Shown here piece by piece: positions 1 to 64,000 of a DNA stretch of 64,000 bases; positions within the stretch are counted from its first letter, which is position 1; each line of letters starts with the position of its first letter. The position numbers and the translations under genes are program-made. The stretch is taken from positions 5,763-69,762 of the forward strand of contig CASEVQ010000002.1 in assembly GCA_949291455.1 (NCBI GenBank), given 5' to 3'. The notes beneath the pieces are model-generated. The model was not told the origin of the DNA. It ran no database searches and saw nothing but the letters and a program-made list of their open reading frames with translations. This DNA is from an uncultured bacterium (lineage in GTDB: Bacteria; Bacillota_I; Bacilli_A; RF39; UBA660).

Positions 1-2499
1 TTCAATGTACTTCCTAAAAGTGTAAAAAGTATTGCAGTATTAGACAGAACTAAAGAACCAGGATCAAAAGAACCTTTATATTTAGATGTATCCGATATTG
101 TTAAAGAAAGTAATAGGAAAATTAAAGTAATTGGTGGACGCTATGGACTATCAAGTAAAAATACAACTCCAGATCATATAAACAGTGTTTTTGAATTTTT
201 AGATATAAAAGATAACTTTAATGGGTTTACAATTGGTATTGATGACGATGTAACAAATTTAAGCTTAAAGCCAGTAAAATTAGATTATAAAAATCCAAAT
301 TATGAGATATTAATATATGGATTTGGTTCTGATGGTATGGTAAGCGTATCAAAAGATATTTTAAAAATAATTGGTAATAATACAAAAGCTTTTACTCAAG
401 GATATTTTGAATATGATTCTAAAAAGTCTGGAGGAGTAACAAAATGCCATATTAGATTAGGTAATAATAAAATAAGATCAACTTATTATGTTGAAAATCC
501 AACGATAGTAGTATGTACCAAAGATACTTATTTAAAAAAATTTAATATGTTAGATAATATAGTAGAAAATGGAATTTTTATTTTAAACACATCTAAGACA
601 AAAGAACAAATATTAGAATACATGGATAATAATGAAAAAGAGATATTGAAAAAAAGACATATAAGATTTTATATAATTAATGCTAATAAAATAGCAATAG
701 AAGAAGGTTTAAATAATAAAATAAATACTATAATGGCTACTATAATATTTAAAATTGGTAAACTTATTGATTTTAATTTTGCAATAAATGAAATAAAAAA
801 ATCTTTAGAAACATTACTTACTAATAAAGGAAAAGAAATTATTGAAAAAAATATAAAAGCAATTGATCGAGCATTAGAAACATTAGAAAACGTTGAAATA
901 GAAAATATAACGATTAAGAATGAGAGAATAATTAAGAATAATAAAAGTGTTTTTGAATTAATCAATGAAAGAAAAGGTAATTCTATACCAGTAAGCAAAT
1001 TAGAACCATATGTTGATGGAACTTTTGAAGGAGGATATTCAAAAAACGAAAAGAAAGACATTACAGAATTTCTTCCTTGTTATAATAAAGAAAATTGTAT
1101 AATGTGCAATCAATGTGCTTTGGTATGTCCGCATGGAGTTATAAGACCATTTTTAGTGGATGATAAAGAAGAAAAAAAAGCTCCGGAATCATTGAAAAAA
1201 GATTTAAAAGATTCATTAATTAAAGACAAAAATTTAAAATTTGTTATTGGTGTAAATATGGATAATTGTACAGGATGTGGTTTATGTAGTAATGTTTGCC
1301 CTGGAAAAAATAACGAAAAAGCATTAATAATGAAACCGACAATGGAAGTAAAAAATGAAGAGAATATTGAAAAAAACAATTATCTTTTTGAAAAAATAAA
1401 AGAAAAGAAAGTAATGAGTTTAAATACCATAAAGGGAAGTCAATTTGCTTATCCAAAGTTTGAATTTTCTGGTGCCTGTGCTGGATGTGGAGAAACTCCA
1501 TATTTAAAATTGTTAACTCAATTATTTGGTAGTGAATTAGTTATTGCTAATGCAACTGGATGTTCATCTATTTATGGTGGAAGTATACCTAGTACTTCAT
1601 ATAGTGTTCCATGGGCTAATTCCCTATTCGAAGACAATGCAGAATTTGGCTTTGGAATGGCTTTGGCCGATAAAGTTCATAAAGAGAGAATAAAAAATGC
1701 AATATATAATAATTTAAAGAAAATACCAAATGAATACAAAGAAATATTTGCTTCATATTATAAAAAATGTGATTATGAATCAAGTTGTCTACTATATGAA
1801 GTAATAGAAAAAACTAAGATAAAAGAATTAATTGAATTGAAACCATTTATAAAAACAAAATCTTTTTGGATAGTTGGTGGAGATGGTTGGGCTTACGATA
1901 TTGGATATAATGGTTTGGATCATGTTTTATCGACAAAAGAAAATGTTAACATTTTAGTATTAGATACTGAAGTATATTCTAATACAGGTGGACAGTCATC
2001 AAAATCAAGTAAAATCGGTAGTGTTGCAAAATTTGCTTCTACTGGCAAAACTGTAGCTAAAAAAGATCTTGCCAAAATTGCACTAGCATATCCCCATGTT
2101 TATGTTGCAACAGTATCTTTAGGAGCAAATATGATGCAAACAATCAAAGCATTTACGGAAGCTAAAAATTATAATGGACCTTCTCTAATAATTGCTTATT
2201 CACCTTGTATTGCTCAAGGAATAAAACTTGGAATGACTAATAGTATTCAAGAAGAAAAGAAAGCTACAGAGTCAGGATATTTTCCAATATTTAGATATAG
2301 CCCAGAAACAAAAGAGTTTTCTTTAGATAGTAAAGTTGACTTTTCTAAATATAGTGAATTCTTAGATGGAGAAACAAGATATTCTTCTTTAGCAAAAGTA
2401 AATCCTGATAAAAAAGATGATTTATATGAGCAAAATCAGAAAAATGCTGAAGAAAGATACAAATATTATGAAAGTTTAACTAATAAGAATAATAATTAA
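1..2499 (+). CDS. nifJ: pyruvate:ferredoxin (flavodoxin) oxidoreductase, 5'-truncated by the window edge
   Basis: Frame open from base 1 (FNVLPKSVKSIAVLDRTKEPG...). YDSKKSGG motif, two CxxCxxCxxxCP ferredoxin motifs, FEFSGACAGCGETPY, and TPP-binding GGDGWAYDIG...DTEVYSNTGGQ. Confidence 0.97.
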   Translation, partial: FNVLPKSVKSIAVLDRTKEPGSKEPLYLDVSDIVKESNRKIKVIGGRYGLSSKNTTPDHINSVFEFLDIKDNFNGFTIGIDDDVTNLSLKPVKLDYKNPNYEILIYGFGSDGMVSVSKDILKIIGNNTKAFTQGYFEYDSKKSGGVTKCHIRLGNNKIRSTYYVENPTIVVCTKDTYLKKFNMLDNIVENGIFILNTSKTKEQILEYMDNNEKEILKKRHIRFYIINANKIAIEEGLNNKINTIMATIIFKIGKLIDFNFAINEIKKSLETLLTNKGKEIIEKNIKAIDRALETLENVEIENITIKNERIIKNNKSVFELINERKGNSIPVSKLEPYVDGTFEGGYSKNEKKDITEFLPCYNKENCIMCNQCALVCPHGVIRPFLVDDKEEKKAPESLKKDLKDSLIKDKNLKFVIGVNMDNCTGCGLCSNVCPGKNNEKALIMKPTMEVKNEENIEKNNYLFEKIKEKKVMSLNTIKGSQFAYPKFEFSGACAGCGETPYLKLLTQLFGSELVIANATGCSSIYGGSIPSTSYSVPWANSLFEDNAEFGFGMALADKVHKERIKNAIYNNLKKIPNEYKEIFASYYKKCDYESSCLLYEVIEKTKIKELIELKPFIKTKSFWIVGGDGWAYDIGYNGLDHVLSTKENVNILVLDTEVYSNTGGQSSKSSKIGSVAKFASTGKTVAKKDLAKIALAYPHVYVATVSLGANMMQTIKAFTEAKNYNGPSLIIAYSPCIAQGIKLGMTNSIQEEKKATESGYFPIFRYSPETKEFSLDSKVDFSKYSEFLDGETRYSSLAKVNPDKKDDLYEQNQKNAEERYKYYESLTNKNNN

Positions 2500-2510
2500 A
2501 GATAAAAATA

Positions 2511-2555
2511 AAAAGACCATTATTATTAAAATAAAAATAATAATAGTCTTTTTTT
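2511..2555 (+). terminator. intrinsic terminator of PFOR
   Basis: AAAAGACCATTATTATT / AATAATAATAGTCTTTT inverted repeat followed by a T-run. Confidence 0.75.
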
Positions 2556-2556
2556 C

Positions 2557-2661
2557 AAAAAAAAGAAGTACCTCCCCCTGAAGAAGGTACTTCACAAAAG
2601 AATAAAAAGGGGTTGGCTAGTGTGATACTAGCGACCAATTCGCCATTTTTCGAATTGGTGA
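2557..2661 (-). ncRNA. putative small structured RNA (sRNA-A)
   Basis: Minus-strand TTGACA(2695-2690)-N17-TATTAT promoter. Hairpins ACCAATTCG/CGAATTGGT and GCTAGT/ACTAGC, unpaired CAACCCCT, terminator GAAGTACCT/AGGTACTTC plus U-run. No ORF. Confidence 0.65.
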
Positions 2662-2895
2662 TTTCTATAATAATCGAAAGGAAAAGATTTGTCAAGAAGA
2701 ATATAATTAAATTTATATTATTTTAAAGTTAGTAAATTAAAATAGTAAATTCTCGATTAGTTGATTTAAGAGAATTTAATTTTATAATAAATATCCGTTG
2801 AATTATCTTTTTAATTCAACGGATTTTAAAGCTAACTTGTTTTTGCTTTTTAATTTTTAACTTTTATGATATAATACACAAGAGGAAGTGGTAGT

Positions 2896-4890
2896 ATGGA
2901 TAAGTTATCTAAAGTAAAAGGAATTGGTCCTAAAACAGAGCCTTTATTAAATAAAATAGGTATATTTACAATAGATGATTTAGTTACACATTATCCTTTT
3001 CGATATGATGTTTTAAAAAGAACAGATTTAAAAACTGTTACTGATTTAGAACAAAAAGTAGTAGTAGATGGAAAAGTAGAAAGTATTCCTTTAGTAATTA
3101 GATTTAAAGGTGGAACTAATAAATTAAATTTTCGTTTATCGACTGTAAATGGTATTGTTGGAGTATCAATTTTTGGAAGAGCATTTTTAAAACAAAGTTT
3201 ACCAATAGGAGAAAAAGTAATTGTTATTGGGAAATATGATCCAAATAAAAATATTGTAAATGCTTCAGATATAAAGTTTGGTAATTTAACAAATCAAGAG
3301 AGAATTGAATCTGTATATCATACTACAAGTGGTCTTACTCAAAAAGTTATTTCTAGTGCTATAAATAATGCTTTAGTTAGTTATGGAAATGAAATTGTAG
3401 ATAGTATACCTAAACACTTAATTGAAAAATATAATTTTTTAAATAAAAAGACAGCATTAAATATTGTCCATAATCCTCCTAATTACGATAAACTTAAAGA
3501 AGCTAGTATAAGACTTAAATATGAAGAATTATTTGAATTTATGTTTAAAATAAATTATTTACGTGCAGAAAATAATAAAGATAATATTGGTATTAAAAGA
3601 CACACAGAAAAGAAAATAGATACATTTATAAAAAAATTACCTTTTGAATTAACAGAAGATCAATCAAAGGCTTTAGAAGAAATTATAAATGATTTAAATA
3701 GTGAAAGAAGAATGAATCGTCTTTTACAAGGTGATGTTGGTAGTGGAAAAACAATCGTTGCTATTTTAGCAATGTATTATAATTTTCTTTGTGGTTATCA
3801 AAGTGCTTTGATGGCACCAACGGAAATATTAGCAACTCAGCATTATAATAATATTAAAGAGTTACTTGGAAAAGAAAAAATAAATATTGAATTATTAACT
3901 GGGTCAATTACAAAGAAAGAAAAACAAAGTATATATAATGAATTAAAAGAAGGAAAAGTAAATATAATTATTGGGACACATGCACTTATTCAAGAAGATG
4001 TAGAATATAATAATTTAGGACTAGTAGTGACTGATGAACAGCATAGATTTGGAGTTAATCAACGCTCTAATTTGAAAAATAAAGGTATAAAACCAGATGT
4101 TTTGTATATGAGTGCAACACCAATTCCTAGAACTTATGCTTTAACTATTTATGGTGATATGGATGTATCAATAATAAAACAAATGCCTAAAGGAAGAATA
4201 CCAGTTAAGACTAAAGTATTTACTACTAAAGAAATGAATGATGTTTACAATTTAATGAAAGAAGAATTAAAAGAAAGTCATCAAGTATATGTTATAGCGC
4301 CTTTAATAGAAGAAAATGATGATTTGGATTTAACTAATATATATACTTTACGTGATAAAATAAATTTGATTTTTGGTAATAAGTATAAAATTGACATTGT
4401 ACATGGTAAAATGAAAGCTAAAGAAAAAGAATTAATAATGGAAGAATTTAAACAAAATATTGTAAATATTTTGATAAGTACGACAGTAATAGAAGTAGGA
4501 GTAGATGTTCCTAATGCTACTATGATGGTTATTTTTGATGCTAATAGGTTTGGACTTTCTACTTTACATCAATTAAGAGGAAGAGTGGGAAGAAATTCTT
4601 TAGAATCTAAATGTTTATTAATAAGTGATTCTGATACTAAGAGATTAGAAATAATGGAAAATACAACTGATGGTTTTGTTATTAGCGAAGAAGATTTTAA
4701 ATTACGAGGATCAGGCGATTTATTTGGAACAAAACAAAGTGGGGATATGACTTTTAAAATGGCTAATTTAAAAAATGATTATAAGATATTAGTACAAGCA
4801 AAAATAGATTCTGATGACTATTTAAAAAATGAATGTTATGATAAAGAAGAATTAAAAAAGAGACTTATTGCTACAATAAAAATAGATTAA
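2896..4890 (+). CDS. recG: ATP-dependent DNA helicase RecG
   Basis: MNRLLQGDVGSGKT, DEQHRFG, MSATPIPRT, GLSTLHQLRGRVGR and LRGSGDLFGTKQSG motifs. Confidence 0.98.
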   Translation: MDKLSKVKGIGPKTEPLLNKIGIFTIDDLVTHYPFRYDVLKRTDLKTVTDLEQKVVVDGKVESIPLVIRFKGGTNKLNFRLSTVNGIVGVSIFGRAFLKQSLPIGEKVIVIGKYDPNKNIVNASDIKFGNLTNQERIESVYHTTSGLTQKVISSAINNALVSYGNEIVDSIPKHLIEKYNFLNKKTALNIVHNPPNYDKLKEASIRLKYEELFEFMFKINYLRAENNKDNIGIKRHTEKKIDTFIKKLPFELTEDQSKALEEIINDLNSERRMNRLLQGDVGSGKTIVAILAMYYNFLCGYQSALMAPTEILATQHYNNIKELLGKEKINIELLTGSITKKEKQSIYNELKEGKVNIIIGTHALIQEDVEYNNLGLVVTDEQHRFGVNQRSNLKNKGIKPDVLYMSATPIPRTYALTIYGDMDVSIIKQMPKGRIPVKTKVFTTKEMNDVYNLMKEELKESHQVYVIAPLIEENDDLDLTNIYTLRDKINLIFGNKYKIDIVHGKMKAKEKELIMEEFKQNIVNILISTTVIEVGVDVPNATMMVIFDANRFGLSTLHQLRGRVGRNSLESKCLLISDSDTKRLEIMENTTDGFVISEEDFKLRGSGDLFGTKQSGDMTFKMANLKNDYKILVQAKIDSDDYLKNECYDKEELKKRLIATIKID

Positions 4891-4914
4891 TTTGAAAAAT
4901 AAAAATAAATTCAA

Positions 4915-4943
4915 TTGACAATTTTTAAATAACATATTATGAT
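4915..4943 (+). promoter_or_regulatory. sigma-A promoter of sRNA-B
   Basis: TTGACA(4915-4920)-N17-TATGAT(4938-4943). Confidence 0.75.
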
Positions 4944-4949
4944 TAATAT

Positions 4950-5048
4950 GCATGATGGTAAAACATTGTGCACACTCTTACCGTCATATAATGTAAGAGT
5001 GTATTCAACCAAACCCCCTGAAGGAGCCGAAAGGCTCCGCTTTTGTTT
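4950..5048 (+). ncRNA. putative small structured RNA (sRNA-B), integration target
   Basis: Hairpins GCATGATG/CATTGTGC and ACACTCTTAC/GTAAGAGTGT, C-rich linker CAACCAAACCCCCT, terminator GGAGCC-GAAA-GGCTCC plus T-run. Strong promoter upstream, no ORF. Confidence 0.7.
5014..5024 (+). repeat. att core (left junction), CCCCCTGAAGG
   Basis: Identical to 13710-13720; lies next to the integrase 3' end. Confidence 0.8.
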
Positions 5049-5078
5049 ATTTTATAAGGATTTTAAGCCTTTAAAAAT

Positions 5079-5105
5079 ATTTTAGGTGCTATTTAGGTGC
5101 TAAAA
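5079..5105 (+). repeat. putative integrase arm-type sites (left)
   Basis: ATTTTAGGTGCTATTTAGGTGCTAAAA, a perfect copy of 13571-13597, containing a tandem TTTAGGTGCTA. Confidence 0.8.
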
Positions 5106-5153
5106 TACATAAAAAAATAATGGTAAGCGATTAAACTTACCATTATTTTACGT

Positions 5154-6365
5154 TTATAGACATATTTCTATATCATTTTTTTCATTAGTTATATTATCAT
5201 TATCAATAGTATTTTTTTCTTTTTCTCTTTCTCTTTCAGCTAGTAAAATACTATTGTTTCTATTTATGAGCTTAACTATATCTTCAAGTTTATTTTGATA
5301 CATATGAGAGTAGGTATTTAGTGTTTCATCAATTTTAGTATGACCTAAATATTTTGCCACTAGAGTAATACTAGCACCATAATTTATTAAGAAAGAAGCA
5401 CAGGAGTGTCTAAAGTCGTGTATTCTTATTTGCTTTACCTGTGCTAATTTACAATTTCTATTTTTTCTACTTCTAATAGAGTCTTTTGTAAGAGGTAAGT
5501 CATTACCAAAAACAAACCACTCTTGAGAAAAGTTTTTAAACTCTTTTTTATAATCGTATAACTTTTTTAAATCAGCTAGTAGTAAATCATTGATAGGTAA
5601 GTCACGATTACTATTTTGTGTTTTTAATGGACTTAATTTGTAGTTATCCATACTATAAATCGATGGTATTTGTTTATATATTCTCATTATCTTATTTTTA
5701 AAATCTATATCTTTCCATTGTAAGCCTCTTAATTCTCCTTTGCGAAGTCCCATATAATAAAGAGTTTCGAATAGAGATTTAAACATTATATCATCTTCAA
5801 CTGATATAAATTGATTAAACTCATCAATAGTAAAAAATAGCATTTCTTTTTTCAATTCATTAGGATTAGTAAAGTTAGTCATTTTATTATATACTGGAGT
5901 AAAATTAAAATCATACCATTTACTACCATAATTTAATATTGCTTTTATAAACTTAAATAAATCATTTTTATAAGAAGTAGCTAGAGGTAATTTATTAATT
6001 TCTTTCTTCCATAATTCAAAATGATTAATATTAAAATCCTTTAATTTTATATTATCGAAATACTGTAAATACTTAACTCTATCTCTATAAGTTTTTATTG
6101 TACTTTCTCTAACTTTATCACTTTGATAATTGTAAAAAGATAAATATAAATCTTTAAAAGTCATATCTTTATGATTTATATTCTGATCGAGCGATAAGAG
6201 GAACTGCCTTTCAGCTTCTTGTGCCTCTTTCTTCGTCATATATTTTCTTGAACGATATTTTTTATTTAGTCCATCTAATCCTTTATAATAAACTTGAAAA
6301 ATCCATTTTCTACCATCTTTAGTTTGTTCTTTAGGCTTTACTTGTAATACAGCTATAATAATCAC
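5154..6365 (-). CDS. tyrosine recombinase/integrase
   Basis: GLRKGE, LKT, HDFRH, LGH and TYSH catalytic residues; N-terminal arm-binding domain. Start codon uncertain. Confidence 0.95.
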   Translation of the reverse strand: MIIIAVLQVKPKEQTKDGRKWIFQVYYKGLDGLNKKYRSRKYMTKKEAQEAERQFLLSLDQNINHKDMTFKDLYLSFYNYQSDKVRESTIKTYRDRVKYLQYFDNIKLKDFNINHFELWKKEINKLPLATSYKNDLFKFIKAILNYGSKWYDFNFTPVYNKMTNFTNPNELKKEMLFFTIDEFNQFISVEDDIMFKSLFETLYYMGLRKGELRGLQWKDIDFKNKIMRIYKQIPSIYSMDNYKLSPLKTQNSNRDLPINDLLLADLKKLYDYKKEFKNFSQEWFVFGNDLPLTKDSIRSRKNRNCKLAQVKQIRIHDFRHSCASFLINYGASITLVAKYLGHTKIDETLNTYSHMYQNKLEDIVKLINRNNSILLAEREREKEKNTIDNDNITNEKNDIEICL

Positions 6366-6398
6366 GTCCTTTCTTTAAATCTTTTTATTTTAATATTT

Positions 6399-7838
6399 CT
6401 ATAAACCAATTTCATAATCATCTTTGTCTTTATCTTTAGCTTTTCTATTGTCATAATCATAGTAATCATAATTAATAGCATCAGCTAGATTTTCATAATC
6501 TTCAACATAATCTTTAGGCTCTCTATCTAGTAGCTTATCAATAGCCTTACACATTTTTTTAAATAGTTTTTTCCATTTGTTAACTTCAACTTCAAGTTTT
6601 TCTTTTAAATTATCAATACTATTATTTAAAATATTAACAATACCTTTTAATTTATTAATCTCTTTACTTTGTTCTTTAATAGTAGCCTTTTGCTCAGTAA
6701 TAATTTTATCTCGTTTAATAATTTCTTCATTGTTTTTAAAACTGGTATTTTCTTTAGATAATTTCATTATAGTTAAATCTTTGTTTTTAATTTCACTTTG
6801 CTGAAAGATATTAACTTGCTCTAAACCTTTAGAATATTCTACGATTTTTTGAACGTCATTAGAGTTATAACCAACAATAGTTTTTTTAGGATTTAATATA
6901 TCTTTATTAACGGCTTTATTGGACTCTATAAGGGCATTTTTAGAGTTTTCTATCACTTTTAAGGTATTTTCCTTTTCTTGATTTAAAAGCTCTAATTCAG
7001 CCTTATTTTCCTCTATTTGGAACTCTAATTTAGTCTTGTGTTCTACATTAGCTCCAATATTACCTCTATCTAAATTAAAACCTCGTTCTGTAATAAACTT
7101 ATGAAAAGAGTTTTGTAATTTAGCATAAGAGTTTTGAGCTCCTCGTTGTTTCCAAAACTGGTCGTTATTTAAAAAGTTACCTTTAACTTTCTCATAAACG
7201 ATTTTACCTTTTTCATCTCTTAATATTTTAGGAACTAGTGTAGTATTACCATTTTTATTTTTAACTTCTTCTTTAATGACGTTTCCATTTTTATCTTTGA
7301 CGTAACATTTTCTTTTTACTTCATTTACAACTGGTAGAAAATATGCTTGTAGGTGAGGAGTATCTTCATCATAATGTATTTGAGCTAATATAATATTTTC
7401 TTCTCCAACATAATCTTTAAGAAACTCCATACAAGAGTCAAAGAAATAACTAACAGTTTGTGGTATATCTTCTTTAGATTTTATATAAGGAATTTTTACA
7501 CTTTGTCCTTTTTTATTTCCTGTTTTATAAGTTCTACCACTATCTATAAACTTCATACCTAGAGCTTCAAAAAACTCTGTTCCACTTGTAAAGGTAATTC
7601 CATTTAATAGGTTAGTGGAAGCTTTATTTAGATATTCTATATTTCTTTTCTTTAAGGTTTGTTTTACTTCTTGATACAGGTTTCTTTCGCTCATAGATAT
7701 ATATTCTACATTGAACTTTCGTCTTTCAATATCATAATTACCTGTACCTTTTCTATCTTTCATTTCAATACCAATGTTATATAAATCTTTTTGTTTGAAC
7801 TTTGTTTCTACTCGTACTACTTGTTTTCCATCATACAA
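6399..7838 (-). CDS. Mob/Pre (MOBV-family) relaxase
   Basis: AQIHYDEDTPHLQ motif, LQNSFHKFITERGFNLDRG, C-terminal coiled coil; RBS AGAAAGGAGG. Confidence 0.85.
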   Translation of the reverse strand: MYDGKQVVRVETKFKQKDLYNIGIEMKDRKGTGNYDIERRKFNVEYISMSERNLYQEVKQTLKKRNIEYLNKASTNLLNGITFTSGTEFFEALGMKFIDSGRTYKTGNKKGQSVKIPYIKSKEDIPQTVSYFFDSCMEFLKDYVGEENIILAQIHYDEDTPHLQAYFLPVVNEVKRKCYVKDKNGNVIKEEVKNKNGNTTLVPKILRDEKGKIVYEKVKGNFLNNDQFWKQRGAQNSYAKLQNSFHKFITERGFNLDRGNIGANVEHKTKLEFQIEENKAELELLNQEKENTLKVIENSKNALIESNKAVNKDILNPKKTIVGYNSNDVQKIVEYSKGLEQVNIFQQSEIKNKDLTIMKLSKENTSFKNNEEIIKRDKIITEQKATIKEQSKEINKLKGIVNILNNSIDNLKEKLEVEVNKWKKLFKKMCKAIDKLLDREPKDYVEDYENLADAINYDYYDYDNRKAKDKDKDDYEIGL

Positions 7839-7879
7839 TAAATGTTCCTCCTTTCTCTTAAAAGGTCATTTACGACCTA

Positions 7880-7980
7880 TCTCACTAGGGCATAGCCCAC
7901 TCGTGAGTTTAGGGAGTTCCCTAAAAACCCCTGTCTCGTTCTTCGCAGAATACCTAAACTTATGTAAAGGTATTCGCTAC
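7880..7980. other. candidate oriT / hairpin cluster upstream of mob
   Basis: GC-rich inverted repeats GGGC/GCCC within CTCAC/GTGAG, TTTAGGGA/TCCCTAAA and GAATACCT/AGGTATTC, immediately upstream of the relaxase. Confidence 0.45.
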
Positions 7981-8163
7981 AAACAAGATTAAAGAATAAC
8001 TATCTACAAGATACTTATTCTTTAAATAATTTTTTAAAGTAACTTTAAAAAATGTAAAAATATTCACTATCGCTACTTTCATTGAAACTCACGTTTCAGC
8101 AAAACGTACCTCGTTCATTTTTTACTAACTTTTTAGAAAAAAGCTACAAAAACTTTATGAAAA

Positions 8164-9117
8164 CTATTCGTTTTCATAAGTAGGTTCTTTATATATTGCA
8201 GTATATGTTCTTTCATTAGAAGTTCTTTTTTGCTCTATATAAAGTCCTTCTTTTTCTAAATTATCAATATTATTATTTAATAATTTACCAAATACAGATG
8301 GGGTAATAGGTAAGTTCAACTTACTTGTTATGTCCGAAGCAGTAAAGGTAAATTCTTTTTGTTTTATTGCATAATTTAGAAAGGTTAATATATTGTAATT
8401 TAAGTCCTCACTTTCAACTTCTGATAACTCAAATATTAGATTATCATTTCTTTTTAGAACTAGATCTAATCCCTCATAATCTCTACTTTCATAAGTGAAT
8501 ATAATTTTATTTTTAATATTAATATCTTGCTTTAAGGTTATCTTCCCATCAACAGAGCCATCAATAGCAGTGCTACCAAGAGAAGTATTGTTTTTATTTA
8601 AGTGATGAATAAGCAAGATAGTAAAATTATATTTTTTACAAATCTCTCTAAACTTTGGAATTACATATTGTCCCATATCTTGATAATTATTTAAGTCATA
8701 GCCATTATTCATATCAATACCACTAAACATATCAATGATTACAAATCTACCATTGTAGTCAGTAGCAAAGGTTTGAAAATCTAATTGTAAGTCCATAAGG
8801 TTTAGTTTTCTTTCGTTAGGACTTTGTTCTATTAAAGCAAAATTACTATCATCAAATTGTAGTTGCATTTTATCAATTCGACTCATAATTTGCGTGTAAT
8901 CCATTTCTGTGCTAATATATAAGACAGGAGATGGAGTAGTTCTAAATCCTAGAAATGGTTGTCCTGTTGCAATAGAGTTGGCAAGTTGTAGTGCTAATAG
9001 AGACTTACCAACTTTAGGTCTTGCAACAAGACAATATAATCCTTTGGACTTCATTAAGTTATCAACGATGAAGTCTTTTTTTGTGAAACTTTTTCTCATC
9101 TCACTTATAGTTTTCAT
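8164..9117 (-). CDS. AAA_25 / RepA-like replicative helicase-type ATPase
   Basis: Walker A ARPKVGKS, VLYISTE, VIID, LLIHHLNK, LGSTAI; C-terminal wHTH-like region. Confidence 0.8.
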   Translation of the reverse strand: MKTISEMRKSFTKKDFIVDNLMKSKGLYCLVARPKVGKSLLALQLANSIATGQPFLGFRTTPSPVLYISTEMDYTQIMSRIDKMQLQFDDSNFALIEQSPNERKLNLMDLQLDFQTFATDYNGRFVIIDMFSGIDMNNGYDLNNYQDMGQYVIPKFREICKKYNFTILLIHHLNKNNTSLGSTAIDGSVDGKITLKQDINIKNKIIFTYESRDYEGLDLVLKRNDNLIFELSEVESEDLNYNILTFLNYAIKQKEFTFTASDITSKLNLPITPSVFGKLLNNNIDNLEKEGLYIEQKRTSNERTYTAIYKEPTYENE

Positions 9118-9132
9118 TTCTTACACCTCTCA

Positions 9133-9372
9133 TCAGTTAACAACCTCTTTTGCCATCTTTTGAAGATATGCAATATTGATTTTTAAATAACTTACAACTT
9201 CGTTCATTGGAAGTAGTTTACTAGGTAATTGATAACCTTTATTTTCTAGTGAGGTTTTAATCTCTTTTTTTAATTTAATAGCATTATTTTTACCTAGCCC
9301 TGTAAGCTTTCTTAAATCTTCTAAATCACACCATTGTTTTGATATTAAAGTTAATGTTTCTTTTGCAGTCAT
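9133..9372 (-). CDS. excisionase-like small DNA-binding protein
   Basis: 79 aa, basic and HTH-like; first gene of the xis-rep-mob-int operon; homolog at 44409-44681. Confidence 0.55.
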   Translation of the reverse strand: MTAKETLTLISKQWCDLEDLRKLTGLGKNNAIKLKKEIKTSLENKGYQLPSKLLPMNEVVSYLKINIAYLQKMAKEVVN

Positions 9373-9575
9373 TAATTCGCCTCTCTTTCTGTTTTTATAG
9401 TGATGGTTTTAGTGTTACCAACAACTCCCTTTTAGGATGTATATATAGTTATTAGCCATATATCTAAGGAGGATTTTAGATTATCCACAACTCCCGTACC
9501 AATAGGGTTAAGCCTTGTACTTATTTAACGAGTCGGCATATCGGCGATTTCCAACTCTATGTAATTGCCAAAGAG

Positions 9576-9660
9576 CAATTAATAAGTTGTAAAATGTTTT
9601 AAAATGCAACTTATAAGTTGAATATACACTATAAAAACATTGTTGTCAACCTAAAAGTTG
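9576..9660. promoter_or_regulatory. divergent promoter region with three CAAY-N6-GTTG operators
   Basis: CAATTAATAAGTTG (9576), CAACTTATAAGTTG (9607) and CAACCTAAAAGTTG (9647) overlap or follow a minus-strand TTGACA(9649-9644)-N17-TATATT promoter. Confidence 0.6.
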
Positions 9661-9741
9661 CAAAACAATCTATTTTTAAACAAAAAGGTTGAAATAATGT
9701 TTAAAATATGTTATATTTATACACAAGAAAGGAGTTTTACT

Positions 9742-10245
9742 ATGCAGGAAACAGTAGGACAAATGATAGCAAGAGCGAGAGAAGAAAAAGGTTTGTCTAA
9801 AAGAGAACTATCAAGGATGGCTAATATTAGTGATACAGAACTTGCTAGAATTGAGTCTGGAGAAAGAGAAATTCCTAACCCTAAAACTTTAAGAAAAATC
9901 AGTAAATATATAGGAGTTAATTATAATGATTTAATGTATGCAGCAGGACTTGGTTTTCAAGTTAGTCCTTTAAATCCATTTTTAAAAAAATATTACTCTA
10001 ATTTAAAAGGAGAAGAATTAGAAGAAGCATTAGTTAATACATTAGGTAGTATTGAAAACTGGGAAGCTTTAGTAAAGTCTTTAAAAAGTAGATTAGAAGA
10101 TAATACTTTGATGGACGAAGAAAAAGAAATGATACAACAAACAATAGAAGATACAGAATATCAAATTAATTCGGCTAATGAAATTGTTAAATTATTACAT
10201 AGTGCAAAAACAAAGGAGAGGATCGATAATGAAAGAAAAGATTAA
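9742..10245 (+). CDS. XRE-family transcriptional repressor
   Basis: AREEKGLSKRELSRMANISDTELARIESGER HTH; RBS GAAAGGAG before ATG 9742; divergent from the mobility operon. Confidence 0.88.
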   Translation: MQETVGQMIARAREEKGLSKRELSRMANISDTELARIESGEREIPNPKTLRKISKYIGVNYNDLMYAAGLGFQVSPLNPFLKKYYSNLKGEELEEALVNTLGSIENWEALVKSLKSRLEDNTLMDEEKEMIQQTIEDTEYQINSANEIVKLLHSAKTKERIDNERKD

Positions 10246-10702
10246 ATACTTTAATGTCGTTCAAATTATAGGTAATATTTTATTATTAATATCAGTCATA
10301 GGTAGTTTTGTAGCGACTGGAGAAATACAGAACACAATGATAGGTCTATTTTGGTTTGCATTAACAATTAATATGTTAGGAATTACTTATTTCTTTGCTA
10401 CTTGGACAAAGGGTGGTATAAATGCAGATGTAAAAAAATCAAAACAGATATTTAATGATTTAGACAACGTTGCAGTTACTCTAATTGTTGGTTATATGTT
10501 AGCTTACTTAATAATTATGTTTATAACTAATATGTCTAATGATATTAGAAATAATTTCTATTTAATTGGTGGTTCTTACATACTTACAGTTTTTGTAGAA
10601 GTTATATTATTTACAGTAGTAGAAAAGGCATATAAAGAAACAATAAAATTAGTGAAAAAAAATAATATAGGTAAAAATGACAGGAGTGACAGAAAAAAAT
10701 AG
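10229..10702 (+). CDS. four-TM membrane protein
   Basis: Four hydrophobic segments; RBS AAGGAGAGG; overlaps the repressor stop. Confidence 0.7.
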   Translation: MKEKIKYFNVVQIIGNILLLISVIGSFVATGEIQNTMIGLFWFALTINMLGITYFFATWTKGGINADVKKSKQIFNDLDNVAVTLIVGYMLAYLIIMFITNMSNDIRNNFYLIGGSYILTVFVEVILFTVVEKAYKETIKLVKKNNIGKNDRSDRKK

Positions 10703-10753
10703 GAGATACCCTCCCAAATGTGCTGTCATAGTGTCATTTGTAATATCAAAAAT

Positions 10754-10786
10754 AAACACCATAAGCTATGAACTTGTGGTGTTTTT
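10754..10786. terminator. bidirectional terminator
   Basis: AAACACCATAAG / CTTGTGGTGTTT stem between convergent genes. Confidence 0.65.
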
Positions 10787-11099
10787 ATATTGAAATTATT
10801 TCAAGAGGGTTTTCATTTGTTATTTTTAGTTTATATTTATTTTCTAATAATTGCTTTATTTTATCGTAATCACAGTCGGCTACATAAAATTGTGATAAAT
10901 CATTTAAAGCAGAGAAAACAATATCATCCATTTGCTCTCTAAAAAGAAAATTGTGTTTTATTCTTTCAGCAATATAATAACTAACATATTCCTCTAAAAT
11001 ATTATTATCTTTAAAATGTTTAGTAAAAGCATTATCAAAGGTTTCGACTAATTTATCAAATTCTTCATTAGTTACTTGGTTTATATCATCTCTTATCAT
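10785..11099 (-). CDS. hypothetical protein
   Basis: 104-aa ORF with strong RBS AGGAGG. Confidence 0.7.
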   Translation of the reverse strand: MIRDDINQVTNEEFDKLVETFDNAFTKHFKDNNILEEYVSYYIAERIKHNFLFREQMDDIVFSALNDLSQFYVADCDYDKIKQLLENKYKLKITNENPLEIISI

Positions 11100-11119
11100 T
11101 TGTTGTTCCTCCTAAAAAA

Positions 11120-11410
11120 TTAATTAGATTTATTTTTCATATTTTGTATAAAATCATCAATTAATTGTTCTAACTTTCTTACATCTTCTTTTGTTACTAG
11201 ATAATTGTAATCTTTTTTTGATTTTAATACGTTATAGATTATTTCTTCATAGTCTATACTGGTATTTTGTTTTTTTAAAACTAACTTATTGTTATTTAAA
11301 GTAATATTAATTAAATCATAATCTTTTATATTTAATATTTTTCTATACTCTCTAGGAATAACAATTCTTCCTAGATTATCAATTTTTCTAGTAAATCCAA
11401 CATTTTCCAT
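11120..11410 (-). CDS. AbrB/MazE/SpoVT-family DNA-binding protein
   Basis: GFTRKIDNLGRIVIPREYRKILNI is the AbrB N-domain signature. Confidence 0.9.
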   Translation of the reverse strand: MENVGFTRKIDNLGRIVIPREYRKILNIKDYDLINITLNNNKLVLKKQNTSIDYEEIIYNVLKSKKDYNYLVTKEDVRKLEQLIDDFIQNMKNKSN

Positions 11411-11434
11411 TTTCTACACCCTCTACGTTATTAA

Positions 11435-11732
11435 TTTTATGCGAATATCGCATAAAAGTCAATATGCGACAAACGCATAATATAAAATGTTCTTGGTGGT
11501 AGATATGGAACGATTAAGAGATTTAAGAGAAGATAAAGATTTAACACAACAAGAAGTAGCTGATATGTTAGGTTGTTCTCAAACTACATACTCAAGATAC
11601 GAAACTGGCGACTTAAATGTACCTATAGATATATTAAAAAAGTTAGCAAAGTTTTATAAAGTTAGTATTGATTATATTGTAGGAATAACTAATAAAAAGA
11701 ATTGATTAATCTATGCGAATATCGCATAGATT
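11435..11732. promoter_or_regulatory. three palindromic operators TATGCG-N5-CGCATA
   Basis: Copies at 11435-11457, 11463-11479 and 11708-11732, upstream of each XRE gene. Confidence 0.7.
11505..11705 (+). CDS. small XRE-family HTH regulator
   Basis: RLRDLREDKDLTQQEVADMLGCSQTTYSRYETG. Confidence 0.9.
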   Translation: MERLRDLREDKDLTQQEVADMLGCSQTTYSRYETGDLNVPIDILKKLAKFYKVSIDYIVGITNKKN

Positions 11733-11787
11733 TTAACTTATATAACTGGCTTAATCTAAAATTACTTTAGAGAAAGTAGATGTTAAT

Positions 11788-12018
11788 ATGGAAAGAATTA
11801 GAAACTTAAGAGAAGATAAAGATTTAAGTCAAAATGAAATTGCTAAAATATTAAATTGCTCGCAAACAACTTATTCAAGATATGAAACAGGTGATCTAAA
11901 TATACCAGTTGACTCTTTAATTAAGTTAGCAATATATTTTAATACTAGCATTGATTATTTAACTGGACTTACTGATGAAAAAAAGCCTTATAAAAGGTCA
12001 ATAAGAACAGATAAATAA
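11788..12018 (+). CDS. small XRE-family HTH regulator (paralog)
   Basis: RIRNLREDKDLSQNEIAKILNCSQTTYSRYETG; same recognition helix as the upstream gene. Confidence 0.9.
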   Translation: MERIRNLREDKDLSQNEIAKILNCSQTTYSRYETGDLNIPVDSLIKLAIYFNTSIDYLTGLTDEKKPYKRSIRTDK

Positions 12019-12126
12019 ATTATTATATTAAAGAGTAAGTAGTAGGTTGTAATCTACTATTTTTATTTTGTATTTAATGATATAATTATCTAAATAATAA
12101 TTAATTTGTAGTATCGGAGGGTAATA

Positions 12127-12861
12127 ATGAAAAGGGTAATAGTTGGACTTTTAATAATAGCTATAGTAACAGGTTGTAGTTCAAAAAATAATTTTAATAT
12201 CGAATATGAAAATCAAAATGAATGTAATAAACCTAAATTGCTTTTATCAAAAGATGGTAGAAACATTTATACTTATTGTATTGAAAATATAACTATTGAA
12301 ATGAAAAATAGAAAAGCTGAATTAAAAAGTTATATTGAAGATAATAGCAATGCTATAAACGAAATAATAGACATATTAAAACTAGAAGATATTTTAAAGG
12401 ATGGCGGTACTCAAATCTATAGGGGAGATATAACTTTAATCAAATGTAATACATTGGATGGTAATAAAGATATTTATATTGGAAATAATAATATGAAGCA
12501 TAAACAAAACTTTTGTAAAGATAACAATTATACTTTTATAAGAACTTATACGGTAAAAGATATATCAAAATATACTGAACAACAATATGATGAAGATGGG
12601 AATCCAGTTTCTTATGGAAATTCTTTTAAGGTAGAACTAAATGAATTCCAAGGAGAAACAAAAACAGTTATCATAAATAATTTATGGGATGTAACATTAG
12701 AAAAAAATAAAACTTATGAATTTGAGTTTATGATTAATGAAGATGTGACTAATGTAAAAGATGAACTAGAAGATATTTTTAAAAACTCAACTATTGTAGG
12801 TGTTAAAGAAACAACTAAAACAGGTTTAGAACAAATACAAGAGCCAATGGTCAAACAATAA
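12127..12861 (+). CDS. lipoprotein
   Basis: Signal peptide with lipobox VTGC; RBS GGAGG. Confidence 0.8.
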   Translation: MKRVIVGLLIIAIVTGCSSKNNFNIEYENQNECNKPKLLLSKDGRNIYTYCIENITIEMKNRKAELKSYIEDNSNAINEIIDILKLEDILKDGGTQIYRGDITLIKCNTLDGNKDIYIGNNNMKHKQNFCKDNNYTFIRTYTVKDISKYTEQQYDEDGNPVSYGNSFKVELNEFQGETKTVIINNLWDVTLEKNKTYEFEFMINEDVTNVKDELEDIFKNSTIVGVKETTKTGLEQIQEPMVKQ

Positions 12862-12877
12862 TTATAAATTAGGAGGA

Positions 12878-13336
12878 ATGATTATGAAAAAGACAATGCT
12901 AGCTATTCTACTATGTGGAGTTATGTTATTAGGAGTTACTGGGTGTGGAACTACAAATGAGTTTGATATAGGGAATGTATCAAATCTTGAAATTAATAAT
13001 AACAATAATGTTACATTATCTGTTAAGGATGGGACATTAGAAAACACAAGTGCTACATTAATTCTTGAAAATAACACCGATAAATTATTGCGTTATGATG
13101 AGTATTATAAAATGGAAATAAAAAAAGATAATGAATGGCACACAATTAATGTTGAATTATATTTTAATGATCCACTTTGGGGAGTAAATCAAAACTCTAA
13201 AGAAGAAATTGAATTAAACTGGGAACATGGATATGGCAAATTAGCACCCGGAGAATATAGAATAATCAAAGAAGTTTATTTTGAAAATGAAGAAGAACAA
13301 GAATTTAACATATCGGCAGAGTTTACTATTAAATAA
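12878..13336 (+). CDS. lipoprotein with bacterial Ig-like domain
   Basis: Lipobox VTGC; NWEHGYGKLAPGEYRIIK...SAEFTI Ig-like pattern. Confidence 0.8.
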   Translation: MIMKKTMLAILLCGVMLLGVTGCGTTNEFDIGNVSNLEINNNNNVTLSVKDGTLENTSATLILENNTDKLLRYDEYYKMEIKKDNEWHTINVELYFNDPLWGVNQNSKEEIELNWEHGYGKLAPGEYRIIKEVYFENEEEQEFNISAEFTIK

Positions 13337-13370
13337 TAAATTACAATTCATTGAAAGGAGTAAGTAAACA

Positions 13371-13571
13371 GTGAGAAAAACTTTATCAGTTATAGGAGTT
13401 GCAATACTATCATTACTAATAACATTTTTTATATTTGAAATAATGAGTTGGTATGATTTTGGTAGTCCTATAACAAATGTAGTATTATTTAGAATAATTA
13501 TATGTTTTGTTATAATATTCATCATTTTACTAGGATTAATGTTAATAATAAAAAGACAAAGGAATAAATAA
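13371..13571 (+). CDS. small two-TM membrane protein
   Basis: GTG start, RBS GAAAGGAG, two hydrophobic helices. Confidence 0.7.
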   Translation: MRKTLSVIGVAILSLLITFFIFEIMSWYDFGSPITNVVLFRIIICFVIIFIILLGLMLIIKRQRNK

Positions 13572-13597
13572 TTTTAGGTGCTATTTAGGTGCTAAAA
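13571..13597 (+). repeat. putative integrase arm-type sites (right)
   Basis: Perfect 27-bp copy of 5079-5105. Confidence 0.8.
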
Positions 13598-13709
13598 AGT
13601 TAGAAAACTTTTAAAATTATTTAATTTATGTTGGTATAAAATAAACAAAAAAAGTTAAAAAATAAGGGAAAAATGAAGCTGTAAAATAAAAAGCGACTAA
13701 ACAACTTCG

Positions 13710-13808
13710 CCCCCTGAAGGGCATCGTCGAGAGACGGTGTCCACTTTTTTTATGCGTGTTTGCGTTATAATACACAAAAGTACACAACTTTTATAAATGA
13801 ATAAGTTT
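13710..13808 (+). repeat. att core + terminator + arm-like module (copy 1)
   Basis: CCCCCTGAAGG, hairpin GGGCATCGTC-GAGA-GACGGTGTCC plus T-run, then TACACAAAAGTACACAAC; near-identical to 24435-24533. Confidence 0.85.
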
Positions 13809-13846
13809 TTCGTGTTATAATAACAAATTAGAAATGAGTTGATGTT

Positions 13847-15199
13847 GTGTATAAAATTGTCTTACTAATTGATGTAAAAAATAGTAATTTTATTGTTGAA
13901 AAAAGAAACAATAATTGGTTTTTGCCAACTTTATCAAATGTCGAGAATATAGATAAAATACATGAGAGAATCATGAATAAATATAACTTTGATGTTAAAA
14001 ATATCAAGTTGATTATTAAAGAAAAAAATGTTTTGTTTGTAAGATGTAATTTGCAAAGTGAGAACTTTGATAAAAAAAAATTTAAGATAGAAGTGCTTAA
14101 TGAAATTGCTTCTATAATAAATAACAAAAAACAAAAGGAATTGATAACGAATCTTTTAGTTAGGATTGGCTTTGAAATGCTTAACGATTCTTTTTGGCTT
14201 GGTATTATTTTGACAACGGAAGATAATTTGAAAGACATGACATTAAAGGTTCTTTTATCTGATTTTTTAGTTTTCTTTTCATCTATTTTTTGTGAAGAAT
14301 TATTAACATATAAATTTGGTGGGATAAAAAATGATTTAAATATTACTGAAAAACAGATAAAGAAAATTAGAAATTCATATTTAAAAAGTTGCCCATTATT
14401 TGACTCGGATAAAAGTAAGAAAATAATTGATGAAATGGGTATTGATTTAAATTCGACAATATATGATTGTGTTCTATTTTTTGTTAATAAGGATTTGATT
14501 GATATTAACTTTAGAACATGGCAAAATCGTGAACAAGAAATGTACGAAATACTTAATGGTATAGTGTTATCACCAAGAAGATGGATTAAAAATTGTTATC
14601 CCCAATTTGATTCCTTTTTTGAAGAAATAAGAAAATCATATGTAGATTATTTTATAGAAAGGTTTAATAAAATTGAGGTGGAACCTAAATCATATTCAAC
14701 ACATAAGTTATTTAGAAATAGTAAACTTTCAGACAATGAAAAAACTTATATATTACAGAGAATAGGATTGTTGAAAACAACTTTATTAATATCAAAAACT
14801 TTTGGCCATGGTAATTTTATTTCAACAAAAATTGAAAGTGAATTTAAACTAAGTTTTGATAATTATTTATTAAAAGTTAAAGCAACTATTATTGAGATGA
14901 TATGGAATGATTATAATCAAAATAAAGAGAAATTGTTATTTTTAAAAGATGTTCTTAATAATTATCCTAAAGATATTTCTGAAGATTTTTTCAAAATTAA
15001 TAGAAAATGCCGTGATAATATTCATTATGGTTATTATCACGATATTACTCAAGGAGAGATTGCTATTTTAGACAAGTATCAAGAAATGTATATTAGTTAT
15101 GTTATAAAAGAATTTGATAAAGAAATAGAATTTAAATGTGATTTGAGTTATATAATAGGATTATCACTTGCTAAATTACAATATTGGGCATCACATTAA
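13847..15199 (+). CDS. hypothetical protein with possible C-terminal HEPN RNase motif
   Basis: 450-aa ORF; NRKCRDNIHYG in a helical C-terminal region resembles the HEPN R-x-H motif. Confidence 0.55.
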   Translation: MYKIVLLIDVKNSNFIVEKRNNNWFLPTLSNVENIDKIHERIMNKYNFDVKNIKLIIKEKNVLFVRCNLQSENFDKKKFKIEVLNEIASIINNKKQKELITNLLVRIGFEMLNDSFWLGIILTTEDNLKDMTLKVLLSDFLVFFSSIFCEELLTYKFGGIKNDLNITEKQIKKIRNSYLKSCPLFDSDKSKKIIDEMGIDLNSTIYDCVLFFVNKDLIDINFRTWQNREQEMYEILNGIVLSPRRWIKNCYPQFDSFFEEIRKSYVDYFIERFNKIEVEPKSYSTHKLFRNSKLSDNEKTYILQRIGLLKTTLLISKTFGHGNFISTKIESEFKLSFDNYLLKVKATIIEMIWNDYNQNKEKLLFLKDVLNNYPKDISEDFFKINRKCRDNIHYGYYHDITQGEIAILDKYQEMYISYVIKEFDKEIEFKCDLSYIIGLSLAKLQYWASH

Positions 15200-15240
15200 A
15201 AAAGTATGTTATAATAGTTAGCCAAGGGAAGTGACTATCT

Positions 15241-15493
15241 ATGATTATTTATACTTGTAGAACTAAAAAGATTCTAACAACACCAGACTTTATATATAAT
15301 ATTTCAAATGAATATAAAATGTTTGCATACAATTCAGATTTAATGAGTAATTGTGGATGTATAGAGAAACAAGATTTAGTCACAAAGGATGTTTATTATA
15401 CTTATAATACATTGGTTAGTTTTAACAATTCATTGGATAATGGAAACAATAATGCTTTTGATTTATTAAAGGATTATTTAGAAAATCATCCAG
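15241..15493 (+). pseudogene. gene truncated by IS21 insertion
   Basis: The ORF runs into the IS terminus at 15494 and stops inside it. Confidence 0.6.
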
Positions 15494-15553
15494 TGTTAAA
15501 GTCAATATAAAAATGTGCAAAAAGTTGAAAATAAAAATGTACAAAAAATTTAC

Positions 15554-16324
15554 TTAACTTTGCATGGTTTCAGAGACATCTGAATCCATTTTTAACTTAT
15601 CTTTTAAACGATATGAATTACCATTTATATTAATAATATATGAATGATGTAATAATCTATCTAAAATTGCATTAGCTAATGTTACATCATTAAATATTTC
15701 ATGCCATTTTCCAAATGGTTTATTTGTCGTTATTATAGTTGAATGTTTTTCATATCGCTTATTAATTAATTGAAATAACATATTCGCTCCATCCAAATCC
15801 ATTGGTAAAAATCCAACTTCATCTATTATCAACAATTTATATCTTGCATAATGGTTCAATCTATTTATAAATCTATTTTCAGATTGGGCTTTTTTTAAAT
15901 TAGCTATTAAATCATTACAATTTATAAAGTAAGTTGAATTCCTATTTTGGGCTGCTTCTATCCCTATGGATGTTGCTAAATGTGTTTTTCCCACTCCTGG
16001 TGAACCTACAAAAATAATGTTTTCATTATTTTCGATAAATCTTAAATTTTTAAAATCTAATATTTGTTCCTTATTTATTGTTGGCTGAAAAGAAAAATCA
16101 AAGTCATCAAATGTTTTCAAAAAAGGAAAATCAGCAGTTCTTACACAACCATAAATTGCTTTTTCGTTTCTTAATTCTATTTCTAGATTAGTTAATTCAT
16201 ATAATGCTTCTACAACATCTTTTTCTTTATTATTAATTAAATCTATATATTTATCTAAGTTTTGTTTTATCTTTTCTAATTGTAGTATTTCTAAATTATT
16301 TAGTAATTTTACATAGTTATTCAT
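15554..16324 (-). CDS. istB: IS21 transposition helper ATPase IstB
   Basis: GSPGVGKTHLA, LLIIDEVGF, ITTNK, AILDRLLHH, GNSYRLK. Confidence 0.96.
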   Translation of the reverse strand: MNNYVKLLNNLEILQLEKIKQNLDKYIDLINNKEKDVVEALYELTNLEIELRNEKAIYGCVRTADFPFLKTFDDFDFSFQPTINKEQILDFKNLRFIENNENIIFVGSPGVGKTHLATSIGIEAAQNRNSTYFINCNDLIANLKKAQSENRFINRLNHYARYKLLIIDEVGFLPMDLDGANMLFQLINKRYEKHSTIITTNKPFGKWHEIFNDVTLANAILDRLLHHSYIININGNSYRLKDKLKMDSDVSETMQS

Positions 16325-16327
16325 CTT

Positions 16328-17535
16328 TTATACCTCATTAAGTTTATTTATTAGTTCTAAATTCTTTTTAGAATTTTCATCTATTTCATTTTTATTTTTA
16401 TATTTTAATAAAGTCATTAACCCTTCAGAGTAGTGTTCATCCTTATAATTAATATATTTATTAGAAATATCATGTATAGTTATTAATTCTTTGTTATAAT
16501 ATACATAAAGTTTATTATTTTCTTCTCTTAAATTTAGAGTTCGATTAATAAACTTTATGGGTACTGAATATTTAGAACCTTTATAATAAAATAATGATTC
16601 GTTTGATACCTTAGTAAGTAAAGTATCATATAAATAATTATTCATTATTTTATTGTTAGGAAGAGGTTTTAAATATTCTTTTTCTTTTTGAAATAACATA
16701 ATTGGTGGCATACCAATTTTTTCATTTGTTTGTCTATTTACTTTTAGGTTTATTTCTTTAATTATATTTATTAATTCTTCCTCAGTTTCAAATTCACCAT
16801 TATATGGAATTAACCAACTAAGAAATCTATTACATGACTCATCTTTACCTTTAGTATATGCATGTCATGGCTTACATTTTTTAGGAATAAACCCCATATC
16901 TTTAGAGAACATAATAAAATCTTTATTGAATTCTTTCTTTTAGCATCTACTATACTACTCATGTTATCAGTTAAAGTTTCTTCTGAAACTCCACCAATGT
17001 ATTGAAATGTTTTAACTAAACATCTTTCAACATCTAATCTTGTTTTATATTTACTATATATAAATACATGTAATCTACTTGCACTTAAGGTAGAAGAAAA
17101 TATATTAAATTCAAAAATTTTCCCAGATTTACTAAACATTTTTATATCTTCTTTCCAATCAAATTGTAATTGTTTACCATATTCAGTTTCATATCTAGGA
17201 TGAAATTTATTTTTATTTTTATTGGTTTTAAATTCTTTAGAATATTTATAAAAATTAGAATAGTTACCTATATTATTATCTATCTCTTTAAAATATTCAT
17301 AAGTTCCTTTTATAGTAGAACCTGGTAATTCTAACTTAGTTTTAATATCTTCTTTATATTTATCTAATTTAGATTCTTTATTTCTATTTTTAGGTTTACC
17401 TTCATAGCCATTATCATATTTATTTACTGTTCTTCGATCACAATTATGTAATCTAGCTAACTCAGAATAATTTGGTTTCATATTTTCTGTTTTCAATATT
17501 ATCAACTCCTGTTTTAGTTTATTTAAATTCTTCAT
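16328..17535 (-). pseudogene. istA: IS21 transposase IstA, frameshifted and with a nonsense codon
   Basis: RYETEYGKQLQFDW and LTDNM motifs. Frameshift near 16940; the continuing frame KCKP*HAYTKGKDE has TGA at 16867-16865 and joins the 16328-16711 ORF. Confidence 0.9.
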
Positions 17536-17840
17536 GTTATACCTCCGTTTTAAACTAAAGTATAACAAAAAGAATGTACAAAAATGTTCATTTTTATATT
17601 ACATTTTTTGTACATTTTTATATTATCATTAACATTACGGCATTAATAATGATGATTTATTCAATTTATGCTATAATTCAAGAAAAACAAAAGTCAAAAT
17701 ATTATAAAAAGACTATATTATATGAAACAAATTATGATAAATATTTTACAATGGTAAGAAAGCAAAAAATAGTGGTTTTAAAAAAGAGACTACAACTACC
17801 GTTTTTAAAATTTTTTAGTTAAAATAAAGAGGTTAATAAG

Positions 17841-18089
17841 ATGGAAAGAATACAATTGCAGTATATTCTTTTTGGTATGTGTACTATATCAGGTCTTGTC
17901 TTTATAATATATCTTTTAAAAAATAAAGATTAGGGATTAGATTATGATGAAATTATTGCAATGATGAAAGAACAAACAGAAGATAATTTAAATGTATTAA
18001 AAAGAAAAGATAAAGAGATTAATGAAATTGAAAAAGAAATATTAATTTGTAAAAAAGAATTAGGAATAAAACCTTTTAAAAAAGGTTGA
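17841..18089 (+). pseudogene. small TM + coiled-coil protein with in-frame TAG
   Basis: RBS AAGAGG, ATG 17841, TAG at 17931-17933; the frame stays open to TGA 18089. Confidence 0.45.
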
Positions 18090-18125
18090 AAAAGGTTAAA
18101 AAAGCAAAAAATTACGCTATTGTTA

Positions 18126-18242
18126 TTGCCTTTTTAAAAATTATATATATAATAAATTCAAATTGTTGGGTGTGTTTGCCCACTTTATATTATATATTGA
18201 TTTGAAAGGTGGCAAGCACGTGTGTTTTTTGCCCCCTTTTTT
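18126..18242 (+). promoter_or_regulatory. promoter and structured leader of the rSAM operon
   Basis: TTGCCT-N16-TATAAT (18126-18153); stem GTGTTTGCCCACTTT / AAAGGTGGCAAGCAC; GCCCCC followed by a T-run. Confidence 0.5.
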
Positions 18243-18305
18243 AGTACACAACATAGGAAACTATGTATTTATAAAATTTTTTAAAGAGTGAAAGGAGGAT
18301 TTTGT

Positions 18306-18440
18306 ATGAAGAAGATGGCTATTAAAAATGACATTGTAAAAAATTTAAAGACAAAACTTTCAAATCAAAAAATCAAAATTTCTTTTGGTAATAAGATAGG
18401 ATTGGGTTACGACGGTTGCGGAACCCATACTCACAAATAA
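18306..18440 (+). CDS. putative RiPP precursor peptide (44 aa, not in the ORF track)
   Basis: RBS GAAAGGAGG; MKKMAIKNDIVKNLKTKLSNQKIKISFGNKIGLGYDGCGTHTHK; directly upstream of the rSAM gene. Confidence 0.8.
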   Translation: MKKMAIKNDIVKNLKTKLSNQKIKISFGNKIGLGYDGCGTHTHK

Positions 18441-18491
18441 TTTTTTAAAATCAACCTCCTATGTTGTGTAATTATTTATTGGAGGTAAGAT

Positions 18492-20093
18492 ATGAGAAGT
18501 CCATGGTTAAGTCGTGAATACGAAAAATCTAAAGATGTTATAGTTACAAAAATTAATGAAAATTATGAATTAAAAAATGAAAATACTAATACAACGATAG
18601 TATTAAATGAAGATGAATATCAAAAATATGAAAACAACTTATTTAATGAAATAGAGTGGGAAAGATTATTTTTAAAAGGGCTAGCAGTTGACAAAAATTG
18701 TAAAGATTTAGTGATTGATAGTTCTTTTGATGTAAGTAATAAAAAATTTATAAAATCTAATAAAGTGGAAAATTTTCTATTAAAAGTTGGAAACGAAAAA
18801 TTTGAAATACTAATAAATCCTGAATTAGGATCTTGGATGTCTTTTAGTGAAAAAGAATATCGAAGATACGAAAATAATGAATTGACACAAGAGGAATGGT
18901 TAAGTTTATTTATTAGAGGCTTAGCAGAAGATAAGGAACACACTGAAGTTGATTTTGATTTTCCACTTCCAGCCGATTATCCAAGTGTAATAGTAGTTAA
19001 TATTACTACTGGTTGTAATTTGAGATGTAAATACTGTTTTGCTGATTGTGGTCCATTTAAAGGAGAAAATATGACAGAGGATGTAATGGATGCAACAATT
19101 GATAGTATGTTATCTATGCCACAAGTAAAAGTTATTACATTTGAATTTCAAGGTGGAGAAGCTTCTACTAATGTTCCAGGCATGAGAAAATTTATTGAAA
19201 AAGTAGAATCCGTAAAATCTAAATATGATAAATTAGTAAAATATAGAACAGAAATTAATTGCATTTTAGTAACACAAGAACTTATAGATTTAGTAAAAGA
19301 ATTTAATGTAAGTGTAGGGGTAAGTTTAGATGGACCAAAAGAAATGACTGATCAAACTAGAGTTGATATTAATGGTAATGGTGCTTTTGATAGAATTGAA
19401 AAAGGAATTAAGAAGTTAAGAGATAATGGTATTTATATTGATGGAGCCGTTTGTACAATAGGACAACATAACGTTCATTATCCAAGACAATTAATGGAAT
19501 ATTTTGATAAAGTCGGAATGAACTTTAAACCAAGACCAGTAAATATTCTAGGTAGAGAAAAAGAAAATAATTTAACTACAAAACCTGGAGAATGGGCTAA
19601 ATGTTTTAAAGAAATGCATCAAATGAAAGATGAAATAGATGTTGAAAACTTTTCTGTTCATATATTTGAAGAAAACGTTTATACACCGATTAGAGATTAT
19701 ATTTGTTTAAGATATCCATGTGGAGCTGCAAGAGAATTAGTTTCAGTTAATCCAAATGGTGATGTATTTCCTTGCGATGGATTTAAAGGTGAAAAGAAAT
19801 TTGTTATGGGAAATGTTTTAAATGAAAAAATAGAAGATATGTTGAAGAAACCTGAAATAATTAAATTAAGAAATAGAACTGCTGAAACAATAGAAAAATG
19901 TAGTAAATGTAGGTTTAGAGGAATGTGTTGTTCTTGTTGTTATTCTGCTTTTGGAAAATTTGGCGATATTTATAGAGAAGATCCACATTGTTCTGATAGA
20001 AGACAAATGTATATTTATTTAATGCAGGCATGGATTCAAGAAAATGTTTTGAATAAGGAATTAAAGAATGAAAAACAATCAGTTGTTAGTTGA
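18492..20093 (+). CDS. radical SAM/SPASM peptide maturase with duplicated N-terminal domain
   Basis: CNLRCKYC, FQGGE, VSLDG; SPASM cysteines PCGA...PCD...CSKCRFRGMCCSCC...C. Confidence 0.92.
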   Translation: MRSPWLSREYEKSKDVIVTKINENYELKNENTNTTIVLNEDEYQKYENNLFNEIEWERLFLKGLAVDKNCKDLVIDSSFDVSNKKFIKSNKVENFLLKVGNEKFEILINPELGSWMSFSEKEYRRYENNELTQEEWLSLFIRGLAEDKEHTEVDFDFPLPADYPSVIVVNITTGCNLRCKYCFADCGPFKGENMTEDVMDATIDSMLSMPQVKVITFEFQGGEASTNVPGMRKFIEKVESVKSKYDKLVKYRTEINCILVTQELIDLVKEFNVSVGVSLDGPKEMTDQTRVDINGNGAFDRIEKGIKKLRDNGIYIDGAVCTIGQHNVHYPRQLMEYFDKVGMNFKPRPVNILGREKENNLTTKPGEWAKCFKEMHQMKDEIDVENFSVHIFEENVYTPIRDYICLRYPCGAARELVSVNPNGDVFPCDGFKGEKKFVMGNVLNEKIEDMLKKPEIIKLRNRTAETIEKCSKCRFRGMCCSCCYSAFGKFGDIYREDPHCSDRRQMYIYLMQAWIQENVLNKELKNEKQSVVS

Positions 20094-20697
20094 AAGTCAA
20101 GAAACAGGTAAAACTACATATTTATTTAATGAGATTAATAAATTAATTTCAGATGGTTTTGGAATTATAGTGTTAGATTCGGCTACTGAACACGAAGATA
20201 AATCATTATTAAAGAAAGTAATTAATAATAATAGTAATTCTGTTATTATAGGTATGCACGATGAAAAGCAAGTTGTTTTAGGTAATATACCTATAAGCGA
20301 TTTTATTAAAAATTTTATGGATTACTTTCCTTTTCGTGATGTTATAAAAAATAAAGATAAAATAATATGTTTTGATTTATCATTCTTTTTAGAAAAAGGT
20401 CATGAAGTTTATGAAGAAACGAATGATATAAAACAATATCGTTATTATAGAAATTTATATAATAATTTATCACAACAAATCGCATTATCATTAATTTTAA
20501 TGGAAAAATGTAGTATAATTAAAGATAGAATTGTTGTTATGGATGAGATAGAATTTCCTATTACAGACTATGATATTAGTATTTTGCAAAATAATTTGAA
20601 TTTTTTAGCGGCAGTGCATCCAGAAAATGCTTTTGGAACTTTTTATGAAAGTTTTGATAAAATTAAGTTTAAAAAATATCAAAAAAGAAAGGATTGA
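20068..20697 (+). CDS. divergent P-loop NTPase-like protein (HerA/VirB4-like fragment)
   Basis: LLVESQETGKT (degenerate Walker A), IIVLDSATEH, IVVMDE (Walker B-like). Confidence 0.5.
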   Translation: MKNNQLLVESQETGKTTYLFNEINKLISDGFGIIVLDSATEHEDKSLLKKVINNNSNSVIIGMHDEKQVVLGNIPISDFIKNFMDYFPFRDVIKNKDKIICFDLSFFLEKGHEVYEETNDIKQYRYYRNLYNNLSQQIALSLILMEKCSIIKDRIVVMDEIEFPITDYDISILQNNLNFLAAVHPENAFGTFYESFDKIKFKKYQKRKD

Positions 20698-22772
20698 TAA
20701 AGATGAATATTACCCCAGAACAATTAGAACAAGAAAAGCAATATTTAGAAAAGACATTAGAAGTAATAAAATCTCTTATCGAACAAGATGATATATCAAT
20801 ACAAAATAAAATTAGTGCTATTAATGAGATGAAAAGATACGTTTGGGAAAATAATGCAATGCTTGATGATGCTGAAATTGCGAGTGGAATGTATGATGTA
20901 AATAATGATGTAGGCTATACAAATGAAAATATAAAAAAATTACAAAAATTAAAAAAGTCATTAATCAATCCATATTTTGGTAGAGTTGATTTTGAAAAAG
21001 ATGGATTCACAGATTCAATATATATTGGAATAAATGGAATTATGAAAGATTTGGATTTCTATGTTTTTGATTGGAGGTCTCCAGTAGCTAGTCTTTTTTA
21101 TAATTATGGAATTGGACCTGCTTCTTATGAAGCTCCAGCTGGGATAATAAGTGGAAATGTAAATTTAAAAAGACAATATAAAATAAACGGGGAAACAATT
21201 GAAAGATGTTTTAATAGTGATATAAATATTGATGATGAATATTTACAAGAAATTTTATCGAATTCTTCATCTGATAAAATGACTAATATTGTCAATACTA
21301 TTCAAAAAGAACAAAATGAAATTATTAGAAATATAGTTGATAAGTATTTGATAGTTCAAGGTATTGCTGGAAGTGGAAAAACATCAGTAGCTTTACATAG
21401 AATTGCTTATTTACTTTATAAGGAAAAAAATCTTACTTCTAATAATGTATTAATATTTTCACCTAATGAAGTCTTTTCTGAATATATTTCGGATGTATTA
21501 CCTGGTTTAGGTGAAGATAATGTTTTACAAACTACGTTTAGTGATTTTGCTTGTTCATATATTAGAGATTATAAAGAAATAGAAAGTTTTACAGCATTTA
21601 TTGAAAGATATTATAAAGCTGAAGTTGTTGATGAAGAAAAATTCAAAAGCACAAAATATAAATTATCTAATGAATTTAAGAATTTTTTAGATGATTATAT
21701 TGAAAAAATTAAAAATCATATATCCTTTAATAAAGGCGTAATGATTAATAATAAAGAAATTACTAAAAATGAATTAAATCAATTGTTAAAAGATAGATAT
21801 TCAAGGTTACCATTTTTTAGTAGATTAGATGCTATTTCTGAATATATATGTGATTCAAATAATATATCATATAAAAAACATGGTAAAACTGTAAAAGATA
21901 AATTGTGTTTACTGTTAAATGATAGTTTAGATATAAAAAATATTTATTCTAGCATTATATGTTCGGACGAGTTTAAAATTAATTCAGGTATAAGCCAAAA
22001 TGAAACATTTAAAAATAGTAAAATTTTAAAATATGAGGATTTATTACCATTAATGTATTTATATTTTGAACTAAATGGTTATCCAAACGGTAATATGATA
22101 AAACATGTAATTATAGATGAAGCACAAGACTATTCTTTATTACAATTTGAAATGTTAAAGAAAATATTTGATAGAGCATCCTTTACTATTTTAGGAGATA
22201 TTCATCAAACTATAAATCCTTATTATATATATAATAACTTAAATGACATAAATTCTATTTTTAATCAAAAAGGTAGATACATTGAACTTTCTAAAACCTA
22301 TCGTTCCAGTGAAGAAATAATAAATTTTACAAATCATATATTAGGAATTAACAATGCTTGTTCTGTAAGAAAAAGTAATTCAATTCCAGTTGTTTTAAGA
22401 GACGTTACACGTGAACAAGTAATAGAACAATTAATTGATGATATAAAGCAAATGAAATCTAATGGAATGAAACGTATTGCTATTATTACAAAAAACAATG
22501 CAGAAACAATTGATTTATATGAAAGTTTGAGAGAACAACTAACTGATATAAATTTAGTAGATGCCGAAGGTAAAAAAACAATTGGGAATACAGTTATATT
22601 GCCATCTTATATTTCAAAAGGTTTAGAATTTGATGGTGTAATTGCATATACAGATAAAGAACACTTATATCAAGAAAAAGATAAATATTTATTCTATGTA
22701 GTTTGTACGAGAGCACAACATAGTTTAACTGTATATAATCAAAAGAAATTAGTTTTAGAAAGAAAAAAATAA
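20694..22772 (+). CDS. helD: HelD-like (RNA polymerase recycling) SF1/UvrD ATPase
   Basis: NPYFGRVDF, DWRSPVASLFY, IVNTIQKEQNEIIR, QGIAGSGKTSVALHRIAYLLY, DEAQD, YRSSEEI, KGLEFD and TRAQH are HelD-family signatures. Confidence 0.85.
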   Translation: MIKMNITPEQLEQEKQYLEKTLEVIKSLIEQDDISIQNKISAINEMKRYVWENNAMLDDAEIASGMYDVNNDVGYTNENIKKLQKLKKSLINPYFGRVDFEKDGFTDSIYIGINGIMKDLDFYVFDWRSPVASLFYNYGIGPASYEAPAGIISGNVNLKRQYKINGETIERCFNSDINIDDEYLQEILSNSSSDKMTNIVNTIQKEQNEIIRNIVDKYLIVQGIAGSGKTSVALHRIAYLLYKEKNLTSNNVLIFSPNEVFSEYISDVLPGLGEDNVLQTTFSDFACSYIRDYKEIESFTAFIERYYKAEVVDEEKFKSTKYKLSNEFKNFLDDYIEKIKNHISFNKGVMINNKEITKNELNQLLKDRYSRLPFFSRLDAISEYICDSNNISYKKHGKTVKDKLCLLLNDSLDIKNIYSSIICSDEFKINSGISQNETFKNSKILKYEDLLPLMYLYFELNGYPNGNMIKHVIIDEAQDYSLLQFEMLKKIFDRASFTILGDIHQTINPYYIYNNLNDINSIFNQKGRYIELSKTYRSSEEIINFTNHILGINNACSVRKSNSIPVVLRDVTREQVIEQLIDDIKQMKSNGMKRIAIITKNNAETIDLYESLREQLTDINLVDAEGKKTIGNTVILPSYISKGLEFDGVIAYTDKEHLYQEKDKYLFYVVCTRAQHSLTVYNQKKLVLERKK

Positions 22773-22776
22773 TTAT

Positions 22777-23307
22777 ATGAATAATATTTTATGTGGAAGT
22801 TCTTGTGTTAAATATATTTTAAATGACTTTTGTATAAATACAGAACAATTAAATTTAAAAATGACTTGGATTACCGAACTAGCAATTGCCCTAAAAAATA
22901 GTGGAATTAAGAATATAAGTATTTTGTGTTACAAAAGCAATTTATATTATGATTATAAAAATAATCCTAATATTGATTTGAGTTTTAATGGCTTTCATTA
23001 TATAGAAGAATGTATAAAAAATAATATTCCTATTAATGAAACAAAATTAAGTAAGATGGAATTGCTAAAAGAGGTAAAGCAAAATAAATTTATTGTCTTA
23101 TGTGTAGAATCATCAGTATTTAATAACATAAATATGAATGGTGGTCATTTTATAGTTTTAAATGGAATAGATAATAACAAAATAAGAATAATAAATCCTA
23201 TAAAAAATAAATATGAATATAAATTAGAAAATGTTGAAAATATTATTAAATATTGTGAAAACTATGGTTCTTGGAGAATATTAATTAAGGAGGATAACAA
23301 TGATTAA
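22777..23307 (+). CDS. stand-alone C39-like cysteine peptidase
   Basis: N-terminal CGSSC (catalytic Cys), GGHFIVL (His), IINP. Confidence 0.7.
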   Translation: MNNILCGSSCVKYILNDFCINTEQLNLKMTWITELAIALKNSGIKNISILCYKSNLYYDYKNNPNIDLSFNGFHYIEECIKNNIPINETKLSKMELLKEVKQNKFIVLCVESSVFNNINMNGGHFIVLNGIDNNKIRIINPIKNKYEYKLENVENIIKYCENYGSWRILIKEDNND

Positions 23308-23857
23308 AGTTATTGCATTTGATTTAGTTGGAGTTTTAGTTACAGAAAGAGATATTGACTTAACAACAGAAGAAGATAAGCTTGAAAGAATGTTTGGAAG
23401 TAATATCAATGATTCTGATTATTTAATGGAAGCAAGAAAAATAATTGATAAAGATTCAATTTTAATGAGAACGACCGAAGAATTAATTGATAAATTATAT
23501 AAAGTAAAAGATGAGAATTTATTTAGAAAAATAAAGGAAAAATATAATAATGTAAAGATTATTATAGCAACTAATCATGTATCATTTGTTAGAAATTTTA
23601 TAGGTGAAACTTTAGGGGTGGATTATTTGGATGATGTTTTAATTTCTGCTGAAATTCATAAAGTTAAACCTAATCCCGATTTTTATAATCATATTTTAGA
23701 TAAATTCGATTTAAAACCTGAAGAATTATTATTTTTAGATGACAATATTGATAATATTGATGGTGCAGAAAAGTTAGGTATAAATACTATTAAAGTAAAT
23801 AAAGACGCAGATCTATATAGCGAAATAATTAAATTTTTAGATTATAATTTCAAATAA
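23300..23857 (+). CDS. HAD-superfamily hydrolase (IA)
   Basis: IAFDLVGVL, ATN, KPNPDFY, FLDDNIDNIDGA. Confidence 0.9.
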   Translation: MIKVIAFDLVGVLVTERDIDLTTEEDKLERMFGSNINDSDYLMEARKIIDKDSILMRTTEELIDKLYKVKDENLFRKIKEKYNNVKIIIATNHVSFVRNFIGETLGVDYLDDVLISAEIHKVKPNPDFYNHILDKFDLKPEELLFLDDNIDNIDGAEKLGINTIKVNKDADLYSEIIKFLDYNFK

Positions 23858-23900
23858 AAATACCTAGTAAGCAAAAATAGTGCCTACTAAGTTTTCGTTT

Positions 23901-24293
23901 TTATATTTTTAAAGAATAGACATAATCAAATATTAATAAATTTTGATTAATGGTATTATTAATATTTTCATCATTAAAGTCAGTTTCATATATATTAAAT
24001 AACATTTCAATAGAAAATTTTTTCTTTTCAATTTTTGATAATTCCATATATTTAGCAGATAAGAATAATAATTTTTTATGTTTACCAAAATTAACAATAA
24101 CTTTGTTATAATTTGAATCCAATTTACTTAATATATCTTTTAAAAGACAAATTATATTATTTATGTCATAGTCAACTCTGAAATTGATATTTTCTAATAT
24201 ATTAACTGTTAATCTGACTTTATCAATATTATTTAAATTGTTAAAATTTTCTAGTAAATTTAATACCTTATATGTATTGTCGCTTAATAACAT
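23901..24293 (-). CDS. hypothetical helical protein
   Basis: RBS GAAAGGAAGG before ATG 24293. Confidence 0.6.
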   Translation of the reverse strand: MLLSDNTYKVLNLLENFNNLNNIDKVRLTVNILENINFRVDYDINNIICLLKDILSKLDSNYNKVIVNFGKHKKLLFLSAKYMELSKIEKKKFSIEMLFNIYETDFNDENINNTINQNLLIFDYVYSLKI

Positions 24294-24434
24294 TTTTACC
24301 TTCCTTTCAACTACCCATTCAACCACCCAAACTTGAGATACTGTTTAAATTACTTTAAATTTATTTAAAATAAAAGTCTTATTTTTAAAGGGTTTAGAGG
24401 GTTAATATTTATAAGAGTGCATGATATAAGATTT

Positions 24435-24533
24435 CACCATGAAGGACATCGTCGAGAGACGGTTTCCACTTTTTTTATACGTGTTTGCATTATAACACAC
24501 AAAAGTACACAACTTTTATAAATGAATAAGTTT
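24435..24533 (+). repeat. att core + terminator + arm-like module (copy 2, degenerate core)
   Basis: CACCATGAAGG followed by about 90 bp nearly identical to 13720-13808. Confidence 0.85.
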
Positions 24534-25023
24534 GAGGTTATATCAATTTAATTAGTCAGTTATAAATACTGAAATATGTTAAACACATATTCTTTTAATT
24601 GTAATCTCAATCACGTTATAATTCTAACAAACAGTAAATGTTTGTCAAATTTTCTTTTTTAAATTATCTTGAAATAGTAGAACGATGAAATTCTAAGTAA
24701 TTAGCAATATAAGAATTATTAAATAATTTTTGGCCATTCTTATTTTTTTGACTAAATAAAGCTTGAATTTTAAAATGGTCAGATTCTTTTAAATGATAAT
24801 AATGATTTTTTTTCTTTTTAATGTATTATTTGATTTAGACATATGAATTTTCATTTCTTTTTTAGCGAAGAGTTATTATAGATTATTCATATTTCTTTTT
24901 CAATGCATATTTGTTGCACTTCAAATTTAAATTAACATGTTTACAGTTTTTTGACAAAAATAGGGTTTTATGTTATTATAAACACTATTAAAAGGCAATT
25001 ATTTGCTATTTGGAGAGGGTAAT

Positions 25024-26814
25024 ATGGAAAGTAAATTTTGGAGAAAAAGTCCTATTAAGAAATTTAATACAGAGCAAACGATGTATTCATTAGTTACAGA
25101 TGAAGCAAAAAATGATTTAGACTTAGATGCAACAGGCTTTATGGGAAACTCTATGACATATAAAGAATTATTTGAGTCTGCTGAAGATTTAGCTAAATCT
25201 TTTAATGCCATGGGTGTTAAAGAAGGGGATAATGTTGCAATTTTAACTATAAGTATGCCTTTAGTTCAACAATGTTTACTATCATTAAGCAAAATTGGAG
25301 CAACAATGTCTTGGATTGATTTAAGAGTAAAAGAAAAAGACTTAATTAATTATATTAATAATGGTAACTGTAAAGCTGTTGTTGTATTTGAAGATCTATT
25401 GCCTTTAATTGAAAAAATATCTGGTTATATTAATGCTGAAAGAGTTATTGTATGCTCTCCAAAGGAATATCTTAAACCAGCAATAAAAGTTCTTGCTAGT
25501 TTAAAAGATAAAAAAGAAGGTAAAAAAATAGTTATGCCTTCGGATGATAGATTTGTTAAGTTATCTGATTTTATTAAAGAGGGAAAACATACTGGTAGTG
25601 TAAGTACTGCTGATTTTAAAATAGATAGGCCATCACTTATTGTTCAATCAAGTGGTAGTACAGGAAAACCAAAACAAATAGTTCATACAGAAAGAAACTT
25701 TAATTCAGAAGTTCAAAAAATGGCTTATGTTGATCTACCTTTCTATAAAGGTGATACAATGCATGTTTCAGTACCACCATTTATAATATATGGACTTGCT
25801 AATTCAATCTATGCTAGTATGGCATTTACAATGAAAGCCGAAATGACTCCGTTTGTAGATGAAAATACTGTTTATAATGATTTGGGTAAATTTGATATGT
25901 CTTTAGCTGCGCCATTACATTATAGATATATATTCGAACAATTAAATAATTTAAGAAAAGATATTGATCAATTACAAAAGAATAGTGATTTAAAATCTAA
26001 AAGTGAATTAAGAAAAAAATTAAAAGAATTAAATAGAGTATTAAATGGATTTAATAGAGCAAAAGTATTTGTTTCTGGCGGAGATAAAATAAGTGCTGAA
26101 GAATTAATAGAAATGCAACAAGCGTTTGATACAACTATAGTTAATGGTTATGGAAACAATGAATGTTTAGGTGCAACAATTGTTTCTCCAAGATTTGCAA
26201 ATAAACCTGGTAGCATTGGTGTTCCAATGCATGGAGTTGATATTAAGTTTGTTAATCCAGATACAGGGGAAGAAGCAAAAGCTGGTGAATTAGGTGAATT
26301 GTATGTTTCATCTGATAACTTATTTGTAGAATACTTAAATAATCCAGAAGAGACTTCAAAGATTAAAGTTACCGATGAAAATGGCAAGCAATGGGTTAAA
26401 ACTGGTGATTTATGTATAATGGACAGTGAAGGTTATATTATTCCAAAAGGTAGAAATAGAAGATTAATTAGAAAAGATGCCTTTAAAATAGCACCTGATA
26501 CTATAGAAGAAGTAATAATATCTTTACCTTATGTTAAAGATTGTGTAGTTGTAGGTGTTGATGATGAAAAATTCACAAGTGTTCCTATGGCATTTATTGA
26601 ATTAGAAAAAAATATAGATATAAATGATGTTTATGCTGATATTGAAAAGAAATGTGTTGAAGAATTACCAGATTATGAAATACCATCATATTTCGAACAA
26701 ATAGAAGAAATGCCTTATACTTCAAATGGAAAGCACGATTTTAGAAGACTTGAAGAATTAGGAAATAATTTTGTTAAGGAAAGAAAAGGAATAATTAAAG
26801 TTTTAAAAAAATAA
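25024..26814 (+). CDS. AMP-binding acyl-CoA synthetase / adenylate-forming enzyme
   Basis: SSGSTGKPK, GYGNNE, TGD, GR..RLI, NGK motifs. Confidence 0.92.
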   Translation: MESKFWRKSPIKKFNTEQTMYSLVTDEAKNDLDLDATGFMGNSMTYKELFESAEDLAKSFNAMGVKEGDNVAILTISMPLVQQCLLSLSKIGATMSWIDLRVKEKDLINYINNGNCKAVVVFEDLLPLIEKISGYINAERVIVCSPKEYLKPAIKVLASLKDKKEGKKIVMPSDDRFVKLSDFIKEGKHTGSVSTADFKIDRPSLIVQSSGSTGKPKQIVHTERNFNSEVQKMAYVDLPFYKGDTMHVSVPPFIIYGLANSIYASMAFTMKAEMTPFVDENTVYNDLGKFDMSLAAPLHYRYIFEQLNNLRKDIDQLQKNSDLKSKSELRKKLKELNRVLNGFNRAKVFVSGGDKISAEELIEMQQAFDTTIVNGYGNNECLGATIVSPRFANKPGSIGVPMHGVDIKFVNPDTGEEAKAGELGELYVSSDNLFVEYLNNPEETSKIKVTDENGKQWVKTGDLCIMDSEGYIIPKGRNRRLIRKDAFKIAPDTIEEVIISLPYVKDCVVVGVDDEKFTSVPMAFIELEKNIDINDVYADIEKKCVEELPDYEIPSYFEQIEEMPYTSNGKHDFRRLEELGNNFVKERKGIIKVLKK

Positions 26815-26886
26815 TAAATTGAAAACTGTAATGCTAAATTATAGTTTTTTTGTGCTATAATCGTATATAATAGGATGTGATGTTAG

Positions 26887-28803
26887 ATGAGCGGAACAAT
26901 ATTTTTAACTGTGTCGGCATTAATTTATACTATTGCAACTACAATTCTTTTCTTTAGGAAAGATACAATAAACAAATTAGAAAATAGAATATTTAAAAAA
27001 TTACTATTGGCTTCTATTACTTCTATGCTTGTTGAATTACTAATAATTATAACTGTAAATTATGGAATTATAGGAACTATAGTTCAAAAAACATTTTTGG
27101 TATGTTTAGTATTATGGCTTTCAATTTTTATGCTCTATACATTTGCTATTACTGTATTTGATGATAAAGAATCAGAAGAAAAAAACATAGAAAAATTTAA
27201 AGTACCGTATATTTTATTCGCTATTGCAAATTTAATTATTTATGGATTTATATATGCATTACCTATAGAATTTGTTTCAATTTCCGATAATGTTAAATAT
27301 ACAGGTGGCCCTTCTGTTAATGTTGTATATGTTGTTTTAGGAGTATATGTAACATTTATGGCTATTCTAGTTTTAAAGAATATTAAAAATATGCATAAGA
27401 AAGGTTATATTCCTATAATTGGTTTTATAATATTAATGGTTACTTCTGGTATAATTCAAAAAACACATCCAGAAATGCTATTAACAAATGCCGTCTTTGG
27501 CTTTATAATTTATTTAATGTATCATACAATTGAAAATCCTGATTTAAAAATGTTAAGACAAATGGAACTAGCTAAGGATCAAGCTGAACGAGCAAATCGT
27601 GCAAAATCAGATTTTTTATCAAGTATGTCTCATGAAATTAGAACGCCACTTAATGCTATCGTTGGCTTTAGCGAAGATATTCAAAGTCGTAAAAGTACAG
27701 CTGATCCTGAAATAGTAGAAGATGCAGATTATATCATGGAAGCATCTAAAACATTACTTGAAATTGTAGGAAATATTCTTGATATAAATAAAATTGAAAG
27801 TAATAAGATGGAAATAACTGAAGTAAAATACAATTACAAAGAAACAATTGAACAACTTTCCAAAATAGACGCAATTAGAATTGGAGAAAAAAATATTAAT
27901 TTTAAGATTAATTTAGCACCAGATATTCCTTATGAATTAGTTGGCGATAAAACTCATATAAAGGAGATAGTTAATAACCTACTTACTAATGCAATTAAAT
28001 ATACTGATGAAGGAGAAATTGAATTAAGTACAAGATGCATAAATAAAGGTAATGTTTGTAATTTAATTATTAGTGTAAGAGATACTGGTAGAGGAATAAA
28101 AGCAGAAAATATTAATAAATTATTTACTAAATTTGAAAGATTAGATGCTGAAAAGAATTCTACTACAGAAGGGACTGGTTTAGGATTAGCAATAACTAAA
28201 GCACTTGTTGATATGATGGGTGGAAAAATTAATGTTCAATCTCAATTTGGAAAAGGCAGTTTATTTGTAGTTCAAATACCACAAAAAATTAGTCAAATGA
28301 CTAATCCTAATCAAATAGTAGAAACACCTATTAAAGATCAAATAAAGGTTGGACAACAACTAGTTCAAGAAATATCTAAAGTAGAAAATATTGCAACTAA
28401 GTTTAGTGGGAAAAAAATACTAATAGTAGATGATAATAAATTAAATATTAAGGTCGCTCGTAGAGCATTAGATGGATTCAATTTTGAAATTGATGAATGC
28501 TATGATGGGCAAGAATGTTTAAATAAAGTTGTTAAAGGAAATGAATATGATTTAATTTTAATGGACATTATGATGCCTAATATGAGTGGAGAAACTGCTA
28601 TAGCAAAATTAAAAGAAAAAACTAACTTTAATATTCCTATAATCGCTTTAACTGCTGATGCAGTTGTAGGCGCTAGAGAAAAATATTTAAGTGAAGGGTT
28701 TGTTGATTATATTGTTAAACCATTTAACAAACAACAAATAAAAGAAAAATTAGACATTATATTTGGAAGTAGTAATTCAGCACAAGAAAATAAAATGGAA
28801 TAA
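26887..28803 (+). CDS. hybrid sensor histidine kinase (multi-TM, HisKA, HATPase, receiver)
   Basis: FLSSMSHEIRTPLNAI, NLLTNAIKYT, DTGRG, GTGLGL; receiver VDDN...MDIMMP...KP. Confidence 0.95.
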   Translation: MSGTIFLTVSALIYTIATTILFFRKDTINKLENRIFKKLLLASITSMLVELLIIITVNYGIIGTIVQKTFLVCLVLWLSIFMLYTFAITVFDDKESEEKNIEKFKVPYILFAIANLIIYGFIYALPIEFVSISDNVKYTGGPSVNVVYVVLGVYVTFMAILVLKNIKNMHKKGYIPIIGFIILMVTSGIIQKTHPEMLLTNAVFGFIIYLMYHTIENPDLKMLRQMELAKDQAERANRAKSDFLSSMSHEIRTPLNAIVGFSEDIQSRKSTADPEIVEDADYIMEASKTLLEIVGNILDINKIESNKMEITEVKYNYKETIEQLSKIDAIRIGEKNINFKINLAPDIPYELVGDKTHIKEIVNNLLTNAIKYTDEGEIELSTRCINKGNVCNLIISVRDTGRGIKAENINKLFTKFERLDAEKNSTTEGTGLGLAITKALVDMMGGKINVQSQFGKGSLFVVQIPQKISQMTNPNQIVETPIKDQIKVGQQLVQEISKVENIATKFSGKKILIVDDNKLNIKVARRALDGFNFEIDECYDGQECLNKVVKGNEYDLILMDIMMPNMSGETAIAKLKEKTNFNIPIIALTADAVVGAREKYLSEGFVDYIVKPFNKQQIKEKLDIIFGSSNSAQENKME

Positions 28804-29307
28804 TATGAAGTTGTAAAAGCATTTTCTGATATGTCTAACCCAGTAAGTTAAATTGATGTTACGAATGCAGTGCTTGATATAATCCATCAGTAGATAAATT
28901 TAAAGATATTGAAGTATATGTTTTTTTTGTGGATAGGTTTATTAAATACTAGATTAAAAGATTTCTATAATATATATGTATTAATAGATTCAAAAAATGA
29001 AGCAATAAACAAAGATAATTTGATTAAAGCCATTAAAAACACTTTCAAAAAAGAAAAACAAATATTGACATAAATAAATTTAAAGAAGTTATTAATGCTT
29101 TAGGTAGTGAAGATAACATGAATCATTTATAGAATTTATATGCAAAAGAAATATAATTTGACAATACGATTTTTGCTTTAAATGAAATAATAAATATATT
29201 AGAATCATAATTAATGGTAGTTAATTGAATATGATAACAATCAAAGTAGAAAAAAAATCTACTTTTTGTGTGATATAATAATATTGAGGTAAAGAGAGGT
29301 GAAAGAA

Positions 29308-29703
29308 ATGAAAAAAGTAATGATTTGGATAATTCCATTGATTATTGGATTACTTCTTATAATTATAAGTTTGTTGTTATTTATTAATAGTAAAAAAGAA
29401 ACTCAATATGCATTAGTAAATGATACTATAAATGGAGGTATTTACATAGACTATCCTGTTAGAGATTTCAATGAATATGTTCTTAATGAAGGAGATACCT
29501 TCAATTTAACTTTTTCAAATGGATATGAAATAAATAATATCAAATATTATACAGATAAAGACATAATTGATGATAACATATATCTCCTAGGAGATGAAAA
29601 GAAAATATATATAAAAATTATATCTAGAAATAATGAAGATTTGTGGAAAAAAGCTAATTTGGATATAGATTCTACAGTTAGAATAGAAACTGTAAACAAA
29701 TAA
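29308..29703 (+). CDS. membrane-anchored hypothetical protein
   Basis: N-terminal TM helix; RBS AGAGGTGA; upstream TG-TATAAT-like promoter. Confidence 0.7.
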   Translation: MKKVMIWIIPLIIGLLLIIISLLLFINSKKETQYALVNDTINGGIYIDYPVRDFNEYVLNEGDTFNLTFSNGYEINNIKYYTDKDIIDDNIYLLGDEKKIYIKIISRNNEDLWKKANLDIDSTVRIETVNK

Positions 29704-29775
29704 ATATACTTTAAACATATTTAAAACACTAATATACATATCTTTATATTAATGATAAAATATTAATGATAAAAT

Positions 29776-30308
29776 ATAAGTGATCAAAGAGAAAAAATGA
29801 ATAGACAAAAAGTGATATACATGAAAATTAATAAGATTTTATTAATAGCATTAGCAATAACAACACTAACATCAGTAAGTAATATTTTTGCATTTTCTCA
29901 GTTTACATCTTTTAAATCAATATCAGGTTCAATTCCTGCATTTAACGGAAGCAAATCATGGACAAAACACTTAACACTTCAAGAAGGTGGATATGAAGGA
30001 CAAGCATTAGCAAGCGTAAGAATAAGTCCAAGTTCGGATACTCTTGACGTAATATTATATAGAACAAGCCAAAAAGCAACAATAAATGGAGGATGGAAAA
30101 TAATATCAAACGGGCAAGACACTGCACTAGCTTGGACAACTAATTGGGGATTTCCACCAGATGCTGACTATAAGTTAACAATTGATTCAAGATGGTATTA
30201 TACAAATTCAACTTCTGTCTCTGGACAATGGGGATTCTATAACAATTAATAATTAAAAAATAATAATCGATAATTAATAATAATTCATTTTTGTCTTTGA
30301 TCACTTAT
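29776..30308. repeat. about 26-bp inverted repeat bracketing the secreted-protein gene
   Basis: ATAAGTGATCAAAGAGAAAAAATGAAT (29776-29802) versus ATTCATTTTTGTCTTTGATCACTTAT (30283-30308). Confidence 0.85.
29821..30249 (+). CDS. secreted protein (possible bacteriocin-like or signalling protein)
   Basis: Sec signal peptide ending IFA; Trp/Gly/Ser-rich mature part; first gene of the ABC operon. An alternative start lies at 29797. Confidence 0.7.
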   Translation: MKINKILLIALAITTLTSVSNIFAFSQFTSFKSISGSIPAFNGSKSWTKHLTLQEGGYEGQALASVRISPSSDTLDVILYRTSQKATINGGWKIISNGQDTALAWTTNWGFPPDADYKLTIDSRWYYTNSTSVSGQWGFYNN

Positions 30309-30317
30309 GGAGGATGA

Positions 30318-31124
30318 ATGAAAAATAGAACTTTTTTAATTTATATCATATCAATTATTTTTTTATATGTGTTCAATATTATGTTATTTTTTATCTATAC
30401 AAGTGATAAATTATATCCATTTAAAAATGATGTTAATTGTTACTCGTTTTGGGAATATTCAACACACAACGGTTTATTAACAATTTTCATGTTCTTACTT
30501 CCTATAGCAATTTCTATTATTACAATTAAGAGTATCAATACGAAAATAAAAGGTTCATACTTTAGAAATTATATAATACGAGATAATTATAAAAAACTTA
30601 TAAAAAAAGAATATTTATTATGTTTGGTAAAAACAATACTTCCTTATGTTTTGATATCAACTATTATTTTTATATTAGGTTTTTTACTATTTAAGCACGA
30701 TATTACAAATATTAAATATGCTGATTTATATAGCAATTTTATTTATGATCCTATGTTTAACCCACTTACTTGTATTATTTTAGAAACAATCATAAGCATT
30801 TTCTTTTTTATACTAATAGTAAATATAGAATTAATTGTTTACAGATTTGTCAAAAAGCTTGGATTAACTATAATTTTCAGCTTCCTTTCACTAAATATTC
30901 TAAACTTTATTATTTCGTATTTTTTCAAAATTATATCAACAATAATTAAGAATAAATATTTCAATGAGGCTTTTTATTCATTCAATATTTATCATGGATT
31001 TATTGGAAGCAAATATATCATTTTTACTTTTATAATTTTCATTCTTTTATCTACAATCAGTTTTATTTTTTTAACAAAATTATATAAAAGTAAAGAAAGG
31101 ATGGTATTGGATTTTGAGCAATAA
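30318..31124 (+). CDS. ABC-type permease-like membrane protein
   Basis: About six TM segments; in an operon with an ABC ATPase. Confidence 0.75.
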   Translation: MKNRTFLIYIISIIFLYVFNIMLFFIYTSDKLYPFKNDVNCYSFWEYSTHNGLLTIFMFLLPIAISIITIKSINTKIKGSYFRNYIIRDNYKKLIKKEYLLCLVKTILPYVLISTIIFILGFLLFKHDITNIKYADLYSNFIYDPMFNPLTCIILETIISIFFFILIVNIELIVYRFVKKLGLTIIFSFLSLNILNFIISYFFKIISTIIKNKYFNEAFYSFNIYHGFIGSKYIIFTFIIFILLSTISFIFLTKLYKSKERMVLDFEQ

Positions 31125-31860
31125 AATAATAAGAATTCTAAGTACTAGAATAGAATATTATGCCCTAATTACATATTTGTTTTTTGGAACATTTGCTTTT
31201 ACAATATCATATGCAGATAATTCATACATAGATATATTATTATCGATGATCAATAATAAAATATTTTTGGTAGTCTTTATGCTACCTTCATTTGTTCTAT
31301 TTTGGAATATGATTATTAAATATTCAACAAACGATTATCAAACAATAATTAGAATGGGGAAAAGGAAAAATTATATTATTTTTTTATCAAAAGAATTAAC
31401 TAAAGCATCATGTTTATTGTTCTTTCAATATATAGTATTTCAATTGATATGCATCAATCTAACATCGCACACAAACATTTTTATATCAAATACTTATAAT
31501 TATAATGTGAATGATTTTGTTTTATACATTGTTTGTGTTATAAGACTTTTTTTGAATATTATTACAATTAAATATCTGTTTAGTTTTTTATACTTAAACA
31601 TCCAAAACAAAGAATATAGCATTTTTCTAATGTTTACTTTATTTATAATTATTTATTTTTGTAATCGACTATTCTTTATTAATAGCTTTTTAAATTACAT
31701 CAACATTGGATATCATTACTATGGAATAGATCTTACTAATAACATTTATGAATTAATAATATCGAACCTATTATTTAACTCTATATTATCAATTATTTTA
31801 ATTATTTTAATGAATAAAAAGATTAAAAAGATAAACTTTTATACTGGAAACAGGAGGTAA
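31114..31860 (+). CDS. ABC-type permease-like membrane protein
   Basis: About six TM segments; overlaps the previous gene. Confidence 0.75.
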   Translation: MSNKIIRILSTRIEYYALITYLFFGTFAFTISYADNSYIDILLSMINNKIFLVVFMLPSFVLFWNMIIKYSTNDYQTIIRMGKRKNYIIFLSKELTKASCLLFFQYIVFQLICINLTSHTNIFISNTYNYNVNDFVLYIVCVIRLFLNIITIKYLFSFLYLNIQNKEYSIFLMFTLFIIIYFCNRLFFINSFLNYINIGYHYYGIDLTNNIYELIISNLLFNSILSIILIILMNKKIKKINFYTGNRR

Positions 31861-31861
31861 T

Positions 31862-32497
31862 ATGATTACAGTTGAAACAAAAAATTTAACAAAAAAAATT
31901 GGAAATGAAATAATTTTAAAAGATGTTAATACAAAATTTGAAAACAAGAAGATATATGGTATTGTTGGACGAAATGGTTCTGGTAAAACTATGTTTTTAA
32001 AAAGTTTATGTGGTTTTTTAACACCAACAAGTGGTACTGTATTAATTAACCAAAAAGATATTTATAAAGAAGAAATGTTTTCGAATAATGTAGGAATTTC
32101 GTTTAGTAATAGTAATTATATAAAAGATCTAACAGGTTTTGAAAATTTAGAATTAATTGCTAACATAAAAAAACAGATATCTAAAGAAGACATAATTGAT
32201 GCTTTAAAAAAAGTAAACTTATTAAAAGAAAAAGATAAAAAATATGGTAAATATTCACTTGGAATGAAACAAAAACTTGATATAGCTCAAGCAATAATGG
32301 AAAAACCAGAGATTTTATTACTAGACGAACCATTCAATGGTTTAGATGACGAAAGTGTCAAATTAATTAAAAAATTAATTATAGACTTAAAAAATAGCGG
32401 AAATACAATTATTATTGCAACTCATATAAAAGACGACATTGAAAACTTCTGTGACGAAGTCATTAGATTCGATATGGGAACTATTGTTAATAAATAA
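31862..32497 (+). CDS. ABC transporter ATP-binding protein
   Basis: GRNGSGKT, YSLGMKQK, LLLDEPFNGLD, ATH. Confidence 0.95.
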   Translation: MITVETKNLTKKIGNEIILKDVNTKFENKKIYGIVGRNGSGKTMFLKSLCGFLTPTSGTVLINQKDIYKEEMFSNNVGISFSNSNYIKDLTGFENLELIANIKKQISKEDIIDALKKVNLLKEKDKKYGKYSLGMKQKLDIAQAIMEKPEILLLDEPFNGLDDESVKLIKKLIIDLKNSGNTIIIATHIKDDIENFCDEVIRFDMGTIVNK

Positions 32498-32593
32498 AAA
32501 ATTTAAATAAGCTCTTTAATAATTATTATGACATTAAATTTATTGTGGTACCCAAAAAGAAACACCATAAATGTCATTGACAAAAAAGATAAA

Positions 32594-32631
32594 AAAGAAT
32601 GTAATCTATTGCTAGACTACATTCTTTATTT
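32594..32631. terminator. terminator hairpin after the ABC operon
   Basis: AAAGAATGTAATCTA / TAGACTACATTCTTT. Confidence 0.6.
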
Positions 32632-33144
32632 CTAACCATTATTCACCAATTATTTTTTTATAATTTTGATAGTTTTTAAGCTTTGATTGATAAAATTAGA
32701 AATATGGATGTCAATAGGCTTCTTAATCATCTTTAGTAAAAAAATGTAATTAGTTATTGTTAATATTTTGCAAACAACTGCAAATACTTTGTAATTTAAA
32801 AATAACATTTTGAAATATGAAGCCTTTTTGTATTCGAAAACTTGAAAGCATAAAAAATTTTCATTGAATATAGTAAATTAATATGAGAAATGTGTTAGAA
32901 GAATGTTAAATACTAAAAAAATGAAAATTTGACTGATAGTTGTAAAAGAGTTACTTTACATTAAAAAATGTTTGGATAATAAGCAGAGATTTACCAATCA
33001 GAGATAGAATCTTTAGAAATTATTCCCCATTTTCCATTTCAAAAGAACGAACGATAAGTAATTTACATTATGAAGTTAAGATGTCTAAATATAAAATGTT
33101 AAAAATAAAAAAATTATCATTTCTAATAATTTCTTTATGTGATT

Positions 33145-33594
33145 TCAATTTAATGTAGAATAATTAAGTTTAATTGAAGTAACAATATTATTGCATTCTG
33201 AATCTCTGCATAAATCGAAATATAAATTGTCTTGATTTTCTAGTAAATTATCGATGTAATCATATCCATATTCTTTTTTGTTTGCATTTTTTCTTGAATA
33301 ATCATACATATTTAAAGAATTTCCTAAAACAATATGTTTCTCATCGTTTTGCAAGTAATAGAGATTTGCTGCAACAATGTTGTCATTAGTGTAATGAATA
33401 TTTGTACTATATGTTAATAAATTGCCATTGTTGTTTTGCATTATTATTATGTAAACATCAATATTATTTTCTTCATTTACATATTTTCCTGTGAAAAGAT
33501 ATTCTTTATCTACATCACTAAACAGTATAATACTTCCTAAGATGACAATTATGATAACCAAAACTGGAATTATCAATTTAATATGCTTGTTCAT
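33145..33594 (-). CDS. membrane-anchored hypothetical protein
   Basis: N-terminal TM helix; RBS AAAGGGA. Confidence 0.7.
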   Translation of the reverse strand: MNKHIKLIIPVLVIIIVILGSIILFSDVDKEYLFTGKYVNEENNIDVYIIIMQNNNGNLLTYSTNIHYTNDNIVAANLYYLQNDEKHIVLGNSLNMYDYSRKNANKKEYGYDYIDNLLENQDNLYFDLCRDSECNNIVTSIKLNYSTLN

Positions 33595-33767
33595 AATAGC
33601 TTTTCCCTTTCTTTTATTGAATTTATTATAACATGTATAGAATTAAATAGTAAATGTATATATTAGATTTTAAAAAATGGATTGTTATTTTAGACCAAAA
33701 AAACAAAATTTGACAAAATTATGATATAATTGTATAGAAGATTTATTCTTATATTGGAGGTAGTAAT

Positions 33768-36700
33768 ATGCCGGTAAAGAAAAGCGTGCTATATAGTAAA
33801 TTGTGGGATAGTTGTAATACATTAAGAAGTAAAGGTGGCATGGATGCTACTCAATATAAAGATTATGTATTAATTGTTTTATTCATGAAAGTTATTACAG
33901 ATAAGTATTATCATCAAAATGATTCTTTAATAGATGTTCCAGATGATGCAAATTTCAATACGATGATTTCTTTAAAAGGAAAGAAAAATATTGGAGAAGA
34001 GTTTAATAAAATACTCGCAAAGATAGCTGAAGAAAATGATTTACAAAATGTTATTGATGTTGTAGATTTTAATGATGAAAATAAACTTGGTAAAGGTAAG
34101 GATATGATAGAAGCATTAACTGGATTAGTCGAAGTATTTCAAGATCCCGAATTAGATTTTAGTAATAACAGAGCAGATGATAATGATGTATTAGGTGATG
34201 CTTATGAATACTTAATGAAAAAGTTTGCTTCAGAGGCAGGAAAAAGTAAAGGACAGTTCTATACTCCATCTGAAGTATCTAGAATTATGTCAAAGATTTT
34301 AAAAATATCTGAATCTAAAAAGAGCCCAATTGAAGTTTATGATATGACGTGTGGTTCAGGATCACTATTAATTAAAGCTGGTGATGAAACACCTGAAAAT
34401 TTAAAAGTGTACTTGTATGGTCAAGAAAAAGATACTAATACTGCTGGCCTTTGCGTTATGAATATGTTTTTACATGGAAATGCAACTGCACAAATAAAAG
34501 TCGGAAATACTTTAACAAATCCTCAGTTCTTAGAAAATAGAAAAGTAAGAACGTTTGATTTTTGTGTTGCCAACCCACCATTTTCAGTAAAAAAATGGAA
34601 TACAGATTTAACTACAGATAATAATTATGACAGATTTACTGGTTTTGGAACTCCCCCAAACAATTGTGGTGATTATGCATTTTTACTTCATATGTTAAAA
34701 TCTATGGATCCAGTAACTGGTAGAGGTGCCATTATTCTTCCTCATGGAGTTTTATTCAGAGGTGGCCAAGAAGAATTAATTAGAAAGAATTTATTAAAGA
34801 GCGGATTTATTGAGGGAATTATAGGATTACCATCTAACTTATTTTATGGTACAGGTATCCCTGCTTGTATAATAATCCTCGATAAAAAAGATGCTAATGA
34901 TAGAAAAAATGTTTTCATGATTGATGCAAGTAAATTTTTCGTTAAAGATGGTAATAAAAATAGGTTAAGAGAAGAAGATATTAGAAAGATTACTGATACA
35001 TATTTAAACAAAACTGAAATTGAACATTATTCAAAAAATGTGTTAATAACTGATATTGAAAAAGAAGAATACAATTTAAATATTCCAAGATACATTGATT
35101 CTTCTGATGAAGAAGTTATTCAGGATATTAAGGCTCATTTGTTTGGTGGCATTCCAAAGGCAAACATTGATAAATTGTCTGAATATTGGGATATAGCACC
35201 TAAACTAAAAAATAAATTATTTAATAATAATGAAAGAGATGGTTATTTAGATTTGATGGTTGATAAAGATTCTATTAATGAAGAAATAACTAACTCTGAA
35301 GAATTTATTAATTATTCTGTAGAATTGAGTAAAAAAGTTAATTCATGGGAACAAGATAATAAAAACGTATTATATTCAATATCTAAAAACAGTAGAGCAA
35401 AAGATATAATAAATATTTTAGCTGATACAATTTTGAAAGATTTTACTGATGGTAAATTAATTGACAAATATGAAGCATATGAATTTTTAATGGAATATTA
35501 TAATGACACAATGAAAGATGACATTTATTTAATTATTGAAAACGGTTGGATTCCCAAAATAGTTTACGCACAAGATAAAAAAGGAAAAATAAAAGAGAAC
35601 GAATTTGATTCTGACTTATTACCAAAAGAAATAGTTATAAATGAATATTTTAAGAATGAAAATGATAATATCGTAAAATTAAATAATGACTTAAACGATT
35701 TGTCTCAAGAATTTGATTCAATGGTAGAAGAAAACACTGGTGATGAGGAAATCTTTAATGATGAAGATAAAGTTAGTGAAAAATTGATTAAAGATAAAAT
35801 TAAAGAAGAGTCTGATGAAAATATTGCTATATTAAACAAATTGCTTGAAAATTTATCTTTTCAAAAAGAAATAAAGAATAATATAAAAAAATATCAAAAA
35901 GCATTAAATATATTAATTATCGATAAATATAATTCGCTTGATGAAGATACTTCAAAAGATTTAATAATTATTAAAAAATGGTTTAAATCAATTGAAAGAA
36001 CATTCAATGATAAATATGAAGACTTGATTTATGACTTATCAAATAAAATAATAAATGAATATGAAAATTATGAGAACACGTTAAGTCAACTTTCTGAAAA
36101 AACATCTAATTTAGAATCTTTGGTGTTAAAAGATTTAGAGAGGATGGATTTTGAATCCAACAAGCAAAAATTATTAAACAACAAGAAACGAAATGGAAAA
36201 TGGAAAAATGTAAAAATTGGAGATATAGGCGTTTTTGATGGTAATGGTGTTGATAAAACAATCAATGAAAAAGAAAAAAAAGTTCGCCTATTGAATTATA
36301 TGGATATAATGCATAATGATTTTATTTATGATAATATGAGTAAACATTTTGTAACAGCCTCTGAAAGAAAATATAATAAATGCTTAGTAAAAAAAGGGGA
36401 TATATTTTTAACTCCATCTTCAGAAACCAGAAAAGATATTGGTGTCAGTGCTGTTGCTTTAGAAGACAGTGATGATCTTGTGTACAGTTATCATATTGTA
36501 AGGTTTAGACCAACTATTGATATGGATATGAAGTTTAGAGCTTATTTATTTCAGAATCAAAAATTTTTAAATCAAGCATCTAAATATTGTGAGGGTAGTG
36601 GTAAAAGATATGTTTGTTCAAATAAAAAATTTGCATCATTTGAATTGGAAATACCTTTGGATATAAATGAACAAGCTGAAATTGGAAGAGTTTTATATGA

Positions 36701-36821
36701 TATGGAATCAGAAATAGAAATATTGAAAGAAAAACTTTCAAAGTATCAAAAAATAAAAGAAGCCATGATGGAGGACTTATTAACTGGCAAAGTGAGGTTA
36801 AGTTATGAGCAGGATAAATGA
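33768..36821 (+). CDS. hsdM: Type I R-M methyltransferase HsdM fused to a half HsdS (one TRD)
   Basis: GQFYTP, YDMTCGSGSLL, VANPPF, NLNIPRY; the C-terminal ~215 aa is W..VKIGD...KKGDIFL...IPLDINEQAEIG...MMEDLLTGKVRL, an HsdS TRD plus conserved helix. Confidence 0.92.
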   Translation: MPVKKSVLYSKLWDSCNTLRSKGGMDATQYKDYVLIVLFMKVITDKYYHQNDSLIDVPDDANFNTMISLKGKKNIGEEFNKILAKIAEENDLQNVIDVVDFNDENKLGKGKDMIEALTGLVEVFQDPELDFSNNRADDNDVLGDAYEYLMKKFASEAGKSKGQFYTPSEVSRIMSKILKISESKKSPIEVYDMTCGSGSLLIKAGDETPENLKVYLYGQEKDTNTAGLCVMNMFLHGNATAQIKVGNTLTNPQFLENRKVRTFDFCVANPPFSVKKWNTDLTTDNNYDRFTGFGTPPNNCGDYAFLLHMLKSMDPVTGRGAIILPHGVLFRGGQEELIRKNLLKSGFIEGIIGLPSNLFYGTGIPACIIILDKKDANDRKNVFMIDASKFFVKDGNKNRLREEDIRKITDTYLNKTEIEHYSKNVLITDIEKEEYNLNIPRYIDSSDEEVIQDIKAHLFGGIPKANIDKLSEYWDIAPKLKNKLFNNNERDGYLDLMVDKDSINEEITNSEEFINYSVELSKKVNSWEQDNKNVLYSISKNSRAKDIINILADTILKDFTDGKLIDKYEAYEFLMEYYNDTMKDDIYLIIENGWIPKIVYAQDKKGKIKENEFDSDLLPKEIVINEYFKNENDNIVKLNNDLNDLSQEFDSMVEENTGDEEIFNDEDKVSEKLIKDKIKEESDENIAILNKLLENLSFQKEIKNNIKKYQKALNILIIDKYNSLDEDTSKDLIIIKKWFKSIERTFNDKYEDLIYDLSNKIINEYENYENTLSQLSEKTSNLESLVLKDLERMDFESNKQKLLNNKKRNGKWKNVKIGDIGVFDGNGVDKTINEKEKKVRLLNYMDIMHNDFIYDNMSKHFVTASERKYNKCLVKKGDIFLTPSSETRKDIGVSAVALEDSDDLVYSYHIVRFRPTIDMDMKFRAYLFQNQKFLNQASKYCEGSGKRYVCSNKKFASFELEIPLDINEQAEIGRVLYDMESEIEILKEKLSKYQKIKEAMMEDLLTGKVRLSYEQDK

Positions 36822-39800
36822 ATTAGAAGTAAAAACTCAAGAAAGATTATTACATAAAGTGTTTGAAGAAAAACTTGATTATACTTATCTTGGTAATTTT
36901 GAAGATAGAGAAAATAATTCAAATATTGAAGAAGAATTACTTTTTAAATTTTTAATAAAGAAATATCCTGAAGAATTAGCTCGTAAAGCAATTGCAGAGT
37001 TAAAAAAGGTGGCTCATAATGAAACTAAATCATTATATGAAGTTAATAAAGAAGTTTATGAGTTATTAAAATATGGTAAAGGTATTACTCTTTATGTAGG
37101 TCAAAAGGAAGAAAAAATATATTTTATAGATTACGATAATTTTGATAATAATGGTTTTTATGTTGCAGAAGAAGTAACTTATAGAGGTCAAAATGAGAAA
37201 AGACCAGATATAGTTGTTTACATAAATGGTATTGCTATTGGTGTAATTGAATTAAAAAGAAGTACTGTCTCTATAAATGAGGGAATAAGGCAAAATCTTG
37301 ATAATCAAAAGCCTATATTTATTGAAAGATTTTTTACAACAATTCAATTTATTGTAGCAGGGAATGATTCAGAAGGTTTAAAATATGCAACAACATTAAC
37401 TCCGGCAAAATATTATTTGCCATGGATTGAGGATTATAAAGCTATAGGAAAGTTACATGAAAAAGTAAATAATCTTATTGATAAAAATGACTTGTTGATA
37501 GATCAACAAATATCATCATTATTTGAAAAGGAAAGATTGCTTGATTTATTGGATAATTTTATTGTATTTGATGGTGGTATTAAAAAAGTGCCAAGATATA
37601 ATCAATATTTCGGTGTAACAAATGCCAGGGAATTTGCAATGAAACATGAGGGAGGAATACTATGGCATACTCAGGGATCAGGCAAATCATTGTCAATGGT
37701 CTTAATTGCAAAATGGATATTATCCCATATTGCTAATTCAAGAGTATTAGTATTCACTGATAGAAAAGAATTGGATAAGCAAATTAAAGATGTGTTTGAA
37801 AATGTTGGAGAAAAGATTCATAGAGCAACAAGTGGTAGCGATTTATTGCAATCTTTAAATGAATATTCAAAAGGCAGATTAATATGTTCTTTAATACATA
37901 AAGTAGGGAGTTTTGTAGATGAAGAGTCAGATAAAAATTATTCTGAATATGTAAAAGAACTAACAAAATATAAAAACGAAAATTTTTTAGCAAAAGGAGA
38001 TCTATATGTATTTGTAGATGAATGCCATAGAACTCAAGCAGGTTTATTACATGATGAAATGAAACGATTATTACCTAATGCAACATTCTTTGGTTTTACA
38101 GGAACACCATTGATGAAGAAATCAAAGGCAACTACATTAGAAAAATTTGGTAAATATATTCATACATATAAATTCGATCAAGCAGTAAAAGATGGTATTG
38201 TTGTTGATCTATGTTATGAATCAAGAAATATAGAACAAAGAATAAATAATAAAGCTAAAATTGATGAATGGTTTGAAGCTAAAACTGCTGGATTAAATGA
38301 ATATGCAAAACAAAAGCTTAAAGAAAGATGGGGAAATCTTCAAAGTATTACTAGCTCTGGTAGTAGATTAGAAGAAATTGTTAAGGATATTATCTTTGAT
38401 TTTGAAAAGATACCTAGACTTGAACAATGTAAGGGAACTGCTATGTTAGTAGCAAGTTCAATATATGAAGCTTGTAGATATTGGGAAATTTTTCAATCAA
38501 AAGGATTTGATAAATGTGCAATAATATCATCATACTCACCATATATAGCTGATATAAAGGGTGAAGAAGATGGTGAATTTACAATATCTGATAAGCAAAA
38601 AATCTTTGAAGTATATGATAAAATGTGGAATAAAAATAAATACTCTAAATTAAGAAGTGATAATGAATATGATGATTATACTCAATGCTTTGAAGACGAT
38701 GCAATTCATAAGTTTATTAATAGTCCATCAGAAATGAAAGTACTTATAGTTGTGGATAGACTTTTAACAGGTTTTGATGCTCCTTCTGCAACATATTTAT
38801 ATATTGACAAGAAAATGCAAGATCACGGTTTATTTCAAGCTATATGCCGTGTAAACAGGCTTGATTCAGGCAAAGATTTAGGATATATAGTTGACTATAA
38901 AGATTTGTTTGAAAATATTGAGGGTGCTGTAGAAGATTATACTAATGGTGCATTTGATAATTTTGATAAAGACGATATTACTGGGTTATTGAAAGATAGA
39001 TTAAAATTCGGTAGTGAAAGATTAAATAACGCATTAAGAAAAATTAAATCAATATGTGAACCTGTTGAAAATCCTAAAGGAACACTTGAATTTTTACATT
39101 ACTTTGTTGCTGAAGATTTAGATACTATAAGTGAATCTAGAGAAGATAATTTAAAAAATACTGAAGCAAAAAGAGTTGAATTTTATGATGCCGTATCTGA
39201 TCTTGTTATTGCGTACACTAATATTGCTGATGAGATGACTAAAGCCGGTTACACAAAAGAAGAAATACAACAAATAAAAGAAAATGTTAATTTCTATAAT
39301 AATGCTAGAGATGAAGTTATGAAATCGGCTGGAGATTATATTGAACTTAAGAACTATGATAGTTCAATGAGGTATATGATTGATAATTATATAGGTGCTG
39401 AAACATCAGAATCTCAATATAAATTAGATGAAGCAACATTATTAGACGTGATAGTTGCAAGTGGATTAGATAAGGCAACTGAATCAATGCCTAAATCATT
39501 TAAGAAAAATAAAAAAGCAATGGCTTTAGCAATAGAAAATAATATTGCTTCAACTATTATAAATAATCAAAATCAAAATCCTAGATATTATAGTAAAATG
39601 TCAGAACTTTTAAGTAAATTAATTGAACTAAAAAAGGAGCAAAATCTTGATTATCAAGCTTACTTAGAAAAATTAATTGAACTTGTTAAAAAGGTTAAAA
39701 AGCCAGAATTAAGTGGTCAATATCCTAAATCAATTCATAATGCAAGATTAAGAGGATTATTCGATATTTTGGATAGAAATGAAGAAGAAACACTTGACCT

Positions 39801-39951
39801 TTATAATATTTTAACTAATAATGTACCTAAAGACTTCATGGATTCAAAGATGAAACAAAGAGAATTAAAACTATTATTATCCGTAAAATTAAATGATAAT
39901 TCTAAAGTAGAAGAAATCTTTAACCTATGGAAAAATACAAGAGGGTGTTAG
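36805..39951 (+). CDS. hsdR: Type I restriction endonuclease subunit R
   Basis: RPDIVVYINGIAIGVIELK, WHTQGSGKS, DECHR, GFTGTP, LLTGFDAP, QAICRVNR. Confidence 0.97.
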   Translation: MSRINELEVKTQERLLHKVFEEKLDYTYLGNFEDRENNSNIEEELLFKFLIKKYPEELARKAIAELKKVAHNETKSLYEVNKEVYELLKYGKGITLYVGQKEEKIYFIDYDNFDNNGFYVAEEVTYRGQNEKRPDIVVYINGIAIGVIELKRSTVSINEGIRQNLDNQKPIFIERFFTTIQFIVAGNDSEGLKYATTLTPAKYYLPWIEDYKAIGKLHEKVNNLIDKNDLLIDQQISSLFEKERLLDLLDNFIVFDGGIKKVPRYNQYFGVTNAREFAMKHEGGILWHTQGSGKSLSMVLIAKWILSHIANSRVLVFTDRKELDKQIKDVFENVGEKIHRATSGSDLLQSLNEYSKGRLICSLIHKVGSFVDEESDKNYSEYVKELTKYKNENFLAKGDLYVFVDECHRTQAGLLHDEMKRLLPNATFFGFTGTPLMKKSKATTLEKFGKYIHTYKFDQAVKDGIVVDLCYESRNIEQRINNKAKIDEWFEAKTAGLNEYAKQKLKERWGNLQSITSSGSRLEEIVKDIIFDFEKIPRLEQCKGTAMLVASSIYEACRYWEIFQSKGFDKCAIISSYSPYIADIKGEEDGEFTISDKQKIFEVYDKMWNKNKYSKLRSDNEYDDYTQCFEDDAIHKFINSPSEMKVLIVVDRLLTGFDAPSATYLYIDKKMQDHGLFQAICRVNRLDSGKDLGYIVDYKDLFENIEGAVEDYTNGAFDNFDKDDITGLLKDRLKFGSERLNNALRKIKSICEPVENPKGTLEFLHYFVAEDLDTISESREDNLKNTEAKRVEFYDAVSDLVIAYTNIADEMTKAGYTKEEIQQIKENVNFYNNARDEVMKSAGDYIELKNYDSSMRYMIDNYIGAETSESQYKLDEATLLDVIVASGLDKATESMPKSFKKNKKAMALAIENNIASTIINNQNQNPRYYSKMSELLSKLIELKKEQNLDYQAYLEKLIELVKKVKKPELSGQYPKSIHNARLRGLFDILDRNEEETLDLYNILTNNVPKDFMDSKMKQRELKLLLSVKLNDNSKVEEIFNLWKNTRGC

Positions 39952-39957
39952 ATACAA

Positions 39958-40659
39958 ATGCTAATAAATAACTACAATATAGAAATCAATAAAAAAGATG
40001 TTAAAAATATAAATCTTAAAGTGTATCCTGATTTATCTATTAAAGCATCAGTCCCCAAAAATATGAATATATCTAAAGTGAAAACAATGGTAATTTCTAA
40101 AAATGAGTGGATTAAAAATCAATTAAGAAAATATGAAGAACAAAATCGTATTTCTAAAAGGAAATATGTATCTGGAGAAGATCATTATTTAAATGGGAAA
40201 AGATATATTCTTAGAGTTTATGATTCAAATACTCCAAGTGTTAAAATTGAAAAAAATAATATATTAGCAATGTATGTAAGAAAGTCTTCAAGCATTAAAA
40301 ACAAAGAGAAATTATTAAATGAATTTTATAAGGATAATTTAAAAGTTAAAATTGATAAATTTATGCCTAAAATTGAAGAAAAAATTGGAGTTAAGTCAAA
40401 TAGTTATTTTATCAGAAAAATGAAGAATAAATGGGGGAGTTGTAATACTGACAAAAAAAATATAGTATTTAATCTTGATTTAGCCAAAAAGAAAGATGTA
40501 GAAATTAAGTATGTAATAACACATGAATTAATTCACTTAATAGAAAGAAAACATAATGATAATTTTAGATTACTTGTGAATAAGTATTGTCCTAAATGGG
40601 AACAATATCATGATTCGCTAAATGAAGTATTAAATGATAATAAAATGTTTGAAAATTAG
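39958..40659 (+). CDS. YgjP/DUF45 (M48-like) metal-dependent hydrolase, Type I R-M associated
   Basis: MKNKWGSC and YVITHELIHLIERKH. Confidence 0.9.
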   Translation: MLINNYNIEINKKDVKNINLKVYPDLSIKASVPKNMNISKVKTMVISKNEWIKNQLRKYEEQNRISKRKYVSGEDHYLNGKRYILRVYDSNTPSVKIEKNNILAMYVRKSSSIKNKEKLLNEFYKDNLKVKIDKFMPKIEEKIGVKSNSYFIRKMKNKWGSCNTDKKNIVFNLDLAKKKDVEIKYVITHELIHLIERKHNDNFRLLVNKYCPKWEQYHDSLNEVLNDNKMFEN

Positions 40660-40768
40660 TGAATAAGCAGTAATAAATACAAAAATGTGCTATAATTATA
40701 CATAGATAATAGAGTTACATTTCATTTAATGATGGAGTGTGCTCTATTTTTTGATTGGAGGTGTTAAA

Positions 40769-43700
40769 ATGATTGATAACATTATGTTAGATGTTGAATT
40801 AAAAAAGAAAGATAAAGAAGATATGAAAACTATTGAAATAATACGAGAAGAACTTAAAAATTATAATATGATCGATTTTATAGAAAAAGTTTCGGCTCTT
40901 ATACTTATTCCAGAGAATCAAAGTAAATCAGTTATATTTCAAACAATGATAAGTACTGCTATATCTTTAAATGAGTGCAACTATAATAAAGATAATAAGA
41001 TGAGTTACGGAAAATTCAAGCAATTTGTTTATAAATTCTCTAATTTAAATAAAAAAGTTATGATTGATCCTCCAGAATTTCCATTTGTATTACCAGTTAT
41101 CTATTATGATAATTACTATGTTTTTATGGGTTCTAATTCCTTATCGCCATTATATGTTAATCAAATGTTAAAATTATTTAGTATATATAGTGATAAGTTA
41201 GATCCTACGGAATCCAAAATATTGAAAAAATTAATTAATGGACTGTTGATTATATCAAGCAAAATATTTTTGAAATTAGATATTAATTTTAATGATTTAA
41301 AAAGTTTTAATAAGGATATTGATATAAAGATATTACCTTCCAATATTATGAATAAATACTGTGATATGGTTAAATTTGATACAGAAGAATTAAAAACTTT
41401 GCTAGGGGAAGATTATAGTGACTTAATTATTAATTTTGGTGATATTTCAGTAAATGAAATAAGTAATTTTGACAATCAAAAATTTTATAGAAAACCATTT
41501 ATAATTTCTGATAAGTTCGCAATTATATTAGATGTTACGACTATTATTTCTTTAATAATGAATTTAATTATTAAAAGATTTATTAAATGTAATGAAATAA
41601 ATATATTCACAGAATATAATAAATTAAGTTTACTTAATTTAAACAAAGATTTTTTCAGAATGGGCTTTCAAGAACTTGATCCTAAGACGTTTAGTATCGT
41701 TTTAGATAGAAATGAGAATATTAATGAATCAATATATATTTGTGGAAACGATATTGTATTTTATAATTTAGTCTTATTTGATAACGGACAAAATTATGAA
41801 AACGAACAAAACTATTATCTTGACATTGATAAACACTATATTGCAAAAAGAATAAAATATATATCATCACATCTAAAAAAAGAGAATATAGCTGAAGATA
41901 AGATTATTACAATAATTACTCCAACAACATTAGGAAGAAATATGTATTATATGTTAAGCGTTAATAAAAGTCATAATTTGCTTACATTAAGTCAATATGA
42001 AATAAATGCAATCGCTATTAATGAACAGGATAATTTAATGTTTTTATACAGATATATAAAAGCTAGAAATAGATTAGAACATTACCATAAAAATTTATTT
42101 TCAGAATTAAATATAGTAGCATTATATTCTGAACATGATAATTCGTTTTATTTTAGTGATGATTTTGATACCAAGGAAACACCAATGTATCTAATAGGTG
42201 AATATAGTAGCGATTATATTTTAAAATCATATATAAATGAGTCTTTTCATTTGGCAAAATATAAAAATAGATTTTCTATGATTGAAGTAATAAAACAAGA
42301 TGATAACATTTATTTTGCGCCAGGTTTATTTTTTAATAGACAATTAAATAATCTAATTGAATGTAATAAATTTTTTATTTGGGTATTTAGTGATGAACAA
42401 ATTATCGGAAATCTGTATTCATCTGTGAAGTTAATAATAGATATGATTTCATACTGGCTATCACAATTTTATGATTTTCTAAGTTTAATTAGTGGTGTAT
42501 TCAATATTGTAATCCATTGTGATGACAGTTTAAATATAATTCAATATGATAAAAACGAAAAAGCAGGCGAAATAAAGTTTGTCATAAATAATAATACATT
42601 AGATTTATACTTTATGAAAAATTCTCTTAAATATTTTGATGATAATGGTAATTCTAAAGAAAAGGAATTTATTTTTAATATTATTAATTATATTTGTGAT
42701 GAATATTGTATAAATATAGATCCAAATCTTATAGATAAGAAATTTGAGAATACCTATAAAAAGAAAATTATAACTATGAATTCTCTAGAAGATGCTTATA
42801 TGTTGCCATTTGATGATCAACCTCTTGTAAAAGTTAATAGTTCTGATATAAATTTAATTTTAGATGACGTTGGATTATTTTTGAAAAATGAGCTAAACAT
42901 AGATTATGGGAAAATAAATGATTATAAAGTTTTAAATCATATTGTTGGATTTCTGTATCATAAATTATTAAATATTGTTTCAAAGTATAAAAAAGAGCAG
43001 TTAATAGATTTCTTATATACTGAATTCGAAAAAAATTTATCATCAATGTTAATTAGGCAATCTAAATATGCAAACGATATAGCATGTTATCCAAATAGAA
43101 AAACGGAAATAAATAATATTATAAATGAATTAAACAGAACATCAGTTGCTTTAAAATTTTTAATTGAACTTGTTGGTTCAACGAAAGTTATTGGTATAGA
43201 AGATATATCTATATATGAGTTAAACTATGCTCTTTCACTTTCATCTACAATAATCGATTTTGCTTATACATGTGATATTTATAATTATAATATGGCAGAA
43301 AATACTTTGACATTATTGAATTCAAATAGGATTGGCTATAATAGAAATTTCTTAAATCGTGTTAATAAAGTACTAAAATCTGCTAAAACGGAAAAAATGT
43401 CTCCTGTTATTAAAAATAAACGTGAGCATATATTTAAATATACAGATATAGCAAAAAAAGAGATTCTTGGATTTGAAGATTCGTTTTTTGAAGAGTTTGG
43501 TTTTATGTTTAATGATTTTACTGAAGTTACTGTTTCATTGCTAGAAATAGCAAAAGATCAAGATAGTACATTAAATAGTGTTTTTAGTTTTACAAGAGAT
43601 GAAATAAAAAAATATATAAATAATTGTATAAGTAATGAAACAATTGATAGTATTATTGACTATCTTTCTCAAATTGAAAGAGATGATTATTTATTACCAT

Positions 43701-44374
43701 CTACTCCCTATAAAAAAGAAGATGTATATCCTTGGCGAAATAATAGAGAGTTGTCATTAAACAGAAAACCGTTGATACAATATAAAGATAAAATAATATA
43801 TGGTTATAGAACCTTGATTAATTCAGTGAATTTTCTCTTTGAAATAATAAATAATGGTACCTTTAAATCTCACAACCCTAAAATGAAAAGATACATCTCT
43901 GAAATTTCAAGAGAAAGAGGAGATTATTTCAATGAACTGGTATTTAATTATCTTTCAAGTTATGATGATTTAATTGTAGATAAAAAAGTGAATAAAATAA
44001 ACAAAAAAAGAATAGTGGATAGTAATAATAAAATTCTAGGTGATATTGACATAATAATTATATCAAAAAGAAAAAAGAAAATTATGATTTGTGAAACCAA
44101 AAATTTTGAATTATCTAGAAATATGTATGAATTACATTTTGAATATAAAGATATGTTTGATCCTAAAAATGAAAAGAGTTTTTATAATAAACATATGAAA
44201 AGAGTAAATTGGTGCAGGAAAAGTATTGATGAAATTAAGAAACATTATAAATTATCAAATACAAATTGGATGATAGATTATTGCTTTATTGTCAATGAAC
44301 CATTAGTTAGTAATAAGGCAATGAAAGCTAATGTGAAAACTTGCACAATAGAAGAATTGGATAAATATATATAA
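40769..44374 (+). CDS. large protein with C-terminal PD-(D/E)xK nuclease-like domain
   Basis: RGDYFNE...GDIDIIII...ICETKN near the C-terminus; RBS GGAGGTG before ATG 40769. Confidence 0.7.
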   Translation: MIDNIMLDVELKKKDKEDMKTIEIIREELKNYNMIDFIEKVSALILIPENQSKSVIFQTMISTAISLNECNYNKDNKMSYGKFKQFVYKFSNLNKKVMIDPPEFPFVLPVIYYDNYYVFMGSNSLSPLYVNQMLKLFSIYSDKLDPTESKILKKLINGLLIISSKIFLKLDINFNDLKSFNKDIDIKILPSNIMNKYCDMVKFDTEELKTLLGEDYSDLIINFGDISVNEISNFDNQKFYRKPFIISDKFAIILDVTTIISLIMNLIIKRFIKCNEINIFTEYNKLSLLNLNKDFFRMGFQELDPKTFSIVLDRNENINESIYICGNDIVFYNLVLFDNGQNYENEQNYYLDIDKHYIAKRIKYISSHLKKENIAEDKIITIITPTTLGRNMYYMLSVNKSHNLLTLSQYEINAIAINEQDNLMFLYRYIKARNRLEHYHKNLFSELNIVALYSEHDNSFYFSDDFDTKETPMYLIGEYSSDYILKSYINESFHLAKYKNRFSMIEVIKQDDNIYFAPGLFFNRQLNNLIECNKFFIWVFSDEQIIGNLYSSVKLIIDMISYWLSQFYDFLSLISGVFNIVIHCDDSLNIIQYDKNEKAGEIKFVINNNTLDLYFMKNSLKYFDDNGNSKEKEFIFNIINYICDEYCINIDPNLIDKKFENTYKKKIITMNSLEDAYMLPFDDQPLVKVNSSDINLILDDVGLFLKNELNIDYGKINDYKVLNHIVGFLYHKLLNIVSKYKKEQLIDFLYTEFEKNLSSMLIRQSKYANDIACYPNRKTEINNIINELNRTSVALKFLIELVGSTKVIGIEDISIYELNYALSLSSTIIDFAYTCDIYNYNMAENTLTLLNSNRIGYNRNFLNRVNKVLKSAKTEKMSPVIKNKREHIFKYTDIAKKEILGFEDSFFEEFGFMFNDFTEVTVSLLEIAKDQDSTLNSVFSFTRDEIKKYINNCISNETIDSIIDYLSQIERDDYLLPSTPYKKEDVYPWRNNRELSLNRKPLIQYKDKIIYGYRTLINSVNFLFEIINNGTFKSHNPKMKRYISEISRERGDYFNELVFNYLSSYDDLIVDKKVNKINKKRIVDSNNKILGDIDIIIISKRKKKIMICETKNFELSRNMYELHFEYKDMFDPKNEKSFYNKHMKRVNWCRKSIDEIKKHYKLSNTNWMIDYCFIVNEPLVSNKAMKANVKTCTIEELDKYI

Positions 44375-44408
44375 AATAAGAGTCGACTGAATCAGATCTT
44401 TTAATATG

Positions 44409-44681
44409 TTAATCTGTATGAGTATCTTCTTTATCATAATTCCATTGAATGGTTGCAAGACTTTTTAGAAATTCAACATCAATATCAAAGCATTTAATTA
44501 CGTATTTAGTAGGTACACAATGAGATGGTAAATATTTATTTGGATACTTATCTCTAAATTTCTTTTCAATATTTCTTTTGATAGTTCCTGCAACTGATTG
44601 AGTAAAATCTGCTATTTTCATTATATCTTGAATCGATACTCATGGTTTAGCTAATATATTTAATATTTCATTAGCTATCAC
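44409..44681 (-). pseudogene. excisionase-like gene with nonsense codon
   Basis: GTG start; IANEILNILAKP*VSIQDIMKIAD aligns with TAKETLTLISKQWCDLEDLRKLTG (9133-9372); TGA at 44642-44640. Confidence 0.65.
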
Positions 44682-45027
44682 AATAAATCCCCCCCTTTTT
44701 CAAAAGGTAGTATATTAATCACTTATTATTAGAAATCGGTCAAGAATAATACAGTTAAAAGATAAAGTTCTTTTTTCTCAAAATGTAAAATGAAATCTTC
44801 TCATTTTGTAAAATGGTTATTTTTAATTAGGCATATCGTGTCTAATTTTATTGGTACCTAAAATGATAAATTTAGCAAAAACAGCGAATAGTAACATCAA
44901 AATAATCATGTCTCAAAATAGGACTTCTCTCATAAAAATATTATATAAAACTGGCTTATAATGTGGCAAAAATGTCTTTGAAAAATATTTGACAAATTGC
45001 TAATTTTTTTTAGCAAAAATAAAATGG

Positions 45028-45056
45028 CCCCTGAAGGATCCATAATGCTCCTTTTT
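45028..45056 (+). repeat. att core (outer right junction) + terminator-like hairpin
   Basis: CCCCTGAAGGA (matches 5015-5025), then imperfect AAGGATC/GCTCCTT stem and T-run. Confidence 0.65.
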
Positions 45057-45179
45057 CACATTTATTTTTTTAGACTATTATTAACTGATGAATTTCTTTT
45101 TTTAGAAAAAAGAGCATATGATATAAAATTTATAAAATGTGATGTATAATATTATAAAAAGATTTGGTGATGTCAATAA

Positions 45180-45830
45180 ATGAAGAATATAAAAAGAAAT
45201 ATTGTATATATTGGTTATGATTCATATTACAAAGATACTCTTAAATTACGTGATACAAAAATAAATAATATTAAACCAAATTTAATTAATATTGATACAT
45301 TAGAAGAACTTGATAGAAAACAAGGATTCTTGTTGTTACTTACAATGGATGAATTATATGATTATTTTCCTAATATAGTAGATATATTTGAACCAGATGT
45401 TTATGAAATTGATAGATATTTGAGAAAAAAGTTTAAAAATTTTGAATACGTAATTGTAATTTCAATTGAAGAGTTTGATTATGGCCATATACCTTTTTCT
45501 AATATGTATGTAGTATTTGCAAATAACTATTTCAATACAGACGAAGGTATTAATGTCTTAATAGATAAAATATCTAAAGAATTTATATCTAAGAAAGAAA
45601 GTAAACTATCAAAAATAAAATGTAATAATGTAGAAAAATTAAGAACTTTTATTAAAAAGTCTAAGAAAGATTTTTTTACAACAGAAGAAATAAAACAAAA
45701 ATTAAATGTAAATGAAAAATGGATTCAAAGATATATGAAAGAAATGAATAATATTTATAATAATATAGGCTATAATAAAAGAAAAAGGTTATGGTATGTT
45801 GTAAAAAAAACAACACGAAAAAATAAATAA
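45180..45830 (+). CDS. protein with C-terminal winged HTH (putative regulator)
   Basis: FTTEEIKQKLNVNEKWIQRYMKEM...IGYNKRKRLWYV resembles HTH_11-type wHTH. Confidence 0.65.
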   Translation: MKNIKRNIVYIGYDSYYKDTLKLRDTKINNIKPNLINIDTLEELDRKQGFLLLLTMDELYDYFPNIVDIFEPDVYEIDRYLRKKFKNFEYVIVISIEEFDYGHIPFSNMYVVFANNYFNTDEGINVLIDKISKEFISKKESKLSKIKCNNVEKLRTFIKKSKKDFFTTEEIKQKLNVNEKWIQRYMKEMNNIYNNIGYNKRKRLWYVVKKTTRKNK

Positions 45831-45943
45831 AAGCAATGAAAAACGTAGAAATACGTTTTATTTTTTTGTCCATCACAAAACACTAGTCCAGCAAAAATTT
45901 TAATTAAGAGTTATAGTTATATCAAGAAAAGGAGGAATAGCAT

Positions 45944-46648
45944 ATGTTAGAGTTTGTTGAAAAACTATTAAGTTCACAAGATAACATTATAGATCAGCTA
46001 AAATTATTAAGAGAAAATAAAGATAATAAGGAGGTTAAGAAATATATGCGAGCTCTTGTTAAAGACAATAACTCGCCATATTTCAAATATTGTATTGACA
46101 AATATTATTTTAATAAAGATGTAAAGGAGGTAAAACCATCAATAAGACCATTAAGACCACTGTATCATTTGAGAAAAACAAAAAAAATACAGAGTCTTTT
46201 AGAATCTAGAAATAATATTATTGATCAACTTAAGTTACTAAAAGAATATAAAGGTACTAAATATGTTGATACTTATATTAAAGAATATTTAGAACTTTGG
46301 TCAAATGAGTACGAAGCTTACTGCATTCAAAAATATTACTATGATATGGATGTTAAAGAAGTAGAACCTAATGCCAAAAGTCTTAATATTACTTTATATA
46401 GAATTTCTTTTAAAGAAACAGAAAGTAAACAAGAAAAAGACAAACAAAATGGTTATGCAAAATCAGTCAAGAAAAACGATAAAATAAAAATACTAGATGG
46501 TCCTTTTAAAAATCAAATCGGAATAGTAAATTCCTTTGATAGAGGTAATTCTAAAATATTTGTTACAATTTGTCTTTTTGAAGAAAAATTTAATATAGAA
46601 TATGATGGTAAGTTTGAAAAAATTAAGGAGGCTAAAAGTGAAAAATAG
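45944..46648 (+). CDS. tandem-repeat protein with C-terminal NusG-type KOW domain
   Basis: Two ~60-aa repeats (LL.S..NIIDQLKLL.E.K...YCI.KYY...DVKEV.P); KNDKIKILDGPFKNQIGIV...KIFVTICLF. Confidence 0.75.
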   Translation: MLEFVEKLLSSQDNIIDQLKLLRENKDNKEVKKYMRALVKDNNSPYFKYCIDKYYFNKDVKEVKPSIRPLRPLYHLRKTKKIQSLLESRNNIIDQLKLLKEYKGTKYVDTYIKEYLELWSNEYEAYCIQKYYYDMDVKEVEPNAKSLNITLYRISFKETESKQEKDKQNGYAKSVKKNDKIKILDGPFKNQIGIVNSFDRGNSKIFVTICLFEEKFNIEYDGKFEKIKEAKSEK

Positions 46649-49319
46649 AATAGAGTTACATGCTAAAACAAAATATAGCATAGACCATGAAAGTACAATC
46701 GATATTAAAGAATTAATATTAAAGTGTGCCAGTAATGGTGAAAAAGGTGTAGCTATTGTTGATAAAGATAGCGTCCTTAGTTTTTTAAAAGCAGAGAAAA
46801 TACTAAAAGAATTAAATATAAAAAATTTTAAATTAGTATATGGAATAGAAGTAAATGTTTTTATTGAAAAACTAACTTATAAAGCTGTAATTCTATTAAA
46901 GAAAAGAAATGGACTTTCCACACTATATAGAATGTTATCCCCTTACTTCACTAATAATAAATTACTATTAGAAGATTTAATGCTTAGTAAAAAGAATTTT
47001 ATAATTGGTTTAATATATGAACAAGACAATTATAATTCTAATATATTACAATATTTTAATTATGTAGAAGTAGATGATAAAGTATCTGAAGAAGTAATTG
47101 CCAATTTAAAAAGAAAGACTTTAGTAGTTTACTCAAATAGAATTAATGCCTTATCAAAAGATGAAGAATTAAGTAAAAAAGTTCTTTATAACAAATTACA
47201 TATAAAAGAAAAAATTGATACTAGAATCTATAAAAGTACACAAGAAATTTTAAAACAGGTAAAAGATATGGAAATTGTTATTGATAACCCTAATAAAATA
47301 TTTAATATGATAGAGAATTTCAACTTGTTAGAAAATAACATTTATTTACCTGTAGATGATAATTCATATATTGATTTGTTAGTGAATACTAAACTGAATG
47401 AAAAATATAATAATGATATTCCGTTGAAAGTAAAAAAACGTATTGAAGAAGAATTGAAACTTATTAAAGAACATAATTATGAAGGATTCATTAATTTATA
47501 TAAAAAAATAATTGATAAGTGCAAAGAAGAACAGGAAGAATATGTTATTTGTGATTACATTAATTATTTATATATTGCTTATTTACTAGGAATAACACAT
47601 TTTGATCCAATAAAGCATAATCTAAATTACGAACTTTTTTTTATCAATCATCCCAAAATCACCATTAAAATATCACCAGAATTTGTTAAAAAATTAAATA
47701 TTTTTATTAAAGAAGAACTAAATGTTAATATGATTAGATGTAAAGGATTGATGAGATTAAATAGTAGTAATGTTAAAAATATAATTAGTGATTATGAGAA
47801 AAAATATAATATTAAAATCTCTACTTCGGATAAGTTACTTATAAATAAATATTTAATGAATTATCCAATTAATAATTGGGCATTAACTCCAAAAAAATTT
47901 ATATTACCTGCTGGTGTTAATATATTTGACTTATCACCCCGTGAGCTTATAAAAGAAGATGATTCATATCATAGAGTTACAAATATGGATTATAAGGATA
48001 TTGAAGAAAATTTTATAACATTAGAATTAATATCAACCGATAAATTAATGCATTTAATGGAATTGAAAGACATTACTAAAGATAAGATAATTAATTGTAA
48101 CTATAAAGATAGTAATATTATAAAAAGTGAAGCTTTTCAAGATTATTTAGAATCTTATCAAAAAGATATATTATTGGATGATTTATATGAAGATTGCTTA
48201 AATAGCAAAATTGATTTGATTGAAATATTTAATATAATTAATGAAATAAAGCATGAAAAAAATATTTCTAATAAAACTAAGAAAATATTGACTAAAAACA
48301 ATATAGTAATAAACGACAAGAATGCTAATTTTATTTGTATAGGCATATTAAATGAAAGAACTAGATTAGAATATGAACTATTGTATTTTAAAAAATATTA
48401 TCCATTAGAGTACTATTATGTTTTATTAAAAGATTGTCCTTTTAATGATGTTATAGACATTATAAAAAATGGTTATGAAGAGGTTAAAAATAGAATTAAA
48501 GATTATTCAAAATATAGATATGAACATAAATATTTAAAGTTAGTAGCAAAGTTATATGAATCAAATATTAATTTTTCTATTGAAGAAAGAGAAATAGTAG
48601 AAGATTATTGTTTTGAATTAGATAAGGAAAATAAAAAAATAGTTTTAATAACTAATAAGACAAATAATGAAATTTATAAATATTTATCTAATAATTTATC
48701 TGTAATAGGAACAAGACCAATAAATGGAAAAATGCCTTATATGAGTAAAATAATCGCTAAATTAATAAGAATTAATAAAGATGTAATATTGTTTGGATTA
48801 GATGGAAAAACTAATTTTTATTTAGAATATCTATTATCTGAAATAACTAGAATAGATAGAAAAGCAATTAGGCAATATTTAAATCCATGTTCTTGCTATA
48901 AGGATAGTATTTTAACAATCGATGAAGAAAGTTATATTAATGGAATAAGATATTTGTTATATCATAATTTAACAATAAAAGATTACCATAATGTTAAAGA
49001 TATTATTATTGATGATGTTAATGTTAACATGATGATAGATAAATTAATTTATATGATTGAAGAGAGTGAAAGTAAAGTAATAATCATTGATAGAGTTGAA
49101 TCTATAGACGGTAATATTAGTAATACTTTAGAAAGAATAAAAGAAATTGCTAAATTAAAAAAACTTAATATTATACTTTTTACAAATCTAAAAAAAGAAT
49201 ATGAAGAATCTAACAAAAAGGATATATCTTCGTTTGAAAATAATGAATTGTTGGATAAATATGTTGATTATATAAATATTTTAGATGGTAAAGAGTTATA
49301 TCATATAAAGGAAAAATAA
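46638..49319 (+). CDS. degenerate PolC-like (PHP + palm) protein fused to a degenerate DnaB-like ATPase domain
   Basis: RIELHAKTKYS, VAIVDK, KLVYGIE, KRIEEELKLI, IAYLLGITHFDP and LYFKKYYPLEYY track PolC; LSVIGTRPINGK...IIIDRVESI...IAKLKKLNIILFTNL tracks DnaB. RBS AAGGAGG before GTG 46638. Confidence 0.8.
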   Translation: MKNRIELHAKTKYSIDHESTIDIKELILKCASNGEKGVAIVDKDSVLSFLKAEKILKELNIKNFKLVYGIEVNVFIEKLTYKAVILLKKRNGLSTLYRMLSPYFTNNKLLLEDLMLSKKNFIIGLIYEQDNYNSNILQYFNYVEVDDKVSEEVIANLKRKTLVVYSNRINALSKDEELSKKVLYNKLHIKEKIDTRIYKSTQEILKQVKDMEIVIDNPNKIFNMIENFNLLENNIYLPVDDNSYIDLLVNTKLNEKYNNDIPLKVKKRIEEELKLIKEHNYEGFINLYKKIIDKCKEEQEEYVICDYINYLYIAYLLGITHFDPIKHNLNYELFFINHPKITIKISPEFVKKLNIFIKEELNVNMIRCKGLMRLNSSNVKNIISDYEKKYNIKISTSDKLLINKYLMNYPINNWALTPKKFILPAGVNIFDLSPRELIKEDDSYHRVTNMDYKDIEENFITLELISTDKLMHLMELKDITKDKIINCNYKDSNIIKSEAFQDYLESYQKDILLDDLYEDCLNSKIDLIEIFNIINEIKHEKNISNKTKKILTKNNIVINDKNANFICIGILNERTRLEYELLYFKKYYPLEYYYVLLKDCPFNDVIDIIKNGYEEVKNRIKDYSKYRYEHKYLKLVAKLYESNINFSIEEREIVEDYCFELDKENKKIVLITNKTNNEIYKYLSNNLSVIGTRPINGKMPYMSKIIAKLIRINKDVILFGLDGKTNFYLEYLLSEITRIDRKAIRQYLNPCSCYKDSILTIDEESYINGIRYLLYHNLTIKDYHNVKDIIIDDVNVNMMIDKLIYMIEESESKVIIIDRVESIDGNISNTLERIKEIAKLKKLNIILFTNLKKEYEESNKKDISSFENNELLDKYVDYINILDGKELYHIKEK

Positions 49320-49320
49320 G

Positions 49321-49992
49321 ATGGACAAGGTTAAAGAATATATTTTAAACAATAAGATTACACTTGTTATTACTTCACCAAACTCAAAAATTTTATCTAT
49401 TATTAATTTACTAAATGAATTATCAATTAAAGGAAAATATAAGACTATTTTATTCAGTTTTAACATTAGCTGTAATTATTATTTACAAAAGTTAATATCA
49501 TTTCTATCAGGCATTAACAATAGTATAATCACAAAGTATTTTTATCCATATGTAATAAATAGTAAAAAGAATAGAGATAAGATTAATCGTAATAAATTTA
49601 TTGATTCATTAGAAGAAATACAGAGTAGCAATATTTTAATGAATAGTGAAAAATATGCTGTTGATAAAGATTATTTAGATTATATTCTAGATTACTCAGA
49701 AAGCAATGTGTTAATAATTGATGATTTTTATGCATTACTAGATAAGACAAAGTATAGTCTAGATGAAATATTAATAAAAGTAAAAGAGAAACAAGATATT
49801 CATTTAGTTTTGTTTATAAAGACAAAATATAAAGAAAAAGTAGTAAGACAATTTGCCGAAGTAATAAGAAATTATATTTTTATAGATGGATTTAATTATG
49901 AGGAATATAAAGAGATAAATATTAATATTTTAAATAAAACATTCAAATTGCAATTCAATAAAATGAATCAAATAATGAAGACAAACGATTAA
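49321..49992 (+). CDS. second, more degenerate DnaB/RecA-fold-like protein
   Basis: Similar to the C-terminus of the upstream protein (TILFSFN...NYYLQKLISFLSGI...KYFYP versus VILFGLD...NFYLEYLLSEITRI...QYLNP); LIIDD Walker B-like, no Walker A. Confidence 0.6.
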   Translation: MDKVKEYILNNKITLVITSPNSKILSIINLLNELSIKGKYKTILFSFNISCNYYLQKLISFLSGINNSIITKYFYPYVINSKKNRDKINRNKFIDSLEEIQSSNILMNSEKYAVDKDYLDYILDYSESNVLIIDDFYALLDKTKYSLDEILIKVKEKQDIHLVLFIKTKYKEKVVRQFAEVIRNYIFIDGFNYEEYKEININILNKTFKLQFNKMNQIMKTND

Positions 49993-50111
49993 GAAAATTG
50001 ATAAATTTGAAAATATATTGTAAGAGTTTATATTATTAAAGAGCATTGGAGTTTTTAAGAAAAGTAAGGGCTGATATGCTATACTAAGATTAGTAAGTTA
50101 GAGGTGAGTAT

Positions 50112-51347
50112 GTGAAATTAAAAATATTAAAAGGTACTAGTGAAATAGGTGGATGCATAACAGAAATAGTAAGTAATAAAGGAACAAGGATTATTATTGA
50201 TCTAGGCGAAGATTTACCAGATGATAATGTATCAAAATGTGAAAATCCAAATATTGATGGCTTAACTATAGGTGATAAAAAGTATGATGCAGTTTTTATT
50301 ACACATAGCCATGGTGATCATATTGGTCTAATAAATTATGTGTTAGATGGTATCGATGTTTATGTTGAACCTACTTCCAAAATAATATATAGTTTATTAT
50401 CTACTTTTACACATAAGAAAATAAAATTTAAAACTAAAGATATGTTTTTTAAAAAAAAGATAATAATTAATGATGATATAATTGTGACACCATATATTGT
50501 TGATCATTCATCATATAATTCATCAATGTTATTAATTGAGGCTGATGGCAAGAAGGTACTGCACACAGGAGATTTCAGAAATCATGGAGTTAAAGGTAAA
50601 TTGTTTGTACCAACACTAAAAGAAATTGGAAATGTTGATATAATTGTAACTGAAGGAACTTCTTTAAGTAGAGGTAATGTTAAATATAAAACAGAGGAAG
50701 ATATAGTTAAAGAAGCCAAAAGGGTATTTTATAACTATGACCAAGTTTTTATTTTACAATCATCAACAAATATTGATCGTATTAGAGGTTTTTATAAAGC
50801 AGCAACCGCAACTGACAAAAATTTTATAGAAGATCTTTTTACTTCAAATATAACAGTTTCTTTAAAAAATGATTCTATTCCTAATCCTAAAACATTTAAT
50901 GATGTTTATACATGGATACCAAGAAGATATCTAGACAAATCGTTTAGGTTTAAGAAAAAGTATTTGTTTCCTTTTTTGAAATATAGTAAGCAAAAATCTT
51001 ATGTTAATAATAAATATGCATTAATGGTAAAGACATCAATGATTGAAGACATAAAAAAACTATATAATAAAAATCATATTACTAATGCGTGTTTAGTATA
51101 TTCAATGTGGGAAGGATACAAAGAAAAAGTAGAAATGAAAACCTTTTTTGAAGAGGTGAAGAAATATGGAATTTCTGATATAATAAACATACATACTTCA
51201 GGTCACGCTGATAAAGAAACTCTTGGTTTATTAAGTTTTCTTAAAGCAAAAAAGATAATTCCTATTCATACGATTAAAAAAGAAGAATTATCCAATATTT
51301 TAGATAATGTTTATTTATTAGATGATAATGAAACATTAGATGTATAG
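50112..51347 (+). CDS. MBL-fold beta-CASP (RNase J-like) nuclease
   Basis: EIGG, THSHGDH, DHS, TGDFR, EGT, STNIDR, HTSGHA, PIH. Confidence 0.9.
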   Translation: MKLKILKGTSEIGGCITEIVSNKGTRIIIDLGEDLPDDNVSKCENPNIDGLTIGDKKYDAVFITHSHGDHIGLINYVLDGIDVYVEPTSKIIYSLLSTFTHKKIKFKTKDMFFKKKIIINDDIIVTPYIVDHSSYNSSMLLIEADGKKVLHTGDFRNHGVKGKLFVPTLKEIGNVDIIVTEGTSLSRGNVKYKTEEDIVKEAKRVFYNYDQVFILQSSTNIDRIRGFYKAATATDKNFIEDLFTSNITVSLKNDSIPNPKTFNDVYTWIPRRYLDKSFRFKKKYLFPFLKYSKQKSYVNNKYALMVKTSMIEDIKKLYNKNHITNACLVYSMWEGYKEKVEMKTFFEEVKKYGISDIINIHTSGHADKETLGLLSFLKAKKIIPIHTIKKEELSNILDNVYLLDDNETLDV

Positions 51348-51350
51348 AAG

Positions 51351-52790
51351 GTGATATTTATGGATAACATAAGTAATTTAAATATTAGTGGTATTGCTAA
51401 ACAAGTTATTAAAAGATATCTTGGTAAAAAAGATTATGTTATAAGAATTAGAGTAAATAAAAAACACAAAGTAGAAATTGTTGTATATTATGAAGGAAGA
51501 AAATCATTTGAAGTTAAAGACAATAAGTTATTGTTAGATGGTGCTTATTTCTTCACTAAAGGAAATAAAAAAATTGCACATTCTATGGAGATGGAAATTG
51601 CTTGTTTAACTAAATTAGGTTTTTCATTTAAAATTGGTGCCAAGATTGATTCTACTAATCAATATTATAAAGATGGATATAGATATCGTATTTTTGTAGA
51701 ACCTTCTAGTGCTAAAAAAGGATCTAAAGAATGTTATGACAATTATAAAGAAGAAATAAAAGAAAGAATGGAAGTTATTTTAGAAGCTTTAAAAAGATAT
51801 GATAATGATTTTATATATCATTATGATAATGAAACAAATATAAATAGTTTTTATACTAAAAAAGTTGATAATACTATTAATTATTTTAAATTAAATGAAT
51901 TATTAAAAATAGGTATAGATAACACTGTTAAACAAAAAGGCATTAAGAAAATCAAATTTAATGAAAAATTGGTTGGTTCCCAAACGACCTATACTGAAGA
52001 AGAATATAGAATAATAGATTCTATTATGGAAAATAGAATTAAGACATATAATTTTGGAGTTCTTTTAGAAGAAAATAAAGAAGAATATATCGATAACAAT
52101 GAAAAAATATATCAACAATTACTTATGAACAAGATGTTTGATAAAAACGAAAGAGAACAACTTTTCAAAGTGGATAATTGTCCTTTTAAAGATAGCAATG
52201 CATATGAAATGGAATATAACTTATATGCTGCAAATAGAACTAATCGTAAACAGAAAACAAAAAAAGGAAGAGTAGATAATATATTTATCAGTGGTAATAA
52301 GATTTTATTTACTGAATTAAAATATGACGAAAAAGTTATTGGCGGTACAAATGGAATTCATAAGCATTTAATTGATTTAATTAATGGATTTGAAAAAAAT
52401 GATGAAGCTTTATCTGAAATATATGACTATATATGTGATTACAATGATGTGTTAACTTATATTAATGATAAAGAAGAATATATTATTAAAAATGTGAAGA
52501 GATTTAATGACAAAGAAGTAGAAAGAGAATTTATAATTATATGTGGATATTCAAACAATAAAAGAGATATTGTTTATAATGAATTGGAAAGAGTTTATCC
52601 ACTAACAGGAAAAAATGCTGAAGTAGAAAAATCATATAATATATTTTTAGATAATAAAAAAATCAATTTAGAGAATATGACTACTGAAGAGTTGATTTAT
52701 TTACTTAAAAATAGATATCATTGTGAAACTAAGATTTTCTTAGTAAATAATAATTATACTAAATTTGAAATATATCAAAAAAAAGTATAG
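51351..52790 (+). CDS. putative PD-(D/E)xK nuclease
   Basis: YEMEY...GRVDNIFISGNKILFTELKY...GIHKHLID. Confidence 0.65.
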   Translation: MIFMDNISNLNISGIAKQVIKRYLGKKDYVIRIRVNKKHKVEIVVYYEGRKSFEVKDNKLLLDGAYFFTKGNKKIAHSMEMEIACLTKLGFSFKIGAKIDSTNQYYKDGYRYRIFVEPSSAKKGSKECYDNYKEEIKERMEVILEALKRYDNDFIYHYDNETNINSFYTKKVDNTINYFKLNELLKIGIDNTVKQKGIKKIKFNEKLVGSQTTYTEEEYRIIDSIMENRIKTYNFGVLLEENKEEYIDNNEKIYQQLLMNKMFDKNEREQLFKVDNCPFKDSNAYEMEYNLYAANRTNRKQKTKKGRVDNIFISGNKILFTELKYDEKVIGGTNGIHKHLIDLINGFEKNDEALSEIYDYICDYNDVLTYINDKEEYIIKNVKRFNDKEVEREFIIICGYSNNKRDIVYNELERVYPLTGKNAEVEKSYNIFLDNKKINLENMTTEELIYLLKNRYHCETKIFLVNNNYTKFEIYQKKV

Positions 52791-52879
52791 AGTATGTAAA
52801 TATGAAATCCTTTCATGATAACAAAATAATCTTTGATAGAAAGTGTATAAAATACAAATAAGTGATGATTATTTGAACT

Positions 52880-52909
52880 GTCAATGCGTTAAGCATTGAC
52901 TATTTTTTT
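52880..52909 (+). terminator. intrinsic terminator
   Basis: GTCAATGC-GTTAA-GCATTGAC plus T-run. Confidence 0.75.
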
Positions 52910-53330
52910 AATTACTTTAATAAAATATTACTTTTTTTAATAAAGATGTTATGATAATTATTACCAAGACTATTTTTAATAAAAGGTAAAAAAATTAGTA
53001 ATGTTTTAATTTGAAGTTTTCATATAAGAATAAATATTTGATTTATAATTATTCAATTAATTTTTCAGCAAACTATAATTTTTATGATTTAAAGTATATA
53101 ATAAGTCTTGATAAATTATATAAAATTCTTATAATTCATTATCTAAATTAATTGATAAATAAACAATGTTTCTTCCTATAATTATCTGTTTTATTTAAAT
53201 TTCCTATAATGACATTTTCAATAAACGTTTCGAATCAATAGTAATGTTGCATTTTAAGTTTAAATTAGAATTTATAATATCTTTACTTAATTTAATCATA
53301 ATGATAAAATTACTATGGTGATGATTAGTT

Positions 53331-53909
53331 ATGAAAAAATATTGGAAAATAATAATTATTATAGTTGGTATAATTGCTGTTTTTGCTTTGTTTTTATTAA
53401 TTTATTTTAAAGTTACTTTTATTGGAAAAGATGCTGTAAAAAAAATAGTTATTGATAATATGAATGTTTCAAGCAGTGATGTTTTTTTTGAAAGCATCGA
53501 ATTAGAACTTGATAAGAATTATTACGAAGTCGAAGTTTACTATAAAAATAAAGATTATGAATATAAAATAGATGCTAAAGAAGGTAAAATAATCTATACT
53601 GATTTTCAAAGTTACAACAGTGATAACAATACTAATAATAATGGAAATGGTAATGATAATTCAAATAGTAATGGAAATAATAATACTAATAACACAAAAA
53701 TTAGCTTACAAGAAGCTAGAAATATTGCTTTAGCTCATGCTAATTTAGATATTAGTGTTGTTAACATAGTAAAATGTGAAAGTGAATATGATAATGGTAT
53801 TTTAATTTATGAAGTAGAATTTACTTATAACAATTATGAATATGATTATAAAATAGATGCTAGGACAGGAGAAATTGTTAGCTTTGATAAAGATAATATT
53901 TATAATTAA
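53331..53909 (+). CDS. PepSY domain protein
   Basis: N-terminal TM; two YEVE...EY.YKIDA..G.I repeats joined by an Asn-rich linker. Confidence 0.9.
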   Translation: MKKYWKIIIIIVGIIAVFALFLLIYFKVTFIGKDAVKKIVIDNMNVSSSDVFFESIELELDKNYYEVEVYYKNKDYEYKIDAKEGKIIYTDFQSYNSDNNTNNNGNGNDNSNSNGNNNTNNTKISLQEARNIALAHANLDISVVNIVKCESEYDNGILIYEVEFTYNNYEYDYKIDARTGEIVSFDKDNIYN

Positions 53910-54023
53910 TTTTAGAAAACCATCTATGTAAATGTACTGCAGAAGATTTGAAAAAAGGAATTTTAGAAGTTATTTACAAATGATTAATCTTTTAAAAGAT
54001 TTAATAATTGAAGGAGAAAATTT

Positions 54024-54914
54024 ATGAAATCATATAAAAAAATATTAATAGCTTTTATTTTAAATATTTCGTTTTCAATTTTTGAATTTATTGGTGGATT
54101 GTTTACAAATAGTATATCAATTATGTCAGATGCAGTACATGATTTTGGCGATGCATTAAGTATTGGCACATCACTAGTATTAGAAAAGATAAGTAAAAGA
54201 AAACCTGATTCATCATATACCTATGGTTATGCAAGATATTCTATACTAGGAGCATTGATTACAACTATCGTTTTAACAATCGGTTCAATTTTTGTTATAA
54301 CAAATGGAATAAGTAGAATATTAAATCCAGAGGTTATAGATTATAATGGAATGATATTGTTTGCTATATTTGGTGTATTAATTAATTTTACAGCAGCTTA
54401 TTTTACAAGAGATGGAGAATCAATTAACCAAAAAGCTGTCAATTTACATATGTTAGAAGACGTTTTAGGTTGGGTAATAGTTTTAATTGGTTCTATATTA
54501 ATAAAATATACAAACATTTCAATATTAGATTCAATTATGTCTATTTGTATCGCAATATTTATATTAATAAATGCATTTAAAAATATGAAAGAAATATTGG
54601 ATTTGTTTTTAGAAAAAACTCCAAAAAATATATCTATTGAAAAAATTAAGTATCATATAATGAAAATAAAAGGAATTGCTGATGTTCATCATATTCATGT
54701 CTGGAGTATGGATGGAATAGCTAATTATTCTACTATGCATATAGTTACAAAAGAAAAAAACATTAAAGAAATAAAAAATAAAGTTAAAGAAGAAATGAAA
54801 AAACATAATATTATCCATACAACTATTGAAGTTGAAGAAACCAATGATGACTGTAATGAAAAAGATTGTATTGTAAAAATAGATAATGAGCATTCGACTC
54901 ACCATCATCATTAA
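54024..54914 (+). CDS. cation diffusion facilitator (CzcD/ZitB-like)
   Basis: SDAVHDFGD, YTYGYAR, LHMLED, VHHIHVWS, His-rich tail. Confidence 0.93.
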   Translation: MKSYKKILIAFILNISFSIFEFIGGLFTNSISIMSDAVHDFGDALSIGTSLVLEKISKRKPDSSYTYGYARYSILGALITTIVLTIGSIFVITNGISRILNPEVIDYNGMILFAIFGVLINFTAAYFTRDGESINQKAVNLHMLEDVLGWVIVLIGSILIKYTNISILDSIMSICIAIFILINAFKNMKEILDLFLEKTPKNISIEKIKYHIMKIKGIADVHHIHVWSMDGIANYSTMHIVTKEKNIKEIKNKVKEEMKKHNIIHTTIEVEETNDDCNEKDCIVKIDNEHSTHHHH

Positions 54915-55117
54915 TAAAAAAATATTTAATATCTAAAATAAAAAAGATTAGAAAATTAAAAAAAATATTGTTATAATTTTTAGACTATTGACAAATAAAT
55001 GTTAATTGTTTTTTTATTTATAAATAAAAAATTAAATATAAATAACAATACTATAATACTATTAAATAATAAAAATAAACGATAAAATATGCTATAATTT
55101 CATTAAGAGGTGATTAG

Positions 55118-56821
55118 TTGATGGGGACTATTAGAGAATTTATGGATCAAGCTGAAGGAGGAAAATTAATATTACCATCTATACAAAGAGAATATGTATG
55201 GAACGAAGAACAAATCTGTAGACTATTTGATTCAATAATGAGTGAATATCCAATTGGTCATATGATGTTGTGGAAATTAGATGGAAGTAAAATAAATGAA
55301 AAAGGGATAACATTTTATAAATTATTAAATAATTATAATGAAATGATTCCAGAAAACAATGAGAAACTTGAAAACCCATCACCTGATAAAACTTATTTTG
55401 CTATATTAGATGGACAACAAAGAACACAATCATTATATATTGGTTTAAAAGGTTATTTAAAATTAAAAATATATAGAGCACGAAAAAATAATGTAGAATC
55501 CTATAAAAATAAATATTTATATATTAACTTAATAGGAGAAGAAAGTGAACTTGATGAATATAAATATGAATTTAAATTTTTTGCCGATGAAGAATTAAAA
55601 AACAAAGAAAATGAAAATAAATTTTTCTTTAGAGTAGGCAAAATATTGCAATATGATAGATTACCTAATATAAATGATATCGAAAATATTAAAAATATAC
55701 AACTTAATGATGAACAAAAAAGAATAGCTCAAGATATTTTATTTAATTTATATCAAAAAATAAATGTTAATGACAGTATACTTCATTGGGATATTATTTC
55801 AAGTGATAAGTCATTGGATAATGTATTAAATATTTTTATAAGAACTAATAGTGGCGGAACTGTATTAAGTAAAACAGATTTATTATTTTCTACTGTTGTA
55901 GCTAATTGGGAAGATGCAAGAAAAAATATTGAAGAGTTACTTGACAGAATTAATAATAAAGGTGGGCAAGGAGTAAGATTTAATTTTACAAAAGATTTTA
56001 TTATGAGAACTCTTATGTATCTATTGGATGAACCTGTAACATTAAAACTTAATGACATAAAAGATAATATACAAAGCATGAGAGAAAACTGGGAATTATT
56101 AAGTAGTGCTATTTCAAAAGCTCCATCAGTATTAAAATATGCTGGATATAATGGAGAAAATTTAATTTCATATAATGCAGTTATGCCTATAATATATTAT
56201 ATATATAAAGGAGGATTTTTAAAGAAAACTGACACAATAGATTATAATCCTATGGAAGAACTAAAAAAATATTTAGTAATTGCTCAAATGAAAAAATTAT
56301 TTGGAGTTGCAAGCAATAATACTTTAACTAATGTTAGAAATGCCCTTATTGACAAAAATAAAAAATTGCGTAATAAATATTTTAAACTCAATGATTTAAA
56401 TAATGTTAATATTGTAGGAAACAGAGATTTCAGTGTAAACGATGAAATAATTGAATCGTGGTTTGAAGAAAATAAAAATGACTATACTTTTATGATTTTA
56501 ACATTGCTATATCCATGTGCTGATATTGAAAAAGTTAAATATCATCAGGATCACATGCATCCAGAGTCTAAATTAAAAAACAATCCAAAATTTTACAATC
56601 TAAGAAATCGTTTAGCAAATCTTCAATTGCTTCCCGGAGATGAAAATGAAAGTAAAAACGACACAGACTTGGAAGAATGGTTAAACTTAGACAATGATAG
56701 ATTAAAAAATACAAGGTATCTACCAGAGTGTTCTAAAAAAATTGAAGATTATGAAATTTTTTTGGAAGAACGAAAAAAGTTAATGAAAGAAGAATTATTA
56801 AAAATTTTAAAAATTAATTAA
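55118..56821 (+). CDS. GmrSD-like DUF262 + HNH (DUF1524) protein
   Basis: LPSIQREYVW, LFDSI..YPIG, ILDGQQR, FIRTNSGG; C-terminal DHMHP...NLQLL...N.SK. Confidence 0.88.
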   Translation: MMGTIREFMDQAEGGKLILPSIQREYVWNEEQICRLFDSIMSEYPIGHMMLWKLDGSKINEKGITFYKLLNNYNEMIPENNEKLENPSPDKTYFAILDGQQRTQSLYIGLKGYLKLKIYRARKNNVESYKNKYLYINLIGEESELDEYKYEFKFFADEELKNKENENKFFFRVGKILQYDRLPNINDIENIKNIQLNDEQKRIAQDILFNLYQKINVNDSILHWDIISSDKSLDNVLNIFIRTNSGGTVLSKTDLLFSTVVANWEDARKNIEELLDRINNKGGQGVRFNFTKDFIMRTLMYLLDEPVTLKLNDIKDNIQSMRENWELLSSAISKAPSVLKYAGYNGENLISYNAVMPIIYYIYKGGFLKKTDTIDYNPMEELKKYLVIAQMKKLFGVASNNTLTNVRNALIDKNKKLRNKYFKLNDLNNVNIVGNRDFSVNDEIIESWFEENKNDYTFMILTLLYPCADIEKVKYHQDHMHPESKLKNNPKFYNLRNRLANLQLLPGDENESKNDTDLEEWLNLDNDRLKNTRYLPECSKKIEDYEIFLEERKKLMKEELLKILKIN

Positions 56822-56920
56822 ATTTAAAAAAAATATTATTTTAAATTTGAAAAGAATTAAAAGTTTATAACAATAAAAATGATATAATTTTTTTGTTTAT
56901 AAAAAGAAAGTGGGATATAA

Positions 56921-57835
56921 ATGAATCGTTTTAGAGAAGTAAAAATAGCAAGTATCGTTGGAATAATAGGAAATTTATTTTTACTTATAATTAAATCAAT
57001 TATTGGTATTATATCTAATAGTCAAGCAATGATAGCAGATGCTTTTAATAGTGCAGGAGATATATTTTCATCATTTATGACTTTTATTGGAAATAAAATA
57101 GCTAGTACACCATCTGATGATGATCATAATTTAGGTCATGGTAAAGCAGAATATATATATTCTTTATTAATTAGCATTGTAATGATTTTAATGACAATTA
57201 CAATCTTTAAAAATTCTTTTTCATCAATATTAAATGGTAGTAAGTATACATTTTCAATTTGGTTAATTATTGTTTGTTTAACAACAATGATTGTTAAAGC
57301 TTCTCTTTATTTATATACTAATTCAATATCTAAAAAGTATAATAATTTATTAATAAAAGCTAACTCAAAAGATCATCGAAATGACTTCTTTATTACTACT
57401 TTAAATTTAATTTCAGTTATTTTTGCTGAAAATAACTTTTATTTGCTGGATGGAATAGTAGGAATTGGTATAGCCATTTGGATATTTATAACAGCTGTTA
57501 ATATCTTTAAAGAAAGTTACGATGTATTGATGGACAAATCAATTGATAGTGTTACAAAACAAAAAGTATTTGAAATAATAAAAAGACATAAAGAAGTGAA
57601 GAAAATTATTCATTTTAATTCCACACCAGTTGGGTATCGCTATCAAATATCTTTTACTATTTATGTTAACGGTAATCTATCAACTTTTAAAAGTCATGAT
57701 ATTGCTAATAAATTGGAAAAAGAAATAATAAGAGAACTGGACGAAATATATTTAGCAGTAATTCATGTAAATCCAATGAAGATAACTGTAAAAAAATGTA
57801 ATAATAAAAGAAAAAAGTTGATTGATTCAAAATAA
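56921..57835 (+). CDS. cation diffusion facilitator (FieF-like)
   Basis: SQAMIADAFNS.GD, HNLGHGKAE, DHRND, SHDI, IHVNP. Confidence 0.92.
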   Translation: MNRFREVKIASIVGIIGNLFLLIIKSIIGIISNSQAMIADAFNSAGDIFSSFMTFIGNKIASTPSDDDHNLGHGKAEYIYSLLISIVMILMTITIFKNSFSSILNGSKYTFSIWLIIVCLTTMIVKASLYLYTNSISKKYNNLLIKANSKDHRNDFFITTLNLISVIFAENNFYLLDGIVGIGIAIWIFITAVNIFKESYDVLMDKSIDSVTKQKVFEIIKRHKEVKKIIHFNSTPVGYRYQISFTIYVNGNLSTFKSHDIANKLEKEIIRELDEIYLAVIHVNPMKITVKKCNNKRKKLIDSK

Positions 57836-57862
57836 CTATATAAAATAAAAATAGGAGGAGAT

Positions 57863-58651
57863 ATGAAAAAATTAGATAATAAAGTAGCAATAATAACTGG
57901 TGGTGCAATGGGAAATGGTCTAGGAATAGCAAAAGTATTTTTAAATTATGGAGCAAAAGTAATTATTCTAGATTATGATAGTTCATTAGAAAGTACAGTA
58001 CAAACATTAAAAAATGATAATAACATAGTTGAAGGATATTCTGTCGACATTCGTGATAATAATAAAGTTAGTGAAATTATCGATGAGATAGGGAAAAAAT
58101 ATAATGGAATAGACATTTTAGTAAATAATGCAGGAGTATGTCGATTAGAAAAATTTGAAAAAATGAATGATGAATTGCGTGATTTACATTTTGATATTAA
58201 CATAAAAGGAACATGGAATGTTACAAAATCTGCCATTAAATATATGAAAAAAAGAAATGCCTCAATTATTAATTTATCTAGTGTAACTGGACCAATGGTT
58301 GCTGATAGTGGAGAAGTAGCTTATGCAACTACAAAATCAGCAATTTTAGGATTTACTAAAGCTCTAGCAAGAGAAGTAATAGACGATGACATTAGGGTTA
58401 ATGCTATTATGCCTGGATATATAAGAACACCAATGGTTGATAAAATGGCTATCGAAAGCAGTCCTAGTGATCCTGAAAGCGTCATAGATGGAATAGCATC
58501 AGCAATTCCTATGAAAAGATTAGGTACAATTGAAGAGTTAGGAGAATTAGCAGCTTTTCTAGCTTCTAATGAATCATCATATATAACAGCGCAGGGAATT
58601 GTAATAGATGGTGCAAGTACATTACCAGAAACTTTAACAATGGGAGTATAA
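57863..58651 (+). CDS. SDR-family oxidoreductase (UcpA-like)
   Basis: TGGAMGNGLG, NNAG, SS, YATTK, PG; VADSGEVAY and IDGASTLPET resemble UcpA. Confidence 0.92.
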   Translation: MKKLDNKVAIITGGAMGNGLGIAKVFLNYGAKVIILDYDSSLESTVQTLKNDNNIVEGYSVDIRDNNKVSEIIDEIGKKYNGIDILVNNAGVCRLEKFEKMNDELRDLHFDINIKGTWNVTKSAIKYMKKRNASIINLSSVTGPMVADSGEVAYATTKSAILGFTKALAREVIDDDIRVNAIMPGYIRTPMVDKMAIESSPSDPESVIDGIASAIPMKRLGTIEELGELAAFLASNESSYITAQGIVIDGASTLPETLTMGV

Positions 58652-58722
58652 AAGTATACTTCTATTTTTTATTGACAATTTTTAATTTTTATATAGAATA
58701 ATACATACATTGAGGTATTCTT

Positions 58723-59907
58723 ATGGGAAAAAAATATAATAGCAAAACCATTTTCGACTATACTGTTGGTAATGATTTAGATGGACATAGTATAGATGAA
58801 CTAGAAAATAATCCAAATTTTATGATGGATGTTATAAAAATAACACACGATAAAAAAATGTACAATTTGTGTTCAGACGATGTAAAGAAAAACTGCGATT
58901 TTGTTGAATTTTTAATTGAATTTTTTAAAGATGATTTAGATTTTATTATAAATATTGCCGATAACTATATTCAAAATCCTGATGTTGATGTTATCGATAA
59001 AGAGGAAATAAAAATCTTTATTGGAAATTTTTATGATAATGATAAGTATTCTGCTTTAGAAAAATATAAGGTATCAAGTTATGGCTTTTATAACTCTGTC
59101 GTTACAGATTACACAGCTATTTTATATGAGATGCCAGATAGTGAAAGAGAAAGTTGTAGTCTATTTAGAATTATAGAGTTAACTTTTTTTGATAGAAAAG
59201 TGATTAAAGATTATTTTGCCAAAAATATGGTTTATGAATATTTATGCGAAAATTTAGAATGTAGTTTTGCAGATTTAATACATTATTATTTTAATGATAT
59301 AAGCACTTTAGAATCGTATGGCGAAACAAATTTTTTATTATTTTATTTGTCTAGTAATGATAGATTTTTAAGAGATTATCTATCTGTTCATCCTAATTTA
59401 TTAGAGAGCTATTGCAAAGATATCGAAAAGGTAAAAAAAGATTGGAATAATTATAATAATCGTTTAAATTTTGACAGAGTTCAACAAGTTATTGATTATA
59501 TATTTGAATGTTTAAGTAGTGAATATTTTCCTTTCAATACTAATCTTTTTGAAATTCTAATAGATGCAATAAATCCTTTAGGATTAAAAGATATTTTCGA
59601 TAAAAATATTTCTTTAGAAGATAAACAAATAATGGAAGATGACAACGAGGATTTATTTTTAGGATGTTCTGATGAAAACTTTGAATGTAATGATTATCTA
59701 GATGAAGAAGAAAAGAAATCTTTTGAATATTTATCTTTTATTATTAAAATAAGAAACTTTGCAAAAAAAACATTTTCAAAACGTCAATTAGTTAATTCAA
59801 ATAATGAGGAAGAACCTAATATTCCTGATAAAGTTGATAAAGGCAGAAGAAAAGTAATTCAGTATGATTTTACAAATAGATGTCCAATTAATAATAATGA
59901 TGATTAA
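58723..59907 (+). CDS. acidic hypothetical protein
   Basis: 394-aa ORF with its own TTGACA/TAGAAT promoter and RBS GAGGT. Confidence 0.75.
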   Translation: MGKKYNSKTIFDYTVGNDLDGHSIDELENNPNFMMDVIKITHDKKMYNLCSDDVKKNCDFVEFLIEFFKDDLDFIINIADNYIQNPDVDVIDKEEIKIFIGNFYDNDKYSALEKYKVSSYGFYNSVVTDYTAILYEMPDSERESCSLFRIIELTFFDRKVIKDYFAKNMVYEYLCENLECSFADLIHYYFNDISTLESYGETNFLLFYLSSNDRFLRDYLSVHPNLLESYCKDIEKVKKDWNNYNNRLNFDRVQQVIDYIFECLSSEYFPFNTNLFEILIDAINPLGLKDIFDKNISLEDKQIMEDDNEDLFLGCSDENFECNDYLDEEEKKSFEYLSFIIKIRNFAKKTFSKRQLVNSNNEEEPNIPDKVDKGRRKVIQYDFTNRCPINNNDD

Positions 59908-60111
59908 CAAAATATGCTTGTAAAAATATTTTATCAGTTTAATATTGATTAATCTTTTATTTAGAAACTTACAATTTAATATTTATAATTTTATTTGCAT
60001 TTAAGTAAAAACAGCTTAATAAAAGAAAAATAAACTCGTATGTGTTTTAGGCAATTAAAATATCTCTATTTTCAAAGCTTTCATATTATAGACTAGATAG
60101 GAGGAATATAG

Positions 60112-60447
60112 ATGTTTAATACTTTGGGGTGCCAAAGACAAAATACTTTCAATCAAAATTTTTCTGGTGATAATGAAATTAACATGGATATTGATGTAAA
60201 TATGAGCAATAACCAACAAATGGGCATGCAATCAATGATGGGAGGAACACAACAGCCTATTATTGAACCCATGCAAGAAAGAGTTATCAACAGAACAATC
60301 ATGCATGAAGTACCACATGTTTGCCCAATAAGAACTAAAATAATTAACAATCATGTATTTAGACATACATATAGACCAAGTTATTCATGTTGTGAAGAAA
60401 ATACATGTACTAATGTACAATGTGGTTCATGTTGTCAATTTAGATAA
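60112..60447 (+). CDS. CotD-like spore coat protein
   Basis: PIIEP....VINRTIMHEVPHVCPIRTKIINNHVFRHTYRP resembles CotD; Cys-rich tail; RBS AGGAGG. Confidence 0.7.
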   Translation: MFNTLGCQRQNTFNQNFSGDNEINMDIDVNMSNNQQMGMQSMMGGTQQPIIEPMQERVINRTIMHEVPHVCPIRTKIINNHVFRHTYRPSYSCCEENTCTNVQCGSCCQFR

Positions 60448-60467
60448 GTCTCGAAAGAGACTTTTTT
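60446..60467 (+). terminator. intrinsic terminator
   Basis: AAGTCTC-GAAA-GAGACTT plus T-run. Confidence 0.8.
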
Positions 60468-60536
60468 AATTTGATTAATAAAATGTTACAATATAATCAA
60501 TATATGATAAAATAATCTAAGAAGTTGGTGATATAA

Positions 60537-61685
60537 ATGAGTAATAAAAGAAAATTAAAAGTAAAATATAGTAATGTTTTCTTTATAATAATTTTAATAA
60601 TATTTATATTTTTTTTAAGTTCAGCAAAAATATTATTAGAAAAAGAAATTCCTAAAATAGAGATAGAAGAACCTAAAATTACAGAAACAAGTCTATCATT
60701 AATAATGGTTGGTGATTGTTTAATTCATGGTGCTATTTATGATGATGCTAAAACAACAAATGGAAGCTATGACTTTTCAAAAATGTTAGAGTTAGTTAAA
60801 CCAATTATTCGAAGTTATGATTTAGCATTCTATAATCAAGAATCAATCCTTGGAGGTGTAGAATTAGGACTTTCAAGTTATCCAAGATTTAATGCTCCTA
60901 AAGAAGTAGGAGATGCTTTTTTAGATTTAGGTTTTAACTTAGTTTCACTTGCTAATAATCATACATTGGACAAAGGGAAAAGTGGGATTTATTCATCGCT
61001 TAATTATTGGCAAGGAAAAGAAAATGTAATGACAGCTGGAACTTATTCTAGTGAAGAAAATAGAATAACTCCAAATATTATGGAAAAAAACGGAATAACG
61101 TATGCACTTTTAGCCTATACCACTACTACTAATGGCTTAACCCCCTTTAAAGATGAACCTTATTTAATAACAGTATATGATGAAGAATTAGTTAAAGCTG
61201 ATATAGAAAGATTAAGAGATAAAGTTGATTTATTAATGGTATCTATGCATTGGGGAGAAGAATATACTCACAATCCAACTGAAGAACAGAAGATAATTGC
61301 CGAGTATCTGGCAAGTTTAAATGTTGATATTATAATTGGACATCATCCACATGTAGTACAGCCTATTGATTTTATAGGTAATACTATGGTAATATATTCA
61401 CTTGGGAATTTTATTGCGTCTCAGTATGGTATTAATAAATTGACAGGATTAATGGCTGGAGTGACGGTAAAGAAAACAACTATTGATGATCAAACAACCC
61501 TAACATTAGAAGAACCAACAGCTCAATTAGTATATATTGATTCTAAAATAACTAATTATAGACATGACTATAAATTATATCCTTACAATTTATTAACAGA
61601 CGATATTTTAGAAAATTATAAAGACCATTATAATAAATATATGGGAATTGTTACAAGTTTAAATAATAGAGTAACTCCATTATAA
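60537..61685 (+). CDS. CapA/PGA_cap family metallophosphoesterase-like protein
   Basis: VGD, NQE, LANNHTLD, MHWGEEY, IGHHPHV, YSLGNF. Confidence 0.93.
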   Translation: MSNKRKLKVKYSNVFFIIILIIFIFFLSSAKILLEKEIPKIEIEEPKITETSLSLIMVGDCLIHGAIYDDAKTTNGSYDFSKMLELVKPIIRSYDLAFYNQESILGGVELGLSSYPRFNAPKEVGDAFLDLGFNLVSLANNHTLDKGKSGIYSSLNYWQGKENVMTAGTYSSEENRITPNIMEKNGITYALLAYTTTTNGLTPFKDEPYLITVYDEELVKADIERLRDKVDLLMVSMHWGEEYTHNPTEEQKIIAEYLASLNVDIIIGHHPHVVQPIDFIGNTMVIYSLGNFIASQYGINKLTGLMAGVTVKKTTIDDQTTLTLEEPTAQLVYIDSKITNYRHDYKLYPYNLLTDDILENYKDHYNKYMGIVTSLNNRVTPL

Positions 61686-61737
61686 TTATATTGAAAAAAA
61701 AATTAATAAATGATATATTACTAAAGTAGGTGATTGA

Positions 61738-62349
61738 ATGAAAAGGGAATATGCAAAGTTATTTAGCTTTTTAATTGGCATTACATTTATTTTAAGTGGA
61801 ATAATATTTACTTTAACTAGAGTTTATAAAGATAATAAATTTCAAAATGCTCAAGAAGAAAGTATTATTGCTGATGAAATAAAGGATATTTATGAAGCAT
61901 TTAAAATAAAGGTTGAAGAATTTAGTACTAAAAGAGATTTGATTAATAGTGATATTTCAGAATATGTATCTTATTATACTGGGATAGAAGAAAATCATGA
62001 TGATATGATTGAAGAATTAAAAAAATATGAAAACTTAGTTGCTGAAGTAGAAGATTCAGCAGTATATTTAAAAAGCCATTGTTTAAATGAAAATTATAGT
62101 GATCAAGATGCTAACAACAAATGTAATGCTTATATTATTAATTATGAGAAAACTGTAAATAGTTTTGTTAGTGATATAGAATTCTTTAATAGTAAAATAG
62201 ATGAATATAACAACTGGATTATTGACGAAAATGAAGAATTAGATGATGAAGAAAAATATAAAGAAGTAGATAGATACAAAGCATCAAAATATAAAGAGTA
62301 TATAGACATAAATAATGATGGTTTCTATCTAGGAAGAAATAGTGATTAG
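61738..62349 (+). CDS. membrane-anchored coiled-coil hypothetical protein
   Basis: N-terminal TM followed by an acidic helical domain. Confidence 0.75.
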   Translation: MKREYAKLFSFLIGITFILSGIIFTLTRVYKDNKFQNAQEESIIADEIKDIYEAFKIKVEEFSTKRDLINSDISEYVSYYTGIEENHDDMIEELKKYENLVAEVEDSAVYLKSHCLNENYSDQDANNKCNAYIINYEKTVNSFVSDIEFFNSKIDEYNNWIIDENEELDDEEKYKEVDRYKASKYKEYIDINNDGFYLGRNSD

Positions 62350-62354
62350 GAGGT

Positions 62355-63632
62355 TTGGAAGTAGTGAATAAAAATGAATTACCCAAAAGAAAACTTGGTA
62401 GATTATTTATTATAATTGGAATAATTCTATTCCCATTACTATCAAGTTTATATATTGTATCAGTTAATAGTAATAGATTAATTAATGATACACTATCATT
62501 AATTATATTAATACTTGCATGTTATTCCTTTGTAATGTTAGTAACAGGTGTTTTTTTCTATAAAACTGGAACGGATAAAATAAATAAAAGACTGAAAAAA
62601 AGTCTTAGAATAACTCTTTCTATTTTTGCATTCTTTTATATTGTAGGTGGATATTCAATAGTAACTATTTTATATTTTCCTGGAAGTAAATTTAAAGATT
62701 GGCTTATTACGACAGCAATGACAACAATGAATCATCAATATTTTGCAACTTGGTTTTATGATGATTACGATGTAAATAAAGTTTTGGCTAATAATGTTGT
62801 AATAGAAACAGGTGAAGAGACTAATCCTGATTTAATTAATTTTACAGAGCCAAACTTTAATCAAGTAACTTATAAGACAGAATATGAAAGAGATATATTC
62901 ACTAAAGATGAAGGAAATGATCTATACAAAATAATTGATATATCACGCGATGGATTTAAAGGAAAATTAGCAATAATTTATGATCCTTCAAAAGTTAAAC
63001 TAGGAGTATCTAAAGGTATAGGGGATGAATTACAAAGTTCATATGGTCAATTCATAACGGAGATTTCTAGTAGATATAATGCTGTTATTGCGATAAATGC
63101 AGGAGGATTTTATGACCCAGATTGGAACTCTACTGGTGGAGTTCCACATGGTGTTGTTATTTCTAATGGTAAATTAATTGCAAATAATTCTAGAGCCAAT
63201 AATAGCGGTGGAATAATTGGATTTAATAAAGATAATAAATTAATACTATCTAGAATGACAGCTAGTCAAGCACTTGCGGCAGGAATAAGAGATGCTGTTG
63301 ATTTTGGACCATTTTTAATAGTTAATGGGAATCCGTCATTTGTTAAAGGTAATGGTGGATGGGGAGACGCACCAAGAACAGCAATTGGACAACGTGCTGA
63401 TGGAATTGTTTTATTGTTAGTAATTGACGGAAGACAAGCAGGAAGTATTGGTGCAGATATGAATGATTTAACACAAATCATGCTAGATTATGGTGCTATT
63501 AATGCTGCAAATTTAGATGGTGGAACATCCACTGCAATGTCACTAAATGGACAAATAATTTCAAATCCTAGAAATGGTAATTTTCAAGCTAAAACTAGAC
63601 CAGTACCAAATGCTTGGATTGTTGTAGAATAA
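62355..63632 (+). CDS. phosphodiester glycosidase (NAGPA) family protein
   Basis: AINAGGF, FGPFL, PRTAIGQ, IDGR, NLDGGTST. Confidence 0.92.
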   Translation: MEVVNKNELPKRKLGRLFIIIGIILFPLLSSLYIVSVNSNRLINDTLSLIILILACYSFVMLVTGVFFYKTGTDKINKRLKKSLRITLSIFAFFYIVGGYSIVTILYFPGSKFKDWLITTAMTTMNHQYFATWFYDDYDVNKVLANNVVIETGEETNPDLINFTEPNFNQVTYKTEYERDIFTKDEGNDLYKIIDISRDGFKGKLAIIYDPSKVKLGVSKGIGDELQSSYGQFITEISSRYNAVIAINAGGFYDPDWNSTGGVPHGVVISNGKLIANNSRANNSGGIIGFNKDNKLILSRMTASQALAAGIRDAVDFGPFLIVNGNPSFVKGNGGWGDAPRTAIGQRADGIVLLLVIDGRQAGSIGADMNDLTQIMLDYGAINAANLDGGTSTAMSLNGQIISNPRNGNFQAKTRPVPNAWIVVE

Positions 63633-63755
63633 ATAAAAATAATGCAAATGGTATTTATTTTTTGTAAAACATTAACTGATATTTTGTCAATTTTTGTCTA
63701 AACTATTGAATTTATATATTTAATAATATATCCTTAAAATAGGGAAGGTGATAGA

Positions 63756-63953
63756 GTGATATATCCATCTATTGATAAACTTTTAAATATCGTAGATTCA
63801 AAATATCAATTAGTGTATATTTCAGCTAGAAGAAGTAAAGAAATAACAAGAACAGGGCACTTACAAATGCCAATAAATAAATATATATCAAAGAAAAATA
63901 TTGGAAGAGCACTAGAAGAACTAGCTGAAGGTTATATAAAAGTAAAAAAATAG
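63756..63953 (+). CDS. rpoZ: RNA polymerase omega subunit
   Basis: MIYPSIDKLL..VDSKY.LV...ARR...ALEE. Confidence 0.93.
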   Translation: MIYPSIDKLLNIVDSKYQLVYISARRSKEITRTGHLQMPINKYISKKNIGRALEELAEGYIKVKK

Positions 63954-64000
63954 ACATTGTAAAAAAATGTCTTTTATTTTGTCAATATTTGAACAATAAT

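Follow-up and report, generated by a model that had tools for sequence, protein, structure and literature searches.

A six-gene operon lies on the forward strand of the 64,000-nucleotide stretch of DNA analysed here (the window), at positions 18306..23857, and encodes, in this order, a precursor peptide, a radical SAM (rSAM)/SPASM enzyme, a P-loop protein, a HelD protein, a C39-like peptidase and a HAD-family protein. The operon is rare and mobile. Its rSAM enzyme belongs to an undescribed subfamily that ranges over gut Bacilli, Lentisphaeria and archaeal-type contigs and whose precursors share a 10-residue core that is close to invariant. The predicted leader RNA of the operon, a conserved attenuator with a covarying 14-bp helix around the precursor gene, is likewise new. 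The literature searched yielded no description of the operon. Our leading, still tentative, reading of these sequences is that the operon makes an intracellular cross-linked peptide that acts on RNA polymerase, an action that HelD would reverse.

Operon organisation and leader RNA

The gene set agrees with the preliminary description, which had listed the same six genes with the last five overlapping or abutting; their junctions measure -26, -4, +4 and -8 nt. It had also remarked on the missing exporter, and this holds: no exporter is conserved across the related loci, and all six operon proteins lack membrane segments, with 19-residue hydropathy peaking at 1.28. The nearest ABC ATPase gene of the window is located 8 kb downstream of the operon. 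The window also carries genes of an integrase/Mob element, IS21, type I restriction and GmrSD.

A regulatory leader at 18126-18258, overlooked earlier, precedes the operon. It begins with a sigma-A-type promoter candidate (18126..18153, +) that matches the consensus at 10 of 12 positions, a count no better than that of shuffled sequences; its -35 and -10 elements occupy the same alignment position across 16 leaders. Folding and covariation predict a transcription attenuator at 18167..18242 (+), composed of a 5' hairpin (18167-18182), an antiterminator (18172-18180 pairing with 18211-18219) and a terminator (18206-18242) with a U-run. The antiterminator is 95% paired in 12 leaders, with two-sided changes in three pairs, and none of 500 shuffles scored as high. 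The terminator is 88% paired, and its covariation did not exceed that of column shuffles (165/500). Downstream, a predicted long-range 14-bp helix encloses the precursor gene, with its 5' arm at 18245..18258 (+) and its 3' arm at 18457-18470, within 18454..18486 (+), where it overlaps a local hairpin. Across 19 loci the helix is 98% paired; two-sided changes affect 6 of its 14 pairs, several G-U changes occur, and again 0/500 shuffles reached this level. The local hairpin (18454-18459 pairing with 18481-18486) is predicted to be able to occlude the rSAM gene's ribosome-binding site, but it is weak (z -1.5). These structures occur in the host lineage only. A covariance model of the leader found no further copy in the host genome (G000) and none upstream of stand-alone helD genes, the second cassette described below or the distant loci; Rfam matched nothing within 17500-25100.

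The precursor peptide and its radical SAM enzyme

The precursor ORF (44 aa; 18306..18440, +) is preceded by a strong ribosome-binding site and encodes a basic leader, in which no double-glycine site was found, followed by the C-terminal core GYDGCGTHTHK at about 18405-18437. The pattern G-Y-x-x-x-G-x-H-x-H is unchanged in all 25 aligned precursors, including those of archaeal-type loci, so that G34, Y35, G39, H41 and H43 are invariant. A conserved precursor at homologous rSAM loci, on which the original proposal had been made to depend, is thus present. The 11 codons of the core differ among 16 related loci by 58 synonymous and 0 non-synonymous changes, which indicates purifying selection on the precursor. 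The core Cys is replaced by Phe in 3/25 precursors; the conserved Cys donor typical of sacti- and ranthipeptides is therefore lacking, and a thioether is unlikely as the family-wide chemistry. The invariant His41-x-His43, in contrast, has the aromatic-X-X form of triceptides with a beta-carbon at position 3, which is absent at the third position of Tyr35-Asp-Gly. A link between the core Thr and the P-loop gene, both missing from locus L044, was dropped, since L056 has the Thr and no P-loop gene nearby.

The rSAM/SPASM maturase (533 aa; 18492..20093, +; Pfam PF04055 and PF13186) contains the CxxxCxxC motif and the SPASM cysteines, and stands beside the conserved leader-core precursor, as expected of an rSAM/SPASM RiPP system. 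It forms a discrete subfamily that falls below the cut-off of every curated model. The best NCBIfam model was HxsB (TIGR03978; 166 vs a cut-off of 370), and the cyclophane-synthase models GrrM (88/310), YhhB (85/445) and AmcB (117/425) were not passed either. The EFQGGE and LRxPCGA motifs, on which a resemblance to His-Xaa-Ser (HXS) maturases had been based, were confirmed, and the gene set differs as had been noted, with no HxsC or HxsD in the locus. The operon is not an HXS system; neither HxsC nor HxsD was found, nor a multi-HxS effector with a peptidoglycan-binding domain. The closest solved sequence is PDB 5WGG. At the N-terminus of the enzyme a small domain is duplicated (internal repeat 38% identical, E 7e-11), which is putatively RRE-like; the Atlas pointed to PqqD at 0.88, but in 11% of members only, and the domain had no PDB sequence match.

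The P-loop, C39-like and HAD proteins

The third gene (20068..20697, +) encodes a minimal RecA-fold P-loop NTPase of 209 aa, VirB4/HerA/TrwB/CobA-like in its fold. The structure model has a pLDDT of 92.5, and its fold scores are tied between VirB4 (Z 11.2), CobA (10.9), HerA (10.8) and TrwB (10.4); thymidine kinase ranked low (Z 7.0), and a Foldseek search with the model returned nothing at E <= 0.001. Its core is of the RecA type and includes both Walker motifs, as in HerA, FtsK and VirB4. Among 27 homologues the G-K and D-E pairs are invariant, whereas the first Gly of Walker A has been lost in the host lineage. No Arg is conserved across the homologues after Walker B, where translocases carry their arginine finger; such translocases also have ring-forming domains, and the protein here measures only 209 aa. 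The gene adjoins the rSAM gene from the host lineage through the archaeal-type loci, and in L020, L031 and L055 the P-loop domain is fused to the C39-like domain. From fold and context, a kinase would be our guess.

The stand-alone C39-like cysteine peptidase (176 aa; 22777..23307, +) matches PF03412 at 24 bits (cut-off 22); 17 of 25 homologues match this family, and the catalytic residues Cys6 and His124 are invariant in all 25. The membrane and ABC domains and the double-glycine leader of peptidase-containing ABC transporters are absent. The last gene (23300..23857, +) encodes a HAD-family phosphatase of 185 aa (PF00702, PF13419) in which the first Asp of motif I is kept and the second replaced; basal loci carry a different HAD family.

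The operon HelD

The fourth gene (20694..22772, +; the start is probably the ATG at 20703) encodes a small class I HelD of 692 aa. The preliminary description had called it HelD-like and had pointed to HelD/HelR proteins. The protein passes the class I HelD model (NF041464, 502 bits vs a cut-off of 419) and is not a HelR, scoring below the cut-offs of both HelR models (NF041254, 138.5/750; NF041258, 139/1100). The best PDB match is B. subtilis HelD (6WVK, E 2e-108), and Walker A and Walker B are intact in all 55 rows of the HelD alignment. An acidic D-D-x-E patch occupies residues 58-61, although the alignment to 6WVK begins only at residue 74; the reference acidic tip of the secondary-channel arm is D56, D57 and E60 of B. 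subtilis. The alignment revealed no residue pattern that clearly marks operon HelDs as specialised, and a check upstream for convergent sense and antisense promoters, the arrangement of rifampicin-dependent dual-promoter control of helD, gave a single consensus site in sense and two in antisense orientation vs 4.6 expected by chance. In the host genome (88% complete), the operon copy is the only HelD found. The N-terminal arm of class I HelD shields RNA polymerase from rifampicin (PMC12802891), helD is transferred horizontally, and the reason for several isoforms per bacterium is stated to be unclear (PMC8655204).

Distribution and co-inheritance of HelD

Counting gave 65 public loci with the operon, in 31 groups; L019 (spurious) and L068-L075 (21-26% identity) had been excluded beforehand. 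HelD adjoins the rSAM gene in 42 of the 65. In one branch of the rSAM tree (99% support), every one of the 21 loci with context has it. No HelD was seen in the basal or unplaced loci, 17 in number, though just two of them (L050 and L065) offer long flanking context on either side; since most of the 17 keep a closely similar precursor core, the system can exist without HelD. The proposed co-conservation of helD holds within the branch, yet HelD is not universal. The proposed distinction from stand-alone helD was borne out, with a second HelD-like gene in 8/17 operon-bearing genomes.

Gene order varies by lineage, and HelD is retained. In Lentisphaeria, the rSAM gene and HelD each occur in 1/251 genomes, as adjacent genes of the same genome, on a low-GC island (0.36 vs about 0.46). 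A single clade of operon HelDs was rejected (p-AU 6e-47) in a test for which L078, L080, P0125 and P0127 were joined to the group after the tree had been seen, and the long branch L055 was left out; near-duplicates had been removed from the trees. Host-lineage operon HelDs cluster with the stand-alone HelDs of that lineage. The lack of a single clade suggests that HelD has been exchanged yet kept; the tree is unrooted, and three HelDs that now stand alone (L078, L080 and L081) fall within the operon clade, so that part of the tree's shape could reflect escape from the operon. HelD is common in the host order (189/401 genomes matched). Four genomes contain a second cassette in which HelD accompanies PP2C, an APH kinase and an unrelated rSAM enzyme (about 25% identity), and kinases, nucleotidyltransferases and phosphoesterases recur as accessory genes at the loci. 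At the phylum level the rSAM was found in 1/299 genomes (its own), in a set of mostly other small-genome lineages with two genomes unscored; the corresponding HelD count, 0/299, reflects an over-strict threshold and is uninformative. Viral contigs contained no relative, and plasmid and phage collections only distant rSAMs (<=28% identical).

A possible function and its alternatives

Under the reading that we tentatively favour, the operon would yield a small cross-linked His/Tyr peptide that is retained in the cell and slows or blocks bacterial RNA polymerase. By analogy with known families, the rSAM enzyme would cross-link the core; the simplest link would join His41 and residue 43, in the manner of His triceptides, and one through Tyr35 would be the alternative. 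The C39-like peptidase would cleave off the leader. More speculatively, the P-loop NTPase might attach, and the HAD protein take off, a phosphate or nucleotide group that acts as a switch on peptide activity. HelD would release the inhibited polymerase, as self-protection or for recovery from peptide-induced transcription arrest. The attenuator would keep the operon silent in the absence of a signal, and the long helix would determine how much precursor is made relative to the enzymes. In favour of this reading stand the retention of HelD in the branch and through changes of gene order, its joint occurrence with the operon in Lentisphaeria, the second HelD cassette and the recurrent kinase, nucleotidyltransferase and phosphoesterase genes. 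Against it stand the basal loci without HelD, the commonness and mobility of HelD in general, the lack of a marking residue pattern in operon HelDs and the restriction of the leader structures to one lineage.

HelD may instead be co-regulated cargo, serving general stress or rifamycin tolerance, with the peptide doing an unrelated intracellular job such as metal binding through His-x-His and Cys. That basal loci do without HelD and that HelD is common and mobile fit this reading, as does the invariance of both core His residues, and a copper-binding, His-cross-linked RiPP is described in the part of PMC10206099 available. We consider it unlikely, as HelD survives rearrangement and apparent replacement, enters the Lentisphaeria, whose other genomes showed none, only with the operon and recurs with an unrelated, Cys-type cassette; for metal binding in particular, the Cys-to-Phe replacement and the lack of any metal transporter or regulator among the neighbours common to the loci count against it. 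The peptide could also be an antibacterial that leaves the cell by lysis or through a transporter encoded elsewhere and hits the RNA polymerase of competitors, with HelD as self-immunity. Ubonodin and other lasso peptides that inhibit RNA polymerase provide a precedent, an extra HelD copy looks like a self-resistance gene, and archaeal-type producers would need no HelD against a poison of the bacterial enzyme. Export is nevertheless improbable with a peptidase outside any transporter, no double-glycine site or membrane segment, and ABC ATPase genes near only 3/31 locus groups at variable positions.

About equally doubtful is an HXS-related anti-phage system whose modified peptide blocks infection other than via the host RNA polymerase. 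No model scores the rSAM enzyme higher than HxsB, HXS itself is an anti-phage system whose effector bears a His motif (PMC13128918), archaeal-type loci contain a Fic protein, and the mobile-element, restriction and GmrSD genes of the window would suit such a role. Against it, a second rSAM, HxsD and a periplasmic effector are absent, PADLOC gave generic rSAM and helicase matches but no specific system, and many loci sit amid housekeeping genes.

A wider idea, which we hold to be clearly less probable than not, is that a hidden class of RiPPs directed at RNA polymerase can be recognised by HelD. Several unrelated rSAM cassettes would each have acquired, and held on to, a HelD compatible with the host, along with a switch of the kinase/phosphatase type. 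Such peptides might serve as intracellular transcription brakes in dormancy, abortive infection or the control of self-poisoning, and small HelD isoforms would gain a natural purpose beyond rifamycins. The association of HelD with peptide-modification cassettes bears directly on why several HelD isoforms persist. Should the peptide inhibit RNA polymerase, genome mining for new transcription inhibitors would gain a marker in helD, and the His/Tyr core would be a new scaffold. Otherwise there is still an undescribed rSAM subfamily and, as predicted, a new structured leader RNA.

Comparison with known systems

Self-resistance through kinase/phosphatase pairs is known from streptomycin and viomycin, and a phospho-switch and a target-protecting gene within one cluster resemble both these pairs and the lasso peptides that inhibit RNA polymerase; this is analogy only, for the operon has neither lasso machinery nor exporter and its phosphatase is cytoplasmic. 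5WGG, the SCIFF ranthipeptide maturase CteB, shares the rSAM and SPASM domains with an N-terminal extension, whereas the Cys of the operon core is not invariant. The HxsABCD system (PMC13128918) resembles the operon in its rSAM (HxsB being the top model) and its His-centred substrate motif. The operon, however, has a single rSAM, no HxsC or HxsD among its proteins or common neighbours, and a 44-aa peptide with one H-x-H, where the HXS effector is exported, binds peptidoglycan and has five HxS repeats, and it adds HelD, the NTPase, the peptidase and the HAD protein.

The His triceptides HtkA/HtkB and HaaA/HaaB (PMC11499958) likewise have an aromatic-X-X motif (here His-Thr-His) ending a short precursor beside an rSAM/SPASM enzyme. 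The operon enzyme differs in scoring under all cyclophane-synthase cut-offs and in its companion genes, its third residue is His, Tyr is invariant as well, and the cross-link of its peptide is a putative one. With class I HelD of B. subtilis (6WVK) and the small isoforms (PMC8655204, PMC12802891), the operon HelD shares the family model, the ATPase motifs and the size (692 aa vs 680-720 aa for the isoforms). No comparable link is reported in the portions of these two sources available, whereas the operon copy is translationally coupled within a peptide-modification operon, behind a predicted attenuator.

Organization and genomic context of the operon

Six open reading frames, all proposed in the preliminary description, were located on the + strand: a precursor gene (18306-18440), a radical-SAM/SPASM gene (rSAM; 18492-20093) and genes for a P-loop protein (20068-20697), a HelD ATPase (20694-22772), a C39-like peptidase (22777-23307) and a HAD hydrolase (23300-23857). 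The last five were said to overlap or abut, and their junctions are -26, -4, +4 and -8 nt. Pfam and NCBIfam assignments were radical SAM plus SPASM, HelD, C39-like peptidase and HAD hydrolase; the 209-aa P-loop protein had no significant family in either database, and a membrane segment was found in none of the operon's proteins. The operon HelD passes the class I model with its motifs kept. HelR was rejected as its identity, since it does not pass the HelR models.

The host genome is 1.09 Mb in size and 88% complete. The window is an accessory region. Beside recG lie genes for an integrase and a Mob relaxase as well as AAA replication genes (5154-9117); further along are an IS21 element with its transposase gene split in two (15554-17568), type I restriction genes accompanied by a YgjP-like gene (33768-40659), a gene for a 1211-aa protein without a Pfam match (40739-44374) and one for a GmrSD-domain protein (55118-56821). 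Genes for an AMP-binding enzyme and then a hybrid histidine kinase lie just 3' of the operon (25003-28803) and are not conserved as part of it.

Distribution of the operon and co-occurrence of HelD

The genome collection yielded 18 loci, 17 of them true relatives; the precursor was present in all 17, and the P-loop gene and HelD in all 15 whose sequence continues beyond the rSAM gene. A metagenome scan gave 56 loci, 48 belonging to the family and 8 excluded as distant. The 65 family loci fell into 31 groups. The operon is rare (5/401 genomes of the host order; 1/251 Lentisphaeria), and its rSAM subfamily is discrete: eight representatives scored above 375 bits, with the next score at 265. In the lineage of this operon, the rSAM carries two copies of its N-terminal domain. 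Since genes flanking loci L056 and L065 match archaeal models, these were named archaeal-type; this flanking-gene label was not extended to L046, L047, L051 and L054.

HelD was found in 42 of the 65 loci. Among the other 23, six are contigs ending within 800 nt of the rSAM gene (in one such genome the remaining operon genes are on a separate contig) and 17 are basal or unplaced, of which only two have long context on both sides. In the rSAM tree, a single branch with 99% support holds every HelD locus. The co-conservation of helD with rSAM, which was to be checked, holds in that branch (21/21 loci with context; the branch also has two rows without context); HelD was seen in none of the 17 basal or unplaced loci. 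Among the 251 Lentisphaeria genomes, HelD was found in one, the operon-bearing genome, in a low-GC island. HelD-like genes are common in the host order (189/401 genomes matched; at least 150 places at E <= 1e-136), and, in answer to whether the operon helD is distinct from the chromosomal one, a second copy was found in 8 of 17 operon genomes. The link between HelD and an rSAM peptide system is unusual and well-supported.

After removal of near-duplicates from the trees, operon HelDs did not form one clade (p-AU 6e-47, long branch L055 left out; L078, L080, P0125 and P0127 were added to the tested group after the tree had been seen). In the unrooted tree, HelDs of this lineage's operons cluster with its stand-alone HelDs, and those of distant operons with HelDs labelled as from Clostridia and Bacteroidota. 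We favor the interpretation that the operon HelD may have been replaced by a host-type HelD; escape of HelD from the operon is also seen in this rootless tree (L078, L080, L081).

Companion genes

The P-loop gene lies beside rSAM from this lineage through the archaeal-type loci, and in three loci its product and the peptidase form a single fusion protein. A confident structure model of the P-loop protein is a stripped RecA-type core, for which VirB4, CobA, HerA and TrwB matches tied. The peptidase Cys and His are kept in 25/25 homologues, and the HAD role is filled by two different HAD families in different branches. Accessory genes at other loci encode thymidylate-kinase-like, nucleotidyltransferase, CYTH, NUDIX, APH kinase, glycosyltransferase, methyltransferase, Fic and SufS/SufU proteins. 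Because transferases recur together with phosphoesterases among the loci, the P-loop and HAD proteins may form a kinase/phosphatase-like switch.

Several variants were also observed. Archaeal-type loci L049, L050, L052, L053 and L065 carry a Fic-HEAT protein, mostly with an esterase, instead of the C39-like peptidase and HelD. Another variant (L018, L023, L029, L031, L032, L043) additionally has SufS, a fusion of SufU with a nucleotidyltransferase, and a thymidylate-kinase-LRR protein, often peptidase-fused. A tetrapyrrole-methylase-family gene is the last operon gene in 16 loci (L004, L006, L008, L055 and others) and is absent from the host genome.

Structured leader of the precursor gene

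Predictions place a candidate promoter and a leader resembling an attenuator (about 18167-18242) 5' of the precursor gene. The antiterminator helix covaries (95% paired, two-sided changes in three pairs, none of 500 shuffles as high), and the terminator is 88% paired, yet its covariation is not above shuffles; given that the leader sequences are related to one another, the shuffle counts should not be read as probabilities. A 14-bp helix (arms 18245-18258 and 18457-18470) encloses the precursor gene and is 98% paired in 19 loci, with two-sided changes in six pairs; several G-U changes suggest an RNA rather than a DNA structure. Its 3' arm overlaps a predicted hairpin able to mask the rSAM ribosome-binding site. 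The leader elements occur once in the host genome, and searches of distant loci did not recover them. The operon's structured leader is new. One contig of run X1 has 17 other bases in place of the attenuator (window 18163-18238), a natural attenuator-less variant.

A second rSAM cassette with HelD

Seven genomes with HelDs near the operon clade were examined, and four (G320, G281, G052, G053) hold a second rSAM cassette (L143:4994-12474, L145:6080-12780, L147:7712-12984, L149:7617-12753). Besides HelD, it encodes a 420-aa rSAM, a precursor whose core is Cys-rich, and two further enzymes, a PP2C phosphatase and an APH kinase. This rSAM is only about 25% identical to that of the operon. HelD is common to two unrelated rSAM cassettes, the second with a clear kinase/phosphatase pair, whereas in the operon such a pair is only putative. 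The L143 cassette is flanked by HelD on each side, and that of L145 has an additional ThiF-family gene.

Elsewhere, helD lies directly 3' of an ATP-grasp/Asp-Glu racemase fusion and a methyltransferase (L144:4692-9497). A short leader containing a conserved TGACG element is common to stand-alone helD genes (L086-L089, L092, L094, L099-L101), and in most of these a small hairpin resembling a terminator precedes the start.

Possible function of the operon

The operon is a real, undescribed rSAM peptide system: the literature consulted, mostly open papers without supplements, describes neither it nor any HelD-RiPP link, although genome-mining tables could list the cluster. We tentatively favor a cross-linked peptide that would stay in the cytoplasm and act on RNA polymerase, with HelD as its antidote, since HelD is kept firmly and class I HelD relieves rifampicin inhibition, its N-terminal arm reaching into the polymerase (PMC12802891). 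What speaks most against this reading is that loci at the base of the tree, without HelD, keep a similar core. This would suit HelD as cargo beside a peptide that binds metal or is otherwise employed, which we consider rather unlikely, as the operon retains HelD more firmly than expected of cargo.

An exported antibiotic is improbable: the operon was described as having no exporter, and ABC ATPase genes indeed occur near only 3/31 locus groups, at variable positions. We likewise give little credence to an HXS-like defence. The reported resemblance of the rSAM to His-Xaa-Ser maturases stands insofar as HxsB is the top curated model, but the score is far below the cut-off.

Predicted chemistry of the precursor core

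Residues G34, Y35, G39, H41 and H43 of the C-terminal core (GYDGCGTHTHK) are invariant across 25 aligned precursors, in three of which, all archaeal-type, Phe replaces the core Cys. Across 16 close loci, the core codons show 58 synonymous versus 0 non-synonymous differences, and the leader codons 161 and 68. Since His and Tyr are invariant, Cys varies and the core codons are conserved, the sequences favor chemistry at His/Tyr over a thioether. In L056 (110-574) and L059 (1816-2253), the core is near the N-terminus of a protein of about 150 aa whose long C-terminal extension belongs to no known family. The operon rSAM passes no cyclophane-synthase model; the core His-x-His, however, fits the triceptide pattern described for HtkB (PMC11499958).

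What the first reader, a model, noticed from the sequence alone, without database searches (positions are those of the whole stretch)
45180..52909. Cluster of dead host-machinery mimics (NusG-KOW, PolC, DnaB) next to two nucleases: candidate decoy-sensing anti-phage system
Seen: six co-oriented genes ending at one terminator: a wHTH protein, a repeat protein with a NusG-like KOW domain, a PolC-like/DnaB-like fusion with catalytic motifs lost, a second DnaB-like remnant, a beta-CASP MBL nuclease with intact metal motifs and a PD-(D/E)xK protein. The three mimic ORFs overlap or abut and have no stops despite extreme divergence, which argues for selection rather than decay. Established: phages encode inhibitors or hijackers of host replicase, helicase and Nus factors, and MBL and PD-(D/E)xK domains are common defence effectors. 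Inference: the inactive copies may act as baits that bind such phage proteins and either titrate them or trigger the nucleases. The cluster directly follows a defence-rich island end.
Basis: partly seen in the sequence, partly recalled or inferred. Interest (0 to 1): 0.88.

Follow-up and report, generated by a model that had tools for sequence, protein, structure and literature searches.

The report
Dead replisome copies beside live nucleases
A gut bacterium carries a mobile gene block in which broken-but-preserved copies of its own DNA-replication and transcription proteins travel with two intact nucleases, most likely an undescribed virus-defence system in which the dead copies act as bait or sensors, though nobody has tested it.

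Summary
g3 is a PolC core fused to a DnaB-like domain, both with catalytic motifs lost; g4 is a second dead DnaB-like protein; g2 ends in a NusG C-terminal KOW domain; g5 (beta-CASP MBL) and g6 (PD-(D/E)xK) keep invariant active sites. The genome has its own intact polC, dnaE and helicase. The dead genes are under purifying selection (dN/dS about 0.3), move horizontally as a block, and recur beside this MBL family in shuffled order: 42 of 68 dereplicated loci have a host-derived neighbour. Dead Pol III alpha is fused to the MBL in three layouts, from PolC-like and DnaE-like sources. Corrections: a terminator follows g1 and a g1-linked promoter box follows it; 6 of 35 cassette polymerases keep all three catalytic aspartates; defence-island context is weak (7 of 68); the polymerase partner is often missing. 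No PADLOC model or searched paper describes the set. This scan noted the same operon on other DNA before (e1-4959284, e1-1181476). Best reading: an inducible anti-phage cassette whose repurposed replisome parts gate the nucleases (defence about 0.7; bait mechanism about 0.45). Function is untested.

The parts
45028..45179 (.). Left edge of the block shared with other genomes, and g1 upstream region
   Evidence: blastn similarity to G002 and G011 starts at 45028/45030; a contig of run X2 covers 45028-52997 with other flanks
45180..45830 (+). g1: alpha/beta N-terminal domain (receiver-like by eye, unconfirmed) + C-terminal winged HTH; probable dedicated regulator
   Evidence: HTH_11 E=2e-4; family alignment; 8 of 400 family genomes, all 8 MBL-positive; N-terminal fold unresolved
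45840..45867 (+). Terminator-like hairpin + T tract after g1
   Evidence: -6.9 kcal/mol 8-bp stem; similar hairpins after g1 in many loci
45867..45917 (+). TGTCC box and a -10-like hexamer 45 nt downstream; putative g1-controlled promoter of g2-g4
   Evidence: box + extended -10 in 20 of 29 g1 loci, 4 of 51 others, 0 of 991 G000 upstream regions; the window's own copy lacks the TG and is not among the 20
45944..46648 (+). g2: two helical repeats of unknown family + NusG C-terminal KOW domain
46638..49319 (+). g3: catalytically dead PolC core (PHP, palm, fingers; no exonuclease, OB or clamp motif) fused to a degenerate DnaB C-terminal RecA-fold domain
   Evidence: dN/dS 0.28
49321..49992 (+). 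g4: second DnaB-like domain without Walker A
50077..50085 (+). Extended -10-like site before the nuclease pair (consensus match only)
   Evidence: sequence read
50112..51347 (+). g5: beta-CASP metallo-beta-lactamase nuclease, intact motifs; the core gene of the family
51351..52790 (+). g6: PD-(D/E)xK-type nuclease, invariant motifs, no named family
52880..52900 (+). Final intrinsic terminator

Best explanation
A mobile, separately regulated anti-phage cassette. Its core is the beta-CASP nuclease g5, usually with a PD-(D/E)xK nuclease (g6). Around it sit repurposed pieces of host machinery: a Pol III alpha core, one or two DnaB RecA folds and a NusG C-terminal domain, kept for their surfaces and not their chemistry. 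They most likely form a complex with the nuclease and hold it off; a phage protein that normally recruits or blocks the host polymerase, helicase or Nus factor binds the copy instead, which frees the nucleases to cut RNA/DNA and abort the infection. g1 controls transcription of the downstream genes through the TGTC box. Shown: anatomy, loss of catalytic motifs, purifying selection, co-occurrence, fusion, horizontal movement, promoter box. Inferred: physical complex (from fusions), defence role (from patchiness, mobility, effector types), bait mechanism (by analogy).
For: Host keeps intact PolC, DnaE, helicase, SSB, ClpP. 15 full-length g3 homologs at 49-98% share the same motif losses. dN/dS for window vs L045: g3 0.28 (PHP 0.24, palm 0.31, DnaB part 0.30), g2 0.31, g5 0.18, g6 0.41, against 0.05 for host polC in another pair. 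42 of 68 dereplicated loci have a PolC-, DnaB-, KOW- or exonuclease-derived neighbour, 40 a g6-type nuclease, 26 both. Fusions: Pol palm fragment-MBL (L028, L029; L067), PHP-Pol-HhH-MBL (P0050, closer to PolC) and MBL-Pol (P0112, closer to DnaE), both without catalytic motifs; MBL-g6 fusions. Same cast on a Butyrivibrio plasmid and two IMG/VR contigs. Patchy: 21 of 400 family genomes, 4 of 398 in a phylum sample. Cassette genes differ by dS 0.18-0.27 where the adjacent host polC differs by 1.25. 3 of 6 distant plasmid MBLs lie by R-M, DUF262 or WYL genes. SPP1 uses host PolC, DnaE and primase and its SSB blocks host replication (PMC3561973 abstract); decoy immunity exists in bacteria (Ronin).
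Against: No functional data. 6 of 35 cassette polymerases keep all three aspartates, as does the truncated PolC in L140, so 'dead' is not universal and may not be ancestral. The polymerase partner is scattered on the MBL tree (16 changes, shuffled mean 18.3) and 26 of 68 loci show no recognised host-derived neighbour (some are cut by contig ends). The copies are only about 16-30% identical to real PolC and do not nest among host PolCs, so they may no longer fit an inhibitor of the real enzyme. Only 7 of 68 loci have a defence-type gene among the two nearest outside neighbours, no control run. ClpP beside the sister clade keeps Ser-His-Asp.
Confidence: 0.45

Rival explanations
1. Defence by targeting, not bait: the Pol core and DnaB folds bind replication intermediates (primer ends, forks, single strands) or co-assemble into a phage replisome, and the KOW docks on transcription complexes, delivering the nucleases to foreign nucleic acid.
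For: P-loop G-x-R-P-x-N-G-K is invariant in 16 of 16 g3 proteins; some family members keep the polymerase triad; fusions fit tethering as well as gating; a beta-CASP nuclease with a NusG-family partner has a precedent in the archaeal FttA-Spt5 complex (PDB 9bct title; mechanism recalled).
Against: g3 lacks the OB domain and clamp motif that hold PolC on DNA; g4 lacks Walker A altogether; DnaB arginine-finger region deleted.
Confidence: 0.22
2. A damage-inducible repair or mutagenesis cassette like ImuA-ImuB-DnaE2: dead RecA-fold and polymerase subunits act as scaffolds, with an end-processing beta-CASP nuclease and an endonuclease.
For: Catalytically inactive scaffolds are established in the mutasome (abstracts listed); triad-keeping truncated PolC cores exist; dedicated HTH regulator and promoter box; many loci sit among housekeeping genes, two directly upstream of the only full-length polC.
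Against: In this window no subunit can synthesise DNA; 27 of 35 cassette polymerases lack both motifs; no Y-family partner was seen among the neighbours scanned; a NusG KOW has no place in a mutasome; fast evolution, shuffling and 5% prevalence fit conflict systems better.
Confidence: 0.13
3. Defence by metabolite sensing: the degenerate PHP, palm and P-loop bind nucleotides and report phage-driven changes in (d)NTP pools to the nucleases.
For: Invariant residues ring the PHP (H8, K10, D16, D42, E71, N167) and the P-loop Lys; NTP-sensing defence with PHP/ATPase parts is recalled (Ppl, Gabija), not tested here.
Against: Does not explain the KOW or SSB-like partners; PHP and P-loop are missing in many family members.
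Confidence: 0.09
4. A selfish addiction module: the dead proteins are antidotes that keep the nucleases quiet and the block persists by killing cells that lose it.
For: Horizontal movement as a block; relatives on integrative elements.
Against: Antidotes need not resemble three host machines; many MBL loci lack them; no mobility gene inside the block.
Confidence: 0.08
5. Decaying duplicates of host genes that happen to lie next to nucleases.
For: One truncated g3 copy exists (G013).
Against: dN/dS about 0.3, 15 full-length homologs, co-occurrence and fusions.
Confidence: 0.02

Closest known systems
Ronin decoy immunity (bioRxiv 10.1101/2023.04.06.535777; passages seen) and PARIS/PrrC/Panoptes (PMC12409349; passages seen)
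   Same: A copy of a phage-targeted host component without its normal activity is linked to a toxic effector.
   Different: Those mimic or guard defence machinery (HsdMS, nucleotide signals). Here the copies are of essential replication and transcription proteins, several at once; no sequence relation.
PolC, C-family replicative polymerase (PDB 3f2b/3f2c, 9qpc)
   Same: PHP-palm-fingers fold and order.
   Different: No catalytic triad, no exonuclease, OB or clamp motif; DnaB-like domain fused at the C-terminus.
DnaB/G40P replicative helicase C-terminal domain
   Same: RecA fold; P-loop Lys and Walker B Asp in g3.
   Different: Walker A Thr/Ser, catalytic Glu and arginine finger lost; no N-terminal collar; g4 lacks Walker A.
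ImuA-ImuB-DnaE2 mutasome (abstract starts seen)
   Same: Operon of dead RecA-fold and dead polymerase proteins used as scaffolds.
   Different: There the dead polymerase is Y-family and the C-family one is active; no nucleases or KOW.
RNase J / aCPSF1 (FttA) beta-CASP nucleases
   Same: MBL and beta-CASP motifs.
   Different: Far below family cut-offs (61 vs 400-820 bits); a separate, patchy family with 1048 representatives at E<=1e-30 (count may include other beta-CASP proteins).

Membership tests
PolC-type DNA polymerase III (g3) | PHP + palm + fingers fold | tested here: met
PolC-type DNA polymerase III (g3) | Three catalytic aspartates | tested here: not met
   PKIT and TLELI in place of PDID and KLDIL
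PolC-type DNA polymerase III (g3) | Exonuclease, OB domain and clamp-binding motif | tested here: not met
   no such Pfam hits; no Qxx(L)F motif; 63 bits vs cut-off 873
DnaB helicase (g3 C-terminus, g4) | RecA fold | tested here: met
   Foldseek hits for g3; g4 only by homology to DnaB_C-positive relatives
DnaB helicase (g3 C-terminus, g4) | Walker A GKT/S, catalytic Glu, arginine finger, N-terminal domain | tested here: not met
NusG/LoaP/UpxY (g2) | C-terminal KOW domain | tested here: met
NusG/LoaP/UpxY (g2) | N-terminal NGN domain that binds RNA polymerase | tested here: not met
   N-terminus is an all-helical tandem repeat; 25 bits vs cut-off 136
beta-CASP MBL nucleases (g5) | HxHxDH, H, D and motifs A/B/C | tested here: met
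   invariant in 17 of 17
RNase J (g5) | Family HMM cut-off and C-terminal domain | tested here: not met
   411 aa; the host has a separate 550-aa MBL
PD-(D/E)xK nucleases (g6) | E...D...(D/E)xK catalytic pattern | tested here: met
   one relative has a weak PDDEXK_9 hit; Atlas lead REase-ARP/PDDEXK_13 at 0.88
PD-(D/E)xK nucleases (g6) | Restriction-endonuclease fold | not tested
Known anti-phage systems (PADLOC 2.0) | Match to a system's protein models | tested here: not met
   g1, g3-g6 none; g2 one weak NsnC hit E=2e-4; 19 g6 relatives no real hit. DefenseFinder and systems after 2023 not available
Decoy immunity (Ronin-like) | Decoy binds a phage protein and triggers an effector | not testable with these tools
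   needs phage challenge and binding assays
ImuA-ImuB-DnaE2 mutasome | Active C-family polymerase plus inactive Y-family subunit | tested here: not met
   g3 dead; no Y-family gene among the six

The most novel reading that the evidence does not exclude
This MBL family is a bacterial 'integrated decoy' platform: one nuclease effector that repeatedly picks up copies of essential host proteins that phages attack or borrow (PolC, DnaE, DnaB, NusG CTD, DnaQ-like exonuclease, SSB, ClpP, DnaX, once an FtsZ C-terminal domain), as neighbours or fusions, and fires when a phage protein binds one. It would be the first immune system that guards the replisome itself by mimicry, and its bait set would list host targets of unknown phage inhibitors.
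Probability: 0.3. Interest if true: 0.93.

Novelty: categorically new. Interest (0 to 1): 0.8.

Why it matters
[quoted passage not shown] A conserved dead PolC-DnaB fusion coupled to nucleases is surprising whatever it does. If it is decoy immunity, it extends that idea from defence proteins to core replication and transcription, makes 'how do bacteria notice replisome hijack?' directly testable with a six-gene construct, and gives baits for finding phage inhibitors of PolC and DnaB, which are antibiotic targets.

Tried and rejected
Complex prediction of g5 with g3 was not available, so binding is open. The g2 repeat has no assigned family: profile and fold searches were filled by the KOW domain, and the repeat was not folded alone. 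g1's N-terminal domain: no usable Atlas hit, only a designed Rossmann protein at E=0.018. g2 vs g3 profile comparison: nothing. Promoter scan: 92 sites vs 95 expected, uninformative. Expression: one metatranscriptome run has four short low-depth contigs on g3, g5, g6; contigs cannot show transcription; the other RNA run laid shows nothing informative. No MBL relative in the annotated phage collection. Recent repeated capture from host polC was considered; the tree puts cassette copies outside the host PolC clade on long branches (11 short or near-identical rows and rows under 170 aligned residues left out), so it is not supported. Flank scan: 17 of 133 proteins had PADLOC hits at E<=1e-10; 9 were discounted as ABC ATPases, plain HTH or a methyltransferase. 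g4's own dN/dS is uninformative: too few changes or near saturation. Literature searches with no description of this system: 1 paper listed; passages irrelevant; 0 papers; listings only, none on this; the library lacks most subscription papers, and supplements of PMC12926913 were not read and could list such proteins. A words search of earlier notes for the SSB/ClpP clade and a sequence search with P0050 found nothing.
Full report
Observation. The six ORFs exist as described in a 1.09-Mb, 88%-complete, about 25% GC genome; near-identical loci come from records titled uncultured Bacilli. The genome has its own full-length PolC with PDIDLNF, DnaE, a 451-aa DnaB-type helicase, SSB and ClpP, so g2-g4 are extra copies. 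g3 probably starts at GTG 46638.

Anatomy. g3 matches PHP and DNA_pol3_alpha, and its model (pLDDT 72) matches PolC (3f2c, E=2e-28) and DnaB C-terminal domains. Against host PolC the catalytic PDID and KLDIL read PKIT and TLELI; the second His of HxH, the TDH His, the GSxC Cys and the DVH His of the PHP are replaced, and there is no clamp motif. The DnaB part keeps the P-loop Lys and Walker B Asp but not the Thr/Ser, the catalytic Glu or the arginine-finger region; g4 lacks Walker A. g2 is two helical repeats plus a NusG C-terminal domain. g5 keeps every MBL/beta-CASP ligand in 17 of 17 relatives. g6 keeps an E...GRxD...ExK...H..D pattern in 29 relatives but has no named family. None of the six has a credible PADLOC match.

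Selection. Fifteen full-length g3 homologs at 49-98% identity share the same losses. Nei-Gojobori dN/dS for window vs L045 is 0.28 for g3 (903 codons, dS 0.26; 0.24, 0.31 and 0.30 for its three parts), 0.31 for g2, 0.36 for g1, 0.18 for g5 and 0.41 for g6. DnaB-like genes in other loci give 0.19-0.31 at moderate distance; g4 itself has no informative pair. Host polC gives 0.05. The mimics are maintained, but evolve fast.

Co-occurrence. The g5-type MBL is in 21 of 400 family genomes and 4 of 398 scored genomes of a phylum sample. All 21 neighbourhoods were read. Twelve (41-69% to g5) include 6 with an adjacent Pol-like gene, 2 with a Pol fragment fused to the MBL followed by a degenerate exonuclease, 1 with two DnaB-like genes only, and 3 with nothing recognised. 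Nine (33-35%) form a sister clade, mostly in integrase elements, with a short SSB upstream (9 of 9) and ClpP downstream (8 of 8 where the contig continues); three also carry a g2-repeat protein. That ClpP keeps its triad. A scan of species genomes found 535 stretches; the best 79 loci were kept, so the sample leans to g5's clade. After dereplication at 95%, 42 of 68 have a Pol-, DnaB-, KOW- or exonuclease-derived gene within seven co-oriented genes, 40 a g6-type nuclease, 26 both, 24 g1; among 34 well-flanked loci 24 have a mimic. Counting other candidate nuclease clusters raises the partner count to at most 49, with the motif seen in only part of them. Gene order is freely shuffled. In reverse, g1 was found in 8 of 400 genomes, all MBL-positive (the profile included three of these loci; in two genomes g1 and the MBL are on different contigs).

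Fusions and distant copies. Of the 150 best representatives, 36 long ones were scanned: P0050 is PHP-Pol-HhH-MBL, closer to PolC; P0112 is MBL-Pol, closer to DnaE; both lack the catalytic motifs. Four are fused to a g6-like domain, one to FtsZ_C, one to an AAA domain; the rest are unassigned. A Butyrivibrio plasmid carries WYL, a PD-(D/E)xK-like gene, the MBL, dnaX and two degenerate Pol III alpha genes; the other 5 of 6 plasmid loci read have no Pol-like gene. Two of 11 IMG/VR loci carry a Pol-like gene; L140 has DnaB-like, truncated PolC, MBL, g6-like and g1-like genes.

Limits of 'dead'. Of 35 dereplicated cassette polymerases, 27 lack both catalytic motifs, 2 keep one, and 6 keep all three aspartates (three poorly aligned short rows dropped); L140's copy does too. 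In the tree they lie outside the host PolC clade, the triad-keeping ones nearer to it. The ancestral module may have been a truncated but active PolC core, with catalysis later dispensable. On the MBL tree the Pol partner needs 16 gains or losses against 18.3 shuffled (L140 mislabelled as lacking it), so it is an exchangeable accessory. In L109 and L111 the cassette has no Pol copy and ends directly upstream of the genome's only full-length polC.

Mobility and regulation. The block starts at 45028 in G002, G011 and a contig of run X2, with different upstream genes. Between L109 and L111 cassette genes differ by dS 0.18-0.27 and the adjacent polC by 1.25, which points to horizontal exchange. 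A hairpin and T tract follow g1, then a TGTC(C/G) box 31-33 or 44-48 nt before an extended -10: 20 of 29 g1 loci, 4 of 51 others, 0 of 991 upstream regions of G000 (loci not dereplicated, motif derived from g1 loci, the window's copy fails the strict pattern). g1 is the likely binder (inference).

Defence context. In the window the block follows type I R-M, YgjP and an Upx-like gene, and a HEC-05/GmrSD gene lies 2 kb downstream. Across loci the signal is weak: 7 of 68 have a defence-type gene among the two nearest outside neighbours, without a control; 3 of 6 distant plasmid copies lie by R-M, DUF262 or WYL genes.

Mechanism. Intact nucleases, partners stripped of chemistry but kept by selection, repeated fusion to the nuclease, fast evolution, patchiness and a private regulator fit a conflict system (about 0.7 for defence). 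Bait-and-release is my best mechanism (0.45): SPP1 borrows host PolC, DnaE and primase and blocks host replication (PMC3561973, abstract only), and decoy immunity is known for R-M (10.1101/2023.04.06.535777 and PMC12409349, passages). Targeting of replication or transcription intermediates (0.22), a repair scaffold like ImuA-ImuB-DnaE2 (0.13), nucleotide sensing (0.09) and addiction (0.08) remain. Phage hijack of Nus factors and the FttA-Spt5 mechanism are recalled, not read here.

Novelty. No description was found; a 2026 polymerase survey lists four C-family groups and none like this (PMC12926913: abstract, passages, section 14; supplements not read). Earlier notes of this scan report the same operon on other DNA; I had reached the same reading before seeing them and tested conservation and motif loss myself. 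Verdict: a real, undescribed gene system; function untested; interest 0.8.

Noticed in passing
L037-L044, L150: Sister MBL clade, mostly in integrase elements: short SSB + MBL + ClpP with intact triad; SSB is more degenerate in three loci; three carry a g2-repeat protein without KOW.
   Followed up: partly
L109:4481-14089, L111:4419-14098: Cassette without its own Pol copy sits directly upstream of the only full-length host polC; a possible 'guard' version.
   Followed up: partly
P0119, P0096: MBL fused to an FtsZ C-terminal domain and to an AAA ATPase; single cases.
   Followed up: no
L066:5404-5925, L105/L114, L088:5496-7460: Macro domains inside cassettes and a DarT/DarG-like pair beside one.
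   Followed up: no
L020:7956-15719 (G013): Two cassette types in tandem; the g3-type copy stops after 491 aa.
   Followed up: partly
L024:285-1331 and similar: Long g1 variants (about 345 aa) have an extra N-terminal domain that looks by eye like a degenerate P-loop kinase; not tested.
   Followed up: no
L032, L033, L054, L073, L105 (clusters c9-c12, c28, c31) and L024:4903-5589: Recurring cassette genes with no Pfam match; possible further mimics.
   Followed up: no
window 33768-44374: Type I R-M with fused methylase-specificity gene (1017 aa), HsdR, YgjP and a 1211-aa Upx-like protein far below the Upx cut-off.
   Followed up: partly
window 18492-23857: Radical SAM-SPASM, unknown, UvrD-like helicase, C39 peptidase and HAD genes in one run.
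   Followed up: no
window 5154-10702: Integrase, Mob_Pre relaxase, AAA_25 and HTH genes next to recG: edge of an integrative element.
   Followed up: no
window 55118-56821: GmrSD-family gene matching PADLOC HEC-05 (E=1.5e-151), present in G002 but not in the matching stretch of G011.
   Followed up: no

Follow-up and report, generated by a model that had tools for sequence, protein, structure and literature searches.

The window, the whole stretch of 64,000 nucleotides of bacterial DNA that was analysed, encodes a protein in which the core of a PolC-type DNA polymerase, with its catalytic residues replaced, is joined to a DnaB C-terminal domain that, judging from its motifs, cannot act as a helicase. 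The gene is under purifying selection and lies in a six-gene operon of 7.6 kb together with two predicted nucleases. At a probability of about one half, we propose that the fusion protein serves, without catalysis of its own, as the sensor or guard in a so far undescribed nuclease system directed against phages (or mobile elements). The operon is read from the forward strand in the order listed, with the domains of the fusion given below its own line:

45180..45830, forward strand: HTH protein, 216 aa, first gene of the operon; winged-helix-like C-terminal region and an N-terminal part
45944..46648, forward strand: KOW protein, 234 aa, overlapping the start of the fusion by 11 bases
46638..49319, forward strand: fusion of a PolC core and a DnaB C-domain, 893 aa, single open frame
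46638..47357, forward strand: PHP domain, metal ligands gone; conservation is highest here, with 58 invariant positions out of 240
47358..48602, forward strand: palm, thumb and shortened fingers, without the zinc-finger insert
48663..49316, forward strand: DnaB C-terminal (RecA-fold) domain directly after the PolC fingers, without the N-terminal domain
49321..49992, forward strand: second, stand-alone DnaB C-domain, 223 aa, more degenerate, P-loop disrupted (ITSP-NSKI)
50112..51347, forward strand: RNase J-like beta-CASP metallo-beta-lactamase (MBL) nuclease, 411 aa, motif set complete
51351..52790, forward strand: putative PD-(D/E)xK-like nuclease, 476-479 aa, with D306, E319 and K321
52880..52910, forward strand: intrinsic-terminator-like hairpin that closes the operon

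Architecture of the fusion protein

Pfam recognizes a PHP domain (E = 1e-8) and DNA_pol3_alpha (E = 8.5e-11) in the fusion, PolC is its best NCBIfam match, and the A5 profile matches PolC at 1e-90 as against 1e-17 for DnaE, in keeping with a tree that groups the polymerase proteins of the operon with PolC and not with DnaE. With PolC (PDB 3f2b, 9qpc; TIGR01405, NF001688) the protein has in common both the PHP-palm-thumb-fingers order and sequence similarity, and by predicted homology as well as ancestry it is of the PolC type. Unlike PolC, it is without the PHP ligands, the N-terminal region, the exonuclease, the zinc finger, OB and HhH, and carries the added DnaB_C domain. The sequence-only reading had claimed that the catalytic motif was lost (PDID to PKIT), together with HPGG (to TPKK) and KLDILG (to TLELIS), and this is borne out by an hhalign comparison with intact PolC (probability 99.4, 605 columns, about 24% identity), which sets HPKITIK opposite VPDIDLN, WALTPKK opposite GQHPGGI and TLELIS opposite KLDILG. 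The catalytic positions are occupied by K340 (47655), T342 (47661) and E463 (48024); throughout the fusion clade (16 of 16 full-length proteins) two catalytic aspartates are gone and the third is a glutamate, E463 being invariant. As aligned, the fusion lacks the three palm aspartates that characterize an active PolC. These residues are described as absolutely conserved across the whole C-family in the accessible part of PMC3919608, which makes a selected clade of dead PolC proteins unexpected. The palm nevertheless keeps one acidic residue, Glu463, against the expectation of a complete loss, and catalytic loss is general in the fusion clade but not among its relatives, since two of the eight operon-linked PolC paralogues (L065 and L066) retain all three aspartates; some versions of the operon may therefore use polymerase activity. 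Both observations partly answer to one of the refutations named in the sequence-only reading, acidic catalytic residues in the palm.

The degraded PHP motifs noted earlier (ELHAKT, VDK) are likewise real: ELHAHT has become ELHAKT, ITDH has become IVDK and ATGDVH has become YSNRIN. Neither hhalign nor a motif check finds an alignable exonuclease, N-terminal region or zinc-finger insert, Pfam gives no match to the OB, HhH or N-terminal PolC regions, and the exonuclease motif was not found, all of which agrees with the first impression that an exonuclease insert and an N-terminal OB region are missing. The one pattern tried for a clamp-binding motif had no match.

The DnaB_C match of the single fusion sequence is weak (E = 1.2e-6); a profile of 14 such C-domains matches DnaB structures across the whole domain, and its top 11 PDB matches are all replicative DnaB helicases. 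In common with the RecA-fold C-terminal domain of DnaB (PF03796) are this whole-domain match, the Gly-Lys of the P-loop and the Walker B aspartate; in contrast to the helicase, the fusion lacks the catalytic glutamate, motif H4 and the arginine finger (K-x-R), has methionine in place of Ser/Thr after the Walker A lysine, and, across the clade, shows neither the N-terminal domain (PF00772) nor the linker. The early description of a dead DnaB domain with a degraded Walker A motif was thus right as to the loss, which extends further than was seen, but understated what is kept: G691-T-R-P-x-N-G-K698 (48708-48731) and the Walker B residue D818 are invariant in all 16 members. With the P-loop lysine and Walker B aspartate so conserved, the domain, which by its predicted motifs cannot be a helicase, may still bind nucleotide.

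Integrity, selection and ancestry

The frame opens with a GTG at 46638, preceded by AAGGAGG at 46625-46631, and the homologues start at the same residue; an alternative ATG is listed upstream, at 46602. The suspicion that the gene is an assembly chimera is rejected by 15 full-length homologues, by the presence of the whole gene in three other assembled genomes and by a single contig of the independent run X2 that spans 45028-52997, the fusion locus included. The only RNA-labelled run with words of the stretch, X1 (share 0.08), yielded four contigs of 168-421 bases, possibly DNA, which point to neither transcription nor a habitat, and a promoter scan of the locus stayed at chance level (92 vs 91).

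The 16 proteins of the fusion clade are 49-98% identical, have open frames of 886-900 aa and share 167 invariant positions, and dN/dS is 0.26-0.31 by region (all four regions, against L029). The fusion is under purifying selection. A recent, one-off pseudogene, which had been named as an alternative from the start, is rejected by the long frames kept across homologues and by these ratios. A truncated copy of 491 aa occurs in L030, and the homologue P0016 ends early.

The small host genome holds intact polC and dnaB elsewhere, as anticipated, and an intact dnaE as well. A recent duplication of the host polC is unsupported, operon proteins and host PolCs branching apart from each other (SH-aLRT 99, quick tree). 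The tree, which includes one phage polymerase only and was accompanied by warnings of long branches and uneven composition, sets the operon proteins among PolC paralogues, apart from that single phage DnaE. The A1 scan of viral contigs returned two weak loci, both ordinary and unrelated phage polymerases; the P0152 scan found nothing, the search of phage records with the MBL gave two partial matches at 27%, and the PHROGs matches are generic polymerase and helicase families. A phage origin of the module is not supported by these results, whereas descent from some mobile element is possible. Among 85 short PolC-like proteins, 37 keep the catalytic triad and 48 are without at least one aspartate, and PolC paralogues grade from intact forms into fully degenerate ones. 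Such a gradient within one operon family offers a direct view of an essential enzyme turning into a pseudo-enzyme.

The operon, its relatives and its neighbours

The first operon protein is a probable regulator, predicted from a Pfam HTH_11 match below the cut-off (E = 2e-4) and from invariant residues that concentrate C-terminally among 11 aligned homologues from operon loci. The KOW protein consists of two tandem helical units, a duplication visible in alignment A7, followed by a NusG-like KOW domain (Pfam KOW, E = 1e-4; nusG, E = 1.3e-5, C-terminal part only). The L029 operon lacks the gene for the stand-alone DnaB C-domain. The MBL protein has every motif of the RNase J/beta-CASP set (HSHGDH, DHS, HTGD, HTSGH, PIH) and differs from RNase J in its 411-aa length and its low RNase J score, 61.7 against a cut-off of 820 bits. 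One other MBL profile match, C13, lies elsewhere in the genome; its identity as RNase J is suggested by its ordinary length. In the sixth protein D306, E319 and K321, which we take to be a PD-(D/E)xK motif, are invariant in 21 of 21 aligned sequences; searches of Pfam, PADLOC and PDB profiles gave no match, and the Atlas assignment (REase-ARP/PDDEXK, 0.88) serves as a lead only. Both nuclease motif sets are intact in every locus read. The terminal hairpin is the sole site of its kind in 44400-53400, with 0.4 expected in shuffles.

Of the 13 family genomes in which the MBL has a close match, 10 have a PolC- or DnaB-derived gene next to it on the same contig. Short PolC paralogues occur in 7 of 401 genomes and dead DnaB domains in 6 of 401, and all nine genomes with either also carry the operon-type MBL, a co-occurrence that is partly circular since 6 of 7 PolC and 4 of 6 DnaB matches were in the profiles, leaving G322 and G240 as the independent cases. 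These counts leave out 21 weak host-PolC matches, on frame length (>1300 aa), and the G125 match, which was assigned to host DnaB solely because its frame is 451 aa long. P0036 and P0045, which resemble assembly chimeras, were set aside. The operon occurs in about 2-3% of the genomes of the family and is absent from the three same-genus genomes searched. Its parts are joined in other ways elsewhere: a PolC palm fragment is fused to the MBL in L059 and L060, the MBL to a PD-(D/E)xK domain in L065, PolC to either dead DnaB domain in the present clade and in P0072 and P0089, and the N-terminus of the KOW protein to dead DnaB in P0038. The operon is, in short, rare, shuffled and variously fused. 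Its parts are also separable, since the MBL stands without a replisome-like neighbour in G319 and in all eight loci fetched from a more distant MBL clade, and L057 is without the PD-(D/E)xK gene. A phylum-wide search found MBL matches in 5 of 399 genomes, and the distant loci G595 and G490 (two extended) showed no replisome-like neighbour. On a Butyrivibrio plasmid, polymerase fragments, dnaX and a DnaA-like gene lie near a distant MBL.

The operon here adjoins restriction systems. Upstream are a type I restriction-modification (RM) system and an Upx-like gene; at the same site L027 has a type ISP/IIG RM system with GmrSD and L028 a type II RM system with GmrSD, so that the upstream neighbours are swapped defence genes, and HEC-05 lies downstream. 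The three copies with strong defence flanks come from near-identical strains and occupy a single site, and so count once. Among 62 chosen open reading frames flanking L056, L057, L064 and L065 there was no defence gene of note. In PADLOC-DB 2.0.0 (2023), five of the six operon proteins had no match at E 0.01, and the KOW protein had one partial match (NsnC, 27 residues, E = 2e-4). The operon is a candidate member of the anti-phage defence class: it is patchily distributed, organized as an operon and bears predicted nucleases, with defence neighbours strong at this site and mixed elsewhere.

Proposed function and its alternatives

The operon shared with two nucleases of intact motifs changes the likely role of the fusion. 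In the proposed guard system, the pseudo-PolC and pseudo-DnaB domains would associate with the nucleases in a complex and keep them inactive. The trigger might be a phage factor directed against the host replisome that binds the PolC or DnaB look-alike, or else an intermediate of phage replication or altered nucleotide pools sensed by the retained P-loop; once freed, the nucleases might cleave both RNA and DNA and so abort the infection. Ronin and PARIS are decoy or guard defence systems according to the accessible part of PMC12409349; with these two, PrrC-EcoprrI and Panoptes the proposed likeness is that a toxic effector is governed by a look-alike of what the phage attacks, itself non-catalytic or guarded, although by PADLOC they share no protein family with the operon, and that part of the text describes no replisome look-alike as a sensor. 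No description of the fusion protein or the operon was found in a literature search that covered chiefly the main text of openly available papers, and the accessible portion of a preprint on modular defence discovery (10.1101/2025.09.30.679545) does not mention DnaB.

A tentative reading, possible in our judgement, is that the operon is an integrated decoy replisome, in which the pseudo-replisome would capture phage proteins directed against PolC or DnaB (or would bind phage forks) and unleash an RNase and a DNase. Of the roles suggested at the outset, decoy or scaffold fit best. As a defence system of either kind, the operon would represent a new form of infection sensing, in which replication machinery is guarded by look-alikes, and could serve as bait for the phage proteins with which PolC and DnaB, two antibacterial targets, are attacked in Gram-positive bacteria. 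If the decoy reading is true, it would give a C-family polymerase scaffold its first immune role and would be the tip of a large class of short PolC paralogues that has been overlooked and has joined with DnaB domains on several independent occasions.

The same operon anatomy, fusions and patchy distribution could be produced by a selfish toxin-antitoxin module, in which the dead PolC and DnaB domains would be stable partners that bind and silence the nucleases, and addiction, not a response to phage, would maintain the operon. Neutralisation of a nuclease by DnaB is on record for a phage enzyme that binds the host helicase (PMC13728149, accessible part), which is a precedent for the guard reading as well. 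We regard this explanation as unlikely, as the MBL genes that stand without a replisome-like neighbour, in G319 and in the eight distant loci, indicate that such an antitoxin is not always needed, and one of 893 aa would be costly.

An accessory complex for DNA repair or tolerance, in which the dead scaffold brings an active host polymerase and the nucleases to stalled forks, also seems improbable. Beta-CASP proteins include DNA repair nucleases, and some relatives keep the triad, as do the 37 short PolC-like proteins mentioned above. The model here is the ImuA-ImuB-DnaE2 cassette, which, as given in the accessible parts of PMC3919608 and PMC12926913, likewise combines an inactive polymerase with an inactive RecA-fold protein. 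There, however, the dead polymerase is a Y-family member that works for an active enzyme of the C-family, whereas here the C-family enzyme is itself dead and its partners are nucleases; Pfam and NCBIfam find neither an inactive Y-family ImuB nor an active DnaE2 among the operon proteins. The operon has no active polymerase, the fusion no clamp-binding match, and a rare, shuffled distribution next to RM genes also argues against a repair complex.

The dominant-negative replisome modulator of the sequence-only reading, in which the fusion would compete with PolC or poison the DnaB ring and so slow replication, fits poorly and is very unlikely: both dead domains are of replisome origin and the host keeps active versions, but the docking parts (the N-terminal, OB, HhH and clamp-binding regions of PolC, the N-terminal domain and linker of DnaB) are absent, identity to intact PolC is about 24%, and the linked nucleases are left unexplained. 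Least probable, and largely refuted by the selection observed, is a decaying relic of a plasmid, phage or integrative-element replication module without present function, to which the paralogue gradient, the shortened L030 and P0016 copies and the Butyrivibrio plasmid could be fitted, but against which stand the frames kept in 16 proteins, dN/dS of about 0.3 per region, the 167 invariant positions, the placement among PolC paralogues and a viral-contig scan that gave only the two weak, unrelated phage polymerases.

The fusion protein and the fate of its catalytic sites

The PolC–DnaB fusion is encoded by the third of six genes, all in one orientation, in an operon that ends at a terminator-like hairpin and runs in the order HTH protein, KOW protein, fusion, second dead DnaB domain, beta-CASP nuclease and a protein of 476 aa.

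45180-52910 (+): the six-gene operon
46638..49319 (+): fusion of 893 aa, PolC core (PHP, palm, thumb, fingers) followed by a DnaB C-terminal domain
50112..51347 (+): beta-CASP metallo-beta-lactamase nuclease (MBL)
51351..52790 (+): PD-(D/E)xK-like putative nuclease (476 aa)

The fusion is a single open frame starting with GTG, preceded by AAGGAGG. Domain search recovers PHP and polymerase III alpha domains, the nearest family is PolC in both NCBIfam and PDB, and the C-terminus gives a weak match to DnaB_C; for a profile built from 14 fusion C-terminal domains and stand-alone relatives, the 11 best PDB matches are DnaB helicases. The motif register of the sequence-only reading, which had described a catalytically dead PolC joined to a dead DnaB domain, was upheld by profile alignment to intact PolC. 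The three catalytic palm positions are K340, T342 and E463, and Asp occurs at none of them in the 16 full-length members of the fusion clade; residue 463 is Glu throughout (16/16), with free variation at 340 and 342. Since the two-metal site of C-family polymerases cannot be built from one Glu, the polymerase is very probably dead. In the DnaB part the hydroxyl residue that should follow the P-loop Lys has been lost, as have motif H4, the catalytic Glu and the arginine finger; judged by these motifs, this part cannot be a working helicase. "Dead" nevertheless needs qualification here, as all 16 members keep GTRPxNGK together with the Walker B Asp and the domain may still bind nucleotide. The fusion descends from both PolC and DnaB and belongs to the active enzymes of neither.

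A protein search with the fusion gave 33 matches, among them 15 full-length fusions at 50–98% identity together with 3 fragments that belong to their clade, and 5 members of a sister clade (555–692 aa) without DnaB. The 15 full-length homologues, the presence of the whole gene in three other assembled genomes of uncultured Bacilli and a single contig of sequencing run X2 covering 45028-52997 rule out an assembly artefact. A fresh pseudogene is likewise ruled out by these homologues together with dN/dS values, from a simple counting method, of 0.29–0.36 for the gene (four pairwise comparisons) and 0.26–0.31 for its four regions against the related locus L029. The host genome (1.09 Mb, 25% G+C, 88% complete), whose size and composition suggest an RF39-type member of the Bacilli, carries intact polC and dnaB, as the earlier reading had asked to be confirmed, and also dnaE, all on contigs other than that of the fusion.

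Origin and wider class of short PolC paralogues

A quick tree built from 69 polymerase cores, which carries long-branch and composition warnings, places the operon PolC proteins on one branch, apart from the PolCs of hosts of the same family (SH-aLRT 99) and from DnaE, one phage DnaE included. Eight operon-linked cores have known neighbourhoods (the window's fusion and loci L008, L030, L057, L064, L065, L066 and L109); all three catalytic Asp are kept in L065 and L066 and not in the other six, L030 and L057 keeping one each. Family-wide loss of catalysis holds for the fusion clade (16/16) but not for L065 and L066, and the pattern across these sequences is one of stepwise loss within the operon PolC family.

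A deep profile search yielded 125 PolC-like proteins of at least 430 aa, aligned automatically and some possibly fragments. Of the 85 that begin at the PHP domain, 48 lack at least one catalytic Asp, compared with 1 of the 19 proteins that are extended far beyond this domain at the N-terminus. Short PolC proteins with an intact Walker A carry the DnaB C-domain either C-terminally, with a variably degraded palm (P0152 and seven relatives, P0237-P0242 and P0249), or N-terminally (P0079, P0098, P0076); PolC–DnaB fusions also form a 70-member Atlas cluster. Because these other fusions branch elsewhere than the window's clade in the 69-core tree, the sequences point to several independent fusion events.

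The catalytic Asp of the C family is called absolutely conserved in the cited part of PMC3919608. The portion of PMC12926913 cited here divides the C family into four groups and gives inactive members for other families only; that survey used complete reference genomes and dropped strongly diverged sequences before tree building. A literature search, supplements aside, returned no description of the fusion or the operon.

The operon, its nucleases and their shuffling

Loci L027 and L028 share the identical operon order, and L029 differs by the absence of the second DnaB gene. The MBL has the complete set of beta-CASP motifs, and in the 476-aa protein D306, E319 and K321 are invariant in 21 of 21 aligned sequences, a pattern that we take to be that of PD-(D/E)xK nucleases and with which a weak Atlas lead agrees.

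The MBL occurs in 22 of 401 family genomes, in 13 of them at E < 1e-75 (close MBL); 20 of the 21 loci outside the window's own genome were read. A PolC- or DnaB-derived gene adjoins the close MBL in 10 of the 13. As for the remainder, in G322 an HTH gene, two DnaB domains, KOW and a dead PolC lie at a contig end and the MBL begins another contig, in G394 the locus is cut short, and G319 has no such neighbour; none was found at the eight distant MBL loci read. Reverse searches found short PolC paralogues in 7 of the 401 genomes and a dead DnaB domain in 6. Both counts are floors, since scoring was confined to the best 3 or 7 candidates from each genome and the genomes themselves have gaps. All nine genomes with either or both have the close MBL; most of the nine had already contributed to the profiles, which leaves G322 and G240 as the independent cases. 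Among 201 genomes, the complete fusion turned up in 1.

Gene order is shuffled among loci, and the parts are joined in several ways: a PolC palm fragment to the MBL (L059, L060), the MBL to the PD-(D/E)xK domain (L065), PolC to the second type of dead DnaB (P0072, P0089) and the N-terminus of the KOW protein to dead DnaB (P0038). These varied fusions suggest that the parts form one complex.

L030 (3713-11473) has two PolC paralogues, a dead PolC of 692 aa and a truncated fusion-clade member of 491 aa, with nuclease genes rearranged around both. An additional N-terminal domain of ~130 aa is present in the HTH proteins of L057 (12325-13374), L065 (14070-15095) and L066 (5820-6845). Stand-alone proteins resembling the PolC exonuclease adjoin operon genes in L059 (9795-10826), L060 (9462-10484) and L116 (3104-3625), the first acidic motif appearing degraded in L059 and L060. 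In L064 (6882-7682) the MBL is followed by a gene for an unrelated 267-aa protein without Pfam or PADLOC match, perhaps a swapped putative nuclease from its D...ELK pattern, seen by eye.

A candidate defence role and its alternatives

Upstream of the operon lie a type I restriction-modification (RM) system, a YgjP-like gene and a Upx-like gene. The first two span 33768-40659 and comprise a methyltransferase fused to half a specificity subunit (1017 aa), HsdR and the YgjP-like metallopeptidase; the third (40739-44374) encodes 1211 aa, its C-terminal part weakly like anti-phage Upx (70 bits vs a cut-off of 1900), and is exchanged for other genes in L027 and L028. Two near-identical strains have other RM and GmrSD genes in place of this block; by gene content, therefore, the operon is next to a variable defence site. 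HEC-05, a GmrSD-like candidate defence gene (55118-56821, E 1.5e-151), lies 2.3 kb downstream of the operon, is identical in L027 and is absent from the corresponding site in L028. YhcG/PDC-S02 adjoins L059 and L062, Fic adjoins L029, and Mrr- and HNH-like genes are near L062; other loci show less, and among the 62 hand-picked flank ORFs scanned no notable defence gene was seen beside L056, L057, L064 or L065.

It is plausible that this undescribed architecture and operon have a defence role, and we put the chance that the operon is an anti-phage defence system at roughly one half, given a dead polymerase site, a scaffold under selection, linkage and fusion with two nucleases of intact motifs, and a patchy spread. 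The pseudo-PolC and pseudo-DnaB would bind and restrain both nucleases and act as a sensor, triggered by a phage protein directed at the replisome, by phage replication intermediates or, via the retained P-loop, by nucleotide levels. Host DnaB is a phage target according to the cited part of PMC13728149. If the defence reading is true, the operon would follow the logic of the decoy or guard systems Ronin and PARIS, as outlined in the cited part of PMC12409349, with which it has no protein family in common.

An addiction module is an unlikely account of the operon, and a repair scaffold is as unlikely. The earlier proposal of a scaffold, dominant-negative replisome modulator or decoy is supported in part, its underlying observation being confirmed with two refinements; a dominant-negative fusion we consider improbable. 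A relic is slightly less probable again, and any role beyond these is the least likely of all.

A more distant MBL clade (L068-L075) lies in seemingly integrated elements, most members directly before a conserved gene of ~200 aa, apparently ClpP-like, and two with a KOW-protein relative upstream. A related module may exist in Clostridia: on the Butyrivibrio proteoclasticus plasmid pCY186 (L079, 9986-21095), behind a distant MBL come dnaX, two degenerate fragments of polymerase III alpha (480 and 332 aa), genes for an AAA ATPase and a DnaA-like protein, and a complete polC; McrBC and WYL genes lie on the upstream side.
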